DNA from: Candidatus Eiseniibacteriota bacterium
GTDB lineage: Bacteria > Eisenbacteria > RBG-16-71-46
Assembly: GCA_041483195.1 (NCBI GenBank)
Contig: JBGPFC010000011.1
Location: 39,211 to 103,210, forward strand
Length of the DNA stretch: 64,000 bases
Direction: 5' to 3'
The notes under the pieces were generated by a model. That model ran no database searches, had not been told where the DNA came from, and saw nothing but the letters and a program-made list of their open reading frames with translations. Each line of letters opens with the position of its first letter. Within the stretch, counting starts at the first letter, position 1. Below are positions 1-64,000 of the stretch, piece by piece. Position numbers and translations under genes: made by a program.

Positions 1-1062
1 GCGGGCGTCGTGAACGCGTGGGACACGGGCTACCTGCAGGAATTGGTGCGGCGTTCCGAGTATGACTTCGACGCGCAGAGCGTTCGCCCTTACTTCCCGT
101 ACGAACGCGTCAAGCAGGGCGTGCTCGATGTGACCGCCCGGCTGTTCGACGTGACGTTCGAGCGGGCGAAGGACGTGCCGGTGTGGGACCCGGCGGTCGA
201 ATGCTGGGAGATGTTCGACGGCGGGACGCTCGCGGGCCGGTTCTACCTCGACATGCACCCGCGCAAGGACAAGTTCCACCACGCCGCCCAGTTCGACGTG
301 CGCACCGGCGTCGCGGGACGCCAGATTCCCGAGGCGGCGCTGATCTGCAACTTCCCGGGCGGCGATCCGGGTGACCCGGGGCTGATGGAGGCGGGCGACG
401 TCAAGACGTTCTTCCACGAGTTCGGCCACCTGCTCCACGCGCTGTTCGCGGGACGGCGCAGGTGGGTGGGCACGGGCGGCATCCGCACCGAGCAGGACTT
501 CGTCGAGGTGCCGTCGCAGATGCTCGAGGAGTGGGCGAAGGATCCGGCGGTGCTCGCGACCTTCGCGAAGCATTATCAGACCGGCGAGCCGATCCCGGGC
601 GCGCTGGTGCGCCAGATGAAGCGCGCGAACGACTACGGCAAGGGCCTCCAGATCCGCCGCCAGATGGTGTTCGCGCAGGTTTCGCTCAGCTGTTACAACC
701 GCGACAGCGCGCATCTCGACACCGACGCGCTGGTGAAGGAAGTCACGGAGCGCTACCAGCCGTTCCCATACGTCGATGGCACGCACATGCAGTGCGCGTT
801 CGGCCATCTCGACGGCTACTCGGCGGTCTACTACACCTACATGTGGTCGCTGGTGATCGCGAAGGACATGTTCGGCCAGTTCGATCGCGGCAACCTGCTG
901 GCCCCGGGCGTCGCCAGGCGCTATCGCGACGTCGTGCTCGCCCCCGGCGGCTCGGTGCCGGCCGCGAAGCTGGTCGAGAATTTTCTCGGGCGGCCCTCCG
1001 ACGACGGCGCGTGGACGCGCTGGCTTGCCGAGGACGGCGGCGAGGCGGCCGCGGAAGACTGA
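1..1062 (+). CDS. M3 family (thimet oligopeptidase-like) zinc metallopeptidase, 5'-truncated by the window edge
   Basis: FFHEFGHLLH zinc motif, DFVEVPSQMLEEW and YYTYMWS motifs; aligns with the C-terminal half of the next ORF; frame is open from position 1. Confidence 0.9.
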   Translation, partial: AGVVNAWDTGYLQELVRRSEYDFDAQSVRPYFPYERVKQGVLDVTARLFDVTFERAKDVPVWDPAVECWEMFDGGTLAGRFYLDMHPRKDKFHHAAQFDVRTGVAGRQIPEAALICNFPGGDPGDPGLMEAGDVKTFFHEFGHLLHALFAGRRRWVGTGGIRTEQDFVEVPSQMLEEWAKDPAVLATFAKHYQTGEPIPGALVRQMKRANDYGKGLQIRRQMVFAQVSLSCYNRDSAHLDTDALVKEVTERYQPFPYVDGTHMQCAFGHLDGYSAVYYTYMWSLVIAKDMFGQFDRGNLLAPGVARRYRDVVLAPGGSVPAAKLVENFLGRPSDDGAWTRWLAEDGGEAAAED

Positions 1063-1128
1063 CAGCTTGAACCACGCGGGGCGGCCGCGCTCGGCCGCTC
1101 TTCATTCGCTCCACCTAAGGAGAACATC

Positions 1129-3186
1129 ATGCGTCTCAGACCCTTCGCCGCGATGCTCGCCTTCGCATTGCTCCAGCCGCCGGCCGCCTCGTTTGCCGCG
1201 CCGGCGGCCGCGCACGGTCGCGCCGTAGCTCGGCCCGCCGTGGACGGGCCGTTCTGGACCGGCCATCCCGACGCCGCGGCTTTCGCGCGCACCGAGAACC
1301 AGCGCATCGCTCGCGCGCAGCAGGCGATCGATCGCATGCTGGCGGCGAACGGCAAGCGCACGATCGATAACACGCTGCGGCCATACGACGACGCGCAGCT
1401 CGAGCTCAACGCCGCCGGCGCGCAGGCCGGGCTCATGCAGAACGTGCACCCCGATTCCGTGCTGCGCGACTCCGCGGAGACCGCGAGCCAGCGGGTTTCC
1501 GCCTTCGCGACCGCGCTGTCGCTCAATCGCGCCGTGTACGAGGCGCTCGCGGCGCTCGACCTGGGCAAGGCCGACGCCGAGACGCGCTACTACGTCGAGA
1601 AGGAGCTGCGCGACTTCCGGCTCGCGGGCGTGGACCGCGACGAGGCGACGCGCGCCCGGGTCACCGCCTTGCGCGCTGCGCTGGTCGAGATCGGCCAGCA
1701 GTTCTCGCGCAACATCCGCGGCGACCTGCGCAGCATCACGGCCAGGGACACGTCCGAGCTGGCCGGGCTCCCCGCCGACTACGTCGCGCGGCACGCACCC
1801 GGAGCCGACGGCCTGATCCACCTCACCATCGACTACCCGGACGCGCTGCCGGTGTTCTCATACGCGCGCAACGAGGACCTGCGCCGCCGCATGTACATGG
1901 AGTACAACAACCGCGGCTATCCCGCGAACATGGCGGTGCTGGACAGCATGATCTCGAAGCGCTACCAGCTCGCGACGCTGCTGGGATTCACGAACTGGGC
2001 CGACTACATCACCGCCAACAAGATGGTGGGTTCCGCCCGCAACGCCTCGAACTTCATCGATCGCATCGTCGAGGCCTCCGGCGCGCGTGCGGATCACGAG
2101 TACGCGCAGCTGCTGAAGCGCAAGCAGCAGGACGTGCCGGGCGCGACGGTGGTGAACGCCTGGGAGTCGGGCTACTACTCGGAGCAGCTGCGGCGCTCGG
2201 AGTACGACTTCGACGCGCAGAAGATGCGGCCGTACTTCCCATTCGCGCGCGTCGAGCAGGGCGTGCTCGACGTGACGAGCCGCCTGTTCGGCGTCACCTA
2301 CCGCCGCGTGAAGGACGCGCCGGTGTGGGATCCGTCGGTCGAGTGCTGGGAGATGCTGGACGGCGGCAAGCTCGCCGGCCGGTTCTACTTCGACCTGCAC
2401 CCGCGCAAGAACAAGTACAACCACGCCGCCCAGTTCGGCATCCGCACCGGCGTCGCGGGGCGCCAGATCCCGGAGGCCGCGCTGATCTGCAACTTCCCGG
2501 GAGGCGAGCCCGGCGATCCCGGCCTCATGGAGCAGAACGACGTCGAGACCTTCTTCCACGAGTTCGGGCACCTGCTCCACAGCCTGTTCGCCGGACGCCA
2601 TCAGTGGATCGGGATCGGCGGCATCCAGACCGAGCGTGACTTCGTCGAGGCGCCGTCGCAGATGCTGGAGGAATGGCCGCGCGACCCGGCGGTGCTCGCC
2701 ACGTTCGCGAAGCACTACCAGACCGGCGAGCCGATCCCGGCCGCGCTCGTGAAGCAGATGGTGCGCGCGAACGAGTTCGGCAAGGGGCTCCAGGTGCGGC
2801 GCCAGATGGTGTACGCGAAGACCTCGCTCTCGGTGTACGACCGCGATCCCAGGAGCGTTGACACCGACCGCATCATCCAGGAGCTGACCGCGAAGTATCA
2901 GCCGTTTCCGTTCGTCCCGGGCACGCACTTCCAGACGGCGTTCGGGCATCTCGACGGCTACTCGGCGGTCTACTACACCTACATGTGGTCGCTGGTGATC
3001 GCGAAGGACATGTTCAGCCAGTTCGACCGGGCGAACCTGCTCGACCCGAAGGTGGCGACCCGCTACCGAGACGCCGTGCTCGCGCCCGGCGGCTCGCTGC
3101 CCGCGGCGAAGCTGGTCGAGAACTTCCTCGGCCGGCCGTACAGCTTCGAGTCCTATCGTCGCTGGCTGAACGAGGACGTGCAGTAA
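1129..3186 (+). CDS. Secreted M3 family zinc oligopeptidase (685 aa)
   Basis: AAGGAG RBS upstream; N-terminal signal peptide; FFHEFGHLLH, DFVEAPSQMLE and GYSAVYYTYMWS motifs. Confidence 0.92.
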   Translation: MRLRPFAAMLAFALLQPPAASFAAPAAAHGRAVARPAVDGPFWTGHPDAAAFARTENQRIARAQQAIDRMLAANGKRTIDNTLRPYDDAQLELNAAGAQAGLMQNVHPDSVLRDSAETASQRVSAFATALSLNRAVYEALAALDLGKADAETRYYVEKELRDFRLAGVDRDEATRARVTALRAALVEIGQQFSRNIRGDLRSITARDTSELAGLPADYVARHAPGADGLIHLTIDYPDALPVFSYARNEDLRRRMYMEYNNRGYPANMAVLDSMISKRYQLATLLGFTNWADYITANKMVGSARNASNFIDRIVEASGARADHEYAQLLKRKQQDVPGATVVNAWESGYYSEQLRRSEYDFDAQKMRPYFPFARVEQGVLDVTSRLFGVTYRRVKDAPVWDPSVECWEMLDGGKLAGRFYFDLHPRKNKYNHAAQFGIRTGVAGRQIPEAALICNFPGGEPGDPGLMEQNDVETFFHEFGHLLHSLFAGRHQWIGIGGIQTERDFVEAPSQMLEEWPRDPAVLATFAKHYQTGEPIPAALVKQMVRANEFGKGLQVRRQMVYAKTSLSVYDRDPRSVDTDRIIQELTAKYQPFPFVPGTHFQTAFGHLDGYSAVYYTYMWSLVIAKDMFSQFDRANLLDPKVATRYRDAVLAPGGSLPAAKLVENFLGRPYSFESYRRWLNEDVQ

Positions 3187-3213
3187 CGGCGCGCGGCTGC
3201 GCGTCACATGCGA

Positions 3214-3246
3214 AAGGCCCCGGTCTCGCGTCGAGACCGGGGCCTT
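3214..3246. terminator. GC-rich hairpin between convergent genes, probable (bidirectional) terminator
   Basis: AAGGCCCCGGTCTCG-cgt-CGAGACCGGGGCCTT perfect 15-bp inverted repeat between the M3 peptidase and lipA stop codons. Confidence 0.7.
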
Positions 3247-3264
3247 CGTGCGATTCGCGCGCGG

Positions 3265-4329
3265 TTACGCGGTCTTGCTCGCCTCGCCCGCGCGCACCGT
3301 GCCTGCCAGCTCGTCGGCGTGGAAGGACGATCGCACCAGCGGGCCGCTCGCCACGCTCTCGAAGCCGATCGCCTTCGCCCGCTCGCCCCACGCGCGGAAC
3401 GCGTCGGGGTGGACGTACTCGATCACCGGCAGGTGCATCGGGGTGGGCCTCAGGTACTGGCCGATGGTGAGCAGGTCGCAGCCGTGCGCGACCAGGTCCT
3501 CCAGCGTCCGCGTCACCTCGTCTTCGCGCTCGCCAAGGCCCAGCATGATCCCGCTCTTGGACTTGATCCCGGCGCCGCTCGCCTTCACGCGCTGCAGCAG
3601 CTCGAGCGAGCGGTCGTAGCGCGCGCTGGGGCGCACGACCTTATGCAGGCGCTCGACGGTCTCGACGTTGTGGTTGATGACGTGCGGGCCGGCGTCGATC
3701 ACGCGCTGGAGGTCGCCCGCGTGCCCGCGGAAATCGGGCACCAGCACCTCGATCACGGTGGCCGAGCGGCTCTTGATCGCCTCGATCACCATCGCGAAGA
3801 TGGTGCTGCCGCCGTCTTTCAAATCGTCGCGCGCGACCGAGGTGATGACGGTGTGGCGCAGCTTCATCGCCGCCACCGCCTCGCCAACGCGCCGCGGCTC
3901 GTCCCAGTCCACGAAGCCGTTGGGCTTGCCGGGCGCCACGGCGCAGAAACCGCAGCGTCGCGTGCACAGCTCGCCGAGGATCATGATGGTGGCGGTGCCG
4001 CGCTCCCAGCAGTGCCCGAGGTTGGGGCAGCGCGCCTCCTCGCACACCGTCACCAGCCTCTGCGTGCGCAGCAGCGTCTTGGTCTCCGCGTAGTCGCCGC
4101 TGCCGGGCAGCTTCACCTTGAGCCACGGCGGCAGGCGCCGGAATCCGGCGCCGCCCTCGGCGCCGAGGCCAACGCCCGCGCCCGATGCGCAGCCGCCGAA
4201 GCGCGGCGCGAGCGGCAGGCGCTGGGGCACGGCGGCGCGCGGCGCGCCGTACACGGGGATCTCGGGATGTGCGGCTTCGAGGATCGGAAGGCCGTCGTCA
4301 GCGGGCGGCGTGAGGGGAGCGTCGCTCAC
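3265..4329 (-). CDS. lipA: Lipoyl synthase
   Basis: CEEARCPNLGHC auxiliary cluster motif, CTRRCGFC radical-SAM motif, C-terminal GPLVRSSFHA. Confidence 0.95.
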   Translation of the reverse strand: MSDAPLTPPADDGLPILEAAHPEIPVYGAPRAAVPQRLPLAPRFGGCASGAGVGLGAEGGAGFRRLPPWLKVKLPGSGDYAETKTLLRTQRLVTVCEEARCPNLGHCWERGTATIMILGELCTRRCGFCAVAPGKPNGFVDWDEPRRVGEAVAAMKLRHTVITSVARDDLKDGGSTIFAMVIEAIKSRSATVIEVLVPDFRGHAGDLQRVIDAGPHVINHNVETVERLHKVVRPSARYDRSLELLQRVKASGAGIKSKSGIMLGLGEREDEVTRTLEDLVAHGCDLLTIGQYLRPTPMHLPVIEYVHPDAFRAWGERAKAIGFESVASGPLVRSSFHADELAGTVRAGEASKTA

Positions 4330-4330
4330 G

Positions 4331-5485
4331 CTAGTCCCTCGCCATCGCGACGCGCGCGCCGGATCCCGCGAGCGCGAGCATGCGCTCGAGCGCGATGCGA
4401 GCGCCGCGCCGCACGGCCTCTGGCACGCGCACCGGGTTCACGACGTGGCCGGCCGCCAGGTTCTCGAGCGCCCACAACAGGTGCGCCGGGTCGATGCGGT
4501 TCATGGTGGCGCACGGACACACGTTCTTCTGCAGCGAGCGAATGGTCTGCCCGGGGTGCTCGAGCGCGAGGCGGTGCACCAGATTGATCTCGGTGCCGAT
4601 CGCCCAGCTCGCGCCCGGCACAGCGCGCTCGACCTGCTGGATGATGAACTCGGTCGAGCCCACGAGATCGGCGGCGCGCACGACGTCGAGCGGGCACTCG
4701 GGATGGACCAGCACCTTCACGCCGGGATCCGCGGCGCGCGCCTCGTCGATCTGCTGCTTCGTGAACTTGGTATGCACCGAGCACCACCCGCGCCACAGGA
4801 TGAGCCTCACCTCGGGATCGAACGCGCGGGCGTTCACGCGCGCGAGATCCTGCGCGCGGTACTCCCACTCCGCCATGCGCTCGAGCGGCACGCCCATCGC
4901 GAAAGCGGTGTTGCGGCCGAGGTGCTGGTCGGGGAAGAAGAAGACGCGCGCCTTGCGCGCCCACGCCCACTCGAGCACCGCGCGCGCGTTGGACGACGTG
5001 CACACCACGCCGCCGCGGTCGCCGCAGAACGCCTTGAGCGCGGCGGTCGAGTTCATGTAGGTGACGGGCACCAGCGTCTCGCCGTGCGCCGCGGTGAGCC
5101 GCTCCCACGCGAGCTCGACGTCCTCGATGTCGGCCATGTCGGCCATCGAGCAACCCGCCTTGAGATCGGGCAGGATCACGGTCTGGTGGCTCTGGCGCAG
5201 CACGTCGGCGGACTCCGCCATGAAGTGCACGCCGCAGAAGACGATCGCCTCGGCCCGGTCCTGCGCGGCCGCGAGCTGCGACAGCTTGAGCGAGTCGCCG
5301 CGGAAATCCGCGAACTCGATGACGCTCTCGCGCTGGTAGTGATGCCCGAGGATCACCGCACGCGCGCCGAGCCGGCGCTTCGCGGCGAGGGTGCGCTCGC
5401 GGATCGCGGCGTGGTCGAGCACCGCGTAATCGGCGAAGGGTCGCGCGCCGGGCGCCTGGGGAACCGTCAGGGTGGTCAAGCTCAC
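4331..5485 (-). CDS. nadA: Quinolinate synthase
   Basis: GHHYQR, FCGVHFMAE, GCSMAD, HPEC, CSVH and CPCATM motifs. Confidence 0.95.
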   Translation of the reverse strand: MSLTTLTVPQAPGARPFADYAVLDHAAIRERTLAAKRRLGARAVILGHHYQRESVIEFADFRGDSLKLSQLAAAQDRAEAIVFCGVHFMAESADVLRQSHQTVILPDLKAGCSMADMADIEDVELAWERLTAAHGETLVPVTYMNSTAALKAFCGDRGGVVCTSSNARAVLEWAWARKARVFFFPDQHLGRNTAFAMGVPLERMAEWEYRAQDLARVNARAFDPEVRLILWRGWCSVHTKFTKQQIDEARAADPGVKVLVHPECPLDVVRAADLVGSTEFIIQQVERAVPGASWAIGTEINLVHRLALEHPGQTIRSLQKNVCPCATMNRIDPAHLLWALENLAAGHVVNPVRVPEAVRRGARIALERMLALAGSGARVAMARD

Positions 5486-5507
5486 GTCCGATCGCGGCGC
5501 GGCCGCG

Positions 5508-5933
5508 TCATTCCAGCTCCGAGCGGTCGATGGGTTCGCGCCTCGAGTAGCCGCCCTCCAGCGTGTGCCAGTGGCTCACCTCCGGCTCGCCCAGCTGCCA
5601 GCACAGGAAGACCAGCCGGTCGCCAGAGATCGCGTAGAAATCCACGAGGCCCTTCTCGACGTCCTTGAGCAGGCAGCCGCGGCGCTGAATGCGCTGGATG
5701 CCGCGCGAGAGCTCTTCGCCGAGCTCGCCACGACGCTCGAGCAACCGCCGCAGATCGATCGCGTCGGGATTGCCGGGCGCAGCGCCCGCCACCGCGAGCG
5801 TGAGCACGTCGATGCGCCCCTGCGCGCGATCGAACTCGCGCTTGATCGCGCTCAGCCGCTCGAGCTCGGGCTTGAGCTCGGCGATCGTGCGGTTGGCCTC
5901 GTCGACGCTGAACAGCGTGAGCTTTGCGGGCAT
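5508..5933 (-). CDS. DUF2203-like protein
   Basis: FSVDEAN start, coiled-coil, KDVEKGLVDF...FLCWQLGEPEVSHWH...GGYSRREPI; start placed at ATG 5933 just after the iscA stop. Confidence 0.8.
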   Translation of the reverse strand: MPAKLTLFSVDEANRTIAELKPELERLSAIKREFDRAQGRIDVLTLAVAGAAPGNPDAIDLRRLLERRGELGEELSRGIQRIQRRGCLLKDVEKGLVDFYAISGDRLVFLCWQLGEPEVSHWHTLEGGYSRREPIDRSELE

Positions 5934-5940
5934 GACCGTC

Positions 5941-6336
5941 TCAGTGACCGCCGCACCCGCAGCCGCCGCCCCTGGCGGAGGCCTGGGTCGCGTCCGCTGC
6001 GCCTGCGTGCGCATGGCCATGCCCGTTGCCGCATCCGCACTCGCGCGCGGTCACGTTCGGGTTGTTGATGGTGAAGCCCTGCGCCTCGAGCGTCTCGACG
6101 TAGTCGATGCTGACGCCCTCGAGCATCGGCGCGCTCTGCGGATCCACCAGCACCTTGACCCCGCCGAACTCGCCGATCCAGTCGCCGTCCTCGGCCTGCG
6201 GCGCGAGCGACATGCCGTACGATGGACCGGAGCAGCAACCCTCGCTCACGTGAACGCGGAGCCCGAACACCGGCTCCTGCTGCTGGGCGATGATCTCGTT
6301 CAGCTTCCGACTCGCGACGTCCGTCACGGTCAGCAT
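5941..6336 (-). CDS. HesB/IscA-family Fe-S cluster assembly accessory protein
   Basis: MLTVTDVA..., GCCSGPSY, IDYVETLEAQGFTINNPN...CGCG; GGAGG RBS before ATG 6336. Confidence 0.9.
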   Translation of the reverse strand: MLTVTDVASRKLNEIIAQQQEPVFGLRVHVSEGCCSGPSYGMSLAPQAEDGDWIGEFGGVKVLVDPQSAPMLEGVSIDYVETLEAQGFTINNPNVTARECGCGNGHGHAHAGAADATQASARGGGCGCGGH

Positions 6337-7064
6337 CTCAACCTCCTGGAGTGGCGGACGGCCTCCGCGGGATAAGCTTCGTGCAGCCACGACTCGGCCT
6401 CGTTCCTCGAGGCCCATACGACATCGGCAAGCTCGAGGCGCCGGGCCACGGCGGCGGCGGCCGCACGGCGGGCCTCGCCGAGTGACGGGGCGCGCGATCC
6501 GAGCTGCACCCCGAGCGACGTCATGCGGATGTCGCGCAGGCCGCACGGGTGAATCAGGTCGAACCCGCTCAGGTCGGGAGCCACGTTGAGCGCGAACCCA
6601 TGATAGCTGACCCAGCGCCGCACCGCGATTCCGAGGGACGCGATCTTCTCGCCGCCCACCCAGACGCCGGTGCGACCCGGGATCAGGCCGCCTTCGATGC
6701 CCCAATCCGCCAGCAGATCGATGATGGCTCCTTCGAGATCTCGCAGAAAACGGTGCAAGTCCCTGCCTCGCAACGCGAGATCGGCGATGACGTAGCCCAC
6801 CAGCTGCCCCGGTCCATGCCATGTGATATCGCCGCCGCGGGCCACCTCGAACACCTCGACCCCGCGCGCGGCCAGCGAGGCGGGGTCCGCGATCAGGCTC
6901 CCGGGGGCGGCGCCCCGGCCCACGGTGAGGACCGGAGGATGATCCGGGAACAGCAGCCAGTCCGAGGTGAGGCCATCGGCCCTCGCGCGCACCAGCGCCT
7001 CCTGAATGCGCAGGCCGTCGCGGTAGGGCGTCGGCCCCAGGTGACAGGCGGTGAGCCGGGTCAT
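6330..7064 (-). CDS. lipB: Lipoyl(octanoyl) transferase
   Basis: HPPVLTVGR, RGGDITWHGPGQLVGY, KIASLGI, HGFALN and IHPCGL motifs. Confidence 0.93.
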   Translation of the reverse strand: MTRLTACHLGPTPYRDGLRIQEALVRARADGLTSDWLLFPDHPPVLTVGRGAAPGSLIADPASLAARGVEVFEVARGGDITWHGPGQLVGYVIADLALRGRDLHRFLRDLEGAIIDLLADWGIEGGLIPGRTGVWVGGEKIASLGIAVRRWVSYHGFALNVAPDLSGFDLIHPCGLRDIRMTSLGVQLGSRAPSLGEARRAAAAAVARRLELADVVWASRNEAESWLHEAYPAEAVRHSRRLRC

Positions 7065-7074
7065 CGCGCGCGCC

Positions 7075-8445
7075 TCAGGCGTAGAACCAGAGCAGCTCGG
7101 GGCGCTCGAGCAGCTCGCACACGCGTCTCAGGAACTTCACGGCCAGCTCGCCGTCCACCACGCGATGATCGAAGCCGATTGACGCGTTCATCATGGGCCG
7201 CGCGACGATCTGGCCGTCGCGCACCACGGCGCGTTCCGTGATCTTGTGCACCCCGAGAATCGCGACCTCTGGGACGTTGATCACCGGCGACGAGTTGATC
7301 GCGCCGTACACGCCGGCGTTGGTGATGCTGAACGTGCCCCCCATGATGTCGTCGGGCTTGAGACGATCGGCGCGCGCGCGCGCAGCGAGGTCGTTCACCT
7401 CGGCCGCGATCTGCACCAGGTTCTTGCGGTCGCAGTCCTTCACGTTCGGCACGATCAGGCCCTTCTCGTCGCGGCCCACCGCCATGCCGATGTTGTAGTA
7501 ATGCTTCACCACGATCGCTTCGCCCTTCACCTCGCCGTTCACCCACGGGAACTCGCGCAGCGCGATGACGCTCGCCTTGATGAAGAACGGCATGTAGGTG
7601 AGCTTCACGCCCTGCGCCTCGAGCCTCGGTCCCCACTCCTTGCGCAGCGCCACGATCGCGCTCATGTCGGCTTCGTCGAAGCAGTGCGTGTGCGCCGCGG
7701 TGTGCTTGGCGCGCACCATGTTCTCGGCGATCAGCTTGCGCACCTTGGTGAACGGCACGACCTCCTCGCGCGGGCCCGCCGCGGCTGCGGAGACCTGCGC
7801 CTTCATGAATGCGGGCGGAGGTGCCGCGGCGGCCGGCGCCGGTGCGGCGATCGCGGGCGCGGCGCCGGCGGGACGCTGCACCCGCGACTTCAGATATTCG
7901 AGCAGGTCGTCGCGCGTCACGCGACCCGCGACGCCCGAGCCCCGGATCGCGGCCAGCTCGTGCGGGGCGACGTTCTGCTCACGCATGATCTTGCGCACGG
8001 CGGGCGAGAGGTTGCGCGCATCGTCGAGCGCGGCGCCGCCGTTCCCACCCGGGGCGGAAGCCCCCACCGGCGCGGACGCCACGGGCGCAATCGCAACCGC
8101 GGTCGCGGCGGGAGGCGCGCTTCCGGCCGGCGCGGAGACGGCCGCGGGGAGCGCGGCGCTCGCGCGTGAGGCGGCCGCGGGCCGGGCCACCGCTCCCACA
8201 TCCTCCCCGAGCCCCAAGAGCACGCCGATCTCGGTTCCGACCAGCACCGTGGTGCCTTCCGGGACGACGATGCTCTGCAGCGTGCCTTCGGCCGGGGATG
8301 GGATCTCGACGTTGATCTTGTCGGTCTGGATCTCGACCAGCGGCTCTTCCTTGCGCACCCGCTCCCCGACGGCCTTCAGCCACTTGGAGACGGTCCCCTC
8401 GGCGACGCTCTCGCCGAGCTGAGGCACGACGATCGATATGGCCAT
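7075..8445 (-). CDS. 2-oxoacid dehydrogenase E2 subunit (dihydrolipoamide acyltransferase)
   Basis: Lipoyl domain EIQTDKINVEIPSP, E3-binding SPAVRK...GSGVAGRVTRDD, catalytic DHRVVDG. Confidence 0.93.
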   Translation of the reverse strand: MAISIVVPQLGESVAEGTVSKWLKAVGERVRKEEPLVEIQTDKINVEIPSPAEGTLQSIVVPEGTTVLVGTEIGVLLGLGEDVGAVARPAAASRASAALPAAVSAPAGSAPPAATAVAIAPVASAPVGASAPGGNGGAALDDARNLSPAVRKIMREQNVAPHELAAIRGSGVAGRVTRDDLLEYLKSRVQRPAGAAPAIAAPAPAAAAPPPAFMKAQVSAAAAGPREEVVPFTKVRKLIAENMVRAKHTAAHTHCFDEADMSAIVALRKEWGPRLEAQGVKLTYMPFFIKASVIALREFPWVNGEVKGEAIVVKHYYNIGMAVGRDEKGLIVPNVKDCDRKNLVQIAAEVNDLAARARADRLKPDDIMGGTFSITNAGVYGAINSSPVINVPEVAILGVHKITERAVVRDGQIVARPMMNASIGFDHRVVDGELAVKFLRRVCELLERPELLWFYA

Positions 8446-8547
8446 CCTGGATTCCTCCGTGAGCGCCGGGGCTCGAGGCCCCGGGCCTGTGCCGCGACTG
8501 CAGGCGCCACACGCGGCGCGCGGCGACGACTATAGCGGAACCGGGGC

Positions 8548-9063
8548 TCAGGGGCGACGTGGCGGCGGCTCGTGGCCCGGAGCGCCGCGGCGCGCGAGGC
8601 GCAGCCGGCGGCGCTCGATGGCGCGGGCGTGTTCCTCGATCTCGGCCTCGGTCTCGAGCGTGAGCGGCGGCACCGCGACCGGACGCCGCGTGACCGGATC
8701 GAGCGCGACGAACGTGACGTAGGCGGTGCTGGTGTGGCGGCGCTCGCCGGTGAGCAGGTCTTCGGACTCGACGTCCACCCGGATCTCCATGCTGCTGCGA
8801 TCCGCGAGCGTGATGCGCGCGTGGATCAGCGCCAGCTGCCCCACCTGGATCGGCGCCAGGAACGACATCTCGTCGATCGCGGCGGTCACGACCGGCCTGC
8901 GGCTGTGGCGGTTCGCGACCACGGCGGCCGCGAGGTCGATCCAGTGCATCACCGTGCCGCCGAGCACGCTGCCGTGCACGTTGGCGTCGTTGGGCAGGAC
9001 GAGCTCGGTCAACTCGGTGGCCGAGTCGGCAGCCCGCAGGCCCGTTCTCGAATCGGGCGTCAT
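8548..9063 (-). CDS. Acyl-CoA thioesterase (hotdog fold, YciA-like)
   Basis: VLPNDANVHGSVLGGTVMHWIDLAA...VVTAAIDEMSFLAPI...AYVTFVALD. Confidence 0.88.
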   Translation of the reverse strand: MTPDSRTGLRAADSATELTELVLPNDANVHGSVLGGTVMHWIDLAAAVVANRHSRRPVVTAAIDEMSFLAPIQVGQLALIHARITLADRSSMEIRVDVESEDLLTGERRHTSTAYVTFVALDPVTRRPVAVPPLTLETEAEIEEHARAIERRRLRLARRGAPGHEPPPRRP

Positions 9064-9207
9064 GGTCCTGCGGATCCTCCTGATCTTCCGACGGAACCGG
9101 GGGCGACCCTCAAGAGCGGCGGGAACGGCGCATAACATAGGCGTTCCCACCCGGACGGGCAACGGGCCCGGCCGGCGAGCCGCCGCGCGATTGCGACATC
9201 AACGAGA

Positions 9208-9237
9208 CGGCCGGCCGTCCCTGGGGACGGCCGGCCG
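9208..9237 (-). terminator. Hairpin downstream of the OB-fold CTD gene, probable terminator
   Basis: CGGCCGGCCGTCC-ctgg-GGACGGCCGGCCG inverted repeat about 20 nt after the stop at 9256. Confidence 0.6.
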
Positions 9238-9255
9238 CTCGGATGAACCGTTGCG

Positions 9256-11370
9256 TCAGTTGGCCAGCAGGATCGTGCGAAGCGTGCGCACTTCGTCGCC
9301 GGCACGCAGACGATAGAAATACATACCCGTGTTGACCTTGTTGCCCTTGTCGTCCAGGCCCTTCCAGACCTTCTGGTAGGGACCGGCCGGCATCGAACCG
9401 CTCGCGAGCAGGGCCACGCGGCGACCCGCGATGTCGTACACGCCCAGCTGCACGTCGGCCGCCTTCGGAAGCGCGAAGGAAACCGTCATCGAGCGCGCCG
9501 GGTTCGGATACACCGAGAACGACAGCGTCGTCGGCGTCGAGCCGCCGACCCCCGCCGTGGCCGGGAACGTGATGTCCGCCGGACTGCGCGGGGCCACCCG
9601 GAAGCTGGGCGAGCTGGTGTTCGTCGTGTAGTGCACGACACCCACCACGTTGACATTCGAGCCGAGCGCCGGGTAGTTCACGTTGGCGGTGTCGTTCGCA
9701 CCCAGCACGGTGTTCACATTCTCGCAGAAGATCGTGTCGGGATAGTCGGGCGCCGGACCCGCGACGTGGAATCCGTTCGACGGGGGCGGGTTGAACCGCC
9801 GGACCGCCTTGACGTTCTTCAGCACGATCAGCTCCGAGAGGTAGTCACGCGCGTTGTGCATGACCTGACCCGCGTCGCAGGTGTCGCGGTTGGCGATCCC
9901 CACCAGAAGCGGAATCGGGGCGGGAACGCCGGGGTTGCCCACGTCCGTCACCTTGACGATCGCCGCGAATTCGTTCTCGCTGTAGAACTCCTCGTCGGCG
10001 CCGGAGATGACGTACTCGTGACCGAGTGTCAGCGCGACCGGCGGAGCGAACACCGTGATGCCGCGATGACCTCCCGGCGGGTCGAACGGCTCCGGATCCG
10101 GATTGGGATCTTCCATGTAGTACAGATTGCCATAGATGCCCACGACGATACCGGTGAACGTCGAGCGCGGGCCGAACCCTCCGTTGATGAACTGGCCGGA
10201 GGTGCCGGCGTATCTCGACTTGTCGCGGCAGGGCGACGCCGCGAGCGAATCGGGGTCGGGGGCGGACATCTCCCCGCACGTCAGCACGCCCGCGAGGAAA
10301 TTCGCGGACACCGGCGTGGTCATCATGATGCTGTTCGCCGTGCCGACGATACTGTCGGCCGTCACCGACTCCGGGTCACCGTGGGACAAGCCGGTGCTGC
10401 TGACGGTGAGGATGACCGCGCTGGCGCCATCCATCGCGGCTGCATCGACCGATCCGAACGAGGCCAGGGAGTAGTGGCCCGGGTTGGTCGCCGAGAGGGG
10501 AGTCACGTCGCGGTCGAAGACGACGCGGTACTGGTTGTCCGCGACGGCGTAACCGTCGGTGATGCCCGGCGGCTGGGCGTCGACGATGTCAGCGGCGCCA
10601 CGGGGCATGATGCGGAAACCGCGCGTGGCCGAGTTCCCGATGCCGGAGACGCTGGTCAGGATGGTGCCCACCGCGGGCGGCACCAGTGTGCTCAACTTGG
10701 CCTCGTCGATGAATACCGAGTCGCTCGGCGCGGCGTCGCGCACGACGAGCATGCCGTGGAACGAGAGACCCACCGTGCGTGCGACCCGAACCGGACCGTC
10801 GAGCTTCATGAGCGCGCCCACGTAAGGAGGGAACGTCGCGTTGGTCGGCAGTTCGACGAAGTCGGTCGTGTTGCCCTCGAAGAACGGCGGCAGCGCGTTG
10901 CCCGAATTCACCTTTCTGAGGATGATGTTCGGAGCGGAGAAGTTGTTGTTCGGAGCCTCGAGCTCGGGGTCGCCGGCGAAGATGGCGCAGCGCGCGTACT
11001 CGACCACCATCGAATCGCCGAGATTGAAACCGTACGGCGCGCGGAGATTCGTGCCGTGCGTGAAGACATCGATGCCGGTAAAGGGACCGCCGGCCGAATT
11101 CTGAATGTAGATGTCGAAGCCGGTCGGGTTCTCGTCGAAGCCGGTGATGATCCCGGAGACGCCCAGCACGGTATCGCCGATCGCGCCGCTGGGACCCGTC
11201 TGGGGGGCGCACGCCGCGACCGTGTTCATGGTCGATCTGACCTGGAAGATCGTCAGCGTGTCCGTACACGTTGCGCCCGGACCCGGAGGGTACTTATTGA
11301 AGGCGACCGCGGCATTGACCGTGGCCAGCATCATGGCGGCGCCAAGGAAAGTGGTAAACATCTTCTTCAT
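9256..11370 (-). CDS. Secreted multi-domain protein: duplicated OB-fold-like modules, central Ig-like domain, C-terminal FlgD-Ig/T9SS-type sorting domain
   Basis: Signal peptide MKKMFTTFLGAAMMLATVNAAVA; two repeats resembling nuclease-associated OB folds (VSGIITG...IYIQNSAGGPFTGIDVF / FTGIVVG...YYMEDP...GHRGITVF); C-terminal VYPNP...VYDIAGRRV...GMYFYRL. Confidence 0.75.
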   Translation of the reverse strand: MKKMFTTFLGAAMMLATVNAAVAFNKYPPGPGATCTDTLTIFQVRSTMNTVAACAPQTGPSGAIGDTVLGVSGIITGFDENPTGFDIYIQNSAGGPFTGIDVFTHGTNLRAPYGFNLGDSMVVEYARCAIFAGDPELEAPNNNFSAPNIILRKVNSGNALPPFFEGNTTDFVELPTNATFPPYVGALMKLDGPVRVARTVGLSFHGMLVVRDAAPSDSVFIDEAKLSTLVPPAVGTILTSVSGIGNSATRGFRIMPRGAADIVDAQPPGITDGYAVADNQYRVVFDRDVTPLSATNPGHYSLASFGSVDAAAMDGASAVILTVSSTGLSHGDPESVTADSIVGTANSIMMTTPVSANFLAGVLTCGEMSAPDPDSLAASPCRDKSRYAGTSGQFINGGFGPRSTFTGIVVGIYGNLYYMEDPNPDPEPFDPPGGHRGITVFAPPVALTLGHEYVISGADEEFYSENEFAAIVKVTDVGNPGVPAPIPLLVGIANRDTCDAGQVMHNARDYLSELIVLKNVKAVRRFNPPPSNGFHVAGPAPDYPDTIFCENVNTVLGANDTANVNYPALGSNVNVVGVVHYTTNTSSPSFRVAPRSPADITFPATAGVGGSTPTTLSFSVYPNPARSMTVSFALPKAADVQLGVYDIAGRRVALLASGSMPAGPYQKVWKGLDDKGNKVNTGMYFYRLRAGDEVRTLRTILLAN

Positions 11371-11686
11371 GGGGCACCCCTCGCTGAAGTAGGACCTTGT
11401 CGAGTACCGAAACCCGCGGGGTAAACTAGTCTGTTTAGCGTTGCCTCCCTGCGCGCGCGGCGCGTCACTTCGTGAAGTGAGACGGCGAATGAGTCGAATC
11501 GAGGTGAATCGCGCTTGCAAGACCGTGTAGAGGATACCGCCTCGGGGGCGGGCAGTCGAGCCAGAATGCCCGTGGCGTTCGCGTTACGGGCACGTGACGG
11601 CAGCCCGTCCCTCGAGGATCATCCCCGCGCCTCGCCGAGCCGGCCATCCCGACTGCCGAGATGGCGCGCCCCGCCCCCCTTTCGGG

Positions 11687-13144
11687 TCACGGCCGGGTGA
11701 GGCCCAGCAGCCCTAAGATCTTGAGCAGCACGATGCTGGCACGTTGGGGAAACCCGGCGGCCGGGACCGTCCCCGAGACCATCGGATACGTGTCCACGAT
11801 GAAGAGGCCGTTGTGCGCCTGCGGGACGGCGAGCGCGATGGCCATGTCGAACGGGTTGTCCTGTGACAGCGTGTGGGCCGGGGCGTACATCAGCACCTGA
11901 GAATTGTCCCTCGTCTGGAACGCCCGAAGCCCGGCGATGATCCGGCCGTTGTGCAGGCTGTCGGCGATCATCGGGCAACGCAGAGTGCCGCTGCCCGAAA
12001 GGCCCCAGGCTGCCGAAGAATCGGGCGAGAGCGGGAAGAGGAACGTTCCGTCGGAGTTGAGGTACTGGTTGACGAAGTCCGGCGCGAACGCGCCGTTCGT
12101 GCTCATGGCCGTTGTCAGGTTGAGCGACTCGAGGAACATGAGGCCCCCGTTGTCGAGATAGGGCCCGATGCCGGTGCCGAAGTTCGCCAGGACGCTCGAG
12201 ACGGACGTCTGTTCGCCCCGATACCACACCACGGCCTCGAAGAGACGGAACGTCTGCTCCATGTCCTTGGCCGAACGGAACGGCTGGCTGCGCTGCAGGT
12301 GGAGGATCGACCACTGGGTGCTGGGTACGCCGGCATTGGCAATCGCGTGGGAGTACAAGGTGTCCACGCGCGTCTTGGAGCCGTCCGTGGTCGGGACGTC
12401 GTCGATGAGAAGCAGCCGCGCCCGGGTGCCGGTCACGGGCTGGCGGACGTACCAGCGAACGCTGTCGATCCCACCCGCCATTCCGCCGTCGTCGATGCCC
12501 TGGATATAGAGCGTGCGCGGACCCGACTTGTAGACGCCGCCCTGGAGGAACAGGGCGCTGGGCACGGTCATGCTGGTGCCGCTCGCAATCGAGGGGTTCG
12601 CGGCGTTCCCATCCAGCCAGACCCGGCTGACGACCTTGGTCGGATCGCCGTCCGCGTCGGAGACGGTCCAGTCCACGGTCGCCGACGCGAACGTCGTGTC
12701 GGACCGGTCACCCGCGTTGGGCTTGTTGACGAGCTTCACGATCGGAGGGTTGTTGCGGAACTTGAACGACTGACGCGCCGGATTCGGATCGCGCACGCCG
12801 GCGTCATCGATCGCACGCACCTCGAACACGGCCTCGGTGAACCCGGTCGGCGTGAGGACGGTCACCACCATGTCGGTATTCGTCGTGAAGGCCCAGTTCG
12901 TATCCGCGGGGGCCGCCGGGTTGAGCAGGCGCACCTCGTATCCGACGATGTAGCCATGCGCGTCGGTGCCGAACCAGTAGAGGTGGACCACGTGATTCAC
13001 GGTGTCCACCGGGCCCTGGATGAAGATCGTGGTGTGCGGCGGCGTGTTCGGCCTCAGGATCGACTTGTGGCCGCAGCCGCTCAGGGCGAGTCCGCCCAGC
13101 GTCGCTCCGCCGGCGAGCAGGAGAATCGCGAGCACGCGGCGCAT
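11687..13144 (-). CDS. Hypothetical lipoprotein with FN3/Ig-like repeats
   Basis: Lipobox LSGC; repeated NxPP...W.G/SD.DG beta modules; starts 2 nt after the upstream stop. Confidence 0.7.
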   Translation of the reverse strand: MRRVLAILLLAGGATLGGLALSGCGHKSILRPNTPPHTTIFIQGPVDTVNHVVHLYWFGTDAHGYIVGYEVRLLNPAAPADTNWAFTTNTDMVVTVLTPTGFTEAVFEVRAIDDAGVRDPNPARQSFKFRNNPPIVKLVNKPNAGDRSDTTFASATVDWTVSDADGDPTKVVSRVWLDGNAANPSIASGTSMTVPSALFLQGGVYKSGPRTLYIQGIDDGGMAGGIDSVRWYVRQPVTGTRARLLLIDDVPTTDGSKTRVDTLYSHAIANAGVPSTQWSILHLQRSQPFRSAKDMEQTFRLFEAVVWYRGEQTSVSSVLANFGTGIGPYLDNGGLMFLESLNLTTAMSTNGAFAPDFVNQYLNSDGTFLFPLSPDSSAAWGLSGSGTLRCPMIADSLHNGRIIAGLRAFQTRDNSQVLMYAPAHTLSQDNPFDMAIALAVPQAHNGLFIVDTYPMVSGTVPAAGFPQRASIVLLKILGLLGLTRP

Positions 13145-13146
13145 GG

Positions 13147-15177
13147 TCAGAAGCTTTCCCGGTCAGACTTCACGAGCAGGAACTTGCCGGTCTGGCGCTT
13201 CCCGGTGCTCTTGTCCTCGACCGCCCACATGTAGAGGCCGGTCGCGGCCGCCTGGCCCTGACGGGTGATCATGTCCCAGCCGAACATGTTGCCAGAGAGG
13301 ACCGCTTTGAGATCGCTGCCGGGACGGTAGATGCCACGCGCGTTGCTCCCATCGTATGACCTGCCGTCGAAGTCCGTCGCATAGATGAGATCGCCCGACA
13401 GCGTGTAGATGTGGATCGTGCACCGCTGGGGGAGGTTGGCGAACCAGAGGTAGTGATCGCGCGCCTGTTGCCCCCGGTCCCACGCGGCCTCGACGACGTA
13501 TGGGTTGGGGAAGACCGTGATTCCGCCCCCTGCGATCTCGCCAGCGGCCGGGGCGGGCACCGATACCGTCTCGTTCTGAGAAATGCCGCTCTCGAGCGAC
13601 TCGATGTCCGGCGTGCCGATATCGTAGGCCGTCACGGATGAGAAGTACTTGAAGCCGTCGCGCAGGTTCTGGACGGTGTACTTGTAGTGGTACGTGACGC
13701 CATCGATGGTGACCGGCGGGCACAGCCTGAGCGTATCCGGCATGGAACGCGGCGGCGTCACCTGGCCGCAATCGGCCGGCCAGCTGTTGAACCCGGTCGA
13801 GTCGTGGGGTGGGACGACCTCGTCGATCTGGGCGACGAGGTCGAGCGTGTCCCGGCTCTGGCCAATGTACACGCGGTATCCCTCGAAGTCCTTCCCGATC
13901 GGGCTCGTCGGATCGACGAAGTCCTCCGGAGTATTGTCCCAGTAGTAGTCGAGCGCGTTCTTCCTCGCGACGACTTTCAGCCGGGGCGAAGGCGGAGGAA
14001 CCGGAACGATGTAGTCCAGATCGTAGGCGCGCTGGGCCACGATCGCCCGCCTGGAGAGCTCTTCGTAGGTGAGACCGCCGATGTAGGCGAAATCCACAGA
14101 GGCGCTGTCGCCCGAGAAGATCGTCGGGAATGGCCCCACGGCGAGCAACGACACGGGGTCGCCGGATCCCGGGGCCAGGGCGTCCGGAAGGGGGCTGAGG
14201 CTCTGCCTCTGTCCGGTCGCCATGACCTCGTACTTCAGGGTGTCGGTCGCGCGGGAGGGGTCGCCGGGGGCATAGTTCCACGCCGCCAGCGTGATCAGCT
14301 TGTCGGCCGGATCCCGCACGTTGCCCGGCTTGACTCCGAGCAGCTTCACGGCGGCGATCTCCGGGACGAGGTCGAATCGGCACTGCGCGGGGTACACCCG
14401 GCTCTGGCAGTAGCGCTCGGTCAGCATGCTCAGCGAGTCCACCCAGGTGATGAGCTTCTTCGAGAACCAGCCGGTGGGAGGCAGAGAGCTCTGAAGGCGC
14501 ATGTTGCCGCTGGCCAGCTCGTCGTACATGCCGAACCACACGTCTCGCAGGGGCGGTCCATTGTTGTGGATGACGTAGTGGAAGATCGTGAAGTGCGCAT
14601 AGTCCGAGAATGACCACTCGAAGTTGTACTGGTTCACGACCACGCCCAGCGGCCGGTGGTGCTTGCGTTGATCCGCCGGCAGATCGCTGTAGCTCGAGAT
14701 GAAATCCAGCTCGCTGACCGCGTCGGGATCGAAGAACCTGCTGTTGGGCAGCGTGGATCGCGCGCCGACGGAGGTCCCAGCTGGCGAGAACTCTCCGGAG
14801 CCAGCGCTGTTGCTGCCCGCCGATCCGTCTTCCGTGGCGGTCGAGACGCCGATGAACGCGCCGCTGTCGTCAGACGCGTAGGCGCCGATCCAGGGGCCGC
14901 CGCGCACCATGTGCATGTGGCTCGAGCCCAGCGGGTATTCGAACGACGGCGCGAACGTCGAGAAGTTGGTCCCGATGAAGCCGTAGTTGGTGAGCGTGAT
15001 GCCGATCTTGTTCCCGCTCATGACCCGGGCCGCGGGCTGGGTGGAATCCGATGACTGGTAGCTGCGCAGAATGGTGAATGGACCCGCCACCGCCGGGTGG
15101 TCCTCGGCGGCCCACGCCGCGGTCGCGAAGCATGCGGCCGCCGCCGCGGACAGGAACAGGAGACGGGATCGGATCAC
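13147..15177 (-). CDS. Secreted hypothetical protein with FN3-like region and T9SS-like C-terminal domain
   Basis: Signal peptide; KDFEGYRVY FN3-like segment; C-terminal VFPNPY...FANLPQRCTIHIYTLSGDLI...GLYMWAV...GKFLLVK; GTG start abuts the upstream stop. Confidence 0.75.
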   Translation of the reverse strand: MIRSRLLFLSAAAAACFATAAWAAEDHPAVAGPFTILRSYQSSDSTQPAARVMSGNKIGITLTNYGFIGTNFSTFAPSFEYPLGSSHMHMVRGGPWIGAYASDDSGAFIGVSTATEDGSAGSNSAGSGEFSPAGTSVGARSTLPNSRFFDPDAVSELDFISSYSDLPADQRKHHRPLGVVVNQYNFEWSFSDYAHFTIFHYVIHNNGPPLRDVWFGMYDELASGNMRLQSSLPPTGWFSKKLITWVDSLSMLTERYCQSRVYPAQCRFDLVPEIAAVKLLGVKPGNVRDPADKLITLAAWNYAPGDPSRATDTLKYEVMATGQRQSLSPLPDALAPGSGDPVSLLAVGPFPTIFSGDSASVDFAYIGGLTYEELSRRAIVAQRAYDLDYIVPVPPPSPRLKVVARKNALDYYWDNTPEDFVDPTSPIGKDFEGYRVYIGQSRDTLDLVAQIDEVVPPHDSTGFNSWPADCGQVTPPRSMPDTLRLCPPVTIDGVTYHYKYTVQNLRDGFKYFSSVTAYDIGTPDIESLESGISQNETVSVPAPAAGEIAGGGITVFPNPYVVEAAWDRGQQARDHYLWFANLPQRCTIHIYTLSGDLIYATDFDGRSYDGSNARGIYRPGSDLKAVLSGNMFGWDMITRQGQAAATGLYMWAVEDKSTGKRQTGKFLLVKSDRESF

Positions 15178-16356
15178 TTAGCGCCTCTGATAGCGAATCA
15201 CCTGCGCGCGGCCGATGTCGGCGACGTAGGCGAGCGAATTGTCGACGGCGAGAGCGATCGGATCGAGCAGGGGCAGGTTGTCCGCGTTCCGCTCCACGTT
15301 GACCTGTTGAATGTAGGTGCCGTAGGTGTCGTATCGGAGCACGCGCTGATTCCCGCGATCGACCACGTAGAGGTATCCGGCTTCGTCGACGGCGACCCCC
15401 TCGGGTCCGCTGAAGCTCGTCCCGGTCGGCGTCTCGCTGCCATCGACCTTGGTGAACCCGACCTCGAGATCGTTCGTCCCGATCAGCTTGGCCTTGTCGT
15501 TGTCGTGATCCGCGACGAATACCGCTCCCCCCAGCACCGGCGTCCACATGATGTGGTGCGGGTCTTCGACGGATGACGTGCCCCTGCCGTCCAGCACCAC
15601 CCAGGTGGTATCCCGGTGCCAGTTGGCGCCCGGCATGTTGCGATCGTTCGGGACGATGCCCGCGTAACGCGGGCCGCGGGTGTATCGATAGATGCGCGAG
15701 ATGAACTTGCGCGTGCGGATCCGCTGGTCGGTCGAGAGCGTATCGAGCACGACGGCGATCCCGGCGACGTAGACGTTGCCGGCGGCGTCCGCGGCGATCC
15801 CGTTCACCACGGAGAAGGTGGTGTCGGTGAAGGTCGACACCGTGTCGCCCCCCGTGATCGAGTACTCACGCACCCGCCAGGTCGCGGAGTAGTCCCAGAT
15901 GATCGAGGGCCTGCCGTTTCGCGCGTTGTCCGGTTCGCACGTGTTGCGCAGGGGGTCGAGCTTCGCCATGCACGAATCGCCCTCGTCGAGCACGAAGAGC
16001 CTGGTCTGCGCGGAGGCGATCGCGACCGGATTGAAGAGGGACCGGAGGGGATCGAAGATCGGTGACCCGATCGGAACGTTCACGGTGAACGGATAGAGCC
16101 GCACCTCCCCACGCGGGATCGACGGACCGAGCGAGCCACCGTGGTTGAAGAGCATGAAGAGCTGCGCCCCCTGGCCCTGCGTGATCAGGAGGTCGCGAAT
16201 CCCATCCATGTCCTTCCACGTCGAGAGGTGCTCGTAACTCTTCGCGGTCGGCACCACCGCCGCGAACTTGCGCTCGGTCGGCAGCTTGAACCGACCCCCG
16301 CACCCGGCGAGCAGGCCGGTGAGGATCGCGATCAGGAACAGCAGCGCCCGGCGCAT
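15178..16356 (-). CDS. NHL-repeat (beta-propeller) lipoprotein
   Basis: MRRALLFLIAILTGLLAGC lipobox; FNPVAIA, FSGPEGVAVDEAGYLYVVDRGNQRV and LDPIALAVD NHL-like repeats; TGATG overlap with the PorV-like stop. Confidence 0.8.
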   Translation of the reverse strand: MRRALLFLIAILTGLLAGCGGRFKLPTERKFAAVVPTAKSYEHLSTWKDMDGIRDLLITQGQGAQLFMLFNHGGSLGPSIPRGEVRLYPFTVNVPIGSPIFDPLRSLFNPVAIASAQTRLFVLDEGDSCMAKLDPLRNTCEPDNARNGRPSIIWDYSATWRVREYSITGGDTVSTFTDTTFSVVNGIAADAAGNVYVAGIAVVLDTLSTDQRIRTRKFISRIYRYTRGPRYAGIVPNDRNMPGANWHRDTTWVVLDGRGTSSVEDPHHIMWTPVLGGAVFVADHDNDKAKLIGTNDLEVGFTKVDGSETPTGTSFSGPEGVAVDEAGYLYVVDRGNQRVLRYDTYGTYIQQVNVERNADNLPLLDPIALAVDNSLAYVADIGRAQVIRYQRR

Positions 16357-17381
16357 CAGAACCTCACCCCCAGCGAGAGGCGATGGATGCCCCCGAGGAA
16401 ACCGCCATCCGTGTAGGCGTAGTCGAGCGCGCCGCGCAGGGAGGCGAAGTCCCCCGCGAACCCGGCGCCGGCGCTGAACTTCAGCTCGTCGGCGTTGACG
16501 TTGTAGCCCGCCCTCAGGGCGAAGGAGCGCAGATAGGACCACTCCATGCCCGCCTTGAGCTGCAGCTCGTTGTCCGCGGGCTGGTTCATCTCGATCGTCG
16601 TGGTGACGCGATTTGTCGAGTTCTCCACCGGCTCGAACGCGATGCCGTATCGGAAGTCCAGCGGCGGGTCGAACCCGTCGTACTGGCGCACCTCGCCCGA
16701 GAGCGGGGAAATGAATTGTCCGGACGGACGAAGTTCAGAGCCGAAGTTCGTGAGCGACGTCGCGATGCGAATGCTCCCGAGCCCCAGGTAGAAGATCGAG
16801 CCCATGTCGAAGAGCACCGCGCTGGTGCTCGGACCCCCGATCTGCGTTCCGAGGTCCTCGCGCAGGAACTTCACCCCCGCGCCCACCAGCAGCCTGTCGG
16901 TCCAGCGGCGGGCGAAGGCCACGCCCGCGACGAAGTCGGAGTACGTGAACTCGCGTCCCGTGCCGAACGGCTCGAGGGAGGTGGTCTCCTGGATCTTCGT
17001 GCTGAGAACGCCGAGCTGGAGTCCGATGGCTCCTCCCAGCTTGCGGGAGGGAAACACCAGCACCAGATGGTCGTAGTGGATGTCCGCCGGCCAGTCGACG
17101 TGCGACTCCAGGCCCTCGTTGCGCTGCATCGAAGCGAGTCCGGCCGGGTTCCAGTAGATCGCGCTCGGATCGTTCGCCACCGCGACGAACGTCTCCCCCA
17201 TGGCCTCGGCACGGGCGCCCACACCGATGCGCAGGAACGTTCCGGACGATGTGCCCGCGCGCTGTCCGCCGAGCGTGACCTGGGCGGAGGCTGGCGAGAC
17301 CGCGCCGGCGACCCACACCGCCCAGGCCGCGGCCGCCGCGAGCGCGAACCGGCCGCCGGCCCCGGGGCGTGAATGCGCCAC
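16356..17381 (-). CDS. PorV/PorQ-family outer-membrane beta-barrel (start codon uncertain)
   Basis: FLRIGVGARAEAMGETFVAVANDPSAIYWNPAGLA signature; ends HRLSLGVRF (C-terminal Phe). Confidence 0.88.
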   Translation of the reverse strand: MAHSRPGAGGRFALAAAAAWAVWVAGAVSPASAQVTLGGQRAGTSSGTFLRIGVGARAEAMGETFVAVANDPSAIYWNPAGLASMQRNEGLESHVDWPADIHYDHLVLVFPSRKLGGAIGLQLGVLSTKIQETTSLEPFGTGREFTYSDFVAGVAFARRWTDRLLVGAGVKFLREDLGTQIGGPSTSAVLFDMGSIFYLGLGSIRIATSLTNFGSELRPSGQFISPLSGEVRQYDGFDPPLDFRYGIAFEPVENSTNRVTTTIEMNQPADNELQLKAGMEWSYLRSFALRAGYNVNADELKFSAGAGFAGDFASLRGALDYAYTDGGFLGGIHRLSLGVRF

Positions 17382-17442
17382 GCCCAGCGCCGGATGCGTG
17401 GCTCCGCCATGACGCGCGCGATCGCGCCCGGTCCGGCGTCGG

Positions 17443-20241
17443 CTAGAAGTCCACATCAAACTGCAGCCTCCATTGCGCGCCGGGGCCATAATTCGACGGG
17501 TCGTCAGCGGTGCCGGTCTTCACGTAGTTGCTGAGCCCATGGACGTAGGCGGGATCGAACTGGCCCTGCCCCCAGAGATAGCCTCTGCCCGTGACCGGGT
17601 CCACGCGGTTGATCAGGTAGTCGTTGAAGATGTTCGTGCCCTGGAGGCTCACGTCGATGCGGCGGCCCCCGACCTCGACCCAGCGGTCGACCTTGAGATC
17701 CGTGGTGATCTGGAAGGGCGCGTTCTTCGAGGAGGGCAGACCGATCGGGTTCTGATCCGCGAGGTCGTATGGCGTGTACGCGCGCCCCGACTGTCCCTGC
17801 ATGAAGACATTGAGACCGGTCTGTCGAAACCACCCGAGGCCGGCCGGCGGGCTCTTGTCGAATCGCAGGTCCAGGTTGCCGGTGAGCTTGTGCGGCCGGT
17901 TCCAGGTCACGAACACTTCGGACAGGCGAGTCTCGCTCGCACCCCCGATCTCCTGCAGCGCCTTCGCCTCGTTCGGGTTGCTGCTCTTGCCCTTCGTCTG
18001 CTGGTACGAGTACGACAGCCGGGCCGACCAGTTGTTCGAGCGGCGCTTCTCGACTTCCAGCTCGAAGCCCTTCGAGCGCGAGAAGTGCCCATTCAGGTAG
18101 ATGAAGTACGACTGGAGGTTTCCCGCGAGCGGGTCCACGCGCGTGGCACTCGGGTAGTCGTACACGTCGCGCACGAAGAACGTGACGTTGGCGGCCGCCG
18201 TCGGGAGGAACTGGTGCTTCGCGCCGACCTCGTAGTTCACCGAGATCTGGGGGTTGATGTTCGGATTTCCCTGAAGCGGGAAGGACTCGCTCGAGATCGA
18301 GTTCAGCTTCGAGTACACGTAACGATACGACGGGATCTGCGTGAACTCGCCGTAGTTGAAGAAGAAGCTGCTCTTCTCGGTAATCGGGTGCGACACGATC
18401 AGGCGCGGCGAGAGGTGCACCTTCATCCGCCGTCCGTACAACGAGCGCGTCGCATCGTAGAAGCCGTTGCGCTGGGTGGCCGCGATGTTGTGGCGCGAGG
18501 TGTCCGCCAGCGCGCGCTCGGCCTCCCGGCCGATCACCCAGTAGTCCCCGCGGAGGCCGGCATTCGCGACGAAGCCCTCGTATTCCAGGCGGTCGCGGAA
18601 GTACACGTCACCCACCCACGGGTGCACCGCCCACAGGTCGTGCGACTGCCCCAGCCCGTTCTTGTCGTCGAACCACGGAGACTCGATGTCGACGTATTGC
18701 ACGGTCTGAAACTGGTGCTCGAGCCCGGCCTCCACTTCGTTGTGGTGCACGCGCTGCGTGATGTTCCATTCGAGGTTCCAGCTGGTGGTGCGCCGGTCGG
18801 ACCACTGGTAGTTGTCACCCTTGTCGAGGAAGAAGTCGTCGCGGCGGGGATCCCCGACCGGGAAGGAACGGTCGGCGACCAGGCCGGACTCGACGTATTG
18901 GGTCCACGGCTTGCCGCCCACGTCCTGACGCTGCGCGAAGAAGTAGCGCGAGACCTGCGCCTCGGTGTAGCCCGTCGTCGAGAGCGTCCGCCGCCACTGC
19001 AGGGACGATTGAACGTTGTCCTCGAAGAAGGTCGCGGCGTGGTCGATGCGGTGCGCCCACTGCCACGGGTATGCCGGATCCCCGAGGTCGCCCTGCGCGG
19101 TGAGGAACGTGCGGCTGAAACCCTGGTCGATGGCGATGCGCTTCGAGAACGTGTAGGTGAACTTGTCCTCGCCGCTCGGCTTCCAGGTCAATCCGTACCG
19201 GCCGGCCCAGCGGTTGTCCTCCGCCGGCGACCACCGGTCGGAGTAGCGGAACGGGATGCCGAAGAACGTGTCCTCGTAGCTCGAGTGCAGGCGCGGGTGA
19301 AGACCCTGCGGCAGGAGCGTGGAGTGGCTGAAGCCCGGGTCGCGGCCCTGGAGGTAGCTGTATCGGGTCTCGTAGAACGAACTCGAGAAGTCCACGATGG
19401 TCGTGACCGAGCCGGGGACTTTGAGACCGGCGCGCCGCAGCAGGGGAGCCCAGACCGGATCGGGACCGCCCGACACCAGCTGCCACATGCGGCCGCCGTA
19501 GCTGCCCCCCGACGTCGTGATTCCGGTCTCGAATTTGTCCGTGCCCTCCTTGAGCTTGATCTCGACCACGCCCGAGAGGGCGTTGCCGTAGCGGACGTCG
19601 TAAGCGCCGGTCGCGACGTTCACCTCGGACACCGAGCGCGCGTTGAGCTGGCCGGCGGTGGACTGTCCGGTGACGAGGTCGCGGTTCGCCACTCCGTTCA
19701 CGAGGAAGAGCGTCTCGTCGGTGCGGCCGCCGCGCACGTGGATCTGCTCGGCGTCGGTGCTGATGCCGGCCTGCTGCTGGAGCACGTCGCCGATGGTCGT
19801 CACCGCGAGATTGCGGATGTCGCCGGCGTTCACGCTGCGGATGGTCGCGCCCTGCCGCACCTCGACGAGCCGGCGCTCGGCGGTGACCTCGACCTGCTTC
19901 TCCTCGTGCACGACGATGTCCTGCAGCTCGAAGTTGAGCGTGGTGGGCTTGCCCGCGACGACCACGACGCCGGGCCGCGCCTCCGGCCGGTAGCCGAGGA
20001 ACTGCACCTTGACCTCGTAGGTGCCGGGCGGCAGGCCGGGGACCTGGAACTGCCCCTCGGAATCCGTCAGGCCGCCGCGTTTCGCCTCGGTGATCGAGAC
20101 CGTCGCGAAGGGAATGGCGTGTCCGGTCCGCTTGTCCGTGACGTGTCCCGAGATGCTGCCCCGGTCCTGGGCAGCAGCGGGAAGCGCCAGCAGGAAAAGC
20201 GACAAGGCGAGCAGCGTGGCGGGCGGGAGGTGTCGTGGCAT
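17443..20241 (-). CDS. TonB-dependent receptor with N-terminal carboxypeptidase-regulatory-like domain
   Basis: Signal peptide, GSISGHVTD...TDSEGQF domain, plug HVRGGRTDE...GAYDVRYGNALSGVV, GNPNINPQISVNYEVG, terminal Phe. Confidence 0.9.
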   Translation of the reverse strand: MPRHLPPATLLALSLFLLALPAAAQDRGSISGHVTDKRTGHAIPFATVSITEAKRGGLTDSEGQFQVPGLPPGTYEVKVQFLGYRPEARPGVVVVAGKPTTLNFELQDIVVHEEKQVEVTAERRLVEVRQGATIRSVNAGDIRNLAVTTIGDVLQQQAGISTDAEQIHVRGGRTDETLFLVNGVANRDLVTGQSTAGQLNARSVSEVNVATGAYDVRYGNALSGVVEIKLKEGTDKFETGITTSGGSYGGRMWQLVSGGPDPVWAPLLRRAGLKVPGSVTTIVDFSSSFYETRYSYLQGRDPGFSHSTLLPQGLHPRLHSSYEDTFFGIPFRYSDRWSPAEDNRWAGRYGLTWKPSGEDKFTYTFSKRIAIDQGFSRTFLTAQGDLGDPAYPWQWAHRIDHAATFFEDNVQSSLQWRRTLSTTGYTEAQVSRYFFAQRQDVGGKPWTQYVESGLVADRSFPVGDPRRDDFFLDKGDNYQWSDRRTTSWNLEWNITQRVHHNEVEAGLEHQFQTVQYVDIESPWFDDKNGLGQSHDLWAVHPWVGDVYFRDRLEYEGFVANAGLRGDYWVIGREAERALADTSRHNIAATQRNGFYDATRSLYGRRMKVHLSPRLIVSHPITEKSSFFFNYGEFTQIPSYRYVYSKLNSISSESFPLQGNPNINPQISVNYEVGAKHQFLPTAAANVTFFVRDVYDYPSATRVDPLAGNLQSYFIYLNGHFSRSKGFELEVEKRRSNNWSARLSYSYQQTKGKSSNPNEAKALQEIGGASETRLSEVFVTWNRPHKLTGNLDLRFDKSPPAGLGWFRQTGLNVFMQGQSGRAYTPYDLADQNPIGLPSSKNAPFQITTDLKVDRWVEVGGRRIDVSLQGTNIFNDYLINRVDPVTGRGYLWGQGQFDPAYVHGLSNYVKTGTADDPSNYGPGAQWRLQFDVDF

Positions 20242-20365
20242 GGGAATGGGCAGCGCTTTGGGCTGGAACCAAGAACCCTAAGGGAGCCGCCGCGGCAGGG
20301 TCAAGGCTTTCCTCACCTGCCCGGGCGCCCGGGGAGGGCCGGGAGCGCCGCGGGGGGCCATGGGG

Positions 20366-21442
20366 CTAGAGACCGGTCGAGCTTCGATCGTACTCGTGCG
20401 GGAACTCCTCCATGAAGATCCGGTCGATCTCGAGCGTCACCGCCCGCAGCACGCGCGCCTTCTGCGCGTACGGCAGGAACGAGCTCTTGAAACCGTTCAT
20501 GATGATGCGCTTCACCTCGTAGGGGCTGAGGCGGAAGGTGCGGGCCGCGATCGAGATTTCGTCCGTCATCGTGGTCGCCGAGATCAGCCGGCTGTCGGTG
20601 TTGAGCGTCACCCGCAGGCCCTTCTGGAAATAGTAGTGAAACGGATGGTCTCGCATGCTGCGCACGGCGCGGGTCTGCACGTTCGAACTCAGGCAGACTT
20701 CGAGCGGGATGCGGTGATCGTTGACGTAGGCCAGGAGGTCCGGGTCTTCGCGCAGCCGCGTGCCGTGACCGATGCGGTGCGCGCCGCAGTAGTGGAGCGC
20801 CTGGCCGATGCTGACCGGGCCGAACGCCTCGCCGGCATGCACCGTCGAATTGATGTTGTTCTTGAGGATCAGCTGGAACGCGGCGCGGTGGGCCTTCGCC
20901 GGATAGTCCTTCTCCTGTCCCGCCAGGTCGAACGCCAGCACGCCGCGGCCCTTGTACTCCACCGCGAGCTCGGCGAGCACCACCGAGAACTTGGGATTGA
21001 GCGAACGGATGCCGCAGATGATGACCCCGGTCGACATGCCGTACTTTCGTCCGGCCTCGGCGAGACCGGCGATCACCGGATCGACGATGTCCTCGAAGGC
21101 GAGACGCCTGCGCCGGTGCAGGATCGGCGAGTAACGCACCTCGAGATGCCGCACGTTCTCGGCGGCCGCGTCTTCGGCCAGCTCGTAGGCGACGCGATGC
21201 AGCGCCTCCTTCTGCTGCATCACGCTCAGCGTGAGATCGAAGATCTTGAGGTAGTCGGCGAGATTGCGCGTGCGGCGGCCGGCCTGCAGCAGCCGGGTGA
21301 GCTCCGGGATGCGGCGCGTCGGCAGCTTCACGCCCTGCTGATCCGCGAGCTCCAGCATGGTGCGCGGGCGCAGGCACCCGTCGAGATGGCAGTGAATGTC
21401 GGTCTTCGGCAGCCGCTGGATGACGCGCGCGGTCAGTCTCAT
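20366..21442 (-). CDS. add: Adenosine deaminase
   Basis: PKTDIHCHLDG, FDLAGQE, HAGE, RIGHG, LEVCLSSN and LNTD motifs; ATGA overlap with rpiB. Confidence 0.9.
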   Translation of the reverse strand: MRLTARVIQRLPKTDIHCHLDGCLRPRTMLELADQQGVKLPTRRIPELTRLLQAGRRTRNLADYLKIFDLTLSVMQQKEALHRVAYELAEDAAAENVRHLEVRYSPILHRRRRLAFEDIVDPVIAGLAEAGRKYGMSTGVIICGIRSLNPKFSVVLAELAVEYKGRGVLAFDLAGQEKDYPAKAHRAAFQLILKNNINSTVHAGEAFGPVSIGQALHYCGAHRIGHGTRLREDPDLLAYVNDHRIPLEVCLSSNVQTRAVRSMRDHPFHYYFQKGLRVTLNTDSRLISATTMTDEISIAARTFRLSPYEVKRIIMNGFKSSFLPYAQKARVLRAVTLEIDRIFMEEFPHEYDRSSTGL

Positions 21443-22008
21443 CGGCCACGCTCGAGCGCCATGATCTTCTGGACGCGGCGTTCGTGCCGTCCGCCTCCGA
21501 AGGGCGTCTCGAGAAACAGCCGCGCGAGCCGCGTGGCGAGACCGCGATTCACGACCCGGGAGCCGAGCGCCATCACGTTCGCGTCGTTGTGCTCGCGCGC
21601 GTTCACGGTGGTGACGTCGTCGTGGCACAGGGCGCAGCGCACGCCGGGAATCTTGTTGGCGGCCATGCTGGATCCGATCCCGGCGGCGTCCACGACGATC
21701 CCTCGCGCGCAGCGTCCGTTCGCGACCTCGCGCGCGACCGCCGCCGCGAAGTCGGGATAGTCCACGGCATCGGTCGAGTGCGTGCCGCAGTCGTGCACAG
21801 TCCAGCCCAGATCCTCGGCGATCGCGCGCTTCAGGGTCTCCTTGAGGGCGAAGCCGCCGTGATCGGAGCCGATCGCGACGCGCCGCGAAGCGGCAGGAGC
21901 CGCGCCGGGCGCACGCGGCGCCGCGGCGGGCGCGGACTCGGGACCGAGCGCGCGTTCGACCGCCTCCCGGACCACCCGCCGCACTTCGGACTCGTCCACG
22001 TCGCGCAT
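21439..22008 (-). CDS. rpiB: Ribose-5-phosphate isomerase B with short N-terminal extension
   Basis: IGSDHGGFALK, VDYPDFA, GIGSSMAANKIPGVRCA, AREHNDANV and FGGGRHERRV motifs. Confidence 0.9.
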   Translation of the reverse strand: MRDVDESEVRRVVREAVERALGPESAPAAAPRAPGAAPAASRRVAIGSDHGGFALKETLKRAIAEDLGWTVHDCGTHSTDAVDYPDFAAAVAREVANGRCARGIVVDAAGIGSSMAANKIPGVRCALCHDDVTTVNAREHNDANVMALGSRVVNRGLATRLARLFLETPFGGGRHERRVQKIMALERGR

Positions 22009-22018
22009 AAGTGGACGG

Positions 22019-22047
22019 AGTCTAGGAACGTGGCCCGGGCCGGTCAA
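22019..22047 (-). promoter_or_regulatory. Putative sigma70-type promoter of rpiB-add
   Basis: TTGACC-17 bp-TAGACT, 10 nt before the ATG. Confidence 0.6.
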
Positions 22048-22167
22048 GCGCGCGGGAGCCTCGCGACCGCGTGCGGGCAGGTGCGCGCGGAGTGCGGGAA
22101 GCCGTACAATCATCCGCCACTGTCGCAAGCCCGCGCTCCCTCGCCCGGTCTTCCTGGAGGAATCTTC

Positions 22168-23541
22168 GTGACCTTCGTCCCGCTCACCCGCCGGCTCATC
22201 GCGCTGTGCTGGATGGCCAGCTTCGCGCTCCCTTCTCACGCGGCCGCCGCCGACGGCGCGCCGGTCGCGCTCCCGGACAGCACCGTCCTCGAGAGTTGGA
22301 CGCTTCCCAACGGCCTGCGCGTGGTGACGCGCCACGTTCCGTACTGCGGTTCGGTGGACGTCACGCTCGCCTACGGATTCGGGAACGCGGACGATCCGCT
22401 CGGCAGGGAGGGTCTGCACGCGCTGCTGGCCGAGCTCGAGTACATGGGCGCCACCGCCGAGGCCCCCGAACGTTCGCGCGGCGACATGTCGAGCCAGCGC
22501 CCGGCGGGGTGGGATCTCGCGCTCTCGCCGCACCTCACGCGCTTCTCGGAGCTCGCCGGCGTCCAGCAGTTTCCGGGTGTGCTGCACCAGGTCGCGACGC
22601 GTCTGCGTGGCGTGACCGTCACGGCGCCCGGCCTGCGCACGTGCCTGGGCGCGGTGCGCGCGGACCTCGATTCGAGCTATCGCGCCGATGTCGGCACGGC
22701 GCTCTACTACGGCGCCGCGATCTGGGCGCGCGGGGGCGACGACGCGAGGTGCGCGCGGATCGCGTCGGGAAAGGGGCTGCAGGGGCTGAACGCGCGCGAT
22801 CTCCAGCGGCAGCTGCGCGAAGCGTTCGTCCCCGCGAACGCGGTGCTCAGCATCGCGGGCAACCTCGCCTCGGTGCCGGTGCGCGCGCTGGTGCTGAACG
22901 AGTTCGGCTCGATCCCGGCGGGCAGCGCCTTCCCGGCCCCGGTCCACGCTGCCCTCGACTCGGCCAGCTGCGCGACGGCGCGGCGCGAGGCGCGCGGCGC
23001 GGCGGGGGTGGTGGGCCTGTTCGCCCCGGCGCTCACCGACAGCACGCATCCCGCCTTCCTCATGCAGCTGCTGCTGGCCGGCGGACACTGCGCGGATCGA
23101 TGGGGCGCGGCCGATCCGCCGCTCCGTTCGCGCTTTCAGTACGCGGTGCTCGACGACCCGGAAATCGCGCGCTTTTACGCGCCGGTGCAGGCCGACGCGA
23201 AGGACCCGGACGTCATGACCGTGGAGTTCACATCGACGCTCGGCGAGGTGAACGCGATGATCGTGGAGCCCAAGACCTACCAGCAGATCTGGCGCAGCGT
23301 GGACTGGCTGCTGGGCGGTCCCCTGCCGCCCGAGCTGGGGAAGCGGGTGCTGAAGGACGCCGGCACGCTGCACGCGCTCGCGTCGGGCATGGCGGCGCGC
23401 GAGCTGTGGGGCGGCGAGCCGTTCTGGTCAGAGTACCGGCGGCGCTTCCGCGACGCGATCGATCACCCGTTCCCCAAGTGGTACGAATGGTTCGTGGCCC
23501 CGGAACACCGGGTCGCGCTGCTGATGGTGCCGAGGCCGTGA
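22168..23541 (+). CDS. M16 (insulinase) family peptidase-like protein, probably catalytically inactive, secreted
   Basis: GGAGG plus GTG start; signal peptide; WTLPNGLRVV...GNADDPLGREGLHALLAEL (HxxEH replaced); FVPANAVLSIAGN. Confidence 0.7.
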   Translation: MTFVPLTRRLIALCWMASFALPSHAAAADGAPVALPDSTVLESWTLPNGLRVVTRHVPYCGSVDVTLAYGFGNADDPLGREGLHALLAELEYMGATAEAPERSRGDMSSQRPAGWDLALSPHLTRFSELAGVQQFPGVLHQVATRLRGVTVTAPGLRTCLGAVRADLDSSYRADVGTALYYGAAIWARGGDDARCARIASGKGLQGLNARDLQRQLREAFVPANAVLSIAGNLASVPVRALVLNEFGSIPAGSAFPAPVHAALDSASCATARREARGAAGVVGLFAPALTDSTHPAFLMQLLLAGGHCADRWGAADPPLRSRFQYAVLDDPEIARFYAPVQADAKDPDVMTVEFTSTLGEVNAMIVEPKTYQQIWRSVDWLLGGPLPPELGKRVLKDAGTLHALASGMAARELWGGEPFWSEYRRRFRDAIDHPFPKWYEWFVAPEHRVALLMVPRP

Positions 23542-23551
23542 GGCCGCGCCC

Positions 23552-23857
23552 TTAGCCCCGGGGCCAGCGAGCGGCGAGCGCCTCGAGCCTGCCGGCGAGC
23601 TCGACGTCGCGCGCGCTGATCCCGCCCGCGTCGTGCGTCGTGAGCTCGATCGTCACCGTGTCGTAAACGTTCGACCACTCGGGATGATGGTCCAGCTGCT
23701 GGACCAGCAGCGCGGCCGCCGACATGAAGCCCCAGGCCTCCACGAAGTCGTGAAAGCGATAGACGCGTCGCAACTTTCCGCCCGCGAGCTCCCAGACATG
23801 AAGCTCCCGCAGCGCCTGCGCGAGCGCATCGTCGGTGAGCCTGGCCACGTGTCCCAT
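23552..23857 (-). CDS. Pterin-4-alpha-carbinolamine dehydratase
   Basis: FHDFVEAWGFM...DHHPEWSNVYDTVTIELTTHDAGGISARD. Confidence 0.9.
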   Translation of the reverse strand: MGHVARLTDDALAQALRELHVWELAGGKLRRVYRFHDFVEAWGFMSAAALLVQQLDHHPEWSNVYDTVTIELTTHDAGGISARDVELAGRLEALAARWPRG

Positions 23858-23897
23858 CGTTCGCCTCCCTGATGCGCGGCGCGCCTCGCGCCGCGCG

Positions 23898-23926
23898 TTG
23901 ACCCTCACACCGTGCCTTGCTACCTT
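23898..23926 (+). promoter_or_regulatory. Putative sigma70-type promoter of udk
   Basis: TTGACC-17 bp-TACCTT with TG extended -10, 9 nt before the ATG. Confidence 0.6.
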
Positions 23927-23935
23927 GCGACGCGC

Positions 23936-24583
23936 ATGTCGCGGCGCATTCTCATCGGCATCGCCGGCGGATCCGGATCCGGCAAGACGCTGGTCGCCCG
24001 CACGATCGTGCGCGGCCTCGGCTCCGGACGAGTCGTCATCATCGACCAGGATTCCTACTACCGGAACCTCGAAGACATCCCGCTCGGAGAGCGCGAGTCC
24101 CGCAATTTCGACCATCCCGACGCGTTCGACAACGAGCTCATGCTGCGGCACGTCGAGGAGCTGCTCGCGGGCCGCACCATCGCCCAGCCCATCTACGACT
24201 ACGCAGAGCACCGGCGCCTCGAGGAGACGCGCGAGGTCGGCGAGCACCTGATCATCGTGCTCGAGGGCATCCTGATCTTCGTCGACCCGGCGCTGCGCGC
24301 GCTCATGGACATCAAGCTCTTCATCGACGCCGACGCCGACGTGCGTTTCATCCGCCGGCTGCGGCGCGACCTGGTCGAGCGCGGGCGTTCGGTGGACAGC
24401 ATCATCCGCCAGTACGAGGAGAGCGTGCGCCCCATGCACGAACAGTTCGTCGAGCCGTCCAAGCGATGGGCCGACGTCATCATCCCCGAAGGCGGGCACA
24501 ACCAGGTCGCGATCGACCTGGTGAAGACCAAGATCCGCGACCTGTTGCGCGAGCGAGGCGTCGAGCCGGTTCCCGCCGTCTGA
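23936..24583 (+). CDS. udk: Uridine kinase
   Basis: IGIAGGSGSGKT, QDSYY, NFDHPDAFD, VRPMHEQFVEPSKRWADVIIPEGG. Confidence 0.95.
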   Translation: MSRRILIGIAGGSGSGKTLVARTIVRGLGSGRVVIIDQDSYYRNLEDIPLGERESRNFDHPDAFDNELMLRHVEELLAGRTIAQPIYDYAEHRRLEETREVGEHLIIVLEGILIFVDPALRALMDIKLFIDADADVRFIRRLRRDLVERGRSVDSIIRQYEESVRPMHEQFVEPSKRWADVIIPEGGHNQVAIDLVKTKIRDLLRERGVEPVPAV

Positions 24584-24604
24584 ACCGCGCCTCACGCCCC
24601 GTGC

Positions 24605-26677
24605 TCAACGCGCGCGCGCGCTCGCCGTCGCCCGCGCACGCGGCGAACGCCCGGCACGCCCCGCCGGGGCCACCTCGCCCGCGATCAGGTGGTACGCGCG
24701 CAGCGCCTCCCCCACCGACCACGCCTGAGCGATGCAGCCGCACGGGGCGTGGGGCGGATCGCCGTTCGCGATCTCCGGGAGCGTGCCGGCGCCGTACGCC
24801 GCGATCAGGTCCGAGAGCGGCTCGAGCAGCTCGAGCGCGGCGGCGCGATCTCGATGCACCGCGAAATGCGCGAGCGCGTAGTGCGGCAGCAGCCACACCC
24901 AGGCCGTGCCCTGGTGGTACGCGCCGTCGCGCGCCCCCGGGTCTCCGCCGTAACGGCCGCAATAGCGCGCGTCGGACGGCGCGAGGCTCCGCAACCCGTG
25001 CGACGTGAGCAGCTCGCGGCCGCACGCCTCGAGGACCGCGCGCCGGCGCACGGGCGGGAGCGGCGAGTCCGGGAGCGACACCGCGAAGATCTGATTGGGG
25101 CGCAGCGAGGCGTCGGGGCCGGCGGGCGTGTCGATCACGTCGAACAGGCATCGCGCCTCTTCGTTCCAGAACCGGTCGAACGAACGCTCGACGCGCGCCG
25201 CCATGCGTTCGTACAGCTCGGGCGGGCGGCCCAGCTTCCGGGCGAACATGGCCATCGCGGTGAGCGCGTTGTACCAGAGGGCGTTCACCTCGACCGCCTT
25301 GCCCTGCCGCGGGGTCACCACCCAGTCGCCCACCTTCGCGTCCATCCACGTGAGCTGCACGCCGGGCTCGCCATGGTCGAGCAGGCCGTCGCGCGCGTCC
25401 ACCCGGATGCCGAAGCGCGTGCCGCGCTCGGCCCACGCGCCGATGTCCTCGAGCACCGGGAACAGGTCGCCGAGAAAGGCGAGATCCGAGGTGGCCTCGA
25501 AGTGCGAGCGCACCGCCTGGAACATCCAGAGCGCGGCGTCCACCGTGTTGTAGAGCGGCGGTCCGCCCGCGTCCGGGAACAGGTTCGGCAGCATGCCCTG
25601 GTCCACGTGCCGCGCGAAGGTCGCGAGGATCGCGCGCGCCACGGCGGGCCGCCCGCAGGCGAGCGTCACGCCCGGAAGCGCGATCATGCTGTCGCGTCCC
25701 CAGTCGGCGAACCACGGATAGCCCGCGATGATCGTGCGCCCATTGGGTTCGAGCGGGCTCGCGCGCTCGACGACGAAGGCGTCGGCGGCGAGCACCAGCT
25801 GCCGCACCCATGGCGGGGCGGCGCGCGAGACGCGCGGCGCGGCCTCGCCCCAGGCTTCGAGCAGGCTCTTCTCGTGCGCGCGACGCCTCGAGAGCGCGCC
25901 GGCCAGCGAGAGCGCCCCGCGCCCGCCGCGCCCCGCGTCGTGCCGCGTGCTCGCGATCACGGTCATCACCTCGCCGGGCGCGAGCCGCGCCACGATCTCG
26001 GCGGCGCACAGGTGGTCCTCCACGCTCTCGAGCCCGCGCTCGGCCTCGCGCGCGAGCGCGAACCCGCGATACGCGTCGTCCATCGGCCGCGTCTCGGCGC
26101 CTGGAGCGAACAGCCAGAGCGGGGTCGCGCCATCGAAGGGCTCGATGCGCAGTCCGTCGGTCGCCGGCTCGATCGAAGCGTTCCACTCGCCGCGCGCCGT
26201 GACCGCGTGCATGTCGCGATGGTCGACCAGCGCGCGCAGCGCGAGCAGCGCAGGCGCGTGACCGGCCGCGAGCCGGTACTGGACGTAGGTCGTGTTCTCG
26301 CCGTGCTCCATCCACACGCGCTTCTCGAGCCGAGTGTCCCCGATCGCCCAGGTCCAGCGCGGGATCGCGCCTTCGAGGACGAACGATTCGAGATGAATCG
26401 GGGCGGCGGGCGTGAGCGCGCCATCCGACCAGCGATTGGCGTCGAGCTCGAACGTCGCATCGTCGATCGTGAGCCGCTCGGTGAGCTTGGCGAGCAGCAG
26501 GGTGCGGCCCACCGGAGGCTTGAGGGCCGCGATCAGCAGGCCGTGATATCGGCGGCTGAGCGCGCCGGAGACGGTCCCGGAGGCGAAGCCGCCGATGCCG
26601 TTCGTGACCAGCCATTCGAGACGCTCGGCGCGCCCATCCGGGGCGAGCCGGTCTCGTCCATAGCGCAGCGTGTTCAT
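24605..26677 (-). CDS. Amylo-alpha-1,6-glucosidase (glycogen debranching enzyme family)
   Basis: EWLVTNGIGGFAS, IIAGYPWFADWGRD, LTWMDAK, LRPNQIFA, YHQGTAW and AQAWSVGE motifs. Confidence 0.92.
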   Translation of the reverse strand: MNTLRYGRDRLAPDGRAERLEWLVTNGIGGFASGTVSGALSRRYHGLLIAALKPPVGRTLLLAKLTERLTIDDATFELDANRWSDGALTPAAPIHLESFVLEGAIPRWTWAIGDTRLEKRVWMEHGENTTYVQYRLAAGHAPALLALRALVDHRDMHAVTARGEWNASIEPATDGLRIEPFDGATPLWLFAPGAETRPMDDAYRGFALAREAERGLESVEDHLCAAEIVARLAPGEVMTVIASTRHDAGRGGRGALSLAGALSRRRAHEKSLLEAWGEAAPRVSRAAPPWVRQLVLAADAFVVERASPLEPNGRTIIAGYPWFADWGRDSMIALPGVTLACGRPAVARAILATFARHVDQGMLPNLFPDAGGPPLYNTVDAALWMFQAVRSHFEATSDLAFLGDLFPVLEDIGAWAERGTRFGIRVDARDGLLDHGEPGVQLTWMDAKVGDWVVTPRQGKAVEVNALWYNALTAMAMFARKLGRPPELYERMAARVERSFDRFWNEEARCLFDVIDTPAGPDASLRPNQIFAVSLPDSPLPPVRRRAVLEACGRELLTSHGLRSLAPSDARYCGRYGGDPGARDGAYHQGTAWVWLLPHYALAHFAVHRDRAAALELLEPLSDLIAAYGAGTLPEIANGDPPHAPCGCIAQAWSVGEALRAYHLIAGEVAPAGRAGRSPRARATASARAR

Positions 26678-26844
26678 GGTTTCCCCCCGGTCCGTCGAGT
26701 GGTGGAGGGGTCTTGCGCGGATGCTAGTCCTCTCGTCGCTCCGATGCACGCGGGAAGATGGCCGGCGCCGGGAGCCCGCGGCGATCGCGGGCGGCGCCTC
26801 GGCCCGGCGGCTGCGGGCGAGGCTCGGAGCGGGTCGCGCTGGCG

Positions 26845-26873
26845 TTGACACCTCCCCACCCCTCCGATAGCGT
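26845..26873 (+). promoter_or_regulatory. Putative sigma70-type promoter of tdk and the downstream BMP gene
   Basis: TTGACA-17 bp-TAGCGT, 9 nt before the ATG. Confidence 0.6.
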
Positions 26874-26882
26874 GCCCCGGCC

Positions 26883-27575
26883 ATGTCCGAACCCACGCTT
26901 CCCTTTCCCGCTTCCGGCTGGATCGAAGTGATCGTCGGCAGCATGTACAGCGGCAAGACCGAGGAGCTGATCCGCCGCCTGCGCCGCGCCCAGATCGCGC
27001 GCCAGAAGGTGGAGATCTTCAAGCCGGCGATCGACATCCGCTACGCCCACGACGCGATCGTCTCGCACAGCGATCTGCGCATCCCCTCCCGCTCGATCCG
27101 CGAAGCGAAGGAGATCCTGCGTTACGCGCACGAGGCGCAGGTGATCGGGATCGACGAGGGACAGTTTCTGGGGCCCGACCTGGTCAAGGTCTGCCAGCGG
27201 CTCGCGCGACGCGGGAAGCGCGTGATCGTCGCCGGCCTCGACCAGGACTACGCGGCCCGCCCGTTCGAGCCCATGCCTCAGCTGCTGGCGGTCGCCGAGT
27301 ACATCACCAAGACGCTGGCGATCTGCATGGTCTGCGGCGCGCCGGCCAACCGCACCTATCGCAAGCAGAAGCGGGCCGGGCTCGTCGTGGTGGGCGGCGC
27401 CGATCTGTACGAGGCGCGCTGCCGCCGCTGTTACGAGCTCGGGGCGCGCGTCAGCGCGCCCGCGACTGCACTCTCACCGGGAGACACCCATGCCGTTCCG
27501 CCTCACCGTCCGCGCCGCCGTCGCGCTCGCGGCACTGGCCCTGCTGCTCTCCGGCTGCGCAAGCAAGACCACTGA
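26883..27575 (+). CDS. tdk: Thymidine kinase
   Basis: [37 protein letters not shown]...YEARCRRC. Confidence 0.95.
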
Positions 27576-28521
27576 GAAGACTCCCGCCGCGAAGACCGCC
27601 GCGCTCAAGGTGGGGCTGGTGTTCGACGTCGGCGGCCGCGGCGACAAGTCGTTCAACGACGCGGCCTATGCGGGGCTCGAGCGTGCGAAGAGCGAGCTCG
27701 GGATCGAGTTCCAGACGCTCGAGACCGGCGAGGGCGCCGATCGCGAGGCCGCGATGCGCCAGCTCGCGGCGAGCGGCTCGCAGCTCGTGTTCGGCGTGGG
27801 CTTCCTGTTCTCCGACGACATCAAGGCGCTCGCGCAGGAATTTCCCAACGTGAAGTTCGCGTGCGTGGACTACACCGTGAAGGAGGGCGAGGTGCTGCCC
27901 CCCAATCTCGCGGCGCTCACGTTTCGCGAGGAAGAGGGTTCGTACCTGGTGGGCGCGCTGGCCGCGCTGCTCACGAAGACCCACACGCTGGGCTTCGTCG
28001 GGGGCATGGAGATCCCGCTCATCAAGAAGTTCGAGGCCGGGTTTCGCGCGGGGGTGAAGGCGGTCGATCCGAAGACCCAGGTCCTCGTGAAGTACGCCGG
28101 CTCCACCGGCAGCGCGTTCAAGGATCCCACCAAGGGCAAGGAGCTGGGCCTCGCGGAGTATCACCAGGGCGCCGACATCATCTTCCACGCGTCGGGCTCG
28201 ACCGGCCTCGGCGTGTTCGAGGCCGCCCGCGAGCTGAAGAAGCTCGCGATCGGCGTGGACTCCGACCAGTACGACGAGGCGCCGGGATTCATCCTGACCT
28301 CGATGGTCAAGCACGTCGAGGTCGCCGTGTTCAACTGCATCCGGCAGATGCAGGAAGGGCACTGGACGGGCGGCATCCAGGTATTCGGGCTCAAGGAAGA
28401 CGGGGTCGGCTGGGTGTACGACGATCGCAACCAGCCGCTCGTCCCGGACGCCGTGAAGGCGCGGGTGGATTCGCTGCGCGACGAGATCGTCGCGGGCCGT
28501 ATCACGGTGCCTTCGCACTAG
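27490..28521 (+). CDS. BMP-family ABC transporter substrate-binding lipoprotein (nucleoside)
   Basis: Lipobox [35 protein letters not shown] and IGVDSDQ motifs; GGAG RBS. Confidence 0.92.
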
Positions 28522-28546
28522 AGCGCGCGGAATTCCAGGAATCCTC

Positions 28547-29464
28547 GTGAGCCCCCCCGCCGCGCCGGAGTGGACCGACCTGGGCGGCGGCATCCGGGTG
28601 CGCCAATCCCGCGCGTACTGGATGAACAGCGCGCTGCTGATGCACACGGAGCACGCGATCCTCGTGGATCCGGGCGTGCTCCCCTCCGAGCTCGACGACA
28701 TCGCGCGCGCGGTCGCGGAGGCGAAGCCCGACGCGATCACGCTGCTCCTCACCCATGCGCACTGGGATCACGTGCTGGGGCGCCCGTGGTGGCCGAAGGC
28801 GGAGGTGATCGCGCACGACGCTTTCGCGGCGGAACTGAAAGGCGGCCGCGCGCGCGTGGAGCAGGAGGCGGCGCGGCTCGCGGCCGAGCACGGCGAGCGC
28901 TGGCCCGCGCCGTTCGCGCCGTTCCGGCCCGGCCTCGCGGTGAGCGGGCTGCATTTCACGAAGATCGGGCCGTGGCGCGTGGTATTCCGCGACGCGTTCG
29001 GCCACTGCGACAGCCAGCTCAGCATGCATCTGCCCGAGGCTCGCGTGCTGTTCGCGGCCGACATGCTGAGCGACATCGAGATCCCGATGCTGAACCGGCC
29101 GGCCGCGGACTACCGCGCCACGCTCGAGGCCCTGGTGCCGCTCGCCGCGCACGGCGCGATCGAGACGCTGGTGCCCGGCCACGGCTCGATCGCGCGCGGG
29201 GCGGACGCCGTGCGCGAGCGGCTGGCGCGCGATCTCGGCTACCTGGAAGCGCTCGAGTCGCGCGCGCGCGACGCGAAGCGGCGGGGGCTCGACCTCGAGC
29301 GCGCGCAGGAGGAGCTGAGCGCGATGGAGTACACCGGCAAGCGCGCCGCTTACTCGATGGTCGATGTGCATCGGCGCAACGTGCGACACGCGTACGAAGC
29401 CGCCGGCCCCAGGCCGCGGGCGGCATCGAAGCGGCGCGCGGCATCGAAGCCGCGCGCGCGCTGA
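28547..29464 (+). CDS. MBL-fold metallo-hydrolase
   Basis: LTHAHWDHVLG, FGHC, LFAADML and VPGHG motifs. Confidence 0.85.
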   Translation: MSPPAAPEWTDLGGGIRVRQSRAYWMNSALLMHTEHAILVDPGVLPSELDDIARAVAEAKPDAITLLLTHAHWDHVLGRPWWPKAEVIAHDAFAAELKGGRARVEQEAARLAAEHGERWPAPFAPFRPGLAVSGLHFTKIGPWRVVFRDAFGHCDSQLSMHLPEARVLFAADMLSDIEIPMLNRPAADYRATLEALVPLAAHGAIETLVPGHGSIARGADAVRERLARDLGYLEALESRARDAKRRGLDLERAQEELSAMEYTGKRAAYSMVDVHRRNVRHAYEAAGPRPRAASKRRAASKPRAR

Positions 29465-29489
29465 GCGCGCCACGGCGGCCGCGCCCCGC

Positions 29490-30257
29490 TCACCGATACA
29501 GGCTCTTCAACGCCCCCCAGGTGCGATTGAGGGCCGGCGTCGGGCAGGTGCCGCCGGTGCATAGCTCAGGCGACCCCGGCCCCGGGTCGGTATAGGAAGC
29601 GAACTCCGCGCCCTGCCAGCTCACGACGTTCCGGAGGGCAGGATTGCCCAGGAAGGTGCTCCCCCCCACCGAGTTCGGGTTCTGCGTCAGCCTCACGGAA
29701 TTCAGAACGATGCACATGCCGGCCTGACATCCCGCGCACGAGCCGCCACCCACGCTCTTCGCGTCGTCCATCGTGATCTTGAACGAGTAGGTCTCCTGTC
29801 CCTCGGGAACCGGGCCGGCCTCCTCCCTATGGATCGCGCAGATGACCTTCATGCGCACGCGGTTTGCCCCGCTGAACCCGATCGAGTAATTCCACGCACC
29901 GAGCGCCCGGCCCGCCCAGGAGTCGAGACAACTGGCGGGGCCGGACGTGAAGTCGAACGACAGGCTCACGGAATTCTGGCGGCACGTTCCGGCGTTCTTG
30001 AACTGCCACCAGTCGGGGACCGTCGGGCACGCCGCCAAGAAATCGATCACGATCTCATTGCCGTTGAGCGAATCGATTCCCGCCGGCGCGACGAACGAGC
30101 CCACGAGGGTGTGGGCACCGGCATTGGTGAGGCAGGCGGACATTTCGTTAGCCGCCCCGAAGGCACCGCAGTCATTCCAAGAAAGATTGATGCCCGCGGC
30201 AGCCGCGGGGGCAGCCGGGCACAATATCAGCGCGAGCAACAGCAGGTGGCGCGACAT
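29490..30257 (-). CDS. Secreted Cys-rich hypothetical protein with C-terminal TWGxxKxxYR tail (family copy 1)
   Basis: Signal peptide; GINLSWNDC...PDWW...CR...SCAGC...CIVLNSV; ends PALNRTWGALKSLYR. Confidence 0.85.
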   Translation of the reverse strand: MSRHLLLLALILCPAAPAAAAGINLSWNDCGAFGAANEMSACLTNAGAHTLVGSFVAPAGIDSLNGNEIVIDFLAACPTVPDWWQFKNAGTCRQNSVSLSFDFTSGPASCLDSWAGRALGAWNYSIGFSGANRVRMKVICAIHREEAGPVPEGQETYSFKITMDDAKSVGGGSCAGCQAGMCIVLNSVRLTQNPNSVGGSTFLGNPALRNVVSWQGAEFASYTDPGPGSPELCTGGTCPTPALNRTWGALKSLYR

Positions 30258-30402
30258 TTCCTTGAGGACCGGCGTGACTGAATGGCCGGGGGGTCCGGCG
30301 GGAATGATACTCCTCAGGACCGGGCGAACAGCGGCCCGATTCGCGATACGAGCTCTTCACCTCGCGCCGCGACTCCGCGCCATCCTCACCGCGAATCTGC
30401 GG

Positions 30403-31269
30403 CTAGCGGTAAATGCTCTTGATCGCCCCCCACGTGCGATTGCGCGCCGGCACGATCGAACACAGGTCGCCCGCGGAGCCCTGCCAGCGGATGCAGCGGT
30501 TCGAGGCCGTGTCGGTCACGAGCTCGGACGCGTCCCCGTTCGGCCCCTCGAAGAGCTTCGCCGAGAGCAGCTCGAGCGTCGCCGGAATGTTGCATCCGCC
30601 GCAGCTGATCGGGCCGGTGGTCTTGAACGGGTAGAGCCTGAGCCAGAACAGCCGGTACTCGTTTCCGGCCGCGAGCGGCACCGCGCTTCCCGTCGAGAGC
30701 TCGACCAGCCCGTGGATCTGCGCGCTGTGCGAGCCGCCGAGCCGCGGGCTGGGCACGTCGTAGCTGGAGAACGTCACGCCCGCCTGCGCCTGCCAGGGAT
30801 CGATGCAGGTCGCGACGTTGAACACGCTGAAATCCGCGCTGAAGCCCAGGCTGTGTTCGCGGCACTCGCCCACGCCGAAGCGCCACCAGTCGGGCAGCGT
30901 GGCCGAGTTGAGCGAGACGTCCACCCGGAACTCGACGCCGTGCAGGCCGGCCGGCATGGGCTTCGACGTCACGAGCGAGCCGATCATCACGAAGCGGGTT
31001 CCGGTGCTCGAATTGCACGCCCAGCTCTGAAACGCGGTCCCGCCTTCCGGCCAGCACTGGTCCCATGAAAAATTGAGGGCGTCGGCGCGCGAGGGGCGAG
31101 GGGCGAGCACGGCCAGCGCGGTCACGAGCAGGGCGAGCGGCGCGATCGCGGCGCCCGCCGCGAGCGGGGCGCGCGCGCGCGGAGCGGGCGCGAGGCTGCC
31201 GCGCGGCGCGCGCGCCACCGCCCGAGTGACCTCGCCGAGGTGCACGATGGGAGACGAACCTGAGGCCAT
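30403..31269 (-). CDS. Secreted Cys-rich hypothetical protein with TWG tail (family copy 2)
   Basis: LNFSWDQC...LPDWW...CR...CIDPW...SCGGC; ends PARNRTWGAIKSIYR; TACAAT 9 nt before ATG 31269. Confidence 0.82.
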   Translation of the reverse strand: MASGSSPIVHLGEVTRAVARAPRGSLAPAPRARAPLAAGAAIAPLALLVTALAVLAPRPSRADALNFSWDQCWPEGGTAFQSWACNSSTGTRFVMIGSLVTSKPMPAGLHGVEFRVDVSLNSATLPDWWRFGVGECREHSLGFSADFSVFNVATCIDPWQAQAGVTFSSYDVPSPRLGGSHSAQIHGLVELSTGSAVPLAAGNEYRLFWLRLYPFKTTGPISCGGCNIPATLELLSAKLFEGPNGDASELVTDTASNRCIRWQGSAGDLCSIVPARNRTWGAIKSIYR

Positions 31270-31319
31270 GAGACATCCATTGTAGACGCGCGCGCCGCTC
31301 CCGGCTAGCCTCCGCCACC

Positions 31320-32839
<1,520 letters not shown>

Positions 32840-32843
<4 letters not shown>

Positions 32844-33922
32844 GCGCCGCGCCGGTCGCGGCACCCCTCGCCGCGCACGCCCCCGGCGTCTCGCGTGCCG
32901 CGCTGCTGCGCGCGAGCGCGCCGGTGATCGCGGTCGCGCTCGCGCTCGCGGTGGGGGCGGTCTTCATCCTCGCGATCGGCGAACACCCGATCGAGATCTA
33001 CGCGCTCATGTTCCGCGAGAGCTTCGGGACCGGCTACGGTCTCGGGCAGACGCTGTTCAAGGCCACGCCGTTGCTGTTCACCGGGCTCGCGGTCGCGCTC
33101 GGATTCCGGGCCGGCATGTTCAACATCGGGGTGGAGGGCCAGCTCTACCTGGGCGGCTTCGCGGCCGCCCTCGCCGGGCTCGCGTGCGCCTCGCTCGCGT
33201 GGCCCCTCCCGCTGGCGGCGGCGCTGATCGCGGCGGCCGCGGCCGGGGCGCTGTGGGGCGCGATCCCCGGGATGCTGAAGGCGCGGTTCGGCGCGCACGA
33301 GGTGATCAACACCATCATGCTCAACTTCATCGCGTTCGCGCTGGTCTCGTTCCTCGGCCGGCCGCGTTTCGAGCCGGCGACGGTGCGGACCGCCGAGCTC
33401 CCGGCGAGCGCGACGCTCGCGCGGCTCGACCTGCTGTGGCCGGCCCTCAAGGGATCGCCCGCCAACCTGTCGCTGCTGCTGGGCCTCGCGCTCGCGGTCG
33501 GGGTGGGCCTGCTGCTGTTCCGCACGCGGCTCGGCTACGAGCTGCGCGCGGTGGGGCTCAACCCCTCCGCCGCCGAATACGGGGGCATCGGAGTGGGACG
33601 CACGCAGGCGATCGCGATGGCGCTCTCGGGCGCGGTCGCCGGACTCGGCGGGGTGAACTTCGTGCTGGGCTACAAGCACTACTTCGAGCTCGGCTTCTCG
33701 GCCGGGGCCGGGTTCATCGGCATCGCGGTCGCGCTGATCGGGCGCAATCATCCGCTCGGCGTGATCGTGGCTTCCGTGTTCTTCGGCGCGCTCTCGTACG
33801 GTGGGCTGGTCATCAACCAGCGCGTGCCGAAGGAGCTGGTCGAGGTGTTGCAGGCGCTCGTCATCCTGCTCGCGATCTGCGCGCACGAGGCGGTCGAGCG
33901 CGCCGCGCGGCGGATGCGGTGA
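32840..33922 (+). CDS. Nucleoside ABC transporter permease
   Basis: FRAGMFNIGVEGQ, HEVINTIMLN and GFIGIAVALIGRNHP motifs. Confidence 0.9.
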
Positions 33923-34827
33923 TGGAGCTGCTCCTGTTCCTCGCGGCCGCTTTGCGCATCAGCGTGCCATACACCCTCGCCGCGATGGGCGCTTCGTTCA
34001 GCGAGCGCGGCGGCGTCATCAACATCGGGCTCGAGGGCATCATGTTGAACGGCGCGCTCGCCTACACGCTCGGCGCGTACTGGAGCGGCGACCCGTGGAT
34101 CGGCGTCGCGGCGGCGGTGCTGGCCGGGCTCGCGACCGCGGCGCTTCACGCTGCGGTCACGGTGGGGATGCGCGCCGACCAGATCACGAGCGGGCTCGGG
34201 ATCAACCTGCTCGCGATGGGACTCACGCGCTTCGTGCTCCGCCAGGTGTTCCACTCCTCGTCGAACTCGCCGCGCGTGGTCGGACTTCCGGATTGGAGCG
34301 CGTTCGGGCTGCGCGAGCTCCCCGCGCTCGGGCCGGTGCTCGCGACGCCGCTGGTGCTGCTCACGCTCGCCCTGATCGCCGGGAGTCAGTGGGCGGTGTT
34401 TCGCTCGGTGTTCGGCCTGCGGCTGCGCAGCCTCGGCGAGCGGCCAGAGGCCGCGGCTTCGCTCGGTCTCTCGGTCGGCCGCACCCGCACCGCCGGCGTG
34501 CTGATCTCGGGCGCGCTCGCGGGGCTCGGGGGCGCGTGGCTCGCGAGCGAACAGCACAGCTTCACCGACGGCATGACCGGAGGGCGCGGCTACATCGCGC
34601 TGGCCGCGATGATCGTCGGCAAGTGGAGCCCGCTCGGCGCGGCGGCGGCGTGCCTGCTGTTCGGCGCCGCCGAAGCGCTCCAGATCACGCTGCAGGGCTC
34701 CGGATTCCCCAGCGAGCTGTTGCAGATGTTGCCTTATGCCGTCACCATGCTCGCGCTGGCGGGCTTCATCGGGCGCGCGATCGCGCCGCGCGCGGTGGGC
34801 GTGCCGTACGATCCGGAGCGACACTGA
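33922..34827 (+). CDS. Nucleoside ABC transporter permease (second)
   Basis: SERGGVINIGLEGIML and GRGYIALAAMIVGKWSP motifs; TGATG overlap. Confidence 0.9.
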   Translation: MELLLFLAAALRISVPYTLAAMGASFSERGGVINIGLEGIMLNGALAYTLGAYWSGDPWIGVAAAVLAGLATAALHAAVTVGMRADQITSGLGINLLAMGLTRFVLRQVFHSSSNSPRVVGLPDWSAFGLRELPALGPVLATPLVLLTLALIAGSQWAVFRSVFGLRLRSLGERPEAAASLGLSVGRTRTAGVLISGALAGLGGAWLASEQHSFTDGMTGGRGYIALAAMIVGKWSPLGAAAACLLFGAAEALQITLQGSGFPSELLQMLPYAVTMLALAGFIGRAIAPRAVGVPYDPERH

Positions 34828-34828
34828 C

Positions 34829-35683
34829 GTGAGCGCAGCGCTGAGTCCCACCCACGATCTCGAAGCCCGCGTCGCGGCCGCGGTCGCCACCGTGCGCGCG
34901 CGCAGCGCGCTGGTGCCGCGGGTGGGTCTCACGCTGGGCTCCGGGCTCGGCGGCGCGATCGATCAGCTCCAGAGCGCCACCGTGATCCCCACCGCCGAGA
35001 TCCCTCACTGGCCGCGCTCGACCGTGCACGGGCACAGCGGGCGCCTCGGCCTCGGCCACTGGTCCGGGGTTCCGGTCGTGGCGCTCGCGGGACGCAGCCA
35101 TCGCTACGAGGGCTACCCGCTCGACCGCGTCACCTTCGGACTGCGCGTCATGCATGCGCTGGGCGCCAGGATGCTGGTGTTCACCAACGCGGTGGGCGCG
35201 ATGAATCCGGATTTCGAGCCGGGCGACCTCATGCTCGCCTCCGATCACATCAACTTCATCGGGAAACGCGGGCTGTTCACGCCTCACGAGCTGCGTGCTC
35301 GCCGCGCGGGACGCCGGGTCGCGTCATACTACAGCCCGCGGCTGCGCGCCGCGATCCGCGCGGCCGCCGCGCGCGCGCGCGTGCGTCTGCTCTCGGGCGT
35401 GCTGATGGGCGGGCTCGGCCCCACCTACGAGACTGCTTCCGAGGTGCGCATGGCGAGCGCGTTCGGGGCCGATGTCGCGTGCATGAGCACGGTGCACGAG
35501 GTCACGGTCGCGGCGGAGATGGGCTGCGAGGCCGCGAGCATCTCGTGCATCACCAACAAGGCGACCGGCCTCTCGGACCAGCCTCTCACCCACGACGACG
35601 TGACGAAGGTCGCGGACCGCGGCGCCGCCGCGCTGCGCGCGATCATCGGCGAGTGGCTGAAGGCGGAAGCGGCGAAGGACTGA
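34829..35683 (+). CDS. Purine-nucleoside phosphorylase (trimeric family, Asn type)
   Basis: LGSGLG, STVHGHSG, GRSHRYEG, TNAVG, GPTYET, MSTVHE and ITNKA motifs. Confidence 0.88.
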   Translation: MSAALSPTHDLEARVAAAVATVRARSALVPRVGLTLGSGLGGAIDQLQSATVIPTAEIPHWPRSTVHGHSGRLGLGHWSGVPVVALAGRSHRYEGYPLDRVTFGLRVMHALGARMLVFTNAVGAMNPDFEPGDLMLASDHINFIGKRGLFTPHELRARRAGRRVASYYSPRLRAAIRAAAARARVRLLSGVLMGGLGPTYETASEVRMASAFGADVACMSTVHEVTVAAEMGCEAASISCITNKATGLSDQPLTHDDVTKVADRGAAALRAIIGEWLKAEAAKD

Positions 35684-35711
35684 GGCCGGGGGACGACCGG
35701 GGCGGGTGCGC

Positions 35712-37487
35712 TCAGCGCAGCCGGAACAGATACAAGCACCCCGCGAGCACCGCGTCGGGCTTTCTGCGACGCAGCGGGCCGAAATCGATCCGCAGCCGCT
35801 CGGTGCGACCGTGCGGGGTCATCATCTTCTGGCCGAGCCCCACGAAGTAGTAGCTGCTCACCGCGAGCCACGCGCACTCGGGCCCCGGCGCGCCGCCCAG
35901 GTAAGGCACGTAGTCGATCCCGTACACCGCGGGATCGGTGGTGCCGTGGTAGGCGAGGTGGATCTTCGTGATGCCGCGTTTCTTCATTTCGTCGCGCAAC
36001 GCGATGAGCCCCTGGCCCCAGTCGACGTTCGAGTCGTTCACGATTTCGTAGCCGCCGCCCGTCCCGCCCGCGAGCCGGTTGAAGAACGCGAGATACCACG
36101 GCGCCGCGCTCAGGGTCTCGGCGCCCTGCGCCACGGCGAGCGCCACCGCGGCGACTGCGATCGCCTTCCGCCCCGCGCTCCGCGAGGATCGCGTGACGCC
36201 GGGGCGTGACGCGAGCAGGCCGCCGCACCACACGCAGAGCAGCGGCAGGATCGGGAACACGTAGCGGATGCCCACGTTGAGATCTGCGAGCGCGGCGCTC
36301 GCGAGCATGATCGCCGCCGGCAGCAGCAGCACGCTCTCGTTCCACACCCGCTTGCGCGAGAGCCGCTCGCGGGCGCGCCGCGCCGCGCGCAGGGCGATGA
36401 CGCCGATGAAGCCGAGCGGCCACTTCACCGCGAGCCCCACCGGGAAATAGCTCCAGATGCGGCCGGCTCGCTCCTCGCCGCGGAAGTACGCGTGCACGCG
36501 GCCCCCCTCGGCCAGGTACGACAGGTAGTCGAGCCCGCGCAGCGCCTGGTCCGGGATCGGCGGCCGCAGCGCGGGCAGCGCGCGCTGCAGGTGCTCGAAT
36601 CGTTGCGAGAAGAACAGGTCGTTCCGAAGCGGAGCGAGCGACGTCTGGTTCAGATAGCCGAGATCGAAGACGATCAGCGACGTCACCGGCAGGCAGGCGA
36701 GCACGAGCCACACGCGCCGCGCGCGGCGCAGGCGACCGAGCGCCATCGCGAGCGCGGCGAGCAGCAACAGGATGGGCCCGAGCTGGATCGCGCTGAAGCG
36801 CGTGAGCGCGGTGAGCCCGAGCGCGAGCGCGAGCCAGGCCGCGTCGCGCCAGCGCGTGGTGCGCGTGAAACGCCAGAACGCGAAGATGGAAGCGGTGAAT
36901 CCGAGCGCGGTGGCCATGTCGATGCCCGCGATCCCGGCGTGCGCGAGCGCCTCCGGCGCGAACGCGTAGAGCGCGAGCGCGAGCCGCGCGGCCCGCGGGC
37001 CGTACAGCCGGCTCGCGAAACGCCACACCAGCCATGCGAGCGCGAGCGAGAACAGGATCGCCACGAGCCGCGCCCCGAAGTAGAGCGCGTGGTAGCGCGC
37101 CGCGTTGAGGCGCATGAACGCCTCGCCGACGCCGGCCTCGCCCAGCAGCACCGTCGAATCGGGCGGGAGCCTCGCCCCCATCGCGAGCGCCGGCAGCGCC
37201 TCGAGCGTCTTCGCGAGCGGCGGCTGCGCGAACGAAGCCGCGTAGTTGGCCCGGGCCGCGATCAACGCGCCGGCGGGCACGTGGAAATTCTCGTCGAACG
37301 TGACCGAGTTGCGAGCGGCGCCCCACAGCGCGAGCGCCGCATGGGCCGCGAGCAGCAGCGCCACCCACATGTGCTCGCGCGGCATCCCGGCGGGCGCCGC
37401 CGCGCCGCCCACGCGCCCACGCCCGCTGCCCCCGAGTCCGGCACCGCCCCGGGCGTCGGCGCCGCGCTTCGCGGACGGAGCGATCAT
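35712..37487 (-). CDS. ArnT/PMT-like (GT-C) membrane glycosyltransferase
   Basis: SVTFDENFH...QPPLAK, multiple TM helices, GIRYVFP, YLAFFN...DSNVDWGQ; ATGA overlap with the upstream gene. Confidence 0.8.
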   Translation of the reverse strand: MIAPSAKRGADARGGAGLGGSGRGRVGGAAAPAGMPREHMWVALLLAAHAALALWGAARNSVTFDENFHVPAGALIAARANYAASFAQPPLAKTLEALPALAMGARLPPDSTVLLGEAGVGEAFMRLNAARYHALYFGARLVAILFSLALAWLVWRFASRLYGPRAARLALALYAFAPEALAHAGIAGIDMATALGFTASIFAFWRFTRTTRWRDAAWLALALGLTALTRFSAIQLGPILLLLAALAMALGRLRRARRVWLVLACLPVTSLIVFDLGYLNQTSLAPLRNDLFFSQRFEHLQRALPALRPPIPDQALRGLDYLSYLAEGGRVHAYFRGEERAGRIWSYFPVGLAVKWPLGFIGVIALRAARRARERLSRKRVWNESVLLLPAAIMLASAALADLNVGIRYVFPILPLLCVWCGGLLASRPGVTRSSRSAGRKAIAVAAVALAVAQGAETLSAAPWYLAFFNRLAGGTGGGYEIVNDSNVDWGQGLIALRDEMKKRGITKIHLAYHGTTDPAVYGIDYVPYLGGAPGPECAWLAVSSYYFVGLGQKMMTPHGRTERLRIDFGPLRRRKPDAVLAGCLYLFRLR

Positions 37488-39547
37488 AGTGCGCCGGCGC
37501 GCGCGAGGGCGGCGAGCGAGTCGCGCGCCTCGGCATTGTCGGGGAAGCGCCTCAGCTCGCGGCCATAAGCTGCGCGCGCGCCGGCGGGATCCCCGAGCCT
37601 CAGGTAGGCGCATCCGGTCTGGAGCTCGAGCCCGCGCATCGGGCCCGATACCACGCGCTCGTGCCCGAACTCGCGCAGCGCGTCGCGCGGGCGGCCCTGC
37701 TCGAGCGCGATGGCGCCGAGCCGCAGGTGCGCGCCGGCGCGGAAACGATCCAGCGCGATGGCGGCTTCCACCAGCTCGCGGGCATCGTCCAGGCGGTTCT
37801 CGAGCAGCGCGAGGTTGGACAGCATGATGAGCGCGCGCGAGTGCCGGGGCGAGCCGGCCACCTCGCGTTCGAGCTCGGCCGCGACCCGCGCGCGACGGGC
37901 GCTGTCGCGCGCGCAGGCGGCTCCCAGCGCCTCGATGGCGGCCATCCCGGCGGGCAGCTCGCGATACGCGTAGCCGCGCGCGATCGAGTCCAGCGTTCCG
38001 CCGCGGCGCACGAAGAGCACCGCCACGTCGTCCTTGAAGACCAGCGCCCACGTGGTGTCCGCGTCGAGGACGTCGAGCAGGCTGTCCTTCGGGGGCGACA
38101 GGCCGCTCAACACCGCATAGTCGAACCGATGGCGATGGTCCAGCTCGCGCCACGCGTCGCCGCGCTGCTGCGCGAACGCATAGAGATAGCGATCGACCGG
38201 GGTGCCGGCCTGGTGAATATCCATGAACGGCAGCCGCCCGGGGTCCGGCCAGAATCGGTAGAGCTGGTAGCCGGCGTTGCCGAACTGATTGAACCCGCGG
38301 CCGCGCACGTCGTGGGCCGCCATGAAATCGCAGGCCGCGACCGGATAGTTGCGCCAGTCCAGCCCGATCGCGAGCGGCAGCTCCTCGCGCGACCACTCGG
38401 GCAGCCCGATGACCACGCACGCGAGGGCCGCGAGCGCCGCGCGCGTCGCGCCGGGCGCGCGCGCGAGCCAGCCCGGACGCGCGAGGCACGAGTCCAGGTC
38501 GCGCGCCACGAACGGCGCGGCCAGCAGCGAGTAGAAACCGGCGAAGCGCTGCGTGTTGAGCGCAAGCGCCGTGAACAGCGCACACGCCACGAACTCGACG
38601 CGATCGAGGCCGCTTCGCCGCGCGCGCCACCCCACCAGCACCGGCCAGCCCACGAACAGCAGGGGCAGCCCGCTCTTCCAATTGACCGACCAATCCACCG
38701 GACGCAGCTCGCCGATGCTCAGGAACACCGGGTCGTTCCGGTGATGGAGGAAGAAATCGAAAGGCTGCCACAGCAGCCGCCACCCGAACGGATTGACGAA
38801 CGAGATGGCGAGCGCGGCCAGCCCGATCGCGAACAGGCGGCTCGCGCCGGCGCGCCTGCCGCGCGCCGCGGCGGCGCCGTGCCCGACCGGCGCCGCGCGC
38901 CGCGGCGGCGCGAGCCAGCCGTCGAGCGCGTGCAGCCCGATCAGCGTGAAGCCGATGAAGTACGAATTGTGGACGTTGGCCCACGCCCACTGCGTCGCGA
39001 TCAGCCACGGGGTGCGGTCGCGGCCGCCCGCGCGGCGCGTCTCGAGGATCCACACCGTGAGCGCGAGCAGCACCGCCACCAGCGTATCGGGTCTCGCCTG
39101 CGACCGCAGTCTCCAGGTGAGCGAGCACAGCACCATCACGATCAGCGGCAGGAATCCCCGCGCGCCCATCGTCCGGGCGGCCGCCCACAGCAGTCCGAAC
39201 GCCGCGAGCGTCGTGATCCATCGCCAGGCATAGAGGCCGAACACGCCGCCGTGCGCCCACACCGGCCACAGCAGCGCGCTGAAGCCCCACGTCCAGTTCA
39301 CGTCGGGCGCGCCGAGCGTTGGCCAGGTCCAGAGCTGGGTGGTCGGCACGCCGTGCAGGGTCCAGATCGCCTTGCCGACCACGAGGTTCTGCCACAGGTC
39401 GGGGTCGGCGATGCGGAAGCTCACCGACACCGTGATGCAGGCGGCGGCCACCAGCGCGGCCGCGACCAGCGGGAGCGTGAGCGGGGCCGGCGCGGCGCGC
39501 GGCGCGCTCTCGCCCCGTGCGCGCGGGGTCTGGGGGGCGGGACTCAA
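37484..39547 (-). CDS. Polytopic membrane protein (GT-C-like) with C-terminal TPR repeats
   Basis: DPDLW...GKAI luminal motif, many TM segments, WANVH, NPFG; C-terminal TPR-like helices. Confidence 0.7.
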   Translation of the reverse strand: MSPAPQTPRARGESAPRAAPAPLTLPLVAAALVAAACITVSVSFRIADPDLWQNLVVGKAIWTLHGVPTTQLWTWPTLGAPDVNWTWGFSALLWPVWAHGGVFGLYAWRWITTLAAFGLLWAAARTMGARGFLPLIVMVLCSLTWRLRSQARPDTLVAVLLALTVWILETRRAGGRDRTPWLIATQWAWANVHNSYFIGFTLIGLHALDGWLAPPRRAAPVGHGAAAARGRRAGASRLFAIGLAALAISFVNPFGWRLLWQPFDFFLHHRNDPVFLSIGELRPVDWSVNWKSGLPLLFVGWPVLVGWRARRSGLDRVEFVACALFTALALNTQRFAGFYSLLAAPFVARDLDSCLARPGWLARAPGATRAALAALACVVIGLPEWSREELPLAIGLDWRNYPVAACDFMAAHDVRGRGFNQFGNAGYQLYRFWPDPGRLPFMDIHQAGTPVDRYLYAFAQQRGDAWRELDHRHRFDYAVLSGLSPPKDSLLDVLDADTTWALVFKDDVAVLFVRRGGTLDSIARGYAYRELPAGMAAIEALGAACARDSARRARVAAELEREVAGSPRHSRALIMLSNLALLENRLDDARELVEAAIALDRFRAGAHLRLGAIALEQGRPRDALREFGHERVVSGPMRGLELQTGCAYLRLGDPAGARAAYGRELRRFPDNAEARDSLAALARAGAL

Positions 39548-39557
39548 GCGCGTGCGC

Positions 39558-41540
39558 CTACGGCAGCACGTCCACCTTGAGCACGCGATCGCCCTGCACG
39601 ATTCGCGAGACCACGTCCATGCCGCGTACGACGTGCGCGAAGATCGTGTAGCGGCCGTCGAGGTGATGCTGCGGCGAATGCGTGATGAACCACTGGCTGC
39701 CCCCGGTGTCCTTGCCGGAGAGCGCCATGCCGACCATGCCCGCGTCGTATCGGAGCCGGTTGTACTCGCAGCGGATGCTGTACCCCGGCCCGCCCGATCC
39801 GGTGCCGGTGGGATCGCCGTCCTGAATCACGAAGTTGGGCACCACCCGGTGAACGGCGGCGCCGTCGAAGTATCCGCGCGCGGCGAGCCGCACGAAATTC
39901 TTCACGGTCTGCGGGGCCTCGCGGCCGTAGAACGCCCACTCGATGTCGCCGGCGGTGGTGTGGATCAGGGCGCCGCGCTGCGCGGGGGGCGTCGCGAAGT
40001 CGTCGGGGTACGAAGCGGGGAGCGCCCCGCGCGCGGGAAACACGCGGTCCAGGCTGTCCGCGAGCCTCGCTCCCGCGAGCTGGCGCAGCGCGTCGCGGAT
40101 CGAGATGCGCGCGTCGGCATCTGCGTCGGCGGCCCGCGCCGCGAATGCGCGCACCAGGATCGGCACGCTGGCGCTGTCGCCGAGGTCGGCGAGCGCTCCG
40201 GCGCACGACGCCACGAACAGCGTGGCGCTGTCGGCCAGGCCGGCACGCAGCAGCGCCGCGGACTCGCGGTGGTGGATCTGGCCCAGCTCCTCGGCGGCGG
40301 TCATGCGCTCGAACAGCGCGTGCTCCACGTCGAGGCGCGACTCGAGCAGCGGCGCGGCCAGCGCGACCCGGACGCGCCCCAGCGCGCGCAGCGCGGCGGC
40401 GCGCGCGTAAACGGAAGAGTCGGCGAGCAGCGGCCGCACGGCGTCGAGCCCGTCCGCCCCGCGACGCCCGAGCAGCGCCGCCGCGCACGCGCCGCGGGTC
40501 GCGGCATCCGGATCGCGCAGATGATCGCGGAGCGCGCCGAGCGCCGAGCGGACCGCCACGGTGTCCGCGCTCACCCATGCGAAGCGCTCGCCGAGCGCGG
40601 TGGCCACGGTGACGCGAACGTAGGGGTGGGCGTGCGAGAGCGCGTTGGCCAGGCTCGGCAGACACGACGAGCAGGCAGAGTCCGCGATCTGTTGCAGCGC
40701 GCGAACCGCGTTCACCACCACCGGGACTTCCGGGTCCGCGAGCTTCTGGAGCAGGTAGGCGGTCGCGCGCGCCGATTTCTGCCGCCCGAGCGTGCGGGCC
40801 GCGTAGGCGCGGCTCAGCCACTCGTCGTCCTCGAGATGGAGCGCGCCGATCAGCGCGATCTGGTCGGGGGCGTTGATCTTCTCTAGCGCGTACAGCACTC
40901 GCCATCGCACCTCGGGATCGGGATCCCGATGCCGCTCGATGAGCGCGTCGAGCGCAGTCGAATCCGCGAGCCGCCAGAGCGCGATCGCGGCTTCGCCGCG
41001 CAGCAGCGGCGACGGATCGCGCAGGTAACCGGCGACCAGCGCGGTGCTCGCCTTGCTGCCGATCTTGCCGAGCGCCTCGAGCGCGAGATCCACCGTCTCG
41101 ATGTCGGCGCCGCCCAGCAGCCGCTCCAGCGGCAGGCGCGCCGACGGGTGGCCGATCTGCCCGAGCGCGAACACCGCCTCGCGCCGCACCCCCGCGCTGG
41201 TGTCGGCCAGCAGCGGCAGCACGGCGCGCACCGTTGTCGAATCCTGGAGCCGGCCCACCGCGAGCAGGGCGCGGGCGCGCACCGCGGCATCGGGATGCGC
41301 GAGCGCGCGCTCGAGCGTGTGATCGGCCCAGTCGCGGCGATCCTCGGCGCGCGCGATCGCCGCCAGCGCTGCGGCCGGCGTCGCAAACGCCGGAGCGGCC
41401 GTCGCGGCGGGCGAACGCGGAGGGGCCGCTGCCCGCGCCGGAGCGACGGAAGCTGCGAGCAGCGCGATCATGAGAATCCGGACGGCGGGGACGGGGCCCG
41501 GCCCGGCCGGCGCGCGCCCGTGGTCAGGGAGCCGCGACAT
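39558..41540 (-). CDS. Exported HEAT-repeat protein fused to a cyclophilin-type PPIase
   Basis: Signal-like N-terminus, repeated DP...VR..A..ALG HEAT units, APQTVKNF...HRVVPNFVIQDGDP...GSQWFIT...HLDGRYTIF. Confidence 0.88.
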   Translation of the reverse strand: MSRLPDHGRAPAGPGPVPAVRILMIALLAASVAPARAAAPPRSPAATAAPAFATPAAALAAIARAEDRRDWADHTLERALAHPDAAVRARALLAVGRLQDSTTVRAVLPLLADTSAGVRREAVFALGQIGHPSARLPLERLLGGADIETVDLALEALGKIGSKASTALVAGYLRDPSPLLRGEAAIALWRLADSTALDALIERHRDPDPEVRWRVLYALEKINAPDQIALIGALHLEDDEWLSRAYAARTLGRQKSARATAYLLQKLADPEVPVVVNAVRALQQIADSACSSCLPSLANALSHAHPYVRVTVATALGERFAWVSADTVAVRSALGALRDHLRDPDAATRGACAAALLGRRGADGLDAVRPLLADSSVYARAAALRALGRVRVALAAPLLESRLDVEHALFERMTAAEELGQIHHRESAALLRAGLADSATLFVASCAGALADLGDSASVPILVRAFAARAADADADARISIRDALRQLAGARLADSLDRVFPARGALPASYPDDFATPPAQRGALIHTTAGDIEWAFYGREAPQTVKNFVRLAARGYFDGAAVHRVVPNFVIQDGDPTGTGSGGPGYSIRCEYNRLRYDAGMVGMALSGKDTGGSQWFITHSPQHHLDGRYTIFAHVVRGMDVVSRIVQGDRVLKVDVLP

Positions 41541-44500
41541 CCGCGACGTGGCGTGGCTTGCGGAGCTTGACGAAGCTGCCCTGGTGGAAGGTGCTCGATG
41601 CGCCGTTGCGGGCGAGGAGGCGGTAGAAATAGACACCGTTCGCAATCGGTGCTCCTTCCGCGTCGAGCGCGTTCCACGGCAGTTGATGGTATCCCGGCTG
41701 CAGCGCGCGCTCCGTGCGCTCGTAGATGAGACGGCCGCTCACGGTGAACACGCGGATCGTCACGTCGGCCGATGTCGCGCTCACCAGGTTGAACGAGAAT
41801 TGAGTGCCGCGATCGTCGTTGAACGGATTGGGAAATGCCAGCGCATTCTCCAGCCGGATCTCGCCCCCGGTCACCGAGACGCGGAACGAATGGTAGCGGG
41901 TCGCGCCTCCGCTCGCATCGAGCTCGACCACGTCGTTCCCGACCGGGAACGGAGCGTGAGTCCACGTGAGCGTCCACTGGCGCCGCGTCGTGTCGTTGTT
42001 GGCGGGCACCGCGCTGAACGGCTGGCGCTGGCCGTTCACCTTGAGCGTCAGGTCCGTACCCGGAACGAGCGGGGCCGGCGAGAGCACGGTGAGCGCCATC
42101 GCCGCGTTGGGAGCGACCTGGTCGCCGTCGGCCACGAACAAGCCGTCCGCGCGCAGCACGGTCTGGAACGCGAAGACCACGTCGAACAGGCCCACGAGGC
42201 CGTAGCGATCGGCGCTGCGGAGCGTGTAGCGGAACGAGTTCGCGATCAGGGAATCGCGGTAGCCGATGTGAAAACGGCGGCCCTCCCCCGTGGGGTCCAG
42301 GGTGTCGGGAAACACCGGGGTCACGGTGTACGACGAGGGCGGTACCGTGACCGGCGGAGCGCCTCCGACCGAGCGCTGCACCACGAGCGAATCGATCCGC
42401 GCGTTGGAGGCGATGTCGGCCTCGAGCTGCAGGGTGTCGCCCGGCGCCTGGAGCGTCACGGTCTGTCCGCTCGTCACCGGCTGGCCGTTGGCCGTGACCA
42501 CCGCCTCGGGCGATCCGATCGAGATGCGGGTCGCGGGATCTCCCAGCAGCGTGTAGGTGACCATGACGTCGCGCTCGTACACGCTGTTGCGCGGCCCCGG
42601 CCAGTAGTCGAGCTCCGCCTTGGCGATGACCTCACCCAGCACGACGCGCGCGCCGCGCTCGCCCAGGTACTGATCGCGCGGCGGATCGGCGAACAGCGCG
42701 CGCGCGAAAGCTGTGTTGAGGTGCAGGCTGTTGTCGCTGGGAAGCAGCTCGTACCCGCTCGAGCCCCACGACGCGATCGCGCCGCGACCGGGCAGGTCCA
42801 CGAGATCTTCGCCCAGCGAGGGCGTGCCGCGGGTCGAGCCGTACTCCTGCCAGTGCCCGAACGCGTTCGGGTGGCAGGCGAAGGCGGTGAAGAGGAACGG
42901 CCTGCCGTCGTTCTGCAGGTCGGCCTTGTCGTCGTGGGTCGGCATGTTGAGATACAGGTCCTCGTGCGACAGCACGCGCTCGTTCGCGTGGCCCTGGTAG
43001 TTCCACCACAGCCGTCCCGCGTTGAGGCGCGACATGAGCGCGGGCTTCGCGACCAGCTGGCCGCGCGTCTGGAAAGCGGTCCGGTCGCAGCGGCAGGTGT
43101 CGGGCGGCGGCGGCTGCGTGCAGCCGATGATGTCCTGCGGGCGGTTGGGCAGGTAATAGCTCAGGTTGAACAGCTCGGGGTCGCTCTGCAGCAGCCCGCC
43201 TTCTTCCAGGATGATCCGGCGGCACTCGGTGTTGAGCTCGAGGAACACGCTCTCGCCGCTGCGCCGGCAATAGGCGCTCGTGTTCTGGCCGCCGCCGAAC
43301 TGGGACTCGCCCGAGTACTGGTCGTCGGAGACCAGCACCATCTCGCGACGCCAGGCCTGGTCGGGGGTGACGTTCTCGTAGCTGACGAGCTTGTTCGCGA
43401 CCGCGGCCGCCTCGGACGCGCTGTTGACGGGCAACCGCCCGAGGAACAGGTCCGGAACCTTGTTGGCGGGCCCTGGATCGCTGCAGTCCACGCACCACAC
43501 GTACCAGGGATCGCACACGACGGCCTCGAGAAACGATTCGTTCGCCACGCTCACGATCACCGGCCCGAGGACGCGCTGGGTGGGAACCCAGTCCTTGCTC
43601 GAGAGGCCGGAGAAATTCTGCGGGTCCTCGCTCCCGTCGCCCACCAGCAGCACGAAGCGCGCGTCCCAGTTGTCGTACGCGTACCGGATGAAGCGCTTGA
43701 TCGCGTACGGCGACTTGCGCCCGCCGTTGAAGACGTCGTCGACCGCCTCGAGCGGGGCGACCACCACGTCGAGGCCCTGCGACCGGCGGAGCGCGATCAG
43801 CGGCGCCATCGCGGGGATGAACGCCTGGGGCGCGATGAGCAGATAGTCCCCGGCGGCGCGATCGTAGAGGTTGACGGCGTCGGCTTGGGTCACGGCCGAG
43901 TACTTCGCGATCGGGACGGTCTTCGCCTGATCGAACGCGACATAGCGCCGCGGCCGGCCCGGCGCGGCGTTGTCCTGGAAGCGCGCCCCGATCCCGGGGC
44001 CTGCGCTCTCGAAGCGCACGCCGGTGAGGCGGCGAATGTCGGTTGAATCGGTGACGTCGTATACGCGGATCTGCGAGGAATCCGAGAATCCGGTCGCGAG
44101 GATCTCGAAATCGCCGGCCGAGGTTCCGCTGTTGCACGGGAGGTAGCCGCGCAGCGCCTTGTAGCCGCGCCAGTAGCCGACGTCGAAGTAGTTGAGGGCG
44201 ACGTTCGAGAAGTAGTTGGTGCTGGGATCGGGCGGAGAGAGATCGTTCTTGCCCCACAGGCTCAAGCGGTTGGTGAGCCCCTCGGTGAGCGCGGTGCCCG
44301 GGATCGCCCCCCCGCGCGTGACCGTGACCTTGCCGAAGAAATACGCAGAATCCACCACGGTGGTGAGCTGCGACAGGCCGTTCCGCACCGCACCGCCCAC
44401 GATGTGGTCCTCGGTGGAGAGCCGCCCGATCCACGTGAAGGCGAGCCCGGCCGGCCGGGTGTTGTCGAGATCGTTGGTCTCGAAGCGCAGCGTCTCGGGC

Positions 44501-45810
44501 CGCTGGTAGTAGAACACGGTCTGGTTCCACTCGAATGGGACGGTGAGCGTGTCGGCCGGAGAGTTGAAGTAGTTGAAGTTTCTTTCGTAGCGCCGCGTGT
44601 ACGGATACGACGCGAGCACCGGGGGCGTGAGATTGTTCCAGCCGCTCTTCGGCGGGACGCGCAGCCCGACGCGGGGCGGATCCACCACCGTCGCGTACAC
44701 GAAGTCCGCCTCGCCCCACGAGCGCTGCGCGTGCGAGATGACGGGCTGGCGGTAGGCGAGCCCCGAGCGCTCCCACCAGCTCTGCTCGTACACGAGGATG
44801 CGGTCGCCCGATGTGAAGAACCCGTCGCCGTCCACGTCGTCCACCTCGATCGGCAGCTCCAGCGTGACGTAGGGCGGATTGGGCGCCGCGACGTCCGGGA
44901 TGAACTCGTGGCGATGCACGCTCACCTGCGCGATCGGCACGTTCACGGGAAATCCGACGGCGATGAGCGGGTCGGCGTCGAGCGCCCACACGCCGGTGGA
45001 GTCGAGCTTCACGCGAACTTCGGGCGCGCGCTCGTCGAAGCCGGCGGCGCTCGCCACGCCCGGTCTCGTCGCGCGCTCGAGAAGGGACCGATCGAACAGC
45101 CCGCGCGCGGCGAGCGCGGGACGCGGCTCGCGCCAGCGTGCCCCCTGCTCGTAGTTGAGCACCGTGCCGCGCAGCACCGGCTCCCAGTGACGGTCCTGCG
45201 GAGCCGGCGCGAGCGAGAGACCGAGCCGCCCGAGTGCAGCGCCCACGAAACGGACGCGCACCGTGAGCGAACGACGCGACCAGAGCCGGCCGGTCGCGAC
45301 GTCGTACCGGAAGGGCTGAAGCGTGATCTGCACGACCCGCTGGCGGCGGATGGTGAACGGCTCGCCGACCTCGACCGCGGAGAGCGGCCACGACCCGTCC
45401 TGGATGGCGGCCACCGGCTCACGACCCGGAACCACCCCGAGACCGGCCGGATCGTCGTGGAATACGGCGCGCTCGCCGAGCGCCAGCTGGAGCCCGTCAC
45501 GAACGTCTTCACCCGCACCGTCCACGATGCTCGCGAGCGCCTGCGCGCCCGGCGGGATCGCGATCAGCGCGGTCGCGAACGGAAGGCGCGGCCGGCCCGG
45601 CGTGTCGAGCAGCGTGAGGCCCGGGACCAGGATTTCGGCGCGACCGTCCTCGCCCCCCGGTCGCACCACGTACGGCGCGATGTCGAGACGCAGCGTCACG
45701 CCCCCGTCGTCGGCCGCGATCAGGCGTGCCGCCGATGCGTGTGCGAGAGGGGCCGTGAGCGCGCAGTAGAGCGCGAGGAGGGTGGCCGCGGCGCGCGGCG
45801 CGGACTGCAT
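41524..45810 (-). CDS. Peptidase C25 (gingipain/PorU-like) protein with propeptide and C-terminal FlgD-Ig/T9SS-type domain
   Basis: PGRPRLP propeptide motif, DYLLIAP, FVLLVGD, DLFLGRLPV, NYQGHA (His), FTAFAC (Cys), YTLLGDPA, C-terminal FPNPF...NGVYFYRL. Confidence 0.85.
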   Translation of the reverse strand: MQSAPRAAATLLALYCALTAPLAHASAARLIAADDGGVTLRLDIAPYVVRPGGEDGRAEILVPGLTLLDTPGRPRLPFATALIAIPPGAQALASIVDGAGEDVRDGLQLALGERAVFHDDPAGLGVVPGREPVAAIQDGSWPLSAVEVGEPFTIRRQRVVQITLQPFRYDVATGRLWSRRSLTVRVRFVGAALGRLGLSLAPAPQDRHWEPVLRGTVLNYEQGARWREPRPALAARGLFDRSLLERATRPGVASAAGFDERAPEVRVKLDSTGVWALDADPLIAVGFPVNVPIAQVSVHRHEFIPDVAAPNPPYVTLELPIEVDDVDGDGFFTSGDRILVYEQSWWERSGLAYRQPVISHAQRSWGEADFVYATVVDPPRVGLRVPPKSGWNNLTPPVLASYPYTRRYERNFNYFNSPADTLTVPFEWNQTVFYYQRPETLRFETNDLDNTRPAGLAFTWIGRLSTEDHIVGGAVRNGLSQLTTVVDSAYFFGKVTVTRGGAIPGTALTEGLTNRLSLWGKNDLSPPDPSTNYFSNVALNYFDVGYWRGYKALRGYLPCNSGTSAGDFEILATGFSDSSQIRVYDVTDSTDIRRLTGVRFESAGPGIGARFQDNAAPGRPRRYVAFDQAKTVPIAKYSAVTQADAVNLYDRAAGDYLLIAPQAFIPAMAPLIALRRSQGLDVVVAPLEAVDDVFNGGRKSPYAIKRFIRYAYDNWDARFVLLVGDGSEDPQNFSGLSSKDWVPTQRVLGPVIVSVANESFLEAVVCDPWYVWCVDCSDPGPANKVPDLFLGRLPVNSASEAAAVANKLVSYENVTPDQAWRREMVLVSDDQYSGESQFGGGQNTSAYCRRSGESVFLELNTECRRIILEEGGLLQSDPELFNLSYYLPNRPQDIIGCTQPPPPDTCRCDRTAFQTRGQLVAKPALMSRLNAGRLWWNYQGHANERVLSHEDLYLNMPTHDDKADLQNDGRPFLFTAFACHPNAFGHWQEYGSTRGTPSLGEDLVDLPGRGAIASWGSSGYELLPSDNSLHLNTAFARALFADPPRDQYLGERGARVVLGEVIAKAELDYWPGPRNSVYERDVMVTYTLLGDPATRISIGSPEAVVTANGQPVTSGQTVTLQAPGDTLQLEADIASNARIDSLVVQRSVGGAPPVTVPPSSYTVTPVFPDTLDPTGEGRRFHIGYRDSLIANSFRYTLRSADRYGLVGLFDVVFAFQTVLRADGLFVADGDQVAPNAAMALTVLSPAPLVPGTDLTLKVNGQRQPFSAVPANNDTTRRQWTLTWTHAPFPVGNDVVELDASGGATRYHSFRVSVTGGEIRLENALAFPNPFNDDRGTQFSFNLVSATSADVTIRVFTVSGRLIYERTERALQPGYHQLPWNALDAEGAPIANGVYFYRLLARNGASSTFHQGSFVKLRKPRHVADVAAP

Positions 45811-45963
45811 GTGAAGTGCGGGCGGCTGGCACGAGTGTATGGCGGTCAGGCAGGCGGCCCGACGGATGCGGGGCAAAGGCGGATCTCCGGGTGATGACGC
45901 TCGAAACCGTAATGATACACTCGCCGACCGCAGGGCGTCGCTCATCTTCACGGAGGTGAATCC

Positions 45964-47343
45964 ATGGCGCAAGCACGCCGCAAGGGAGTGCTGCTGCTTT
46001 TCGCAATCCTCGCGTCCGGGGCTGGGCAGCTTGCAACGTGGCCCGGGCCAACGGCGGCCGCACGGAAGCCGAGCCGCACCGTCACGCTGCCGGAGTCCGT
46101 CCTGGCGGTGGTGGGGGGCGGCCGGCAGATCACGCGGTCGCGCTTTCTCGCTGCGTGGAAACAGGTCGAACCTCCGGCCCGGCCCGATTCCCTTACCCCG
46201 CAGGGCGCCTCCCGGTTTCTGCGACTTCTGGTGGGCAAGGAGGCGCTGGGTGAGGCGGCGCTCGGCCAGCATTGGACCTGGACCGACGACGACAGCAGCG
46301 AATACCGCGGCCTGCGTGACCGCCTCGTCATGAAGGCGGAGCTGGACTCGGCGCTCGATGCCACGCGCCGCACGCTCGCCGCACGAGGCGATTCGATCTC
46401 GGATCCGCGGGCGATCGGGGTGGTCGCGCGCGACAGCCTGGTCGCGCGCCTGCACCCGCGCTACGACGACGCGCTGCTCGAGCGCGTCGCGAAGGGCTTC
46501 GCCGCGGTGCCGAGGCCCTCGCCGGATTCATCCCTCACATCGCAGCTGCGCTTGCTGGGGCTCATGCCGCGCGTGGATTCACTCGATCGCGCGCGACCGC
46601 TGGTGCGCACCGACGCCGGTGACTACACCGTCGCCGAGCTGCTCGATGCGTGGCGGCACTTCAATCCGCTCTACCGCCCGCGCATCGATACCGCCGAGCA
46701 GGTCCGCGACCTTGTGCGGAACGGGCTCTACGAGCGCGAGCTGCGCCGTGACGCCGTAGGGCGGCGGATCGAGGAATGGCCAGAGGTCGCGGCCGCGCTG
46801 GCCCGGCAGCGCGAGTACGTCGCCGTGAGCCACCTCGTGGCGCGCAACGTGTACGCGCGAATCGCCGAGGATTCGGTGACGCTCAGGCGGCATTACGCGG
46901 CGCACCTCGATCGGTGGGCGCTTCCGCTGCGCGTCGCGCTCACGCGTCTGGTGTTCGCCGATCGCGCGAGCGCGACGCGCATGGCGCTCACGCTGCGGGA
47001 GGAGGCCGAAGCCGACAGCCTGGTCGCGCGCGCGAGCCGGGGCGGAGTCGACTATCGCACGATCGTGAGCGAAGAATCGGACAGCACCCTGTTCCGCCGC
47101 GCGCTCCGAGCTGGCGCGGGCGCGGTGCTCGGGCCCGACTCGTCGCGAGGCGGCTGGGGGGTGGCGCGGGTCGCCGAGGTGCTCCCGGGCCGGGACCGCA
47201 GCTTCGCCGAGGCCCGGACGATGGTGCATCACGAGTGGTACGGCCAGGAGGGCGAACGGCTGATGGTGGCGCTGCTCGACAGCGTGCGGGCCGCGACGCC
47301 CGTCACCGTGAACACGCGCGCGCTCGCGAGGCTTCTGCCCTGA
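45964..47343 (+). CDS. SurA/PrsA-like exported chaperone (degenerate parvulin domain)
   Basis: Signal peptide, VLAVVGG..QITRS, helical chaperone repeats, VLGPDSSRGGWGVARV...RSFAEAR. Confidence 0.6.
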   Translation: MAQARRKGVLLLFAILASGAGQLATWPGPTAAARKPSRTVTLPESVLAVVGGGRQITRSRFLAAWKQVEPPARPDSLTPQGASRFLRLLVGKEALGEAALGQHWTWTDDDSSEYRGLRDRLVMKAELDSALDATRRTLAARGDSISDPRAIGVVARDSLVARLHPRYDDALLERVAKGFAAVPRPSPDSSLTSQLRLLGLMPRVDSLDRARPLVRTDAGDYTVAELLDAWRHFNPLYRPRIDTAEQVRDLVRNGLYERELRRDAVGRRIEEWPEVAAALARQREYVAVSHLVARNVYARIAEDSVTLRRHYAAHLDRWALPLRVALTRLVFADRASATRMALTLREEAEADSLVARASRGGVDYRTIVSEESDSTLFRRALRAGAGAVLGPDSSRGGWGVARVAEVLPGRDRSFAEARTMVHHEWYGQEGERLMVALLDSVRAATPVTVNTRALARLLP

Positions 47344-47364
47344 ACCTCGCGAGCGCTCCCCGGC

Positions 47365-47394
47365 TTGACGCTGACCGAGAGCCCGCTTTAGAAT
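47365..47394 (+). promoter_or_regulatory. Putative sigma70-type promoter of the second PPIase gene
   Basis: TTGACG-18 bp-TAGAAT. Confidence 0.6.
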
Positions 47395-47462
47395 TCTCCG
47401 CTGCTTCGGCTCCCCGGAGTCGTTCCCGAGCCCGCGCTGCGCCAACTCTTCCGGAGATTCGC

Positions 47463-49295
47463 ATGTCCCTGCGTGGCCTTGTTCCCCTGGTCCTCGCCGT
47501 CGTCTGCGCCATCGGTCTGGCGCCCACCACCCGCTCCGCGCCCGGGCGGCCTTGGCAGCCGCCCGCCCATCCCACGAAGGGCACGCTCACTCCGGCCCCG
47601 CATGCGAAGAGGCCGACGCGGTACATCGGCGACGAGCCGGATACGGGGCAGTTCCTGCCCGACTCCGTGGTGCTCGCGCGCGTGAACGATCGCGTGATCC
47701 GCGCGGGTGATTACGTCGAGAGCTTCTTCTACTCGTACGCCGAATTTCGCCCGCGGCCCGACAGCGCCGGGCGCCTCGAGTTCCTGAACAGCCTGATCAA
47801 CAAGGAGGTGCTGGGGCTCACCGCGCGCTCGATCCCGCATGCCGAGGGGTTCGAGGATCGCGTGGTCATGCGCGAGCACTCTCAACGCGTGCTCTCGAAC
47901 GTGCTCTTTCAGCGCGCGGCAATCGACTCGGCGACGGTGACCGAGGACGAGATTTTGAAGGTTTACGAGCAGTATAAGTACCGCCAGCACATGCGGCACA
48001 TCCTGCTCCCCGACCGCGCAACCGCGGACCGGGTTCGCGCGGAGTTGATCGCCAGGCGCACCACCTGGAAGGACGCGGTGCGGAAATACTCGATCGCATC
48101 CGACAAGGAGCGCGACGGCGACATGGGCTGGAGCACGCGCATGTCCCTCGACCCGGCCCGCGCGGAGCAGGTGTACGCGCTCGAGCCGGGTCAGACCTCG
48201 GCCGTGGTCTCCGACCCGGACGGCTACCACCTGTTTCAATCCATCGAGCGCCAGACGGTGGAGCCGCCGGCGTTCGAGGGGATGCGCAGCTTATTGCGTG
48301 ACCAGATCCGCAACTACAAGATCTCAGAGCGCTCCAGCCGGCTCCAGGAGCAGCTGGGCCGCGAGATCGGGCTGGAGTGCGACAGCGCGAACATCGCGTG
48401 GGCCTGCGCGCAGTTCACGCCGACGATGGGGACCAGCGACCCCGGCCATGGCGCGAGCCTCAACATATCGACCATCGTTCCGGATTTCGCGCCCGCCGAC
48501 ACGTCGCGCGTGCTCGCGCGCCACAAGTTCGGCCAGTTCTCGCTGAGGCAGTTCATGGACGAGTACACCGCGCTCCAGCCGCTGGTGCGGCCCAACGTGA
48601 ACGAATTCGACTTGTTCCGCGGGCAGGTCATCGCGATGGTGCTCCAGCCGTGGTTCGTGGAGCTCGCGCTCAAGCGCGGGCTCGACAAGGACCCGAAGGC
48701 GGTGCAGCAGATCGAGAGCCGCCGCGAGGAATTGCTGGTGGAGCACATGTACCAGGATTCCGTCCTGAGCCGCATCTGGATACGCCCGGAGGAGCGGAAG
48801 AAGTACTACCAGGATCACCTGCCCGGCTACGTCACCTTCGACCAGGTGGGCTACGCGGCGTTGGTGAGCAACTCGCGCGCGGGCGCCGACTCGCTCGCGG
48901 CGCGCCTGCGCGCGGGCGAGAAGGCCGAAGACATCCTGCGCGCCGATTCGCTGATGGGCATGAACTCAGGCTCGATCCAGCAGCGCTCCTCCGCCGATCA
49001 CGGTACGCCATACTACAAGGTGCTGTTCGAGGAGATGCGCCCCGGCCAGGTGGAGGTCGAGGGCCCCGACCCGCACGGCGACTACCTCGTGCTCCAGGTG
49101 CGCGCGCACGACCCCGGACGACAGCTGTCATTCGAGGAGGCGGAGTCGATGGTGGACGATGCACTCCAGAACATTCGTTCCGAGGAGATGCTCAAGACGA
49201 TGCTGGCACGCCTCAAGAAGCGCTTCACGATCGTGACCCATCCCGAGCTGCTCGGACGCGTGCTCATGGTGGATCCCTCGCTGCTCCACGATTAG
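47463..49295 (+). CDS. Exported PpiC/parvulin-type peptidyl-prolyl isomerase (SurA-like)
   Basis: VLARVNDRVI, MRHILL...KYS...DGDMGW...LEPGQTSAVVSDPDGYHLF; second degenerate parvulin domain. Confidence 0.8.
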   Translation: MSLRGLVPLVLAVVCAIGLAPTTRSAPGRPWQPPAHPTKGTLTPAPHAKRPTRYIGDEPDTGQFLPDSVVLARVNDRVIRAGDYVESFFYSYAEFRPRPDSAGRLEFLNSLINKEVLGLTARSIPHAEGFEDRVVMREHSQRVLSNVLFQRAAIDSATVTEDEILKVYEQYKYRQHMRHILLPDRATADRVRAELIARRTTWKDAVRKYSIASDKERDGDMGWSTRMSLDPARAEQVYALEPGQTSAVVSDPDGYHLFQSIERQTVEPPAFEGMRSLLRDQIRNYKISERSSRLQEQLGREIGLECDSANIAWACAQFTPTMGTSDPGHGASLNISTIVPDFAPADTSRVLARHKFGQFSLRQFMDEYTALQPLVRPNVNEFDLFRGQVIAMVLQPWFVELALKRGLDKDPKAVQQIESRREELLVEHMYQDSVLSRIWIRPEERKKYYQDHLPGYVTFDQVGYAALVSNSRAGADSLAARLRAGEKAEDILRADSLMGMNSGSIQQRSSADHGTPYYKVLFEEMRPGQVEVEGPDPHGDYLVLQVRAHDPGRQLSFEEAESMVDDALQNIRSEEMLKTMLARLKKRFTIVTHPELLGRVLMVDPSLLHD

Positions 49296-49344
49296 CGGAG
49301 CGCGCCTCGCGCGCGGCCAGGGGGCGTCAGCGGGTTGCGCTTGT

Positions 49345-50340
49345 TCACCGCCGCCGGCGTGGCGGCGTCCACGGCACGCGCGCGGCGAAGCGTCGCATCG
49401 GGTCGCACACCTTGCCGCCCGGGGAATTCCATGCGACGAACCGGCTGCCGCGATTGACCTGGGGCGCATCACCGAAATCGTATGCGATCCCCGCGACCGC
49501 CCACTCGATGCACATCGGCCGATCGCAGCCCGGGGTGTTCGCGGCCGGGCGCGGCACGAGCAGGCGCGCGTACACGTACTGCGTGCCGCCCTTCACGGCC
49601 ACCGCATCGGCCTTGACCATCGCGAGGATCATCTGCAGCTTGCCGCTCGCGCGCGTGAAGCTGTACTCGGCGCGGGCGATCTTCGCTTCGGGCCACGGGG
49701 AGTCGAACCCCGAGACCTGGGGCAGGTACTGCAGCTCGAGGCCGTGAGGGTTCTCATGATCGCCGAATTGCCAGTGCGCGCCGAGGGTATCCGAACCCGC
49801 CGCCCAGAAGTACACCGTGGCCGTGAGCGCGAGGAGATGATCTGTGCCGCGCCCCGGATCGAAGCTCATGTAAAGCGTATCCTTGCTCGAGGTGTCGCCG
49901 CACGCCGCGCTCAACACCTCGGAAGCACGGGGCTGACCGAACGGCGCTCGCCAGGCGAGGTAGATCCGCGCATCGGGCGAACCGCTCGGCTTCGGCCACG
50001 ACGGTCCGCGCGGCAGCCCTCCGTGCAGGGCGGTGTCCCCCCGGGTCCGTGCGAGCACGCTCTCGGGGCGCATGGGTGAGAACGTGGAGTTCACTTCGGA
50101 CTGGGACACCGAGGGACGCGAATTCGCAGGCGGGAGATTCGATGGCGGCGAGGGTGTGGTCCCGGCGGCCGCCAGAATTGGGCGCGATCCAGTCGCTGCC
50201 CCGGGGCCGGGCGGATCTGCGAACGTGCACGCGAAACATGCGGAGAGGCCCAGCAGCGCGGCGGCGGCGCGGGCGCGGATCACGCGCCGCAGCGGCGGGA
50301 GCATTGCGTCGTGAGCGGTGCTCGTGGATTGGCTCGGCAT
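49345..50340 (-). CDS. Divergent paralog of the TWG-tail family lacking the tail (start uncertain)
   Basis: IYLAW...CGDTSSKDTLYMSF...YVYARL...GCDRPMCIEW...FVAWN...C aligns by eye with the family core; Pro/Ser-rich N-terminal linker. Confidence 0.65.
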   Translation of the reverse strand: MPSQSTSTAHDAMLPPLRRVIRARAAAALLGLSACFACTFADPPGPGAATGSRPILAAAGTTPSPPSNLPPANSRPSVSQSEVNSTFSPMRPESVLARTRGDTALHGGLPRGPSWPKPSGSPDARIYLAWRAPFGQPRASEVLSAACGDTSSKDTLYMSFDPGRGTDHLLALTATVYFWAAGSDTLGAHWQFGDHENPHGLELQYLPQVSGFDSPWPEAKIARAEYSFTRASGKLQMILAMVKADAVAVKGGTQYVYARLLVPRPAANTPGCDRPMCIEWAVAGIAYDFGDAPQVNRGSRFVAWNSPGGKVCDPMRRFAARVPWTPPRRRR

Positions 50341-50347
50341 CGACCCC

Positions 50348-51181
50348 TCACCGATAGAGACTCTTCAAACGGCCCCACGTCATGTTGCGTGTCGGAACCA
50401 GGGCGCAATTCGCGCCCTGGCCTCCCCGCCACAGCGCCCAATTCGCGTTCGCGGGGCCCGGGCTCGAGATGAAGAGATCGCCTCCGGGAGCCCCCGGGGT
50501 GCGCTTCACCTCGATGGAGTTTAACACCAGGCACGCCGACCCCAGGCAGCCGGCGCACGCGGCGAAGCCCGTGGTCCCTCCGTTCAGCAGCGTCAGGCGC
50601 GTGCCGTAGTACATGGCGAACGTATCGAGGGCGCGCTCGAGCCCGGGGGCGACGCCGCACGCCACCTTGATGCGGGCCTGATTCGCGCCTCCGCGCGGCG
50701 AGCCCAGGTCGTACCCCTGGATCTCGGCGACCGCCTCGCCCTGCCACGGATCGGTGCACGTCGTGTTTCCCGAGAAGTCGCCGCTCGCGAGCAGATTCCC
50801 GGAACGGCACGCTCCCGAGGCCGCGAGCTTCCACCATTCGGGAAGCGCGGCGTCGGAGTGCTGGATGTCCACCACGGCGATGATGCCGAGCACGTCGGCG
50901 CCGGTGGCCTGCGGCATGGTGAACGCGAGGAAGAGGTCTTCCTGCCCGATGTTCGCGTCGCAGGGGAAGTCCATGCTGGGGACACCCACGCCGTTCTGCG
51001 CGCAATCGTTCCAGGTCAGATAGATCGCGCCGCCTGCGCGCGCGGGCGCGCCGCGCGCAAGCAGAGAAGCCGTGCAGGCGAGTGAGAAGACGGTTCGCCG
51101 CGCCGCTCCAATCCGCCGAGGCGCCCGTCGAATGACGGCGCGCCCGAATGCCACGAGCGATCGGATCAACGCCGGCGGCAC
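50348..51181 (-). CDS. Secreted Cys-rich hypothetical protein with TWG tail (family copy 3; start uncertain)
   Basis: IYLTWNDC...LPEWW...CR...CTDPWQG...ACAGC...CLVLNSI; ends PTRNMTWGRLKSLYR. Confidence 0.85.
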   Translation of the reverse strand: MPPALIRSLVAFGRAVIRRAPRRIGAARRTVFSLACTASLLARGAPARAGGAIYLTWNDCAQNGVGVPSMDFPCDANIGQEDLFLAFTMPQATGADVLGIIAVVDIQHSDAALPEWWKLAASGACRSGNLLASGDFSGNTTCTDPWQGEAVAEIQGYDLGSPRGGANQARIKVACGVAPGLERALDTFAMYYGTRLTLLNGGTTGFAACAGCLGSACLVLNSIEVKRTPGAPGGDLFISSPGPANANWALWRGGQGANCALVPTRNMTWGRLKSLYR

Positions 51182-51357
51182 AGGCGCTTCACCTGTCTCC
51201 GGGTCCTGTTCCGCGCGGGCCCCGGGCTGCGGGGCGCCCGATCCATGCCGCCCCACCAGGTCACCACGTCACGGCCACCGGCAGGAACGCCGGTGAGCGT
51301 GAGGCAGCCCGCGCACGAGCCGGTGGACTTCTGACTGGACACGGTGACCCTCACCAT
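51166..51357 (-). pseudogene. Eroded/truncated remnant of a TWG-tail family gene (63 aa)
   Basis: MVRVTVSSQKSTGSCAGC...RDVVTWWGG...PARNRTRRQVKRLCR matches the C-terminal third of the family with internal deletions and a mutated tail. Confidence 0.65.
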
Positions 51358-51461
51358 GGGCGTGGCCGGAATCCGGGCTCCGACGTGGCCGGAGACGAGC
51401 GGAGTCGGTCGACGGCCGAACCACGCCGCAAACGATCGCGGCGACTCAACCCACCAATCGC

Positions 51462-51491
51462 AAGGGCGGCCGACAGTAGCCGGCCGCCCTT
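51462..51491 (-). terminator. Hairpin downstream of family copy 4, probable terminator
   Basis: AAGGGCGGCCG-8 nt-CGGCCGCCCTT about 25 nt after the stop at 51515. Confidence 0.6.
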
Positions 51492-51514
51492 TGCGAAGAT
51501 TGCGCGATACGAAA

Positions 51515-52231
51515 CTAGCGGTACAGCGCCTTCAACGTGCCCCACGTCGTATTGCGCGCCGGGGTCACGTTGTTACCGCAGTTCGGGACGCCAGCCTGCC
51601 ACGTCACCCAGTTTCTGTCCGCCGGGTTGCCAATGAACTTGGCGCCGATAGTAAGCGGATTCTGCGTGACGTTGATCGAGTTGAGCACGATGCACGCGCC
51701 GTCGGTGCAACCACCGCACGCACCGGCTCCGAACGACTTCGCGTTGTTGATGAACAGGTTGTTCGAATACACCTCTTGGTCCGTGGGAATAGGGCCCGCA
51801 TCGAGGCGGGACAGCGCCCACACTGCCTTCACCCGCGCCCGATTGGGTGGACCGAACGGAGCCGTGTAGTTGGAGCCGCCCGCGCCACGACCCGCCCAGT
51901 AGTCCATGCAGGGGCCGGTGAATCCCGAGAAGTTCATTGACAGCGAGGTCGGACGGCAGAAACCCGTCCCCATCATCCACCACGAGGGCAATGTGGCGCC
52001 TGAGGTCTGGATGTCGATCACGATCTCGTTGGAGTTGGCCGAGTCGACGCCGGCCGGCACGATGTAGCTCGAGACTGCGATGTTCGTGCCACTGTTGCTG
52101 GTACAGGCGAAAGTGCGCACCGACGCGCCATTAAGGCCGCAGTCGGTCCAACTGAGGTTGAGTCCCGCCGCCGAGGCCATGCCGACCGTCAGAGCGAGGA
52201 GTGCGCCGGTAATCAGGAGCGTCTTCTTCAT
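51515..52231 (-). CDS. Secreted Cys-rich hypothetical protein with TWG tail (family copy 4)
   Basis: GGAGG RBS; MKKTLLITGALLALTVGMASA signal; GLNLSWTDC...LPSWW...ACGGC...CIVLNSI; ends PARNTTWGTLKALYR. Confidence 0.88.
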   Translation of the reverse strand: MKKTLLITGALLALTVGMASAAGLNLSWTDCGLNGASVRTFACTSNSGTNIAVSSYIVPAGVDSANSNEIVIDIQTSGATLPSWWMMGTGFCRPTSLSMNFSGFTGPCMDYWAGRGAGGSNYTAPFGPPNRARVKAVWALSRLDAGPIPTDQEVYSNNLFINNAKSFGAGACGGCTDGACIVLNSINVTQNPLTIGAKFIGNPADRNWVTWQAGVPNCGNNVTPARNTTWGTLKALYR

Positions 52232-52371
52232 TGTTGCCTCCAGGGGACAAATCGCTAGAAAGGGGGACGCAGGTTTTGACTCAGGACGTGGATGCATTCT
52301 GGTTCCGGCCATCACCACCTTCCCTCCAGAGATACCAGTTCGCGATGCTTCGCGGTGCGGCCCGTACTAGA

Positions 52372-53022
52372 TCAAGGACACTTCGGATCGCAGTTCACTG
52401 CCGAATTGCCGGTGAAGTACTCGGTGAGCCAGGCCGACAGGTCGTCCCCGCCCACGCTGCCGTCGCAGGTGTAATCCGCGCGGAGCGGGCTGGTGCCACA
52501 GAAAAACGCGTCGAGCCAGGCCGACAGGTCAGTACCGCCGACACCGACACCGCCGCCGTCGTTATTGAGGTCGAACGTCGGCGCGTTCACGGTACAGAGC
52601 ACCACGCCCTCTGCGAGAATCTTGACGCAATTGGGAGCGGCGCCGCCGCAACCCAGACCGCCCTTGCTCTTTCCCATGATGCTGAAGCACACCGTGCCGT
52701 TGGCAGGGGTCGTCTTGAAGACGCTCTGAAAGTTGCAATCCACAGTCGCATCAGGATCGAGCTGATCGGGGCAGAGAACGACATCACACGCCGAGAAATC
52801 GATCTGCACGAGGGCGCCGTTGATGGGCACGCCGTTGGAGTTGCGCACCACGACGCAGAACGTGCCAATCGGATCGGCGACGGTCCCGTTGCTTCCCACG
52901 ACGTAGATACATCCAGTCGGACAGTCGGACTGCGTGGGATCGGGAACGTTCGCCGCCGCTACGCCCGCGACGAACAAACCGCAGGCGGCAAGAAGCATGG
53001 CCTTGCGAACCAAACCAGTCAT
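52372..53022 (-). CDS. Secreted Cys-rich protein: Ig-like domain plus C-terminal dockerin-like duplicated Ca-binding motif
   Basis: GGAGGT RBS; signal peptide; VVVRNSNGVPINGALVQIDF Big-1-like strand; repeats DLNNDGGGVGVGGTDLSAWL and DYTCDGSVGGDDLSAWL. Confidence 0.8.
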   Translation of the reverse strand: MTGLVRKAMLLAACGLFVAGVAAANVPDPTQSDCPTGCIYVVGSNGTVADPIGTFCVVVRNSNGVPINGALVQIDFSACDVVLCPDQLDPDATVDCNFQSVFKTTPANGTVCFSIMGKSKGGLGCGGAAPNCVKILAEGVVLCTVNAPTFDLNNDGGGVGVGGTDLSAWLDAFFCGTSPLRADYTCDGSVGGDDLSAWLTEYFTGNSAVNCDPKCP

Positions 53023-53194
53023 TGTTGCACCTCCGTAGATGGATCACCCTGTTGCTGAATCGAAGGCAAGGCTCAGTTGCGAGCAATCAGGTCGGGCTGC
53101 GAGCCACCTCCTTTCAACGTCTTCATTTCGAAATTCAATTGGGTGTCAGACGAGGTTAATTGTCGCTTTGGCAAGACCTTCCAAGACGCGAAAA

Positions 53195-53224
53195 ATTCTA
53201 GCGGTCAGGTCCGGCCCCTGTCAA
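53195..53224 (-). promoter_or_regulatory. Near-consensus sigma70 promoter for the dockerin-like/TWG gene cluster
   Basis: TTGACA-18 bp-TAGAAT, about 170 nt upstream of ATG 53022. Confidence 0.7.
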
Positions 53225-53346
53225 GAAGCTTTTTGTTCTCGATCCTCGTCTTGCCACCCCGTTTACGGTGCATTGCCCTTCCCACGCCCCCTAAGCGGGA
53301 AGGGCCATCCCCTGAAGGCCCGGTTTCAGGCCTTAAGTCCCAGCGC

Positions 53347-53422
53347 TGGTGGGCGAAACAGGGCTCGAACCTGTGACCCCTTGCGTGTAAGGCAAGTGCT
53401 CTACCAGCTGAGCTATTCGCCC
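53347..53422 (-). tRNA. tRNA-Val (anticodon TAC)
   Basis: GGGCGAATAGCTCAGCTGGTAGAGCACTTGCCTTACACGCAAGGGGTCACAGGTTCGAGCCCTGTTTCGCCCACCA; 76-nt cloverleaf with encoded CCA. Confidence 0.97.
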
Positions 53423-53661
53423 GAACCCTGGTTCTGCCCGCGATACAGGAGTGAGGCCGGAACGATGACGCAGTAGCCCAGGACCAGCAGCACCGGCGCC
53501 AGGGTAATGGAACCCCTGGAAAGAGCCACGTACCCGGACACCAGGACGGCGACGGCCAAGCCCAACAACACGCTGTTGTGCACCCCCCAGCTGAATCCCA
53601 GGTCGGGTTCGGCCGCCTTGCGCTGCCCGCGTGGCTTCGCGGTGATCCTGCCGTTGCTCAT
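53413..53661 (-). CDS. Small two-TM membrane protein (DUF3098-like)
   Basis: GGAGGA RBS; N..LLGLAVAVLVSGYVAL...SITLAPVLLVLGYCVIVP. Confidence 0.7.
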   Translation of the reverse strand: MSNGRITAKPRGQRKAAEPDLGFSWGVHNSVLLGLAVAVLVSGYVALSRGSITLAPVLLVLGYCVIVPASLLYRGQNQGSGE

Positions 53662-53921
53662 CGTTCCTCCTCCCGCGTCGCGGCGAACACAAATACCGAT
53701 GGCTTCGGGCTGTGCGACCAGTCCGAGACCATCGGCGTGTCTGGAAGCGTGAAGCTCCATGGCACCTACGATCCCAGCGAAGATCGCACCTTCGTGCCGC
53801 CGCCTGCGTGGGGCGTTGAGGTTGATACCCTCGCCCCGCGGCGTGCGGTTCCCGGTTTCTTTTCTGCCTCGTCCCCGTTCGGCCTCCATGCGGGGGCGGA
53901 CACCGACCCGCGGGCGGAAGG

Positions 53922-54806
53922 TCAGTCCCCGGACCCGCCATCTCCGGGCTCGAGACCCGCGTTCAGGCTGCCGGAGCGGAAGCCTTCCAGATCCAGGGTG
54001 ACGTACCGATAGCCGATCCCGCGCAGACCATCGACCACCCGCTCGCGAACCCCGGGCGCGATCAGGCGCTCCAGCTCGGCGAGCGGAACTTCGACCCGCG
54101 CCACGTCCCCGTGATGCCGCAACCGAACCTCGCGAAAACCGAGCGAACGCAGCAGCTGTTCCCCCCGCTCGACCATGCTCAGGTTCTCCCTCGTGATCTC
54201 GGTGCCGTACGGAATGCGCGAGGCGAGGCACGGCGAAGCCGGCTTGTCGTGGCTCTCGAGGCCGTAATGGCGGGCCGCCTCACGCACGTCGAGCTTGGTG
54301 AACCCCAGCTCCGCGAGCGGCGAGCGCACCGCGCGCTCCGAGGCGGCGCGGCGTCCCGGCCGATAATCCGTGAGGTCGTCGGCGATCGTTCCATCGAGGA
54401 TCGCCTCGGCCCCGATGCGCGCCGCGACCTCGCCGAGGCGGCGATAGAGCTCGCTCTTGCAGTGGTAGCAGCGATTCGCCGGGTTCGATCGGAACGCGGG
54501 ATCCGCGAGCTCACCGGTCGTCACGATCTCGACGCGCGCGCCGAAGCCCTGCGCCTGCGCGAGCGCCAGCTCCAGCTCGCGCGCCGCGTACGAATCCGAG
54601 CGCCCGATCACGCCCAGCGCGCGATCCCCGATCACCTCGTGGGCGACGCGCAGCAGCAGGCTCGAGTCCACCCCGCCTGAGTACGCGATCACGGCAGAGC
54701 GCAGCGCGCGCAGCTCGGCGCGCAGCGAATCGAGGCGCCGCCCCCAGCCGAGCGCATCGGCGGGGGCGCGCGCGACGCCGATCTGGATCAGGGAGGGGGA
54801 GGTCAT
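53922..54806 (-). CDS. larE: LarE-family ATP-dependent sulfur transferase
   Basis: AYSGGVDS PP-loop, NRCYHCK, DYRPG, PCLASRIPYG, VRLRHHG and GFRSGSLN motifs. Confidence 0.9.
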   Translation of the reverse strand: MTSPSLIQIGVARAPADALGWGRRLDSLRAELRALRSAVIAYSGGVDSSLLLRVAHEVIGDRALGVIGRSDSYAARELELALAQAQGFGARVEIVTTGELADPAFRSNPANRCYHCKSELYRRLGEVAARIGAEAILDGTIADDLTDYRPGRRAASERAVRSPLAELGFTKLDVREAARHYGLESHDKPASPCLASRIPYGTEITRENLSMVERGEQLLRSLGFREVRLRHHGDVARVEVPLAELERLIAPGVRERVVDGLRGIGYRYVTLDLEGFRSGSLNAGLEPGDGGSGD

Positions 54807-54844
54807 GCGTGATCAAGGTACCACAGCGCACGCGGGTCGCGGCG

Positions 54845-55918
54845 CTACGACGGCGGCAGCGGGAGCGAGTCGGAGGCGGCCCCGCTCTCGGTCCCCGCGT
54901 GCAGCGCGCGGGCGGCGCGGATGTTGGCGAGATGCTCTGCGTAGGTCCGCGCGAAGAAGTGACGGCCTTCGCCGCGCGCGACGAAGTAGAGATCGCGAAT
55001 GTCGGGGGTCGGGTCGAGCACCGCCGCGATGCTCGCGCGGCCCGGATTGCAGATCGGGCCGGGCGGAAGCCCGACGTACAGGTAGGTGTTGAACGGCGTG
55101 TTCGAGCGCAATTGCCGCAGGTAGAGACGCGAGCGCGGCCCCATGCCCAGCCCGTACGCCACAGTCGGATCGGCCTGCAGGCGCATGCCTTTCTCCAGGC
55201 GATTCAGGTAGACGCGCGCGATGCGCGGACGCTCCGAGTTCACCTGCGCCTCGGATTCGACGATCGACGCCAGGGTGAGAATCTGGTGGATGCTGAGACC
55301 GAGCGGGAGCGAATCGCGCCCCGCGAGCCCGCGGCTCAGCACGTCGCGCTGGCGCTCGCGCATCGCGCGGAACGCGACCTCGGGCGAGGTGCCGGGCAGG
55401 AACTCGTAGGAGTCGGGCGCGAGGTAGCCCTCGAGCGATGGCGCGTCCACCTTGAGCGAATCGAGGAACGACCGATCCTGCGCGAGCGAATCGAAGGCGG
55501 CGACCGGCACGCCGAGATGGTTCGAGAGCAGCAGGCTCACCTCGCTGAGGGTGAGCCCTTCCGGGATGGTGACCAGATTGAGCCCCCCCATCCCGAGCGC
55601 GAGCGCGCGCAACAGCGCCGGCACCGTGATGCCGCGCGGAAACGCGTACTGGCCGGCCTGGATGTGGCGGTCGAGCCGCATGAGCCGCGCCAGCACCTGG
55701 AACCCGAGGCTGCCGTGCAACAGGCCGACGCGCTTCAGCTCGTCCGCGATCTCGCGCAGGGTCTGCCCGCGCTGAATGAGCACCACGCGGCGATCGTGGG
55801 CCGGGAACGGCCCGGCGGGAAGAAACAGGTCGGCCGCGATCGCCAGCCCGCCCACCACCAGCAGCAGCAGCGCCCAGCGGCGCGGGCGAAACGGGCGCCC
55901 CCGCGGCTCCCCACGCAC
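54845..55918 (-). CDS. mltG: Endolytic transglycosylase MltG
   Basis: VTIPEG, LEGYLAPDSY, LASIVESE, MRLQADPTV, GLPPGPICNPG and LYFVARGEGRHFF motifs. Confidence 0.93.
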   Translation of the reverse strand: MRGEPRGRPFRPRRWALLLLVVGGLAIAADLFLPAGPFPAHDRRVVLIQRGQTLREIADELKRVGLLHGSLGFQVLARLMRLDRHIQAGQYAFPRGITVPALLRALALGMGGLNLVTIPEGLTLSEVSLLLSNHLGVPVAAFDSLAQDRSFLDSLKVDAPSLEGYLAPDSYEFLPGTSPEVAFRAMRERQRDVLSRGLAGRDSLPLGLSIHQILTLASIVESEAQVNSERPRIARVYLNRLEKGMRLQADPTVAYGLGMGPRSRLYLRQLRSNTPFNTYLYVGLPPGPICNPGRASIAAVLDPTPDIRDLYFVARGEGRHFFARTYAEHLANIRAARALHAGTESGAASDSLPLPPS

Positions 55919-55932
55919 TCCGCCCGGCGCGC

Positions 55933-56370
55933 TCAGGATCCGGTCCCGGGGGGCGCCGCGTGAAGGCGTGACAGGAAGGATTCGAGCAGCGCCACGGCGG
56001 CGCCCTGATCCACGCGCGCCCGATGGTGGCCGGTCTTCACCCCCACCTCGCGCAGGCGGCGGGCGCTGAGCGCCGAGGTCAGGCGTTCGTCGTAGGTGTC
56101 CACGCGCAGGCCGGAGCGCTCGGCGAGCGCGGCGGCGAACCGCTGGGCCGCCACCGCGGATTCACCGTGCGCGCCCGACATGAGGAGCGGCAGTCCGACG
56201 ACGATGCGCTCGGCACCCTGTTCGACCGCGACGCGCGTGACGCATGTGACGGCGTCCTCGGCCCCCCGGACTTCCAGCGTCTCGAGCCCGGTCGCGATGA
56301 TCCCCTGCGGGTCGCTCACCGCGAGCCCGATCCGGCGCTCGCCCCAGTCCACCGCGAGAATGCGGGGCAC
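55933..56370 (-). CDS. ruvX: YqgF/RuvX family nuclease
   Basis: ILAVDWGERRIGLAVSD, VVGLPL, DERLTS and VDQGAAVALLESFL motifs. Confidence 0.92.
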   Translation of the reverse strand: MPRILAVDWGERRIGLAVSDPQGIIATGLETLEVRGAEDAVTCVTRVAVEQGAERIVVGLPLLMSGAHGESAVAAQRFAAALAERSGLRVDTYDERLTSALSARRLREVGVKTGHHRARVDQGAAVALLESFLSRLHAAPPGTGS

Positions 56371-56380
56371 GGCCTTGAGG

Positions 56381-56830
56381 CTATCCGCCCGGGCTCGCGC
56401 TGGGCCGGCGCTTGACCAGGTGGCAGGTCGTGCCCGCCGCGTTGAACTCGAATTCCACGGAGTCCATGCACGCGCGCATGATGAATATGCCGCGGCCGCG
56501 CAGGTCGAAGAGATGCTCGGGCGATGTGACGTTGCCGTTGACCCCATCGAGGTCGAACCCGGGGCCGGTGTCGTGGACGGTGACCTCGAGCCGGTCGGGA
56601 TGGACCGCGAAGATCGCGTCCACCGGGAGGGAAGCATCCCGCTTGTGACCGTGCTGAATGGCATTGGTGCCGGCCTCGATCACCGCCATCGTGACCTGCG
56701 AGCAGACGTCTTCGTCGAACTCCATCCGCTGGCAGAGCGATTGGGCCACGTGATCCAGCACACCGAGCAGGTCGAGCCGGCTCGGCATGCGCACGGTGAT
56801 GATCTCCGGAGCCGACTGCGATTCGGTCAT
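56381..56830 (-). CDS. RsbW-like anti-sigma factor / HATPase_c protein
   Basis: AVIEAGTNAIQHG, VHDTGPGFD and GRGIFIMRACMD motifs. Confidence 0.88.
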   Translation of the reverse strand: MTESQSAPEIITVRMPSRLDLLGVLDHVAQSLCQRMEFDEDVCSQVTMAVIEAGTNAIQHGHKRDASLPVDAIFAVHPDRLEVTVHDTGPGFDLDGVNGNVTSPEHLFDLRGRGIFIMRACMDSVEFEFNAAGTTCHLVKRRPSASPGG

Positions 56831-57813
56831 GATGCGGTTCGTCCCCCGCGTGAGTCGCGATGCGCCCGCAGGCGAGCGAGCGCAGCATCCAGGTCTTCGG
56901 GTAAGGGTGCCGTGAAGCGGAGCCCCTGCCCGGTCACGGGGTGCGTGAACTCCAACTCCGACGCGTGCAGCGCCTGCCGCGGCAGCATGTCCAGCAGGGC
57001 GTGTGCGAGGCTACGCTCCGGCTCGCGCAGGCTCAACAGCTTTTTGGCGCGGCCGCCATAAACCGGATCGCCCACCACGGGCTGCCCGATGTGCGCGAGG
57101 TGCACGCGGATCTGGTGCGTGCGCCCGGTCTCGAGCGTCACGTCGAGCGCGGCGCACAGCCCGAAGCGCTCGCGAACGCGCCAGCGCGTGAGCGCGGGCC
57201 GCCCGCCGCGGCGCACCACCGCCATGCGCTTGCGGTGGCGGGGATCGCGTCCGATCGCGCCCTCGATCACGCCGGCCGCTTCCCGCGGATCGCCCCACGC
57301 GAGCGCGAAGTAGCGGCGCTTCACGGCGCGGCTGCGGATCGCCTCGACCAGCGCGCGATAGGCGCGCGGGGTGCGGGCGACCACCATCAGTCCCGAGGTG
57401 TCCTTGTCGAGCCGATGCACGATGCCGGGCCGGCCCTCGCCCCCCACCTCTGCGATCGCCGGGTCGTGGTGGAGCAGCGCGTGCACCAGCGTGCCCCGGG
57501 AGACGCCCGCACCCGGATGGACGATCAGCCCCGGCGGCTTGTTCACCACGATCAGCGAGTCGTCCTGGTGGACGATCTCGAGTGGAATGGGTTCGGCCTC
57601 GAGGGTCGCGACGCGGGGCGGAGGCAGGTCGATCGCGATCCGGTCGCCTTCGCGCACGCGCTGAGCGGCGCGCGCGGCGCGCCCGTTGACCCGCGCGCGC
57701 CCTTCACGGATGAGCGCCTGCAGGCGGCTACGCGAGAGATCCGCCTGCGCCGCCGCCAGGAAGCGGTCCAGCCGCTCCCCCGCGTGTGGCGCCGGCACCG
57801 TGAGCTCCAGCAT
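56827..57813 (-). CDS. rluD: RluA/RluD-family pseudouridine synthase
   Basis: S4 domain RLDRFLA...SRSRLQ, NKPPGLIVHP, HRLDKDTSG, TGRTHQIRVH and QALHA motifs. Confidence 0.92.
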   Translation of the reverse strand: MLELTVPAPHAGERLDRFLAAAQADLSRSRLQALIREGRARVNGRAARAAQRVREGDRIAIDLPPPRVATLEAEPIPLEIVHQDDSLIVVNKPPGLIVHPGAGVSRGTLVHALLHHDPAIAEVGGEGRPGIVHRLDKDTSGLMVVARTPRAYRALVEAIRSRAVKRRYFALAWGDPREAAGVIEGAIGRDPRHRKRMAVVRRGGRPALTRWRVRERFGLCAALDVTLETGRTHQIRVHLAHIGQPVVGDPVYGGRAKKLLSLREPERSLAHALLDMLPRQALHASELEFTHPVTGQGLRFTAPLPEDLDAALARLRAHRDSRGGRTAS

Positions 57814-58348
57814 CGGACCCCTCCCTCGCTCCATCTTGTGCCGCGAGCGGCTCCGCGGCCGGCGCCGGGGGCGCGGGGACGCTCGCCTGATCCGCCCGTT
57901 GCCCGAGTCGCAGCGCGAACAACACGACGCCGACGGTCACCGCCGAGTCGGCGACGTTGAACACCGGAAAGCGCCAGCGTCCGACCCCGATCTCGATGAA
58001 ATCCACGACCAGCCCGGTCGTCACGCGATCCAGCAGGTTGCCGAGCGCGCCGCCGAAGATGAGCGCGAGCGCGAGTTGATGCGCGAGGCCATGCACGCGC
58101 CGCCGCGCGAACATCGCGAGGATCGCGAGCACCGCAATCACCGAGAAGATGTAGAACGGAAAATGGCTGCCGGCGCCGAGACCGAACGCGACACCCGAGT
58201 TGCGCGTGTACGTGAACAGGACGACGTCGCCGATCACGGACAGCGACCCGCGGCCCTCGAGCGTCCGCGTCGCCCAGTGCTTGGTCCACTGATCGAGCGC
58301 GAACACCGCGCCCGCCACCGCGATCAGCAGCGCGAGCGATCGCCTCAC
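57728..58348 (-). CDS. lspA: Lipoprotein signal peptidase II
   Basis: DQWTK, NSGVAF, GGALGNLLDR, VVDF and FNVADS motifs. Confidence 0.92.
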   Translation of the reverse strand: MRRSLALLIAVAGAVFALDQWTKHWATRTLEGRGSLSVIGDVVLFTYTRNSGVAFGLGAGSHFPFYIFSVIAVLAILAMFARRRVHGLAHQLALALIFGGALGNLLDRVTTGLVVDFIEIGVGRWRFPVFNVADSAVTVGVVLFALRLGQRADQASVPAPPAPAAEPLAAQDGAREGSDAGAHGAGATRGGAAGPLPGGGAGGSLA

Positions 58349-59256
58349 CCCTGCCCCGGGCCCTGGCCCTGACCCTGGCCACGGCTGGCCTGCTCCTCTC
58401 TCTGCTTGCACGAGACGCAGAGCCGCGCGTGCGGCATGGCCTCGAGCCGCGCCCTCGCGATCGGAAGGCCGCACGATTCGCACACGCCGTACTCGCCCCG
58501 ATAGAGACGCCGCAGCGCTTCGTTGATCTCGAGCAGCGTGCGGCCCTCGGCGGAGGCGAACAGGAACGCCTTCTCGCGCTCCATCGCGTCGGTCCCCGCG
58601 TCGGCCATGTGGAACGAGTAGCCCGAGAGATCGCCGGAGCTGTCACGCTGGTTCACCTTGAGCACGGTGTTCTCGAGGTGCCCCATTTCCTTGAGAATCT
58701 TCTGCCGTTCGGCGAGTAGATGGTTTTCGAATTCCTTCATGTCCTGTTCCGTCACGCGTTGGACTCCCGAGGGTGGCGGTGCGGTGGCGGGCGCGCGAGG
58801 CGCGGCCGGGCGCGGCTTCGCGACCGGAGGTGGGGCGTGCCGATCGCTGCCCTTTGCGCGCGATTCGGGCGGCAGCACACCCAGCGGGCGAACGACGGCG
58901 GGCGGTGGGGCGGGACGCGCCGCCTTCCCGCCGGGACGCGCGGCGGAAGCTGCGGCCGCGCCCTTGCGCGCCGCTGCAGGAGGAGGCGCGCCCTTGCGCG
59001 CCACAGGCCCCTTCGGCGCAGCCGCGGCGTGCGGCTTCGTGCGAGCTGGCTTCTTCGCGACCGGGCTGGCCTTTTTCGCGACGGCTTTCGCGACCTTCTT
59101 CGATTTGCGCATCGCGGGTTTCTTCGCGCCGCGCCTGGGAGCCGCGCTCTTCGCGCGCTTCGCGGATGCCTTCGCCGCGGTGCGGGCGGGCCGGTGCCTG
59201 GCCGCCGGCTTCGCGGTACTGCGCTTCCCGACTCTGCTCTTGCGCGGGGTCGCCAT
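58345..59256 (-). CDS. TraR/DksA-family C4 zinc-finger protein with long Lys/Ala/Pro-rich N-terminus
   Basis: GGAGG RBS; HMADAGTDAMERE coiled-coil tip; YGVCESCG..I...RLEAMPHARLCVSC. Confidence 0.88.
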   Translation of the reverse strand: MATPRKSRVGKRSTAKPAARHRPARTAAKASAKRAKSAAPRRGAKKPAMRKSKKVAKAVAKKASPVAKKPARTKPHAAAAPKGPVARKGAPPPAAARKGAAAASAARPGGKAARPAPPPAVVRPLGVLPPESRAKGSDRHAPPPVAKPRPAAPRAPATAPPPSGVQRVTEQDMKEFENHLLAERQKILKEMGHLENTVLKVNQRDSSGDLSGYSFHMADAGTDAMEREKAFLFASAEGRTLLEINEALRRLYRGEYGVCESCGLPIARARLEAMPHARLCVSCKQREEQASRGQGQGQGPGQG

Positions 59257-59420
59257 GGCGCTCCCTCCTATCGTGAGCTGGCCGAAGCTGCGGCCCGATT
59301 CGGGCCGCGGTGACCTCCCGCCAGTGAAACGGTGACGATCGTCCTTCGCTGCTTCGCCGCCATCATCCTGTCCGTCTGCCGCGTGGCCACCTCGGGCGGT
59401 GCGGATGGCCGGGTGCGAAT

Positions 59421-60257
59421 TCACGTCCTTTCGTCGAGCCGGCGCACCACGTCGGTGACGAGCCGGATGAGCGCGGGCGCCGCCCGCCCCGCGGTGGCGA
59501 GAATGCTGGGAATGTCGGTGGGCTCTAGGCGGTCGGGCAGGCAGGCGTCGGTGACCACGTTCAACGCGAGCACGCGCTGGCCGCCGTGCACGGCGACGAT
59601 GGTCTCGGGCACCAGCGACATCCCGACCACGTCCGCGCCGATCCAGCGCAGGAAGCGATACTCGGCCGCGGTCTCGAGATTGGGCCCAGCCACCGCGACG
59701 AACACCGCGCGCCGCAGCGGGACCTGTTGCTCGAGCGCGATCTTCTCGGCGAGCGCGACCAGCGCGCGCGAGTATGGCTCGCTCATGTCCGGGAAGCGCG
59801 GGCCGAGCGCCTCGTCGTTCGGGCCGATCAGCGGATTGTCGCCCATCAGGTTGATGTGATCGGTGGTGATCACGATCGAACCGGGCGGCATGTCGGGGTT
59901 CATTCCGCCGACCGCGTTGGTGATGATCAGCGTGCGGCACCCGAGAGCCCGCAGCACGCGCACCGGGAACGTGACCTGGCGCATGCTGTAGCCCTCGTAG
60001 TAGTGGACCCGCCCCTTCATCACCGCCACCGCGCGCCCCCCGAGCTCGCCCAGGTGCAGCTCGCCCGCGTGACCCTCGACGGTGGAGACCGGGAAGTGCG
60101 GGATGTCGCGAAAGGGCATGACCGCGCGGGTCTTGAGGGCGTCCGCGAAATCGCCGAGCCCGGTGCCGAGGATGATCCCCACCTCGGGAGCACCCGCGCT
60201 CCGGGCGCGCACGGCCTGCACCGCTTCGCCGATCTGATTCGTCAGCTCACTCGCCAT
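59421..60257 (-). CDS. Purine-nucleoside phosphorylase (trimeric family, Asp type)
   Basis: IILGTGLG, STVEGHAG, GRVHYYEG, GPRFPDMS, GPNLETAAE, GMSLVPE and VVTDAC motifs. Confidence 0.92.
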   Translation of the reverse strand: MASELTNQIGEAVQAVRARSAGAPEVGIILGTGLGDFADALKTRAVMPFRDIPHFPVSTVEGHAGELHLGELGGRAVAVMKGRVHYYEGYSMRQVTFPVRVLRALGCRTLIITNAVGGMNPDMPPGSIVITTDHINLMGDNPLIGPNDEALGPRFPDMSEPYSRALVALAEKIALEQQVPLRRAVFVAVAGPNLETAAEYRFLRWIGADVVGMSLVPETIVAVHGGQRVLALNVVTDACLPDRLEPTDIPSILATAGRAAPALIRLVTDVVRRLDERT

Positions 60258-60543
60258 GATCCGCCTTCGATGCCTCCAGCGCCGCGGACAGGCGGCGCCT
60301 GATCTCCTGCTCTTCGAGACCGTCCACTTCCACCAGCTTCGAGCGCGAGCTCGCGCCCCGCACCACGCGCACCTCGCGCCCCTTGAGGCCGAGCAGCGCG
60401 GCCAGCAGATCCGCGACCGCCGTGTTCGCGCGGCCGCCCTCGGGGGGCGCGACCACCGCCAGCTTGAGCGCGCCGTCCGCGAGCCAGCCCTTCACTCCCG
60501 GGTGCCTCGCACCCGGTTGCACGCGGACCCGGAGCCGCGCCAT
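60247..60543 (-). CDS. DUF167 (YggU-like) protein
   Basis: VRVQPGAR...APPEGGRAN...VVRGASSRSKLVEV. Confidence 0.88.
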   Translation of the reverse strand: MARLRVRVQPGARHPGVKGWLADGALKLAVVAPPEGGRANTAVADLLAALLGLKGREVRVVRGASSRSKLVEVDGLEEQEIRRRLSAALEASKADHGE

Positions 60544-60842
60544 CAGCCCATGCGGATCGCGAGGTCGCGCAACGTGCCCACCAGGAACATGCGGATGAAC
60601 CAGAGCGCGAGCATGGCGATGAATGGCGCGAAATCCATACCGGAGACCGCGGTCGGAAACAGCCGGCGCACCGGATCGCACACGAAATTCGAGACCCGTT
60701 CGAGGAAGACGACGATCGGATTGCCGGGATCGGGCCGCACCCACGACAGCAGCGCGTTGATGAGGATGACGATCAGCAACGCCTGGAGCACCACGTCGAG
60801 CACCGCGGCGATGGCGCCCACGAAATTCCCGATCACGAACAT
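60543..60842 (-). CDS. YggT-family membrane protein
   Basis: ALLSWVRPDPGNPIV...DPVRR...MDFAPFIA; GGAGG RBS. Confidence 0.9.
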   Translation of the reverse strand: MFVIGNFVGAIAAVLDVVLQALLIVILINALLSWVRPDPGNPIVVFLERVSNFVCDPVRRLFPTAVSGMDFAPFIAMLALWFIRMFLVGTLRDLAIRMG

Positions 60843-60857
60843 CCGGTCCCTCCTCCC

Positions 60858-61574
60858 TCAACCCCGCGGGCCGAACAGTGCGGAGCCAATCCGCACCAGC
60901 GTACTGCCCTCCTCCACCGCCACCTCGAAATCCGCGCTCATCCCCATCGACAGCCGGGGCAATGCGATCGCGAGCGACCGCTCCGCCCGATCGCGCAGCG
61001 CGCGCAAGCCGGCGAAGCCCTCCCTCGCATCGCCGGCATGCTCGACCGGCGCGCCCACCGTCATGAGGCCGTCCACCCGGATGCCGGGCAGCGGGCTCAC
61101 CTCCGCGAGCAGCGGCTCGAGATCGTCCGGACGCACGCCGAACTTGGTCGCCTCACCGCTCACGTTCACTTCGATCATCACCGCCAGCGTGCGACCCGCC
61201 GCGAGCGCATGTCGCGAGAGATCGGCCGCGAGCTCGGCGCGATCCACGCTGTGCACGCGGTCGAACAGTTGAGCCGCGCGGCCGGCCTTGTTGCGCTGCA
61301 GGTGGCCGATCATGTGCCAGCGCGCGCTCGCGCGTCCGACCGCGAGGACATGCCCCTCGGCCTCCTGCACCCGGCTCTCGCCGAGATCCCGTACCCCGAG
61401 CCCCACCGCCTCGCGGACGAGCGCCACGGGCACGGTCTTCACGACCGCGACCAGGGTGACGTCGGCGCCGGTTCGCCCCGCGCGTCGCGCGGCCCGATCG
61501 ATGCGTTCGCGGACCTCGTCGATGCGGCTTTGGAGGCTGATGGCACCGTTCACGGAACGCGCGAGGGTAGTCAC
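60858..61574 (-). CDS. yggS: YggS-family PLP homeostasis protein (start uncertain)
   Basis: LVAVVKT, GESRVQE, WHMIGHLQRNK, LSMGMSADF and VRIGSALFG motifs. Confidence 0.92.
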   Translation of the reverse strand: MTTLARSVNGAISLQSRIDEVRERIDRAARRAGRTGADVTLVAVVKTVPVALVREAVGLGVRDLGESRVQEAEGHVLAVGRASARWHMIGHLQRNKAGRAAQLFDRVHSVDRAELAADLSRHALAAGRTLAVMIEVNVSGEATKFGVRPDDLEPLLAEVSPLPGIRVDGLMTVGAPVEHAGDAREGFAGLRALRDRAERSLAIALPRLSMGMSADFEVAVEEGSTLVRIGSALFGPRG

Positions 61575-61639
61575 CGCGCGGGCCGCCTGCAAGCGGAAAT
61601 CTTCACGCAAATCGCGGCCCCGGCCGGGAGGCCGGAGCA

Positions 61640-61991
61640 TGGTGGAGGCGGCGGGAATCGAACCCGCGTCCGAAAGTCAGTCCCCAGGTAGTCCTACAGG
61701 CGTGTCCGGCCGTTTGAATCTCGCACGCAACCGCTCCGACCGGCGGGATCGTCCGCGTGCCAGCCCTTCAGCATCTCGTCCTCAGCCCTCGGGCGGAGCG
61801 TCGGACCAGCCTGCGATTATCTGACGCTCGCTCCGGCCCCCACAGGCGGGGTCCGGGCGACCGTCGCCGCTAATTAAGCGGCGAGAGCCAACTGCTCATT
61901 GGCAGTTGAATGTTCCCGCTTTTTTGACGAGGGCACGGGTCCCCGGCCTGCACTTCCTGGTTCACAACCTCCGTCGAAACCGATCGCCCCC
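61640..61991 (-). ncRNA. ssrA: tmRNA (one-piece), tag peptide (A)ANEQLALAA
   Basis: 5' GGGGGCGATCGGTTTCGAC and 3' GGGTTCGATTCCCGCCGCCTCCACCA form an Ala acceptor stem with a G3-U pair; tag reading frame 61903-61874 ends ALAA-stop. Confidence 0.95.
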
Positions 61992-62162
61992 ATGGTTCGC
62001 ATCGCGGCGGCGATTGCTTCGCCGCCGGAAACAAGGCGCCTCCGACGGGGGGATCTCACGGGCGCATGCATCGCGCGCGGAAATCACCGGAGGCGCCATT
62101 CACTCGTCACCGAACGGCAACCGGCCCGGACGCCTGATGCGCGCCCCCGGTTGCGCCGCGGC

Positions 62163-62591
62163 TCAAAACGGGATGTCGTCGTCGGGCCCCGCTCCAAAAT
62201 CGCCATTCGACGGCTCGTCGGCCGTGACAGCTGCACCCACGTCCTCGGGCGCCCGCTCACCGCGACCGCCCAGCATCTGGACGCTGGTCGCGACGATCTC
62301 GGTGCTGTAGCGCTTCTGGCCCTGTTGATCCTGCCACTGCCGCGTGCGGATCCGGCCCTCGATGTACACCTGCCGGCCCTTGGTGAGGTACTGGCCGCAG
62401 ATCTCGGCGGTCTTGCCCCACACCACGACGCGATGCCATTCGGTGGCTTCCTGCTTCTGTCCGCTCTTGTCGGTCCAGCGTTCGGTGGTGGCGATGCGCA
62501 GGTTGGCGACCGCCTGCCCGCCCTGGGTGAACCTCATCTCGGGGTTCGCGCCCAGATTGCCGACCAGAATGACTTTGTTGACGCCGCTCAT
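62163..62591 (-). CDS. ssb: Single-stranded DNA-binding protein
   Basis: [33 protein letters not shown] and C-terminal DDDIPF. Confidence 0.97.
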
Positions 62592-62722
62592 GCTGAACTC
62601 CTGCACGGGGGACCCGTGGATTCGGGGCCGCCTCTCGATCGCCCCGAGAATAGGCCCTGGCGCGGTCCCCGCGCAACCGCGCTCGATCCGCGATCCGCAG
62701 GACGCGCGACGAGGCCACGCGA

Positions 62723-64000
62723 TCAGGGCCGGCCGGGCGGCGGCGTAGCCCGGGTGCTGTCCGCGAGCGCCGCCGCGGCCGCTCGCATGATCGCATCGCG
62801 CAACGCGAGCGCCGCCGCGTACGTTGGATCGGCCCCGAGCGCGCTGTCGACCTCGGCCTCGGCCGCAGCGAGCTTCCCCTCGCGAAACGCGACGTATGCG
62901 AGGGCGTGGTGCCCGTACGTGTTCCCGCGCCAGAGCATGCAGGCCCGACGCCCCTCCAACTCGGCGGCTTCGAACCGGTTCATGCCGGCCAGCGCAATCG
63001 CGCGCACGCCCGCCACCTGGCCCGCGAACACCAGCGCCGCCGGATCGCGGGCGAGCGAGTCCGCACGAGCGAGCTTCGCGAGCGCGGCGGGATAGCGGCT
63101 GGCCCGGATGTCATCGAACGCCGCGATGAAGCTGCGCTGAGCCTCGGCCTCGAGCAGCGCGACTTGCCGCGGCCCGGATGCGAGCTCGAACTCGGCGATC
63201 GTGACGAGCGGCAGCTCCGGGTGCGCCATGAACTCGGAGGGACGGACCCAACGAAGCGTGCTGTCGCGATACCACACCTGGAGCGATCGCGATCCCTCGA
63301 ACGCGTATTCCGCGACGCGCGGCAGATGAGAGAGCCCCACCCGGCCACCGCGCGGCAGCGTGGGATAGCGCTTCGCCAGCGCGTCGCGCGTATCGCGCAT
63401 CAGGCGCTGGAGGCGCCCGATCCGCTCGAAATCGGTGAACGCACCATGCTCGGGCGCGAGGATCCTCACGTCGCGGGGCGGTGAGGGACTAAGGCCGAAT
63501 GCCGCGAGCTTGACCACCAGCAGCGACGCGAGCAGCGCCGGGTGCGCGGCGCTCAGCAGCCCCGCGAGCGCGATCCCGAGACCGATGCTGCCGTACAGCG
63601 TGCGCGCCGGCGCCCACAGCGGGTAGATGGTGGCGAGCGTGCAGCCGGCCGCGCCGAACCACGCCAGCCCCCACAGCGTCCACGGCGCGCCGGCCCGCAG
63701 CCGCTGGCGGCCGCGCGCGCCGAGCCCCACCCCGGCGAGCGCGATCGCGATCAGTCCCGCGACCGCCGCGCCCACCGCGATATCCCACCGTCCCGGGGCC
63801 AGCGCCAGGCTGAAGATCGCGCGCACGCTGTTCCACGCGGCCCACGCCAGCCGCGCGGGAATCGGCGTCGCCAGCAGCGCCGGGTCCCGCTCGAGCCCGT
63901 GCGGCAGCTCGAGCCCCGCGTGCCGGCGGATCGCGAGGTAGGCCACCGCCCAGAGCGCGACCAGCGCGAGGCTCGCCCCCGCCCAGCGCACGCGCGTCCG
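62723..64000 (-). CDS. Membrane protein with C-terminal TPR-like repeats, 5'-truncated by the window edge
   Basis: Several TM segments followed by a soluble domain and TPR-like helices; frame runs off the window end. Confidence 0.6.

Follow-up and report, generated by a model that had tools for sequence, protein, structure and literature searches.

The operon described here encodes a small secreted protein that combines an Ig domain with a dockerin-fold module, followed by single-domain secreted proteins with a predicted cohesin fold, and we put the chances at about even that Ca-dependent binding of the cohesin-dockerin type joins the former to the latter at the cell surface. It forms one run on the minus strand of the window (the whole stretch of 64,000 nucleotides analysed), consisting of a strong promoter, a long conserved leader, gene 1, gene 2, a decayed fragment, gene 3 and gene 4, and its products carry signal peptides (Table 1). 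The host is an uncultured sediment bacterium (Eisenbacteria). Pfam and NCBIfam scans matched no enzyme family in any of the four proteins, in agreement with the earlier note, which had recognised no catalytic motif in them, and neither the cohesin-like nor the dockerin-like module reached a curated threshold in these collections.

Table 1. Positions (in the window) and supporting evidence of the features of the operon and of a related gene pair.
Feature	Position	Strand	Evidence or remark
Sigma-70-type promoter TTGACA-18-TAGAAT	53195..53224	-	11/12 consensus positions
5' leader, ~170 nt	53023..53194	-	DNA-level conservation; internal SD-like AAGGAGGTG, real SD GGAGGTG
Gene 1, 216-aa secreted Ig + dockerin-fold protein	52372..53022 (stop codon included)	-	ORF, signal peptide
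Ig-like beta-sandwich domain of gene 1 (~residues 26-146)	52585..52947	-	Big_1 and structural matches
Dockerin-fold module of gene 1 (residues 147-216)	52375..52584	-	Two Ca-loop + helix repeats; C211...C215-P end
Gene 2, 238-aa secreted predicted cohesin-fold protein with TWG tail	51515..52231	-	ORF, RBS, structural matches
C-terminal tag of gene 2 (TPARNTTWGTLKALYR)	51518..51565	-	Conservation in 38 sequences
Decayed fragment of a further cohesin-like copy	51166..51531	-	Open frame holding the 51166-51357 ORF of the earlier note
Gene 3, predicted cohesin-fold paralog with TWG tail TWGRLKSLYR	50348..51256	-	35% identity to gene 2
Gene 4, 331-aa secreted protein	49345..50340	-	Pro/Ser-rich linker and divergent cohesin-like domain; no TWG tail
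Second tandem pair of the cohesin-fold/TWG family (29490-30257, 30403-31269)	29490..31269	-	No dockerin-like gene adjoining

The near-consensus promoter claimed earlier for gene 1 is borne out by the number of consensus positions matched, and across 7 aligned orthologous upstream regions its -35 box does not vary, nor does much of the -10 region. Two promoter-like sites were found as against 0.6 expected in shuffles. The leader has a mean column identity of 81% over 7 loci, while the proteins encoded there are only 40-47% identical to that of the window, and a GGAGG ribosome-binding site lies upstream of the gene 1 ATG at 53022. BLAST matches to the leader were obtained in 45/61 genomes of the family and in 23/28 genera, and they abut the dockerin-like gene in every case where both are listed. 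It is present as a single copy in its own genome and corresponds to no Rfam family.

Gene 1 had been described as a secreted Ig-like protein with two Ca-loop/helix repeats, and the ORF, the signal peptide and the AlphaFold model (pLDDT 89.7, pTM 0.85) all agree with this description. The model contains a beta-sandwich at residues 54-146 and helices at residues 163-173 and 192-204. No Pfam domain was found in any of 130 gene 1 homologs; among 40 members of the family, Big_1 matches are seen in 16 (best E 3.9e-4). The best structural match of the Ig domain is the MG1 domain of E. coli alpha-2-macroglobulin (4zjg, Z 6.9), with invasin and intimin also among the matches. Foldseek with the whole protein returned nothing at E <= 1e-3, which counts against the dockerin reading of its C-terminal module.

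Both gene 1 repeats, DLNNDGGGVGVGGTDLSAWL and DYTCDGSVGGDDLSAWL, are present in the C-terminal module, and the consensus of the family is a duplicated 12-residue loop, D-x-D-x-S/D-G-x-V-x-x-x-D, each followed by a helix DLSxWL. In the 40-sequence alignment G160, D165, L166, D194 and L195 are invariant, and D151, S167, W169, L170, D183, S196, W198 and L199 are conserved in at least 90% of the sequences. When residues 147-206 of the predicted module are superposed on the solved dockerin 2vn5_B, the match covers that dockerin in full (56/56 residues, Z 4.8, rmsd 2.3 A, 20% identity), although this Z is modest and the entry ranks only 23rd in a match list dominated by the Ig domain. Also against the dockerin reading is a 3-residue insertion in the first calcium loop of the window's own protein, which has 15 residues (D151-D165) compared to 12 in the family consensus.

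At the level of sequence families, matches among the 40 members stay below threshold: dockerin_GC in 7 (best E 6e-4), EF-hand_6 in 3 and Dockerin_1 in 1 (E 0.025). The first of these, NF041540 "GC-type dockerin domain-anchored protein", touches the C-terminal module repeatedly, as no other curated model does; it scores 17.2 bits and 20.6 bits on the module of gene 1, and 20.6 and 21.5 bits on the two dockerin-module copies of the genome. Since all scores (17-21.5 bits) are lower than the 29-bit cut-off, proteins of the gene 1 family are not members of NF041540. Neither cohesins nor dockerins turned up when PDB sequences were searched with profiles. The dockerin-like module proposed in the earlier note is supported by the repeat anatomy and the 2vn5_B superposition and by no family model at threshold.

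For the body of the tailed paralogs, comparison of the predicted structure points to a cohesin-like, non-enzymatic fold, in line with the cohesin-like partner suggested in the earlier note. The gene 2 model (pLDDT 87.2) was compared with 48,161 PDB chains by VIA-align, and the best 16 rows comprise 15 cohesin entries and one pilin at Z 10.3-8.0, where unmatched models typically reach a best Z of 7-8 according to the method's own note. The best row is 2vo8 (Z 10.3, rmsd 2.8 A, 128/135 residues). Cohesins are also the top Foldseek rows (3fnk, 3ghp, 2vo8 and 5nrm), which are weak with E ~6e-4, and in the nearest named ESM Atlas cluster (score 0.84) PF00963 Cohesin is assigned to 16% of the members. 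The cohesin fold is a common beta-sandwich, and Gram-positive pilins and adhesin domains appear in the same VIA-align list at Z 7-8.3, both of which count against the assignment. No Pfam domain was found in 224 gene 2 homologs, and Pfam Cohesin matched none of 38 members of the cohesin-like family. In these 38 sequences Cys 31, 43, 92, 108, 172 and 175 are invariant and Cys 180 is nearly so, and the earlier count of about 8 conserved Cys is therefore fair.

The run of homologous genes seen in the earlier note stands for genes 2 and 3 and is weaker for gene 4. Gene 3 is a clear paralog of gene 2 (E 2e-35; 255 bits with the family profile), and since the 5' end of its ORF overlaps the decayed fragment, translation probably begins downstream of 51256. 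Gene 4 has no similarity to genes 2 and 3 by BLASTP (E 0.92 and 5.0) and is joined to them only by a weak match to the family profile (24 bits, E 5e-5 genome-wide), which spans the whole domain (profile positions 22-223), while most of the family Cys are absent along with the tail. Orthologs of gene 4 stand last in the arrays of L012 (E 4e-30) and L017 (E 2e-18), and by reading it is also present in L024 at 5766-6764. What had been called a remnant is indeed a family fragment, albeit a weak one (profile E 1.6e-3) with a decayed tail; the match is confined to a pair of short C-terminal segments, at profile positions 159-180 and 210-242, and the alignment shows a CAGC motif and a degenerate tail.

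Genes 2 and 3 both end in TWGxLKxLYR. W230, K234 and R238 are invariant and T229, G231 and Y237 are conserved in at least 90% of the 38 cohesin-like sequences; the gene 2 model shows this region as a low-confidence linker and a short helix at residues 230-237. We considered the tail as a trait of the cohesin-like family, as implied by the earlier labels "TWG-family" and "TWG-tail paralogs", and rejected this, since 33 ORFs of the genome with diverse bodies end in [ST]WGx[LIV]KxxYR-stop; the tail is a genome-wide C-terminal tag and the labels are wrong as family names. No Pfam or NCBIfam model matches it, and our literature searches found no description of it. It resembles C-terminal sorting signals (T9SS type A, TIGR04183/PF18962; the tripartite sortase and exosortase signals) in its position at the extreme C-terminus of proteins with signal peptides, and large relatives of the cohesin-like module have a FlgD_ig/Por_Secre_tail C-terminus in its place. 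In contrast to those signals, the conserved part is only ~10-16 residues long and contains neither a transmembrane stretch nor a beta-sandwich.

The operon is kept across one family of Eisenbacteria-like genomes. The gene pair, which the earlier note had seen in the window alone, is syntenic in no fewer than 21 related genomes besides this one, spread over 10 genera, as a dockerin-like gene directly followed by 1-8 cohesin-like genes (8 tandem copies, the most, in G048). According to the place tables of a 151-genome phylum sample, the first cohesin-like gene lies within 125-185 nt of the dockerin-like gene in 19 genomes; further adjacencies come from a partial match (507 nt, G112) and from ORF reading (G066), and the two genes are 1.1-1.2 kb apart in 4 more genomes. 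At 5 of 11 named-MAG loci retrieved through the dockerin-like family, those of the five closest orthologs, 1-6 cohesin-like genes lie directly downstream on the same strand, and one further locus ends 350 nt past the dockerin-like gene. The syntenic genomes are not independent, because all are kin of one taxonomic family. Within family f1 the dockerin-like protein is present in 56/59 genomes and the cohesin-like protein in 55/59. The pairing is not obligatory: the dockerin-like family is found in 6/6, 3/3 and 5/5 genomes of f2, f3 and f8 but the cohesin-like family in 1/6, 0/3 and 0/5, which counts against a pair, as does the lack of a dockerin-like neighbour beside the second cohesin-like pair of the window. 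Beyond f1, 3 genomes gave no clear adjacency and G065 a weak case.

It is possible, though somewhat unlikely, that these proteins are co-expressed without interacting, as a variable surface or secreted set, with the cohesin-like sandwiches binding a glycan, a mineral or another cell and the duplicated loops merely stabilising the small Ig protein or binding calcium. A tandem copy number of 1 to 8 with a decayed copy, as in fast-evolving surface-protein arrays, would fit such a set, as would the occurrence of each family without the other, the lack of sequence-level cohesin or dockerin membership and a fold also seen, at Z 7-8, in CBM-like domains and in those of adhesins or pilins. However, cohesins, and not CBMs or adhesins, make up 15 of the best 16 structural rows, the order kept in 10 genera, in which the dockerin-fold gene leads an array of cohesin-fold genes, is the one that a binding pair would predict, and the cohesin-like module is also found in multi-copy scaffoldin-like proteins.

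The cohesin-like family profile matches 2851 cluster representatives at E <= 1e-3, and among the 150 of these that were listed 19 contain 2-5 copies of the module. Such copies occur in large surface proteins built with TIG repeats, and some of these proteins also carry a CBM and end in a T9SS-type domain. In a scan of 9 multi-copy proteins, TIG repeats were seen in 8, a FlgD_ig/Por_Secre_tail domain at the end in 4 and CBM_4_9 in 2; all four further large proteins from G133 and G039 contain TIG repeats too. The Ig-dockerin cassette also lies within larger secreted proteins, one of which, 1394 aa in length, has a glycoside-hydrolase-like domain (Glycoamylase PF10091, E 1e-68) and FlgD_ig. The window's own genome holds 6-7 cohesin-like genes (in the profile search, 6 single-domain copies and gene 4) against only 2 with a gene 1-type dockerin module. 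A dockerin-like paralog on C3 sits among unrelated genes, and the paralog on C26 unites dockerin-like repeats and a TWG tail in a single chain, both of which count against the proposed binding. Weak Pfam Cohesin matches are present on contig C1 (E 0.002 and 0.05), and Dockerin_1 matches elsewhere in the genome.

Both the multi-copy proteins, some of which bear a CBM and a T9SS end domain, and the weak C1 and Dockerin_1 matches would suit an Ig-dockerin protein that docks elsewhere, onto TIG-repeat proteins with 2-5 module copies or Pfam-type cohesins on C1, leaving the small TWG-tailed neighbours as competitors, caps or unrelated cargo; we regard this as improbable, as the conserved neighbours are small proteins, not large ones, and no multi-copy protein of the cohesin-like family was found in the own genome. 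A pilus-like or fibre assembly, with the beta-sandwich proteins as polymerising pilin-like subunits and the Ig-dockerin protein at its tip or base, is very improbable: the genes do form tandem arrays and Gram-positive pilins are among the structural matches (CppA 5xcb, Z 8.3; BcpA 3kpt, Z 7.8; RrgB, SpaD and GBS80), but the pilins are placed under the cohesin block in the VIA-align list and the operon has no sortase motif, isopeptide-domain family match, usher or assembly gene.

Binding between the neighbours, which we prefer, has a close parallel in clostridial cellulosome pairs (e.g. 1ohz, 2vn5, 4wi0 and 3kcp), with a cohesin-fold sandwich (Z 8.0-8.8 to type I, II and III cohesins) and a ~60-residue module of two duplicated Ca-loop and helix segments as in type I dockerins. 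The Ig domain lies directly N-terminal to the dockerin module, as in X-Doc dyads; X modules pack on type II dockerins. Unlike those pairs, the operon proteins lack a sequence-level match to Pfam Cohesin or Dockerin_1 and come from an uncultured phylum with two membranes; those of predicted cohesin fold have a single domain, are rich in Cys and carry the TWG tag in place of SLH or sortase anchors; and the dockerin module, whose docking we infer here, is part of a small non-catalytic protein in an operon devoid of glycoside hydrolases. The best structural matches are non-cellulosomal cohesins, namely 2vo8, 2w1n and 2o4e of Clostridium perfringens glycoside hydrolases and 2xdh of Archaeoglobus fulgidus (Z 10.3, 9.5, 8.6 and 8.1 for this group). 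Parent proteins of non-cellulosomal cohesins and dockerins are, in an excerpt of PMC13487519 citing Peer et al. (2009, FEMS Microbiol Lett 291:1), predominantly non-catalytic, and the operon proteins are like them in this respect, whereas known non-cellulosomal modules are recognisable by sequence and those of the operon are not. Literature searches found no description of a dockerin gene followed by an array of single cohesin-fold genes and a divergent tail-less gene.

We envisage that the C-terminal module of gene 1 would bind Ca2+ and dock onto the cohesin-fold proteins encoded beside it, with the Ig domain and the dockerin working as one unit, by analogy with X-module-dockerin dyads. The short TWG tag would send the cohesin-fold proteins to the cell envelope or hold them there, and they would therefore provide the Ig-dockerin protein with sockets or with a coat.

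The window lies on contig C11 of a genome that measures 4.17 Mb and is 96.8% complete, and the features considered here are collected in the table below. A near-consensus promoter had been claimed upstream of the genes; it is present as TTGACA-18-TAGAAT, matching the consensus at 11 of 12 positions. An Rfam search of 49000-53600 returned tRNA-Val as its sole match. G+C falls to 0.62 at 52001-54000, which covers gene 1, the leader and the tRNA, against about 0.70 in the flanks. Upstream lie genes for two ordinary proteins, one YceG-like and the other a sulfur transferase of LarE type (TIGR00268, 313 bits). All or part of the stretch is contained in 22 sediment-metagenome DNA runs, and no RNA run is listed among the datasets containing it.

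Features of the operon and of its surroundings (window coordinates)
Feature	Position	Strand	Remark
YceG-like protein gene	54845-55918	-	upstream neighbour
LarE-type sulfur transferase gene	53922-54806	-	upstream neighbour
tRNA-Val	53347-53422		upstream of the operon features
Promoter	53224-53195	-	
Leader	53023-53194	-	about 170 nt, between promoter and gene 1
Gene 1	52372-53022	-	216 aa
Signal peptide of gene 1	52951-53022	-	
Gene 2	51515-52231	-	238 aa
Decayed fragment	51166-51531	-	between genes 2 and 3
Gene 3	50348-51256	-	cohesin-fold paralog
Gene 4	49345-50340	-	331 aa
PPIC-type peptidyl-prolyl isomerase gene	47448-49295		converging on operon
PPIC-type peptidyl-prolyl isomerase gene	45964-47343		converging on operon
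PorU-like C25 peptidase gene	41524-45798	-	3.5 kb downstream of operon
Second cohesin-like pair	29490-31269		

The proteins downstream of gene 1 had been described as a run of secreted homologs with a possibly cohesin-like body. Genes 2 and 3 are indeed paralogs (35% identity, E 2e-35), while gene 4 belongs to the run at the profile level only: its candidacy as a plain paralog was rejected because BLASTP finds no similarity, and against the family profile it scores 24 bits over the whole domain, as a distant relative would. The fragment retains just pieces of the C-terminal third of the family. The family has six invariant cysteines and a seventh that is almost so; none of its 224 word-search matches carries a Pfam domain, and its profile gathers 2851 cluster representatives (50% identity) at E <= 1e-3. 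The gene 2 model (pLDDT 87.2) consists of a beta-sandwich (residues 23-211), after which come a linker modelled at low confidence and a short helix (230-237). When this model was searched against 48,161 chains with VIA-align, cohesins occupied 15 of the 16 best rows (Z 10.3-8.0, model residues 20-213), led by 2vo8 (Z 10.3, rmsd 2.8 A, 128/135 residues) and including 2w1n (Z 9.5), 3l8q (Z 8.8) and 3ul4, 2xdh, 6kgc and 5nrk (each Z 8.6), which bears out the suggested cohesin-like fold as far as a predicted model can. A pilus-like fibre built by the operon proteins is a rival explanation, and the sole non-cohesin among these rows is a pilin (Z 8.3), to be set against the 15 cohesins. The top Foldseek rows for gene 2 are likewise cohesins, with weak support, and in the nearest named Atlas cluster Pfam Cohesin is found in 16% of the members. 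By its modelled structure the family is therefore cohesin-fold, whereas by sequence it stands outside the cohesins: none of 38 members matches Pfam PF00963 Cohesin even at E <= 1, let alone at its gathering threshold, and a PDB profile search with the family found no cohesin.

Gene 4 has a long Pro/Ser linker and is devoid of the TWG tail. Its orthologs close the arrays in loci L012 and L017 of other genomes and, by reading, in L024. A lipoprotein anchor was considered for it from a possible LSAC lipobox in the window's copy, and was rejected since the lipobox is missing from the L012 and L017 orthologs.

Gene 1 is predicted to encode a signal peptide followed by a beta-sandwich and two helices, at residues 163-173 and 192-204 (AlphaFold pLDDT 89.7, pTM 0.85). 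None of its 130 homologs contains a Pfam domain. The last 70 residues comprise two repeats, with the consensus DLDGxxGVGANDLSAWLTDF and DYDCSGxVGANDLSxWLTxF in a 40-sequence alignment of the family, each being an EF-hand-type loop of 12 residues (D1, D3, S/D5, G6, V8, D12) and then a helix. D165, L166, D194 and L195 are invariant in this alignment, and D151 and D183 are kept in at least 90% of the sequences. The family consensus thus has the two duplicated 12-residue Ca-loop and helix segments that define a dockerin; in the copy encoded in the window, loop 1 spans 15 residues, three more than the consensus. A structural search with the whole gene 1 model is dominated by the Ig domain (E. coli alpha-2-macroglobulin MG1, Z 6.9), and with this whole-protein query the only match to residues 147-206 among the best 50 rows is 2vn5_B, a complete Clostridium cellulolyticum dockerin, which superposes well over its full length but at a modest Z of 4.8 (rmsd 2.3 A, 56/56 residues, 20% identity). 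We tentatively read the C-terminal module of gene 1 as dockerin-fold, yet it lies outside the Pfam and NCBIfam dockerin families. Gene 1 has no match to PF00404 Dockerin_1 at E <= 1, below the gathering threshold, and one of the 40 family members matches it (E 0.025). Against NCBIfam NF041540 (dockerin_GC), with its 29-bit cut-off, gene 1 scores 17.2 bits, the two own-genome copies of the module score 20.6 and 21.5 bits, and 7 of the 40 members match, every one below 29 bits (best E 6e-4). Big_1 matches 16 of the 40 (best E 3.9e-4) and EF-hand_6 matches three. Foldseek with the whole Ig-dockerin model gave no match at E <= 1e-3, and nothing useful came from a PDB sequence-profile search with the gene 1 family, from a word-based search for longer proteins with the dockerin module alone (weak evidence), or from Pfam and NCBIfam scans of the four operon proteins, which detect no catalytic domain in gene 1.

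The adjacency of the two families in relatives, proposed earlier as a check, is conserved. The dockerin-like family led to 11 named loci in metagenome-assembled genomes: the five closest orthologous loci each have one to six cohesin-like, TWG-tailed genes directly downstream, five more distant ones, often with tandem dockerin-like genes, lack cohesin-like genes, and one ends too early to show its downstream genes. Across a phylum sample of 151 genomes, the dockerin-like family is present in 84 (56/59 in taxonomic family f1) and the cohesin-like family in 59 (55/59 in f1, 1/6 in f2, 1/7 in f4, 1/2 in f5 and none in the rest). The two genes stand head-to-tail, 125-185 nt apart, in at least 19 genomes; G112 contributes one pair, with a gap of 507 nt measured from a partial match, and G066 another, giving at least 21 paired genomes spanning 10 genera, all of them kin and therefore not independent. 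In at least four more genomes the gap is 1.1-1.2 kb. Since the positions are those of the best 150 matches of each family, these pair counts are lower bounds; among the matches listed, the largest cohesin-like array has eight copies (G048). Clear adjacency was seen in none of the three genomes examined outside f1, and three contigs (of G055, G057 and G024) are uninformative on synteny because they stop right after the dockerin-like gene. A rival explanation takes these for co-expressed surface proteins without mutual interaction; it has to be weighed against predicted dockerin and cohesin folds that meet in this conserved order.

The own genome also holds exceptions to this linkage. A dockerin-like paralog on contig C3 has unrelated neighbours, and the second cohesin-like pair of the window has an ABC ATPase upstream. 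A further gene 1 paralog (G000:C26:45426-46223 (+)) combines signal peptide, Ig domain, dockerin-like repeats and TWG tail in one protein; its repeats are more canonically dockerin-like (DQNGNLIVDGPDV..., DLDCDGLVTQADSD...) and its tail is TTWGRLKTIYR. Weak Dockerin_1 matches occur at G000:C11:35246-35311, C3:125976-126137 and C4:98767-98910, in frames of 712, 815 and 1620 aa, the first summing to 31 bits with its neighbours, and weak Pfam Cohesin matches occur at C1:2860-3009 and C1:9034-9303. On account of these matches the genome may hold further cohesin-dockerin proteins, and a further rival explanation is that the Ig-dockerin protein docks on other cohesins; beside it stands the array of cohesin-fold genes directly downstream of gene 1.

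Elsewhere the modules are built into larger proteins. The cohesin-like module is present in two to five copies in 19 of the best 150 of the 2851 representatives, and nine such multi-copy proteins, when scanned, showed TIG repeats (8/9), a T9SS-type end domain (4/9) and CBM_4_9 (2/9). The Ig-dockerin cassette also occurs within larger proteins, among them one of 1394 aa at locus L029 (G044:C5, 2587-6771 (+)) which carries the cassette at about residues 874-1071 together with Glycoamylase PF10091 (E 1e-68), a weak CBM30 match and two FlgD_ig stretches. These multi-module and hydrolase-like layouts, which resemble scaffoldins or enzymes, were seen only in other genomes. The operon itself does not have the makeup of a cellulosome or scaffoldin, its cohesin-fold proteins being single-domain and its dockerin protein lacking a catalytic domain.

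The leader of gene 1 is conserved beyond its protein, with 81% mean column identity over seven loci, against 40-47% identity for the proteins of these loci. Within a near-invariant stretch of more than 50 nt lie an SD-like AAGGAGGTG and a hairpin, GGCTC...GAGCC. The leader is single-copy in the own genome and belongs to no Rfam family; BLAST matches to it were found in 45 of 61 family genomes, representing 23 of 28 genera, and each directly adjoins the dockerin-like gene wherever both are among the matches. RNAalifold gave a compensatory change at one pair only, so the predicted structure is unproven. The signal peptide of the gene 1 family is also unusually conserved (MTGLVRKATLL in most of the 40 sequences, with M1 and R6 kept in at least 90%), and, taken with that of the leader, this conservation may stem from constraint on the region where translation starts.

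In the earlier note the TWG tail served as the hallmark of the paralog family, a view that has to be given up. The pattern [ST]WGx[LIV]KxxYR ends 33 ORFs of the own genome whose bodies are diverse, and it is therefore a C-terminal tag common to many proteins and not a trait of the cohesin-like family; a crude rule for signal peptides, one that placed some starts wrongly, accepted 30 of the 33. The tail is 10-16 residues long and is modelled at low confidence as a short helix, devoid of a T9SS-type beta-sandwich; the T9SS type A C-terminal domain (TIGR04183 / PF18962; about 70-80 residues) has no match on genes 2-4. Large relatives of the cohesin-like module end in a FlgD_ig/Por_Secre_tail domain in place of the tail. 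The PorU-like C25 peptidase downstream of the operon is the second of the genome (Peptidase_C25 E 4e-66; FlgD_ig end domain) and scores 226 bits against T9SS_sortase NF033707, whose cut-off is 420. This paralog is syntenic with the operon in all six genomes examined, lying 4.6-8 kb downstream on the same strand in the five others (four genera), where the best PorU match is a separate gene, above the NF033707 cut-off in three of the five. Such synteny could mean either that the gene order was inherited or that the peptidase is functionally tied to the TWG tag.

The textbook example of a high-affinity plug and socket between proteins is the cohesin-dockerin pair, described mostly in cellulosomes of Gram-positive anaerobes. 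With the folds predicted from models and the synteny seen in genomes, we infer that the operon encodes a non-cellulosomal cohesin-dockerin-type pair, in which TWG-tagged cohesin-fold proteins would sit at the envelope as sockets, with the Ig-dockerin protein as plug; Ca2+ binding, pairing and envelope location are all presumed in this proposal. Non-cellulosomal cohesin and dockerin modules are already known; PMC13487519, with reference to Peer et al. 2009, describes their parent proteins as mostly non-catalytic. In contrast to those, both modules here lie under every curated threshold, the layout runs from one dockerin gene through an array of single cohesin-fold genes to a divergent tail-less gene, and the operon is set apart by its host phylum, by the TWG tag and by cohesins that are Cys-rich and single-domain. 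Our literature search found no paper on Eisenbacteria and dockerin, nor on C-terminal sorting in Eisenbacteria.

A bolder proposal, which we consider improbable, is that this double-membraned phylum wears a minimal plug-and-socket cell coat. The strong promoter would drive the whole operon by way of a structured leader RNA whose conservation exceeds that of the proteins, the uncatalogued TWG tag would sort single-domain, disulfide-rich cohesins, the neighbouring PorU-like C25 peptidase might process the tag, and the sorted cohesins would, as sockets, trap an abundant Ig-dockerin protein in a Ca-dependent manner. If true, cohesin and dockerin would here serve to build the envelope itself and not an enzyme complex.

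Both predicted folds occur here in sequence families that escape all curated models, in a phylum of uncultured sediment bacteria that possess an outer membrane, and in an operon that encodes no enzyme and uses a C-terminal tag of its own. Should the two proteins bind, protein engineering would gain further orthogonal pairs of binders, the cohesin-dockerin principle would extend to envelope building in diderm bacteria, and work on the function of the TWG tag would have a concrete set of cargoes and, in the PorU-like peptidase, a candidate partner.
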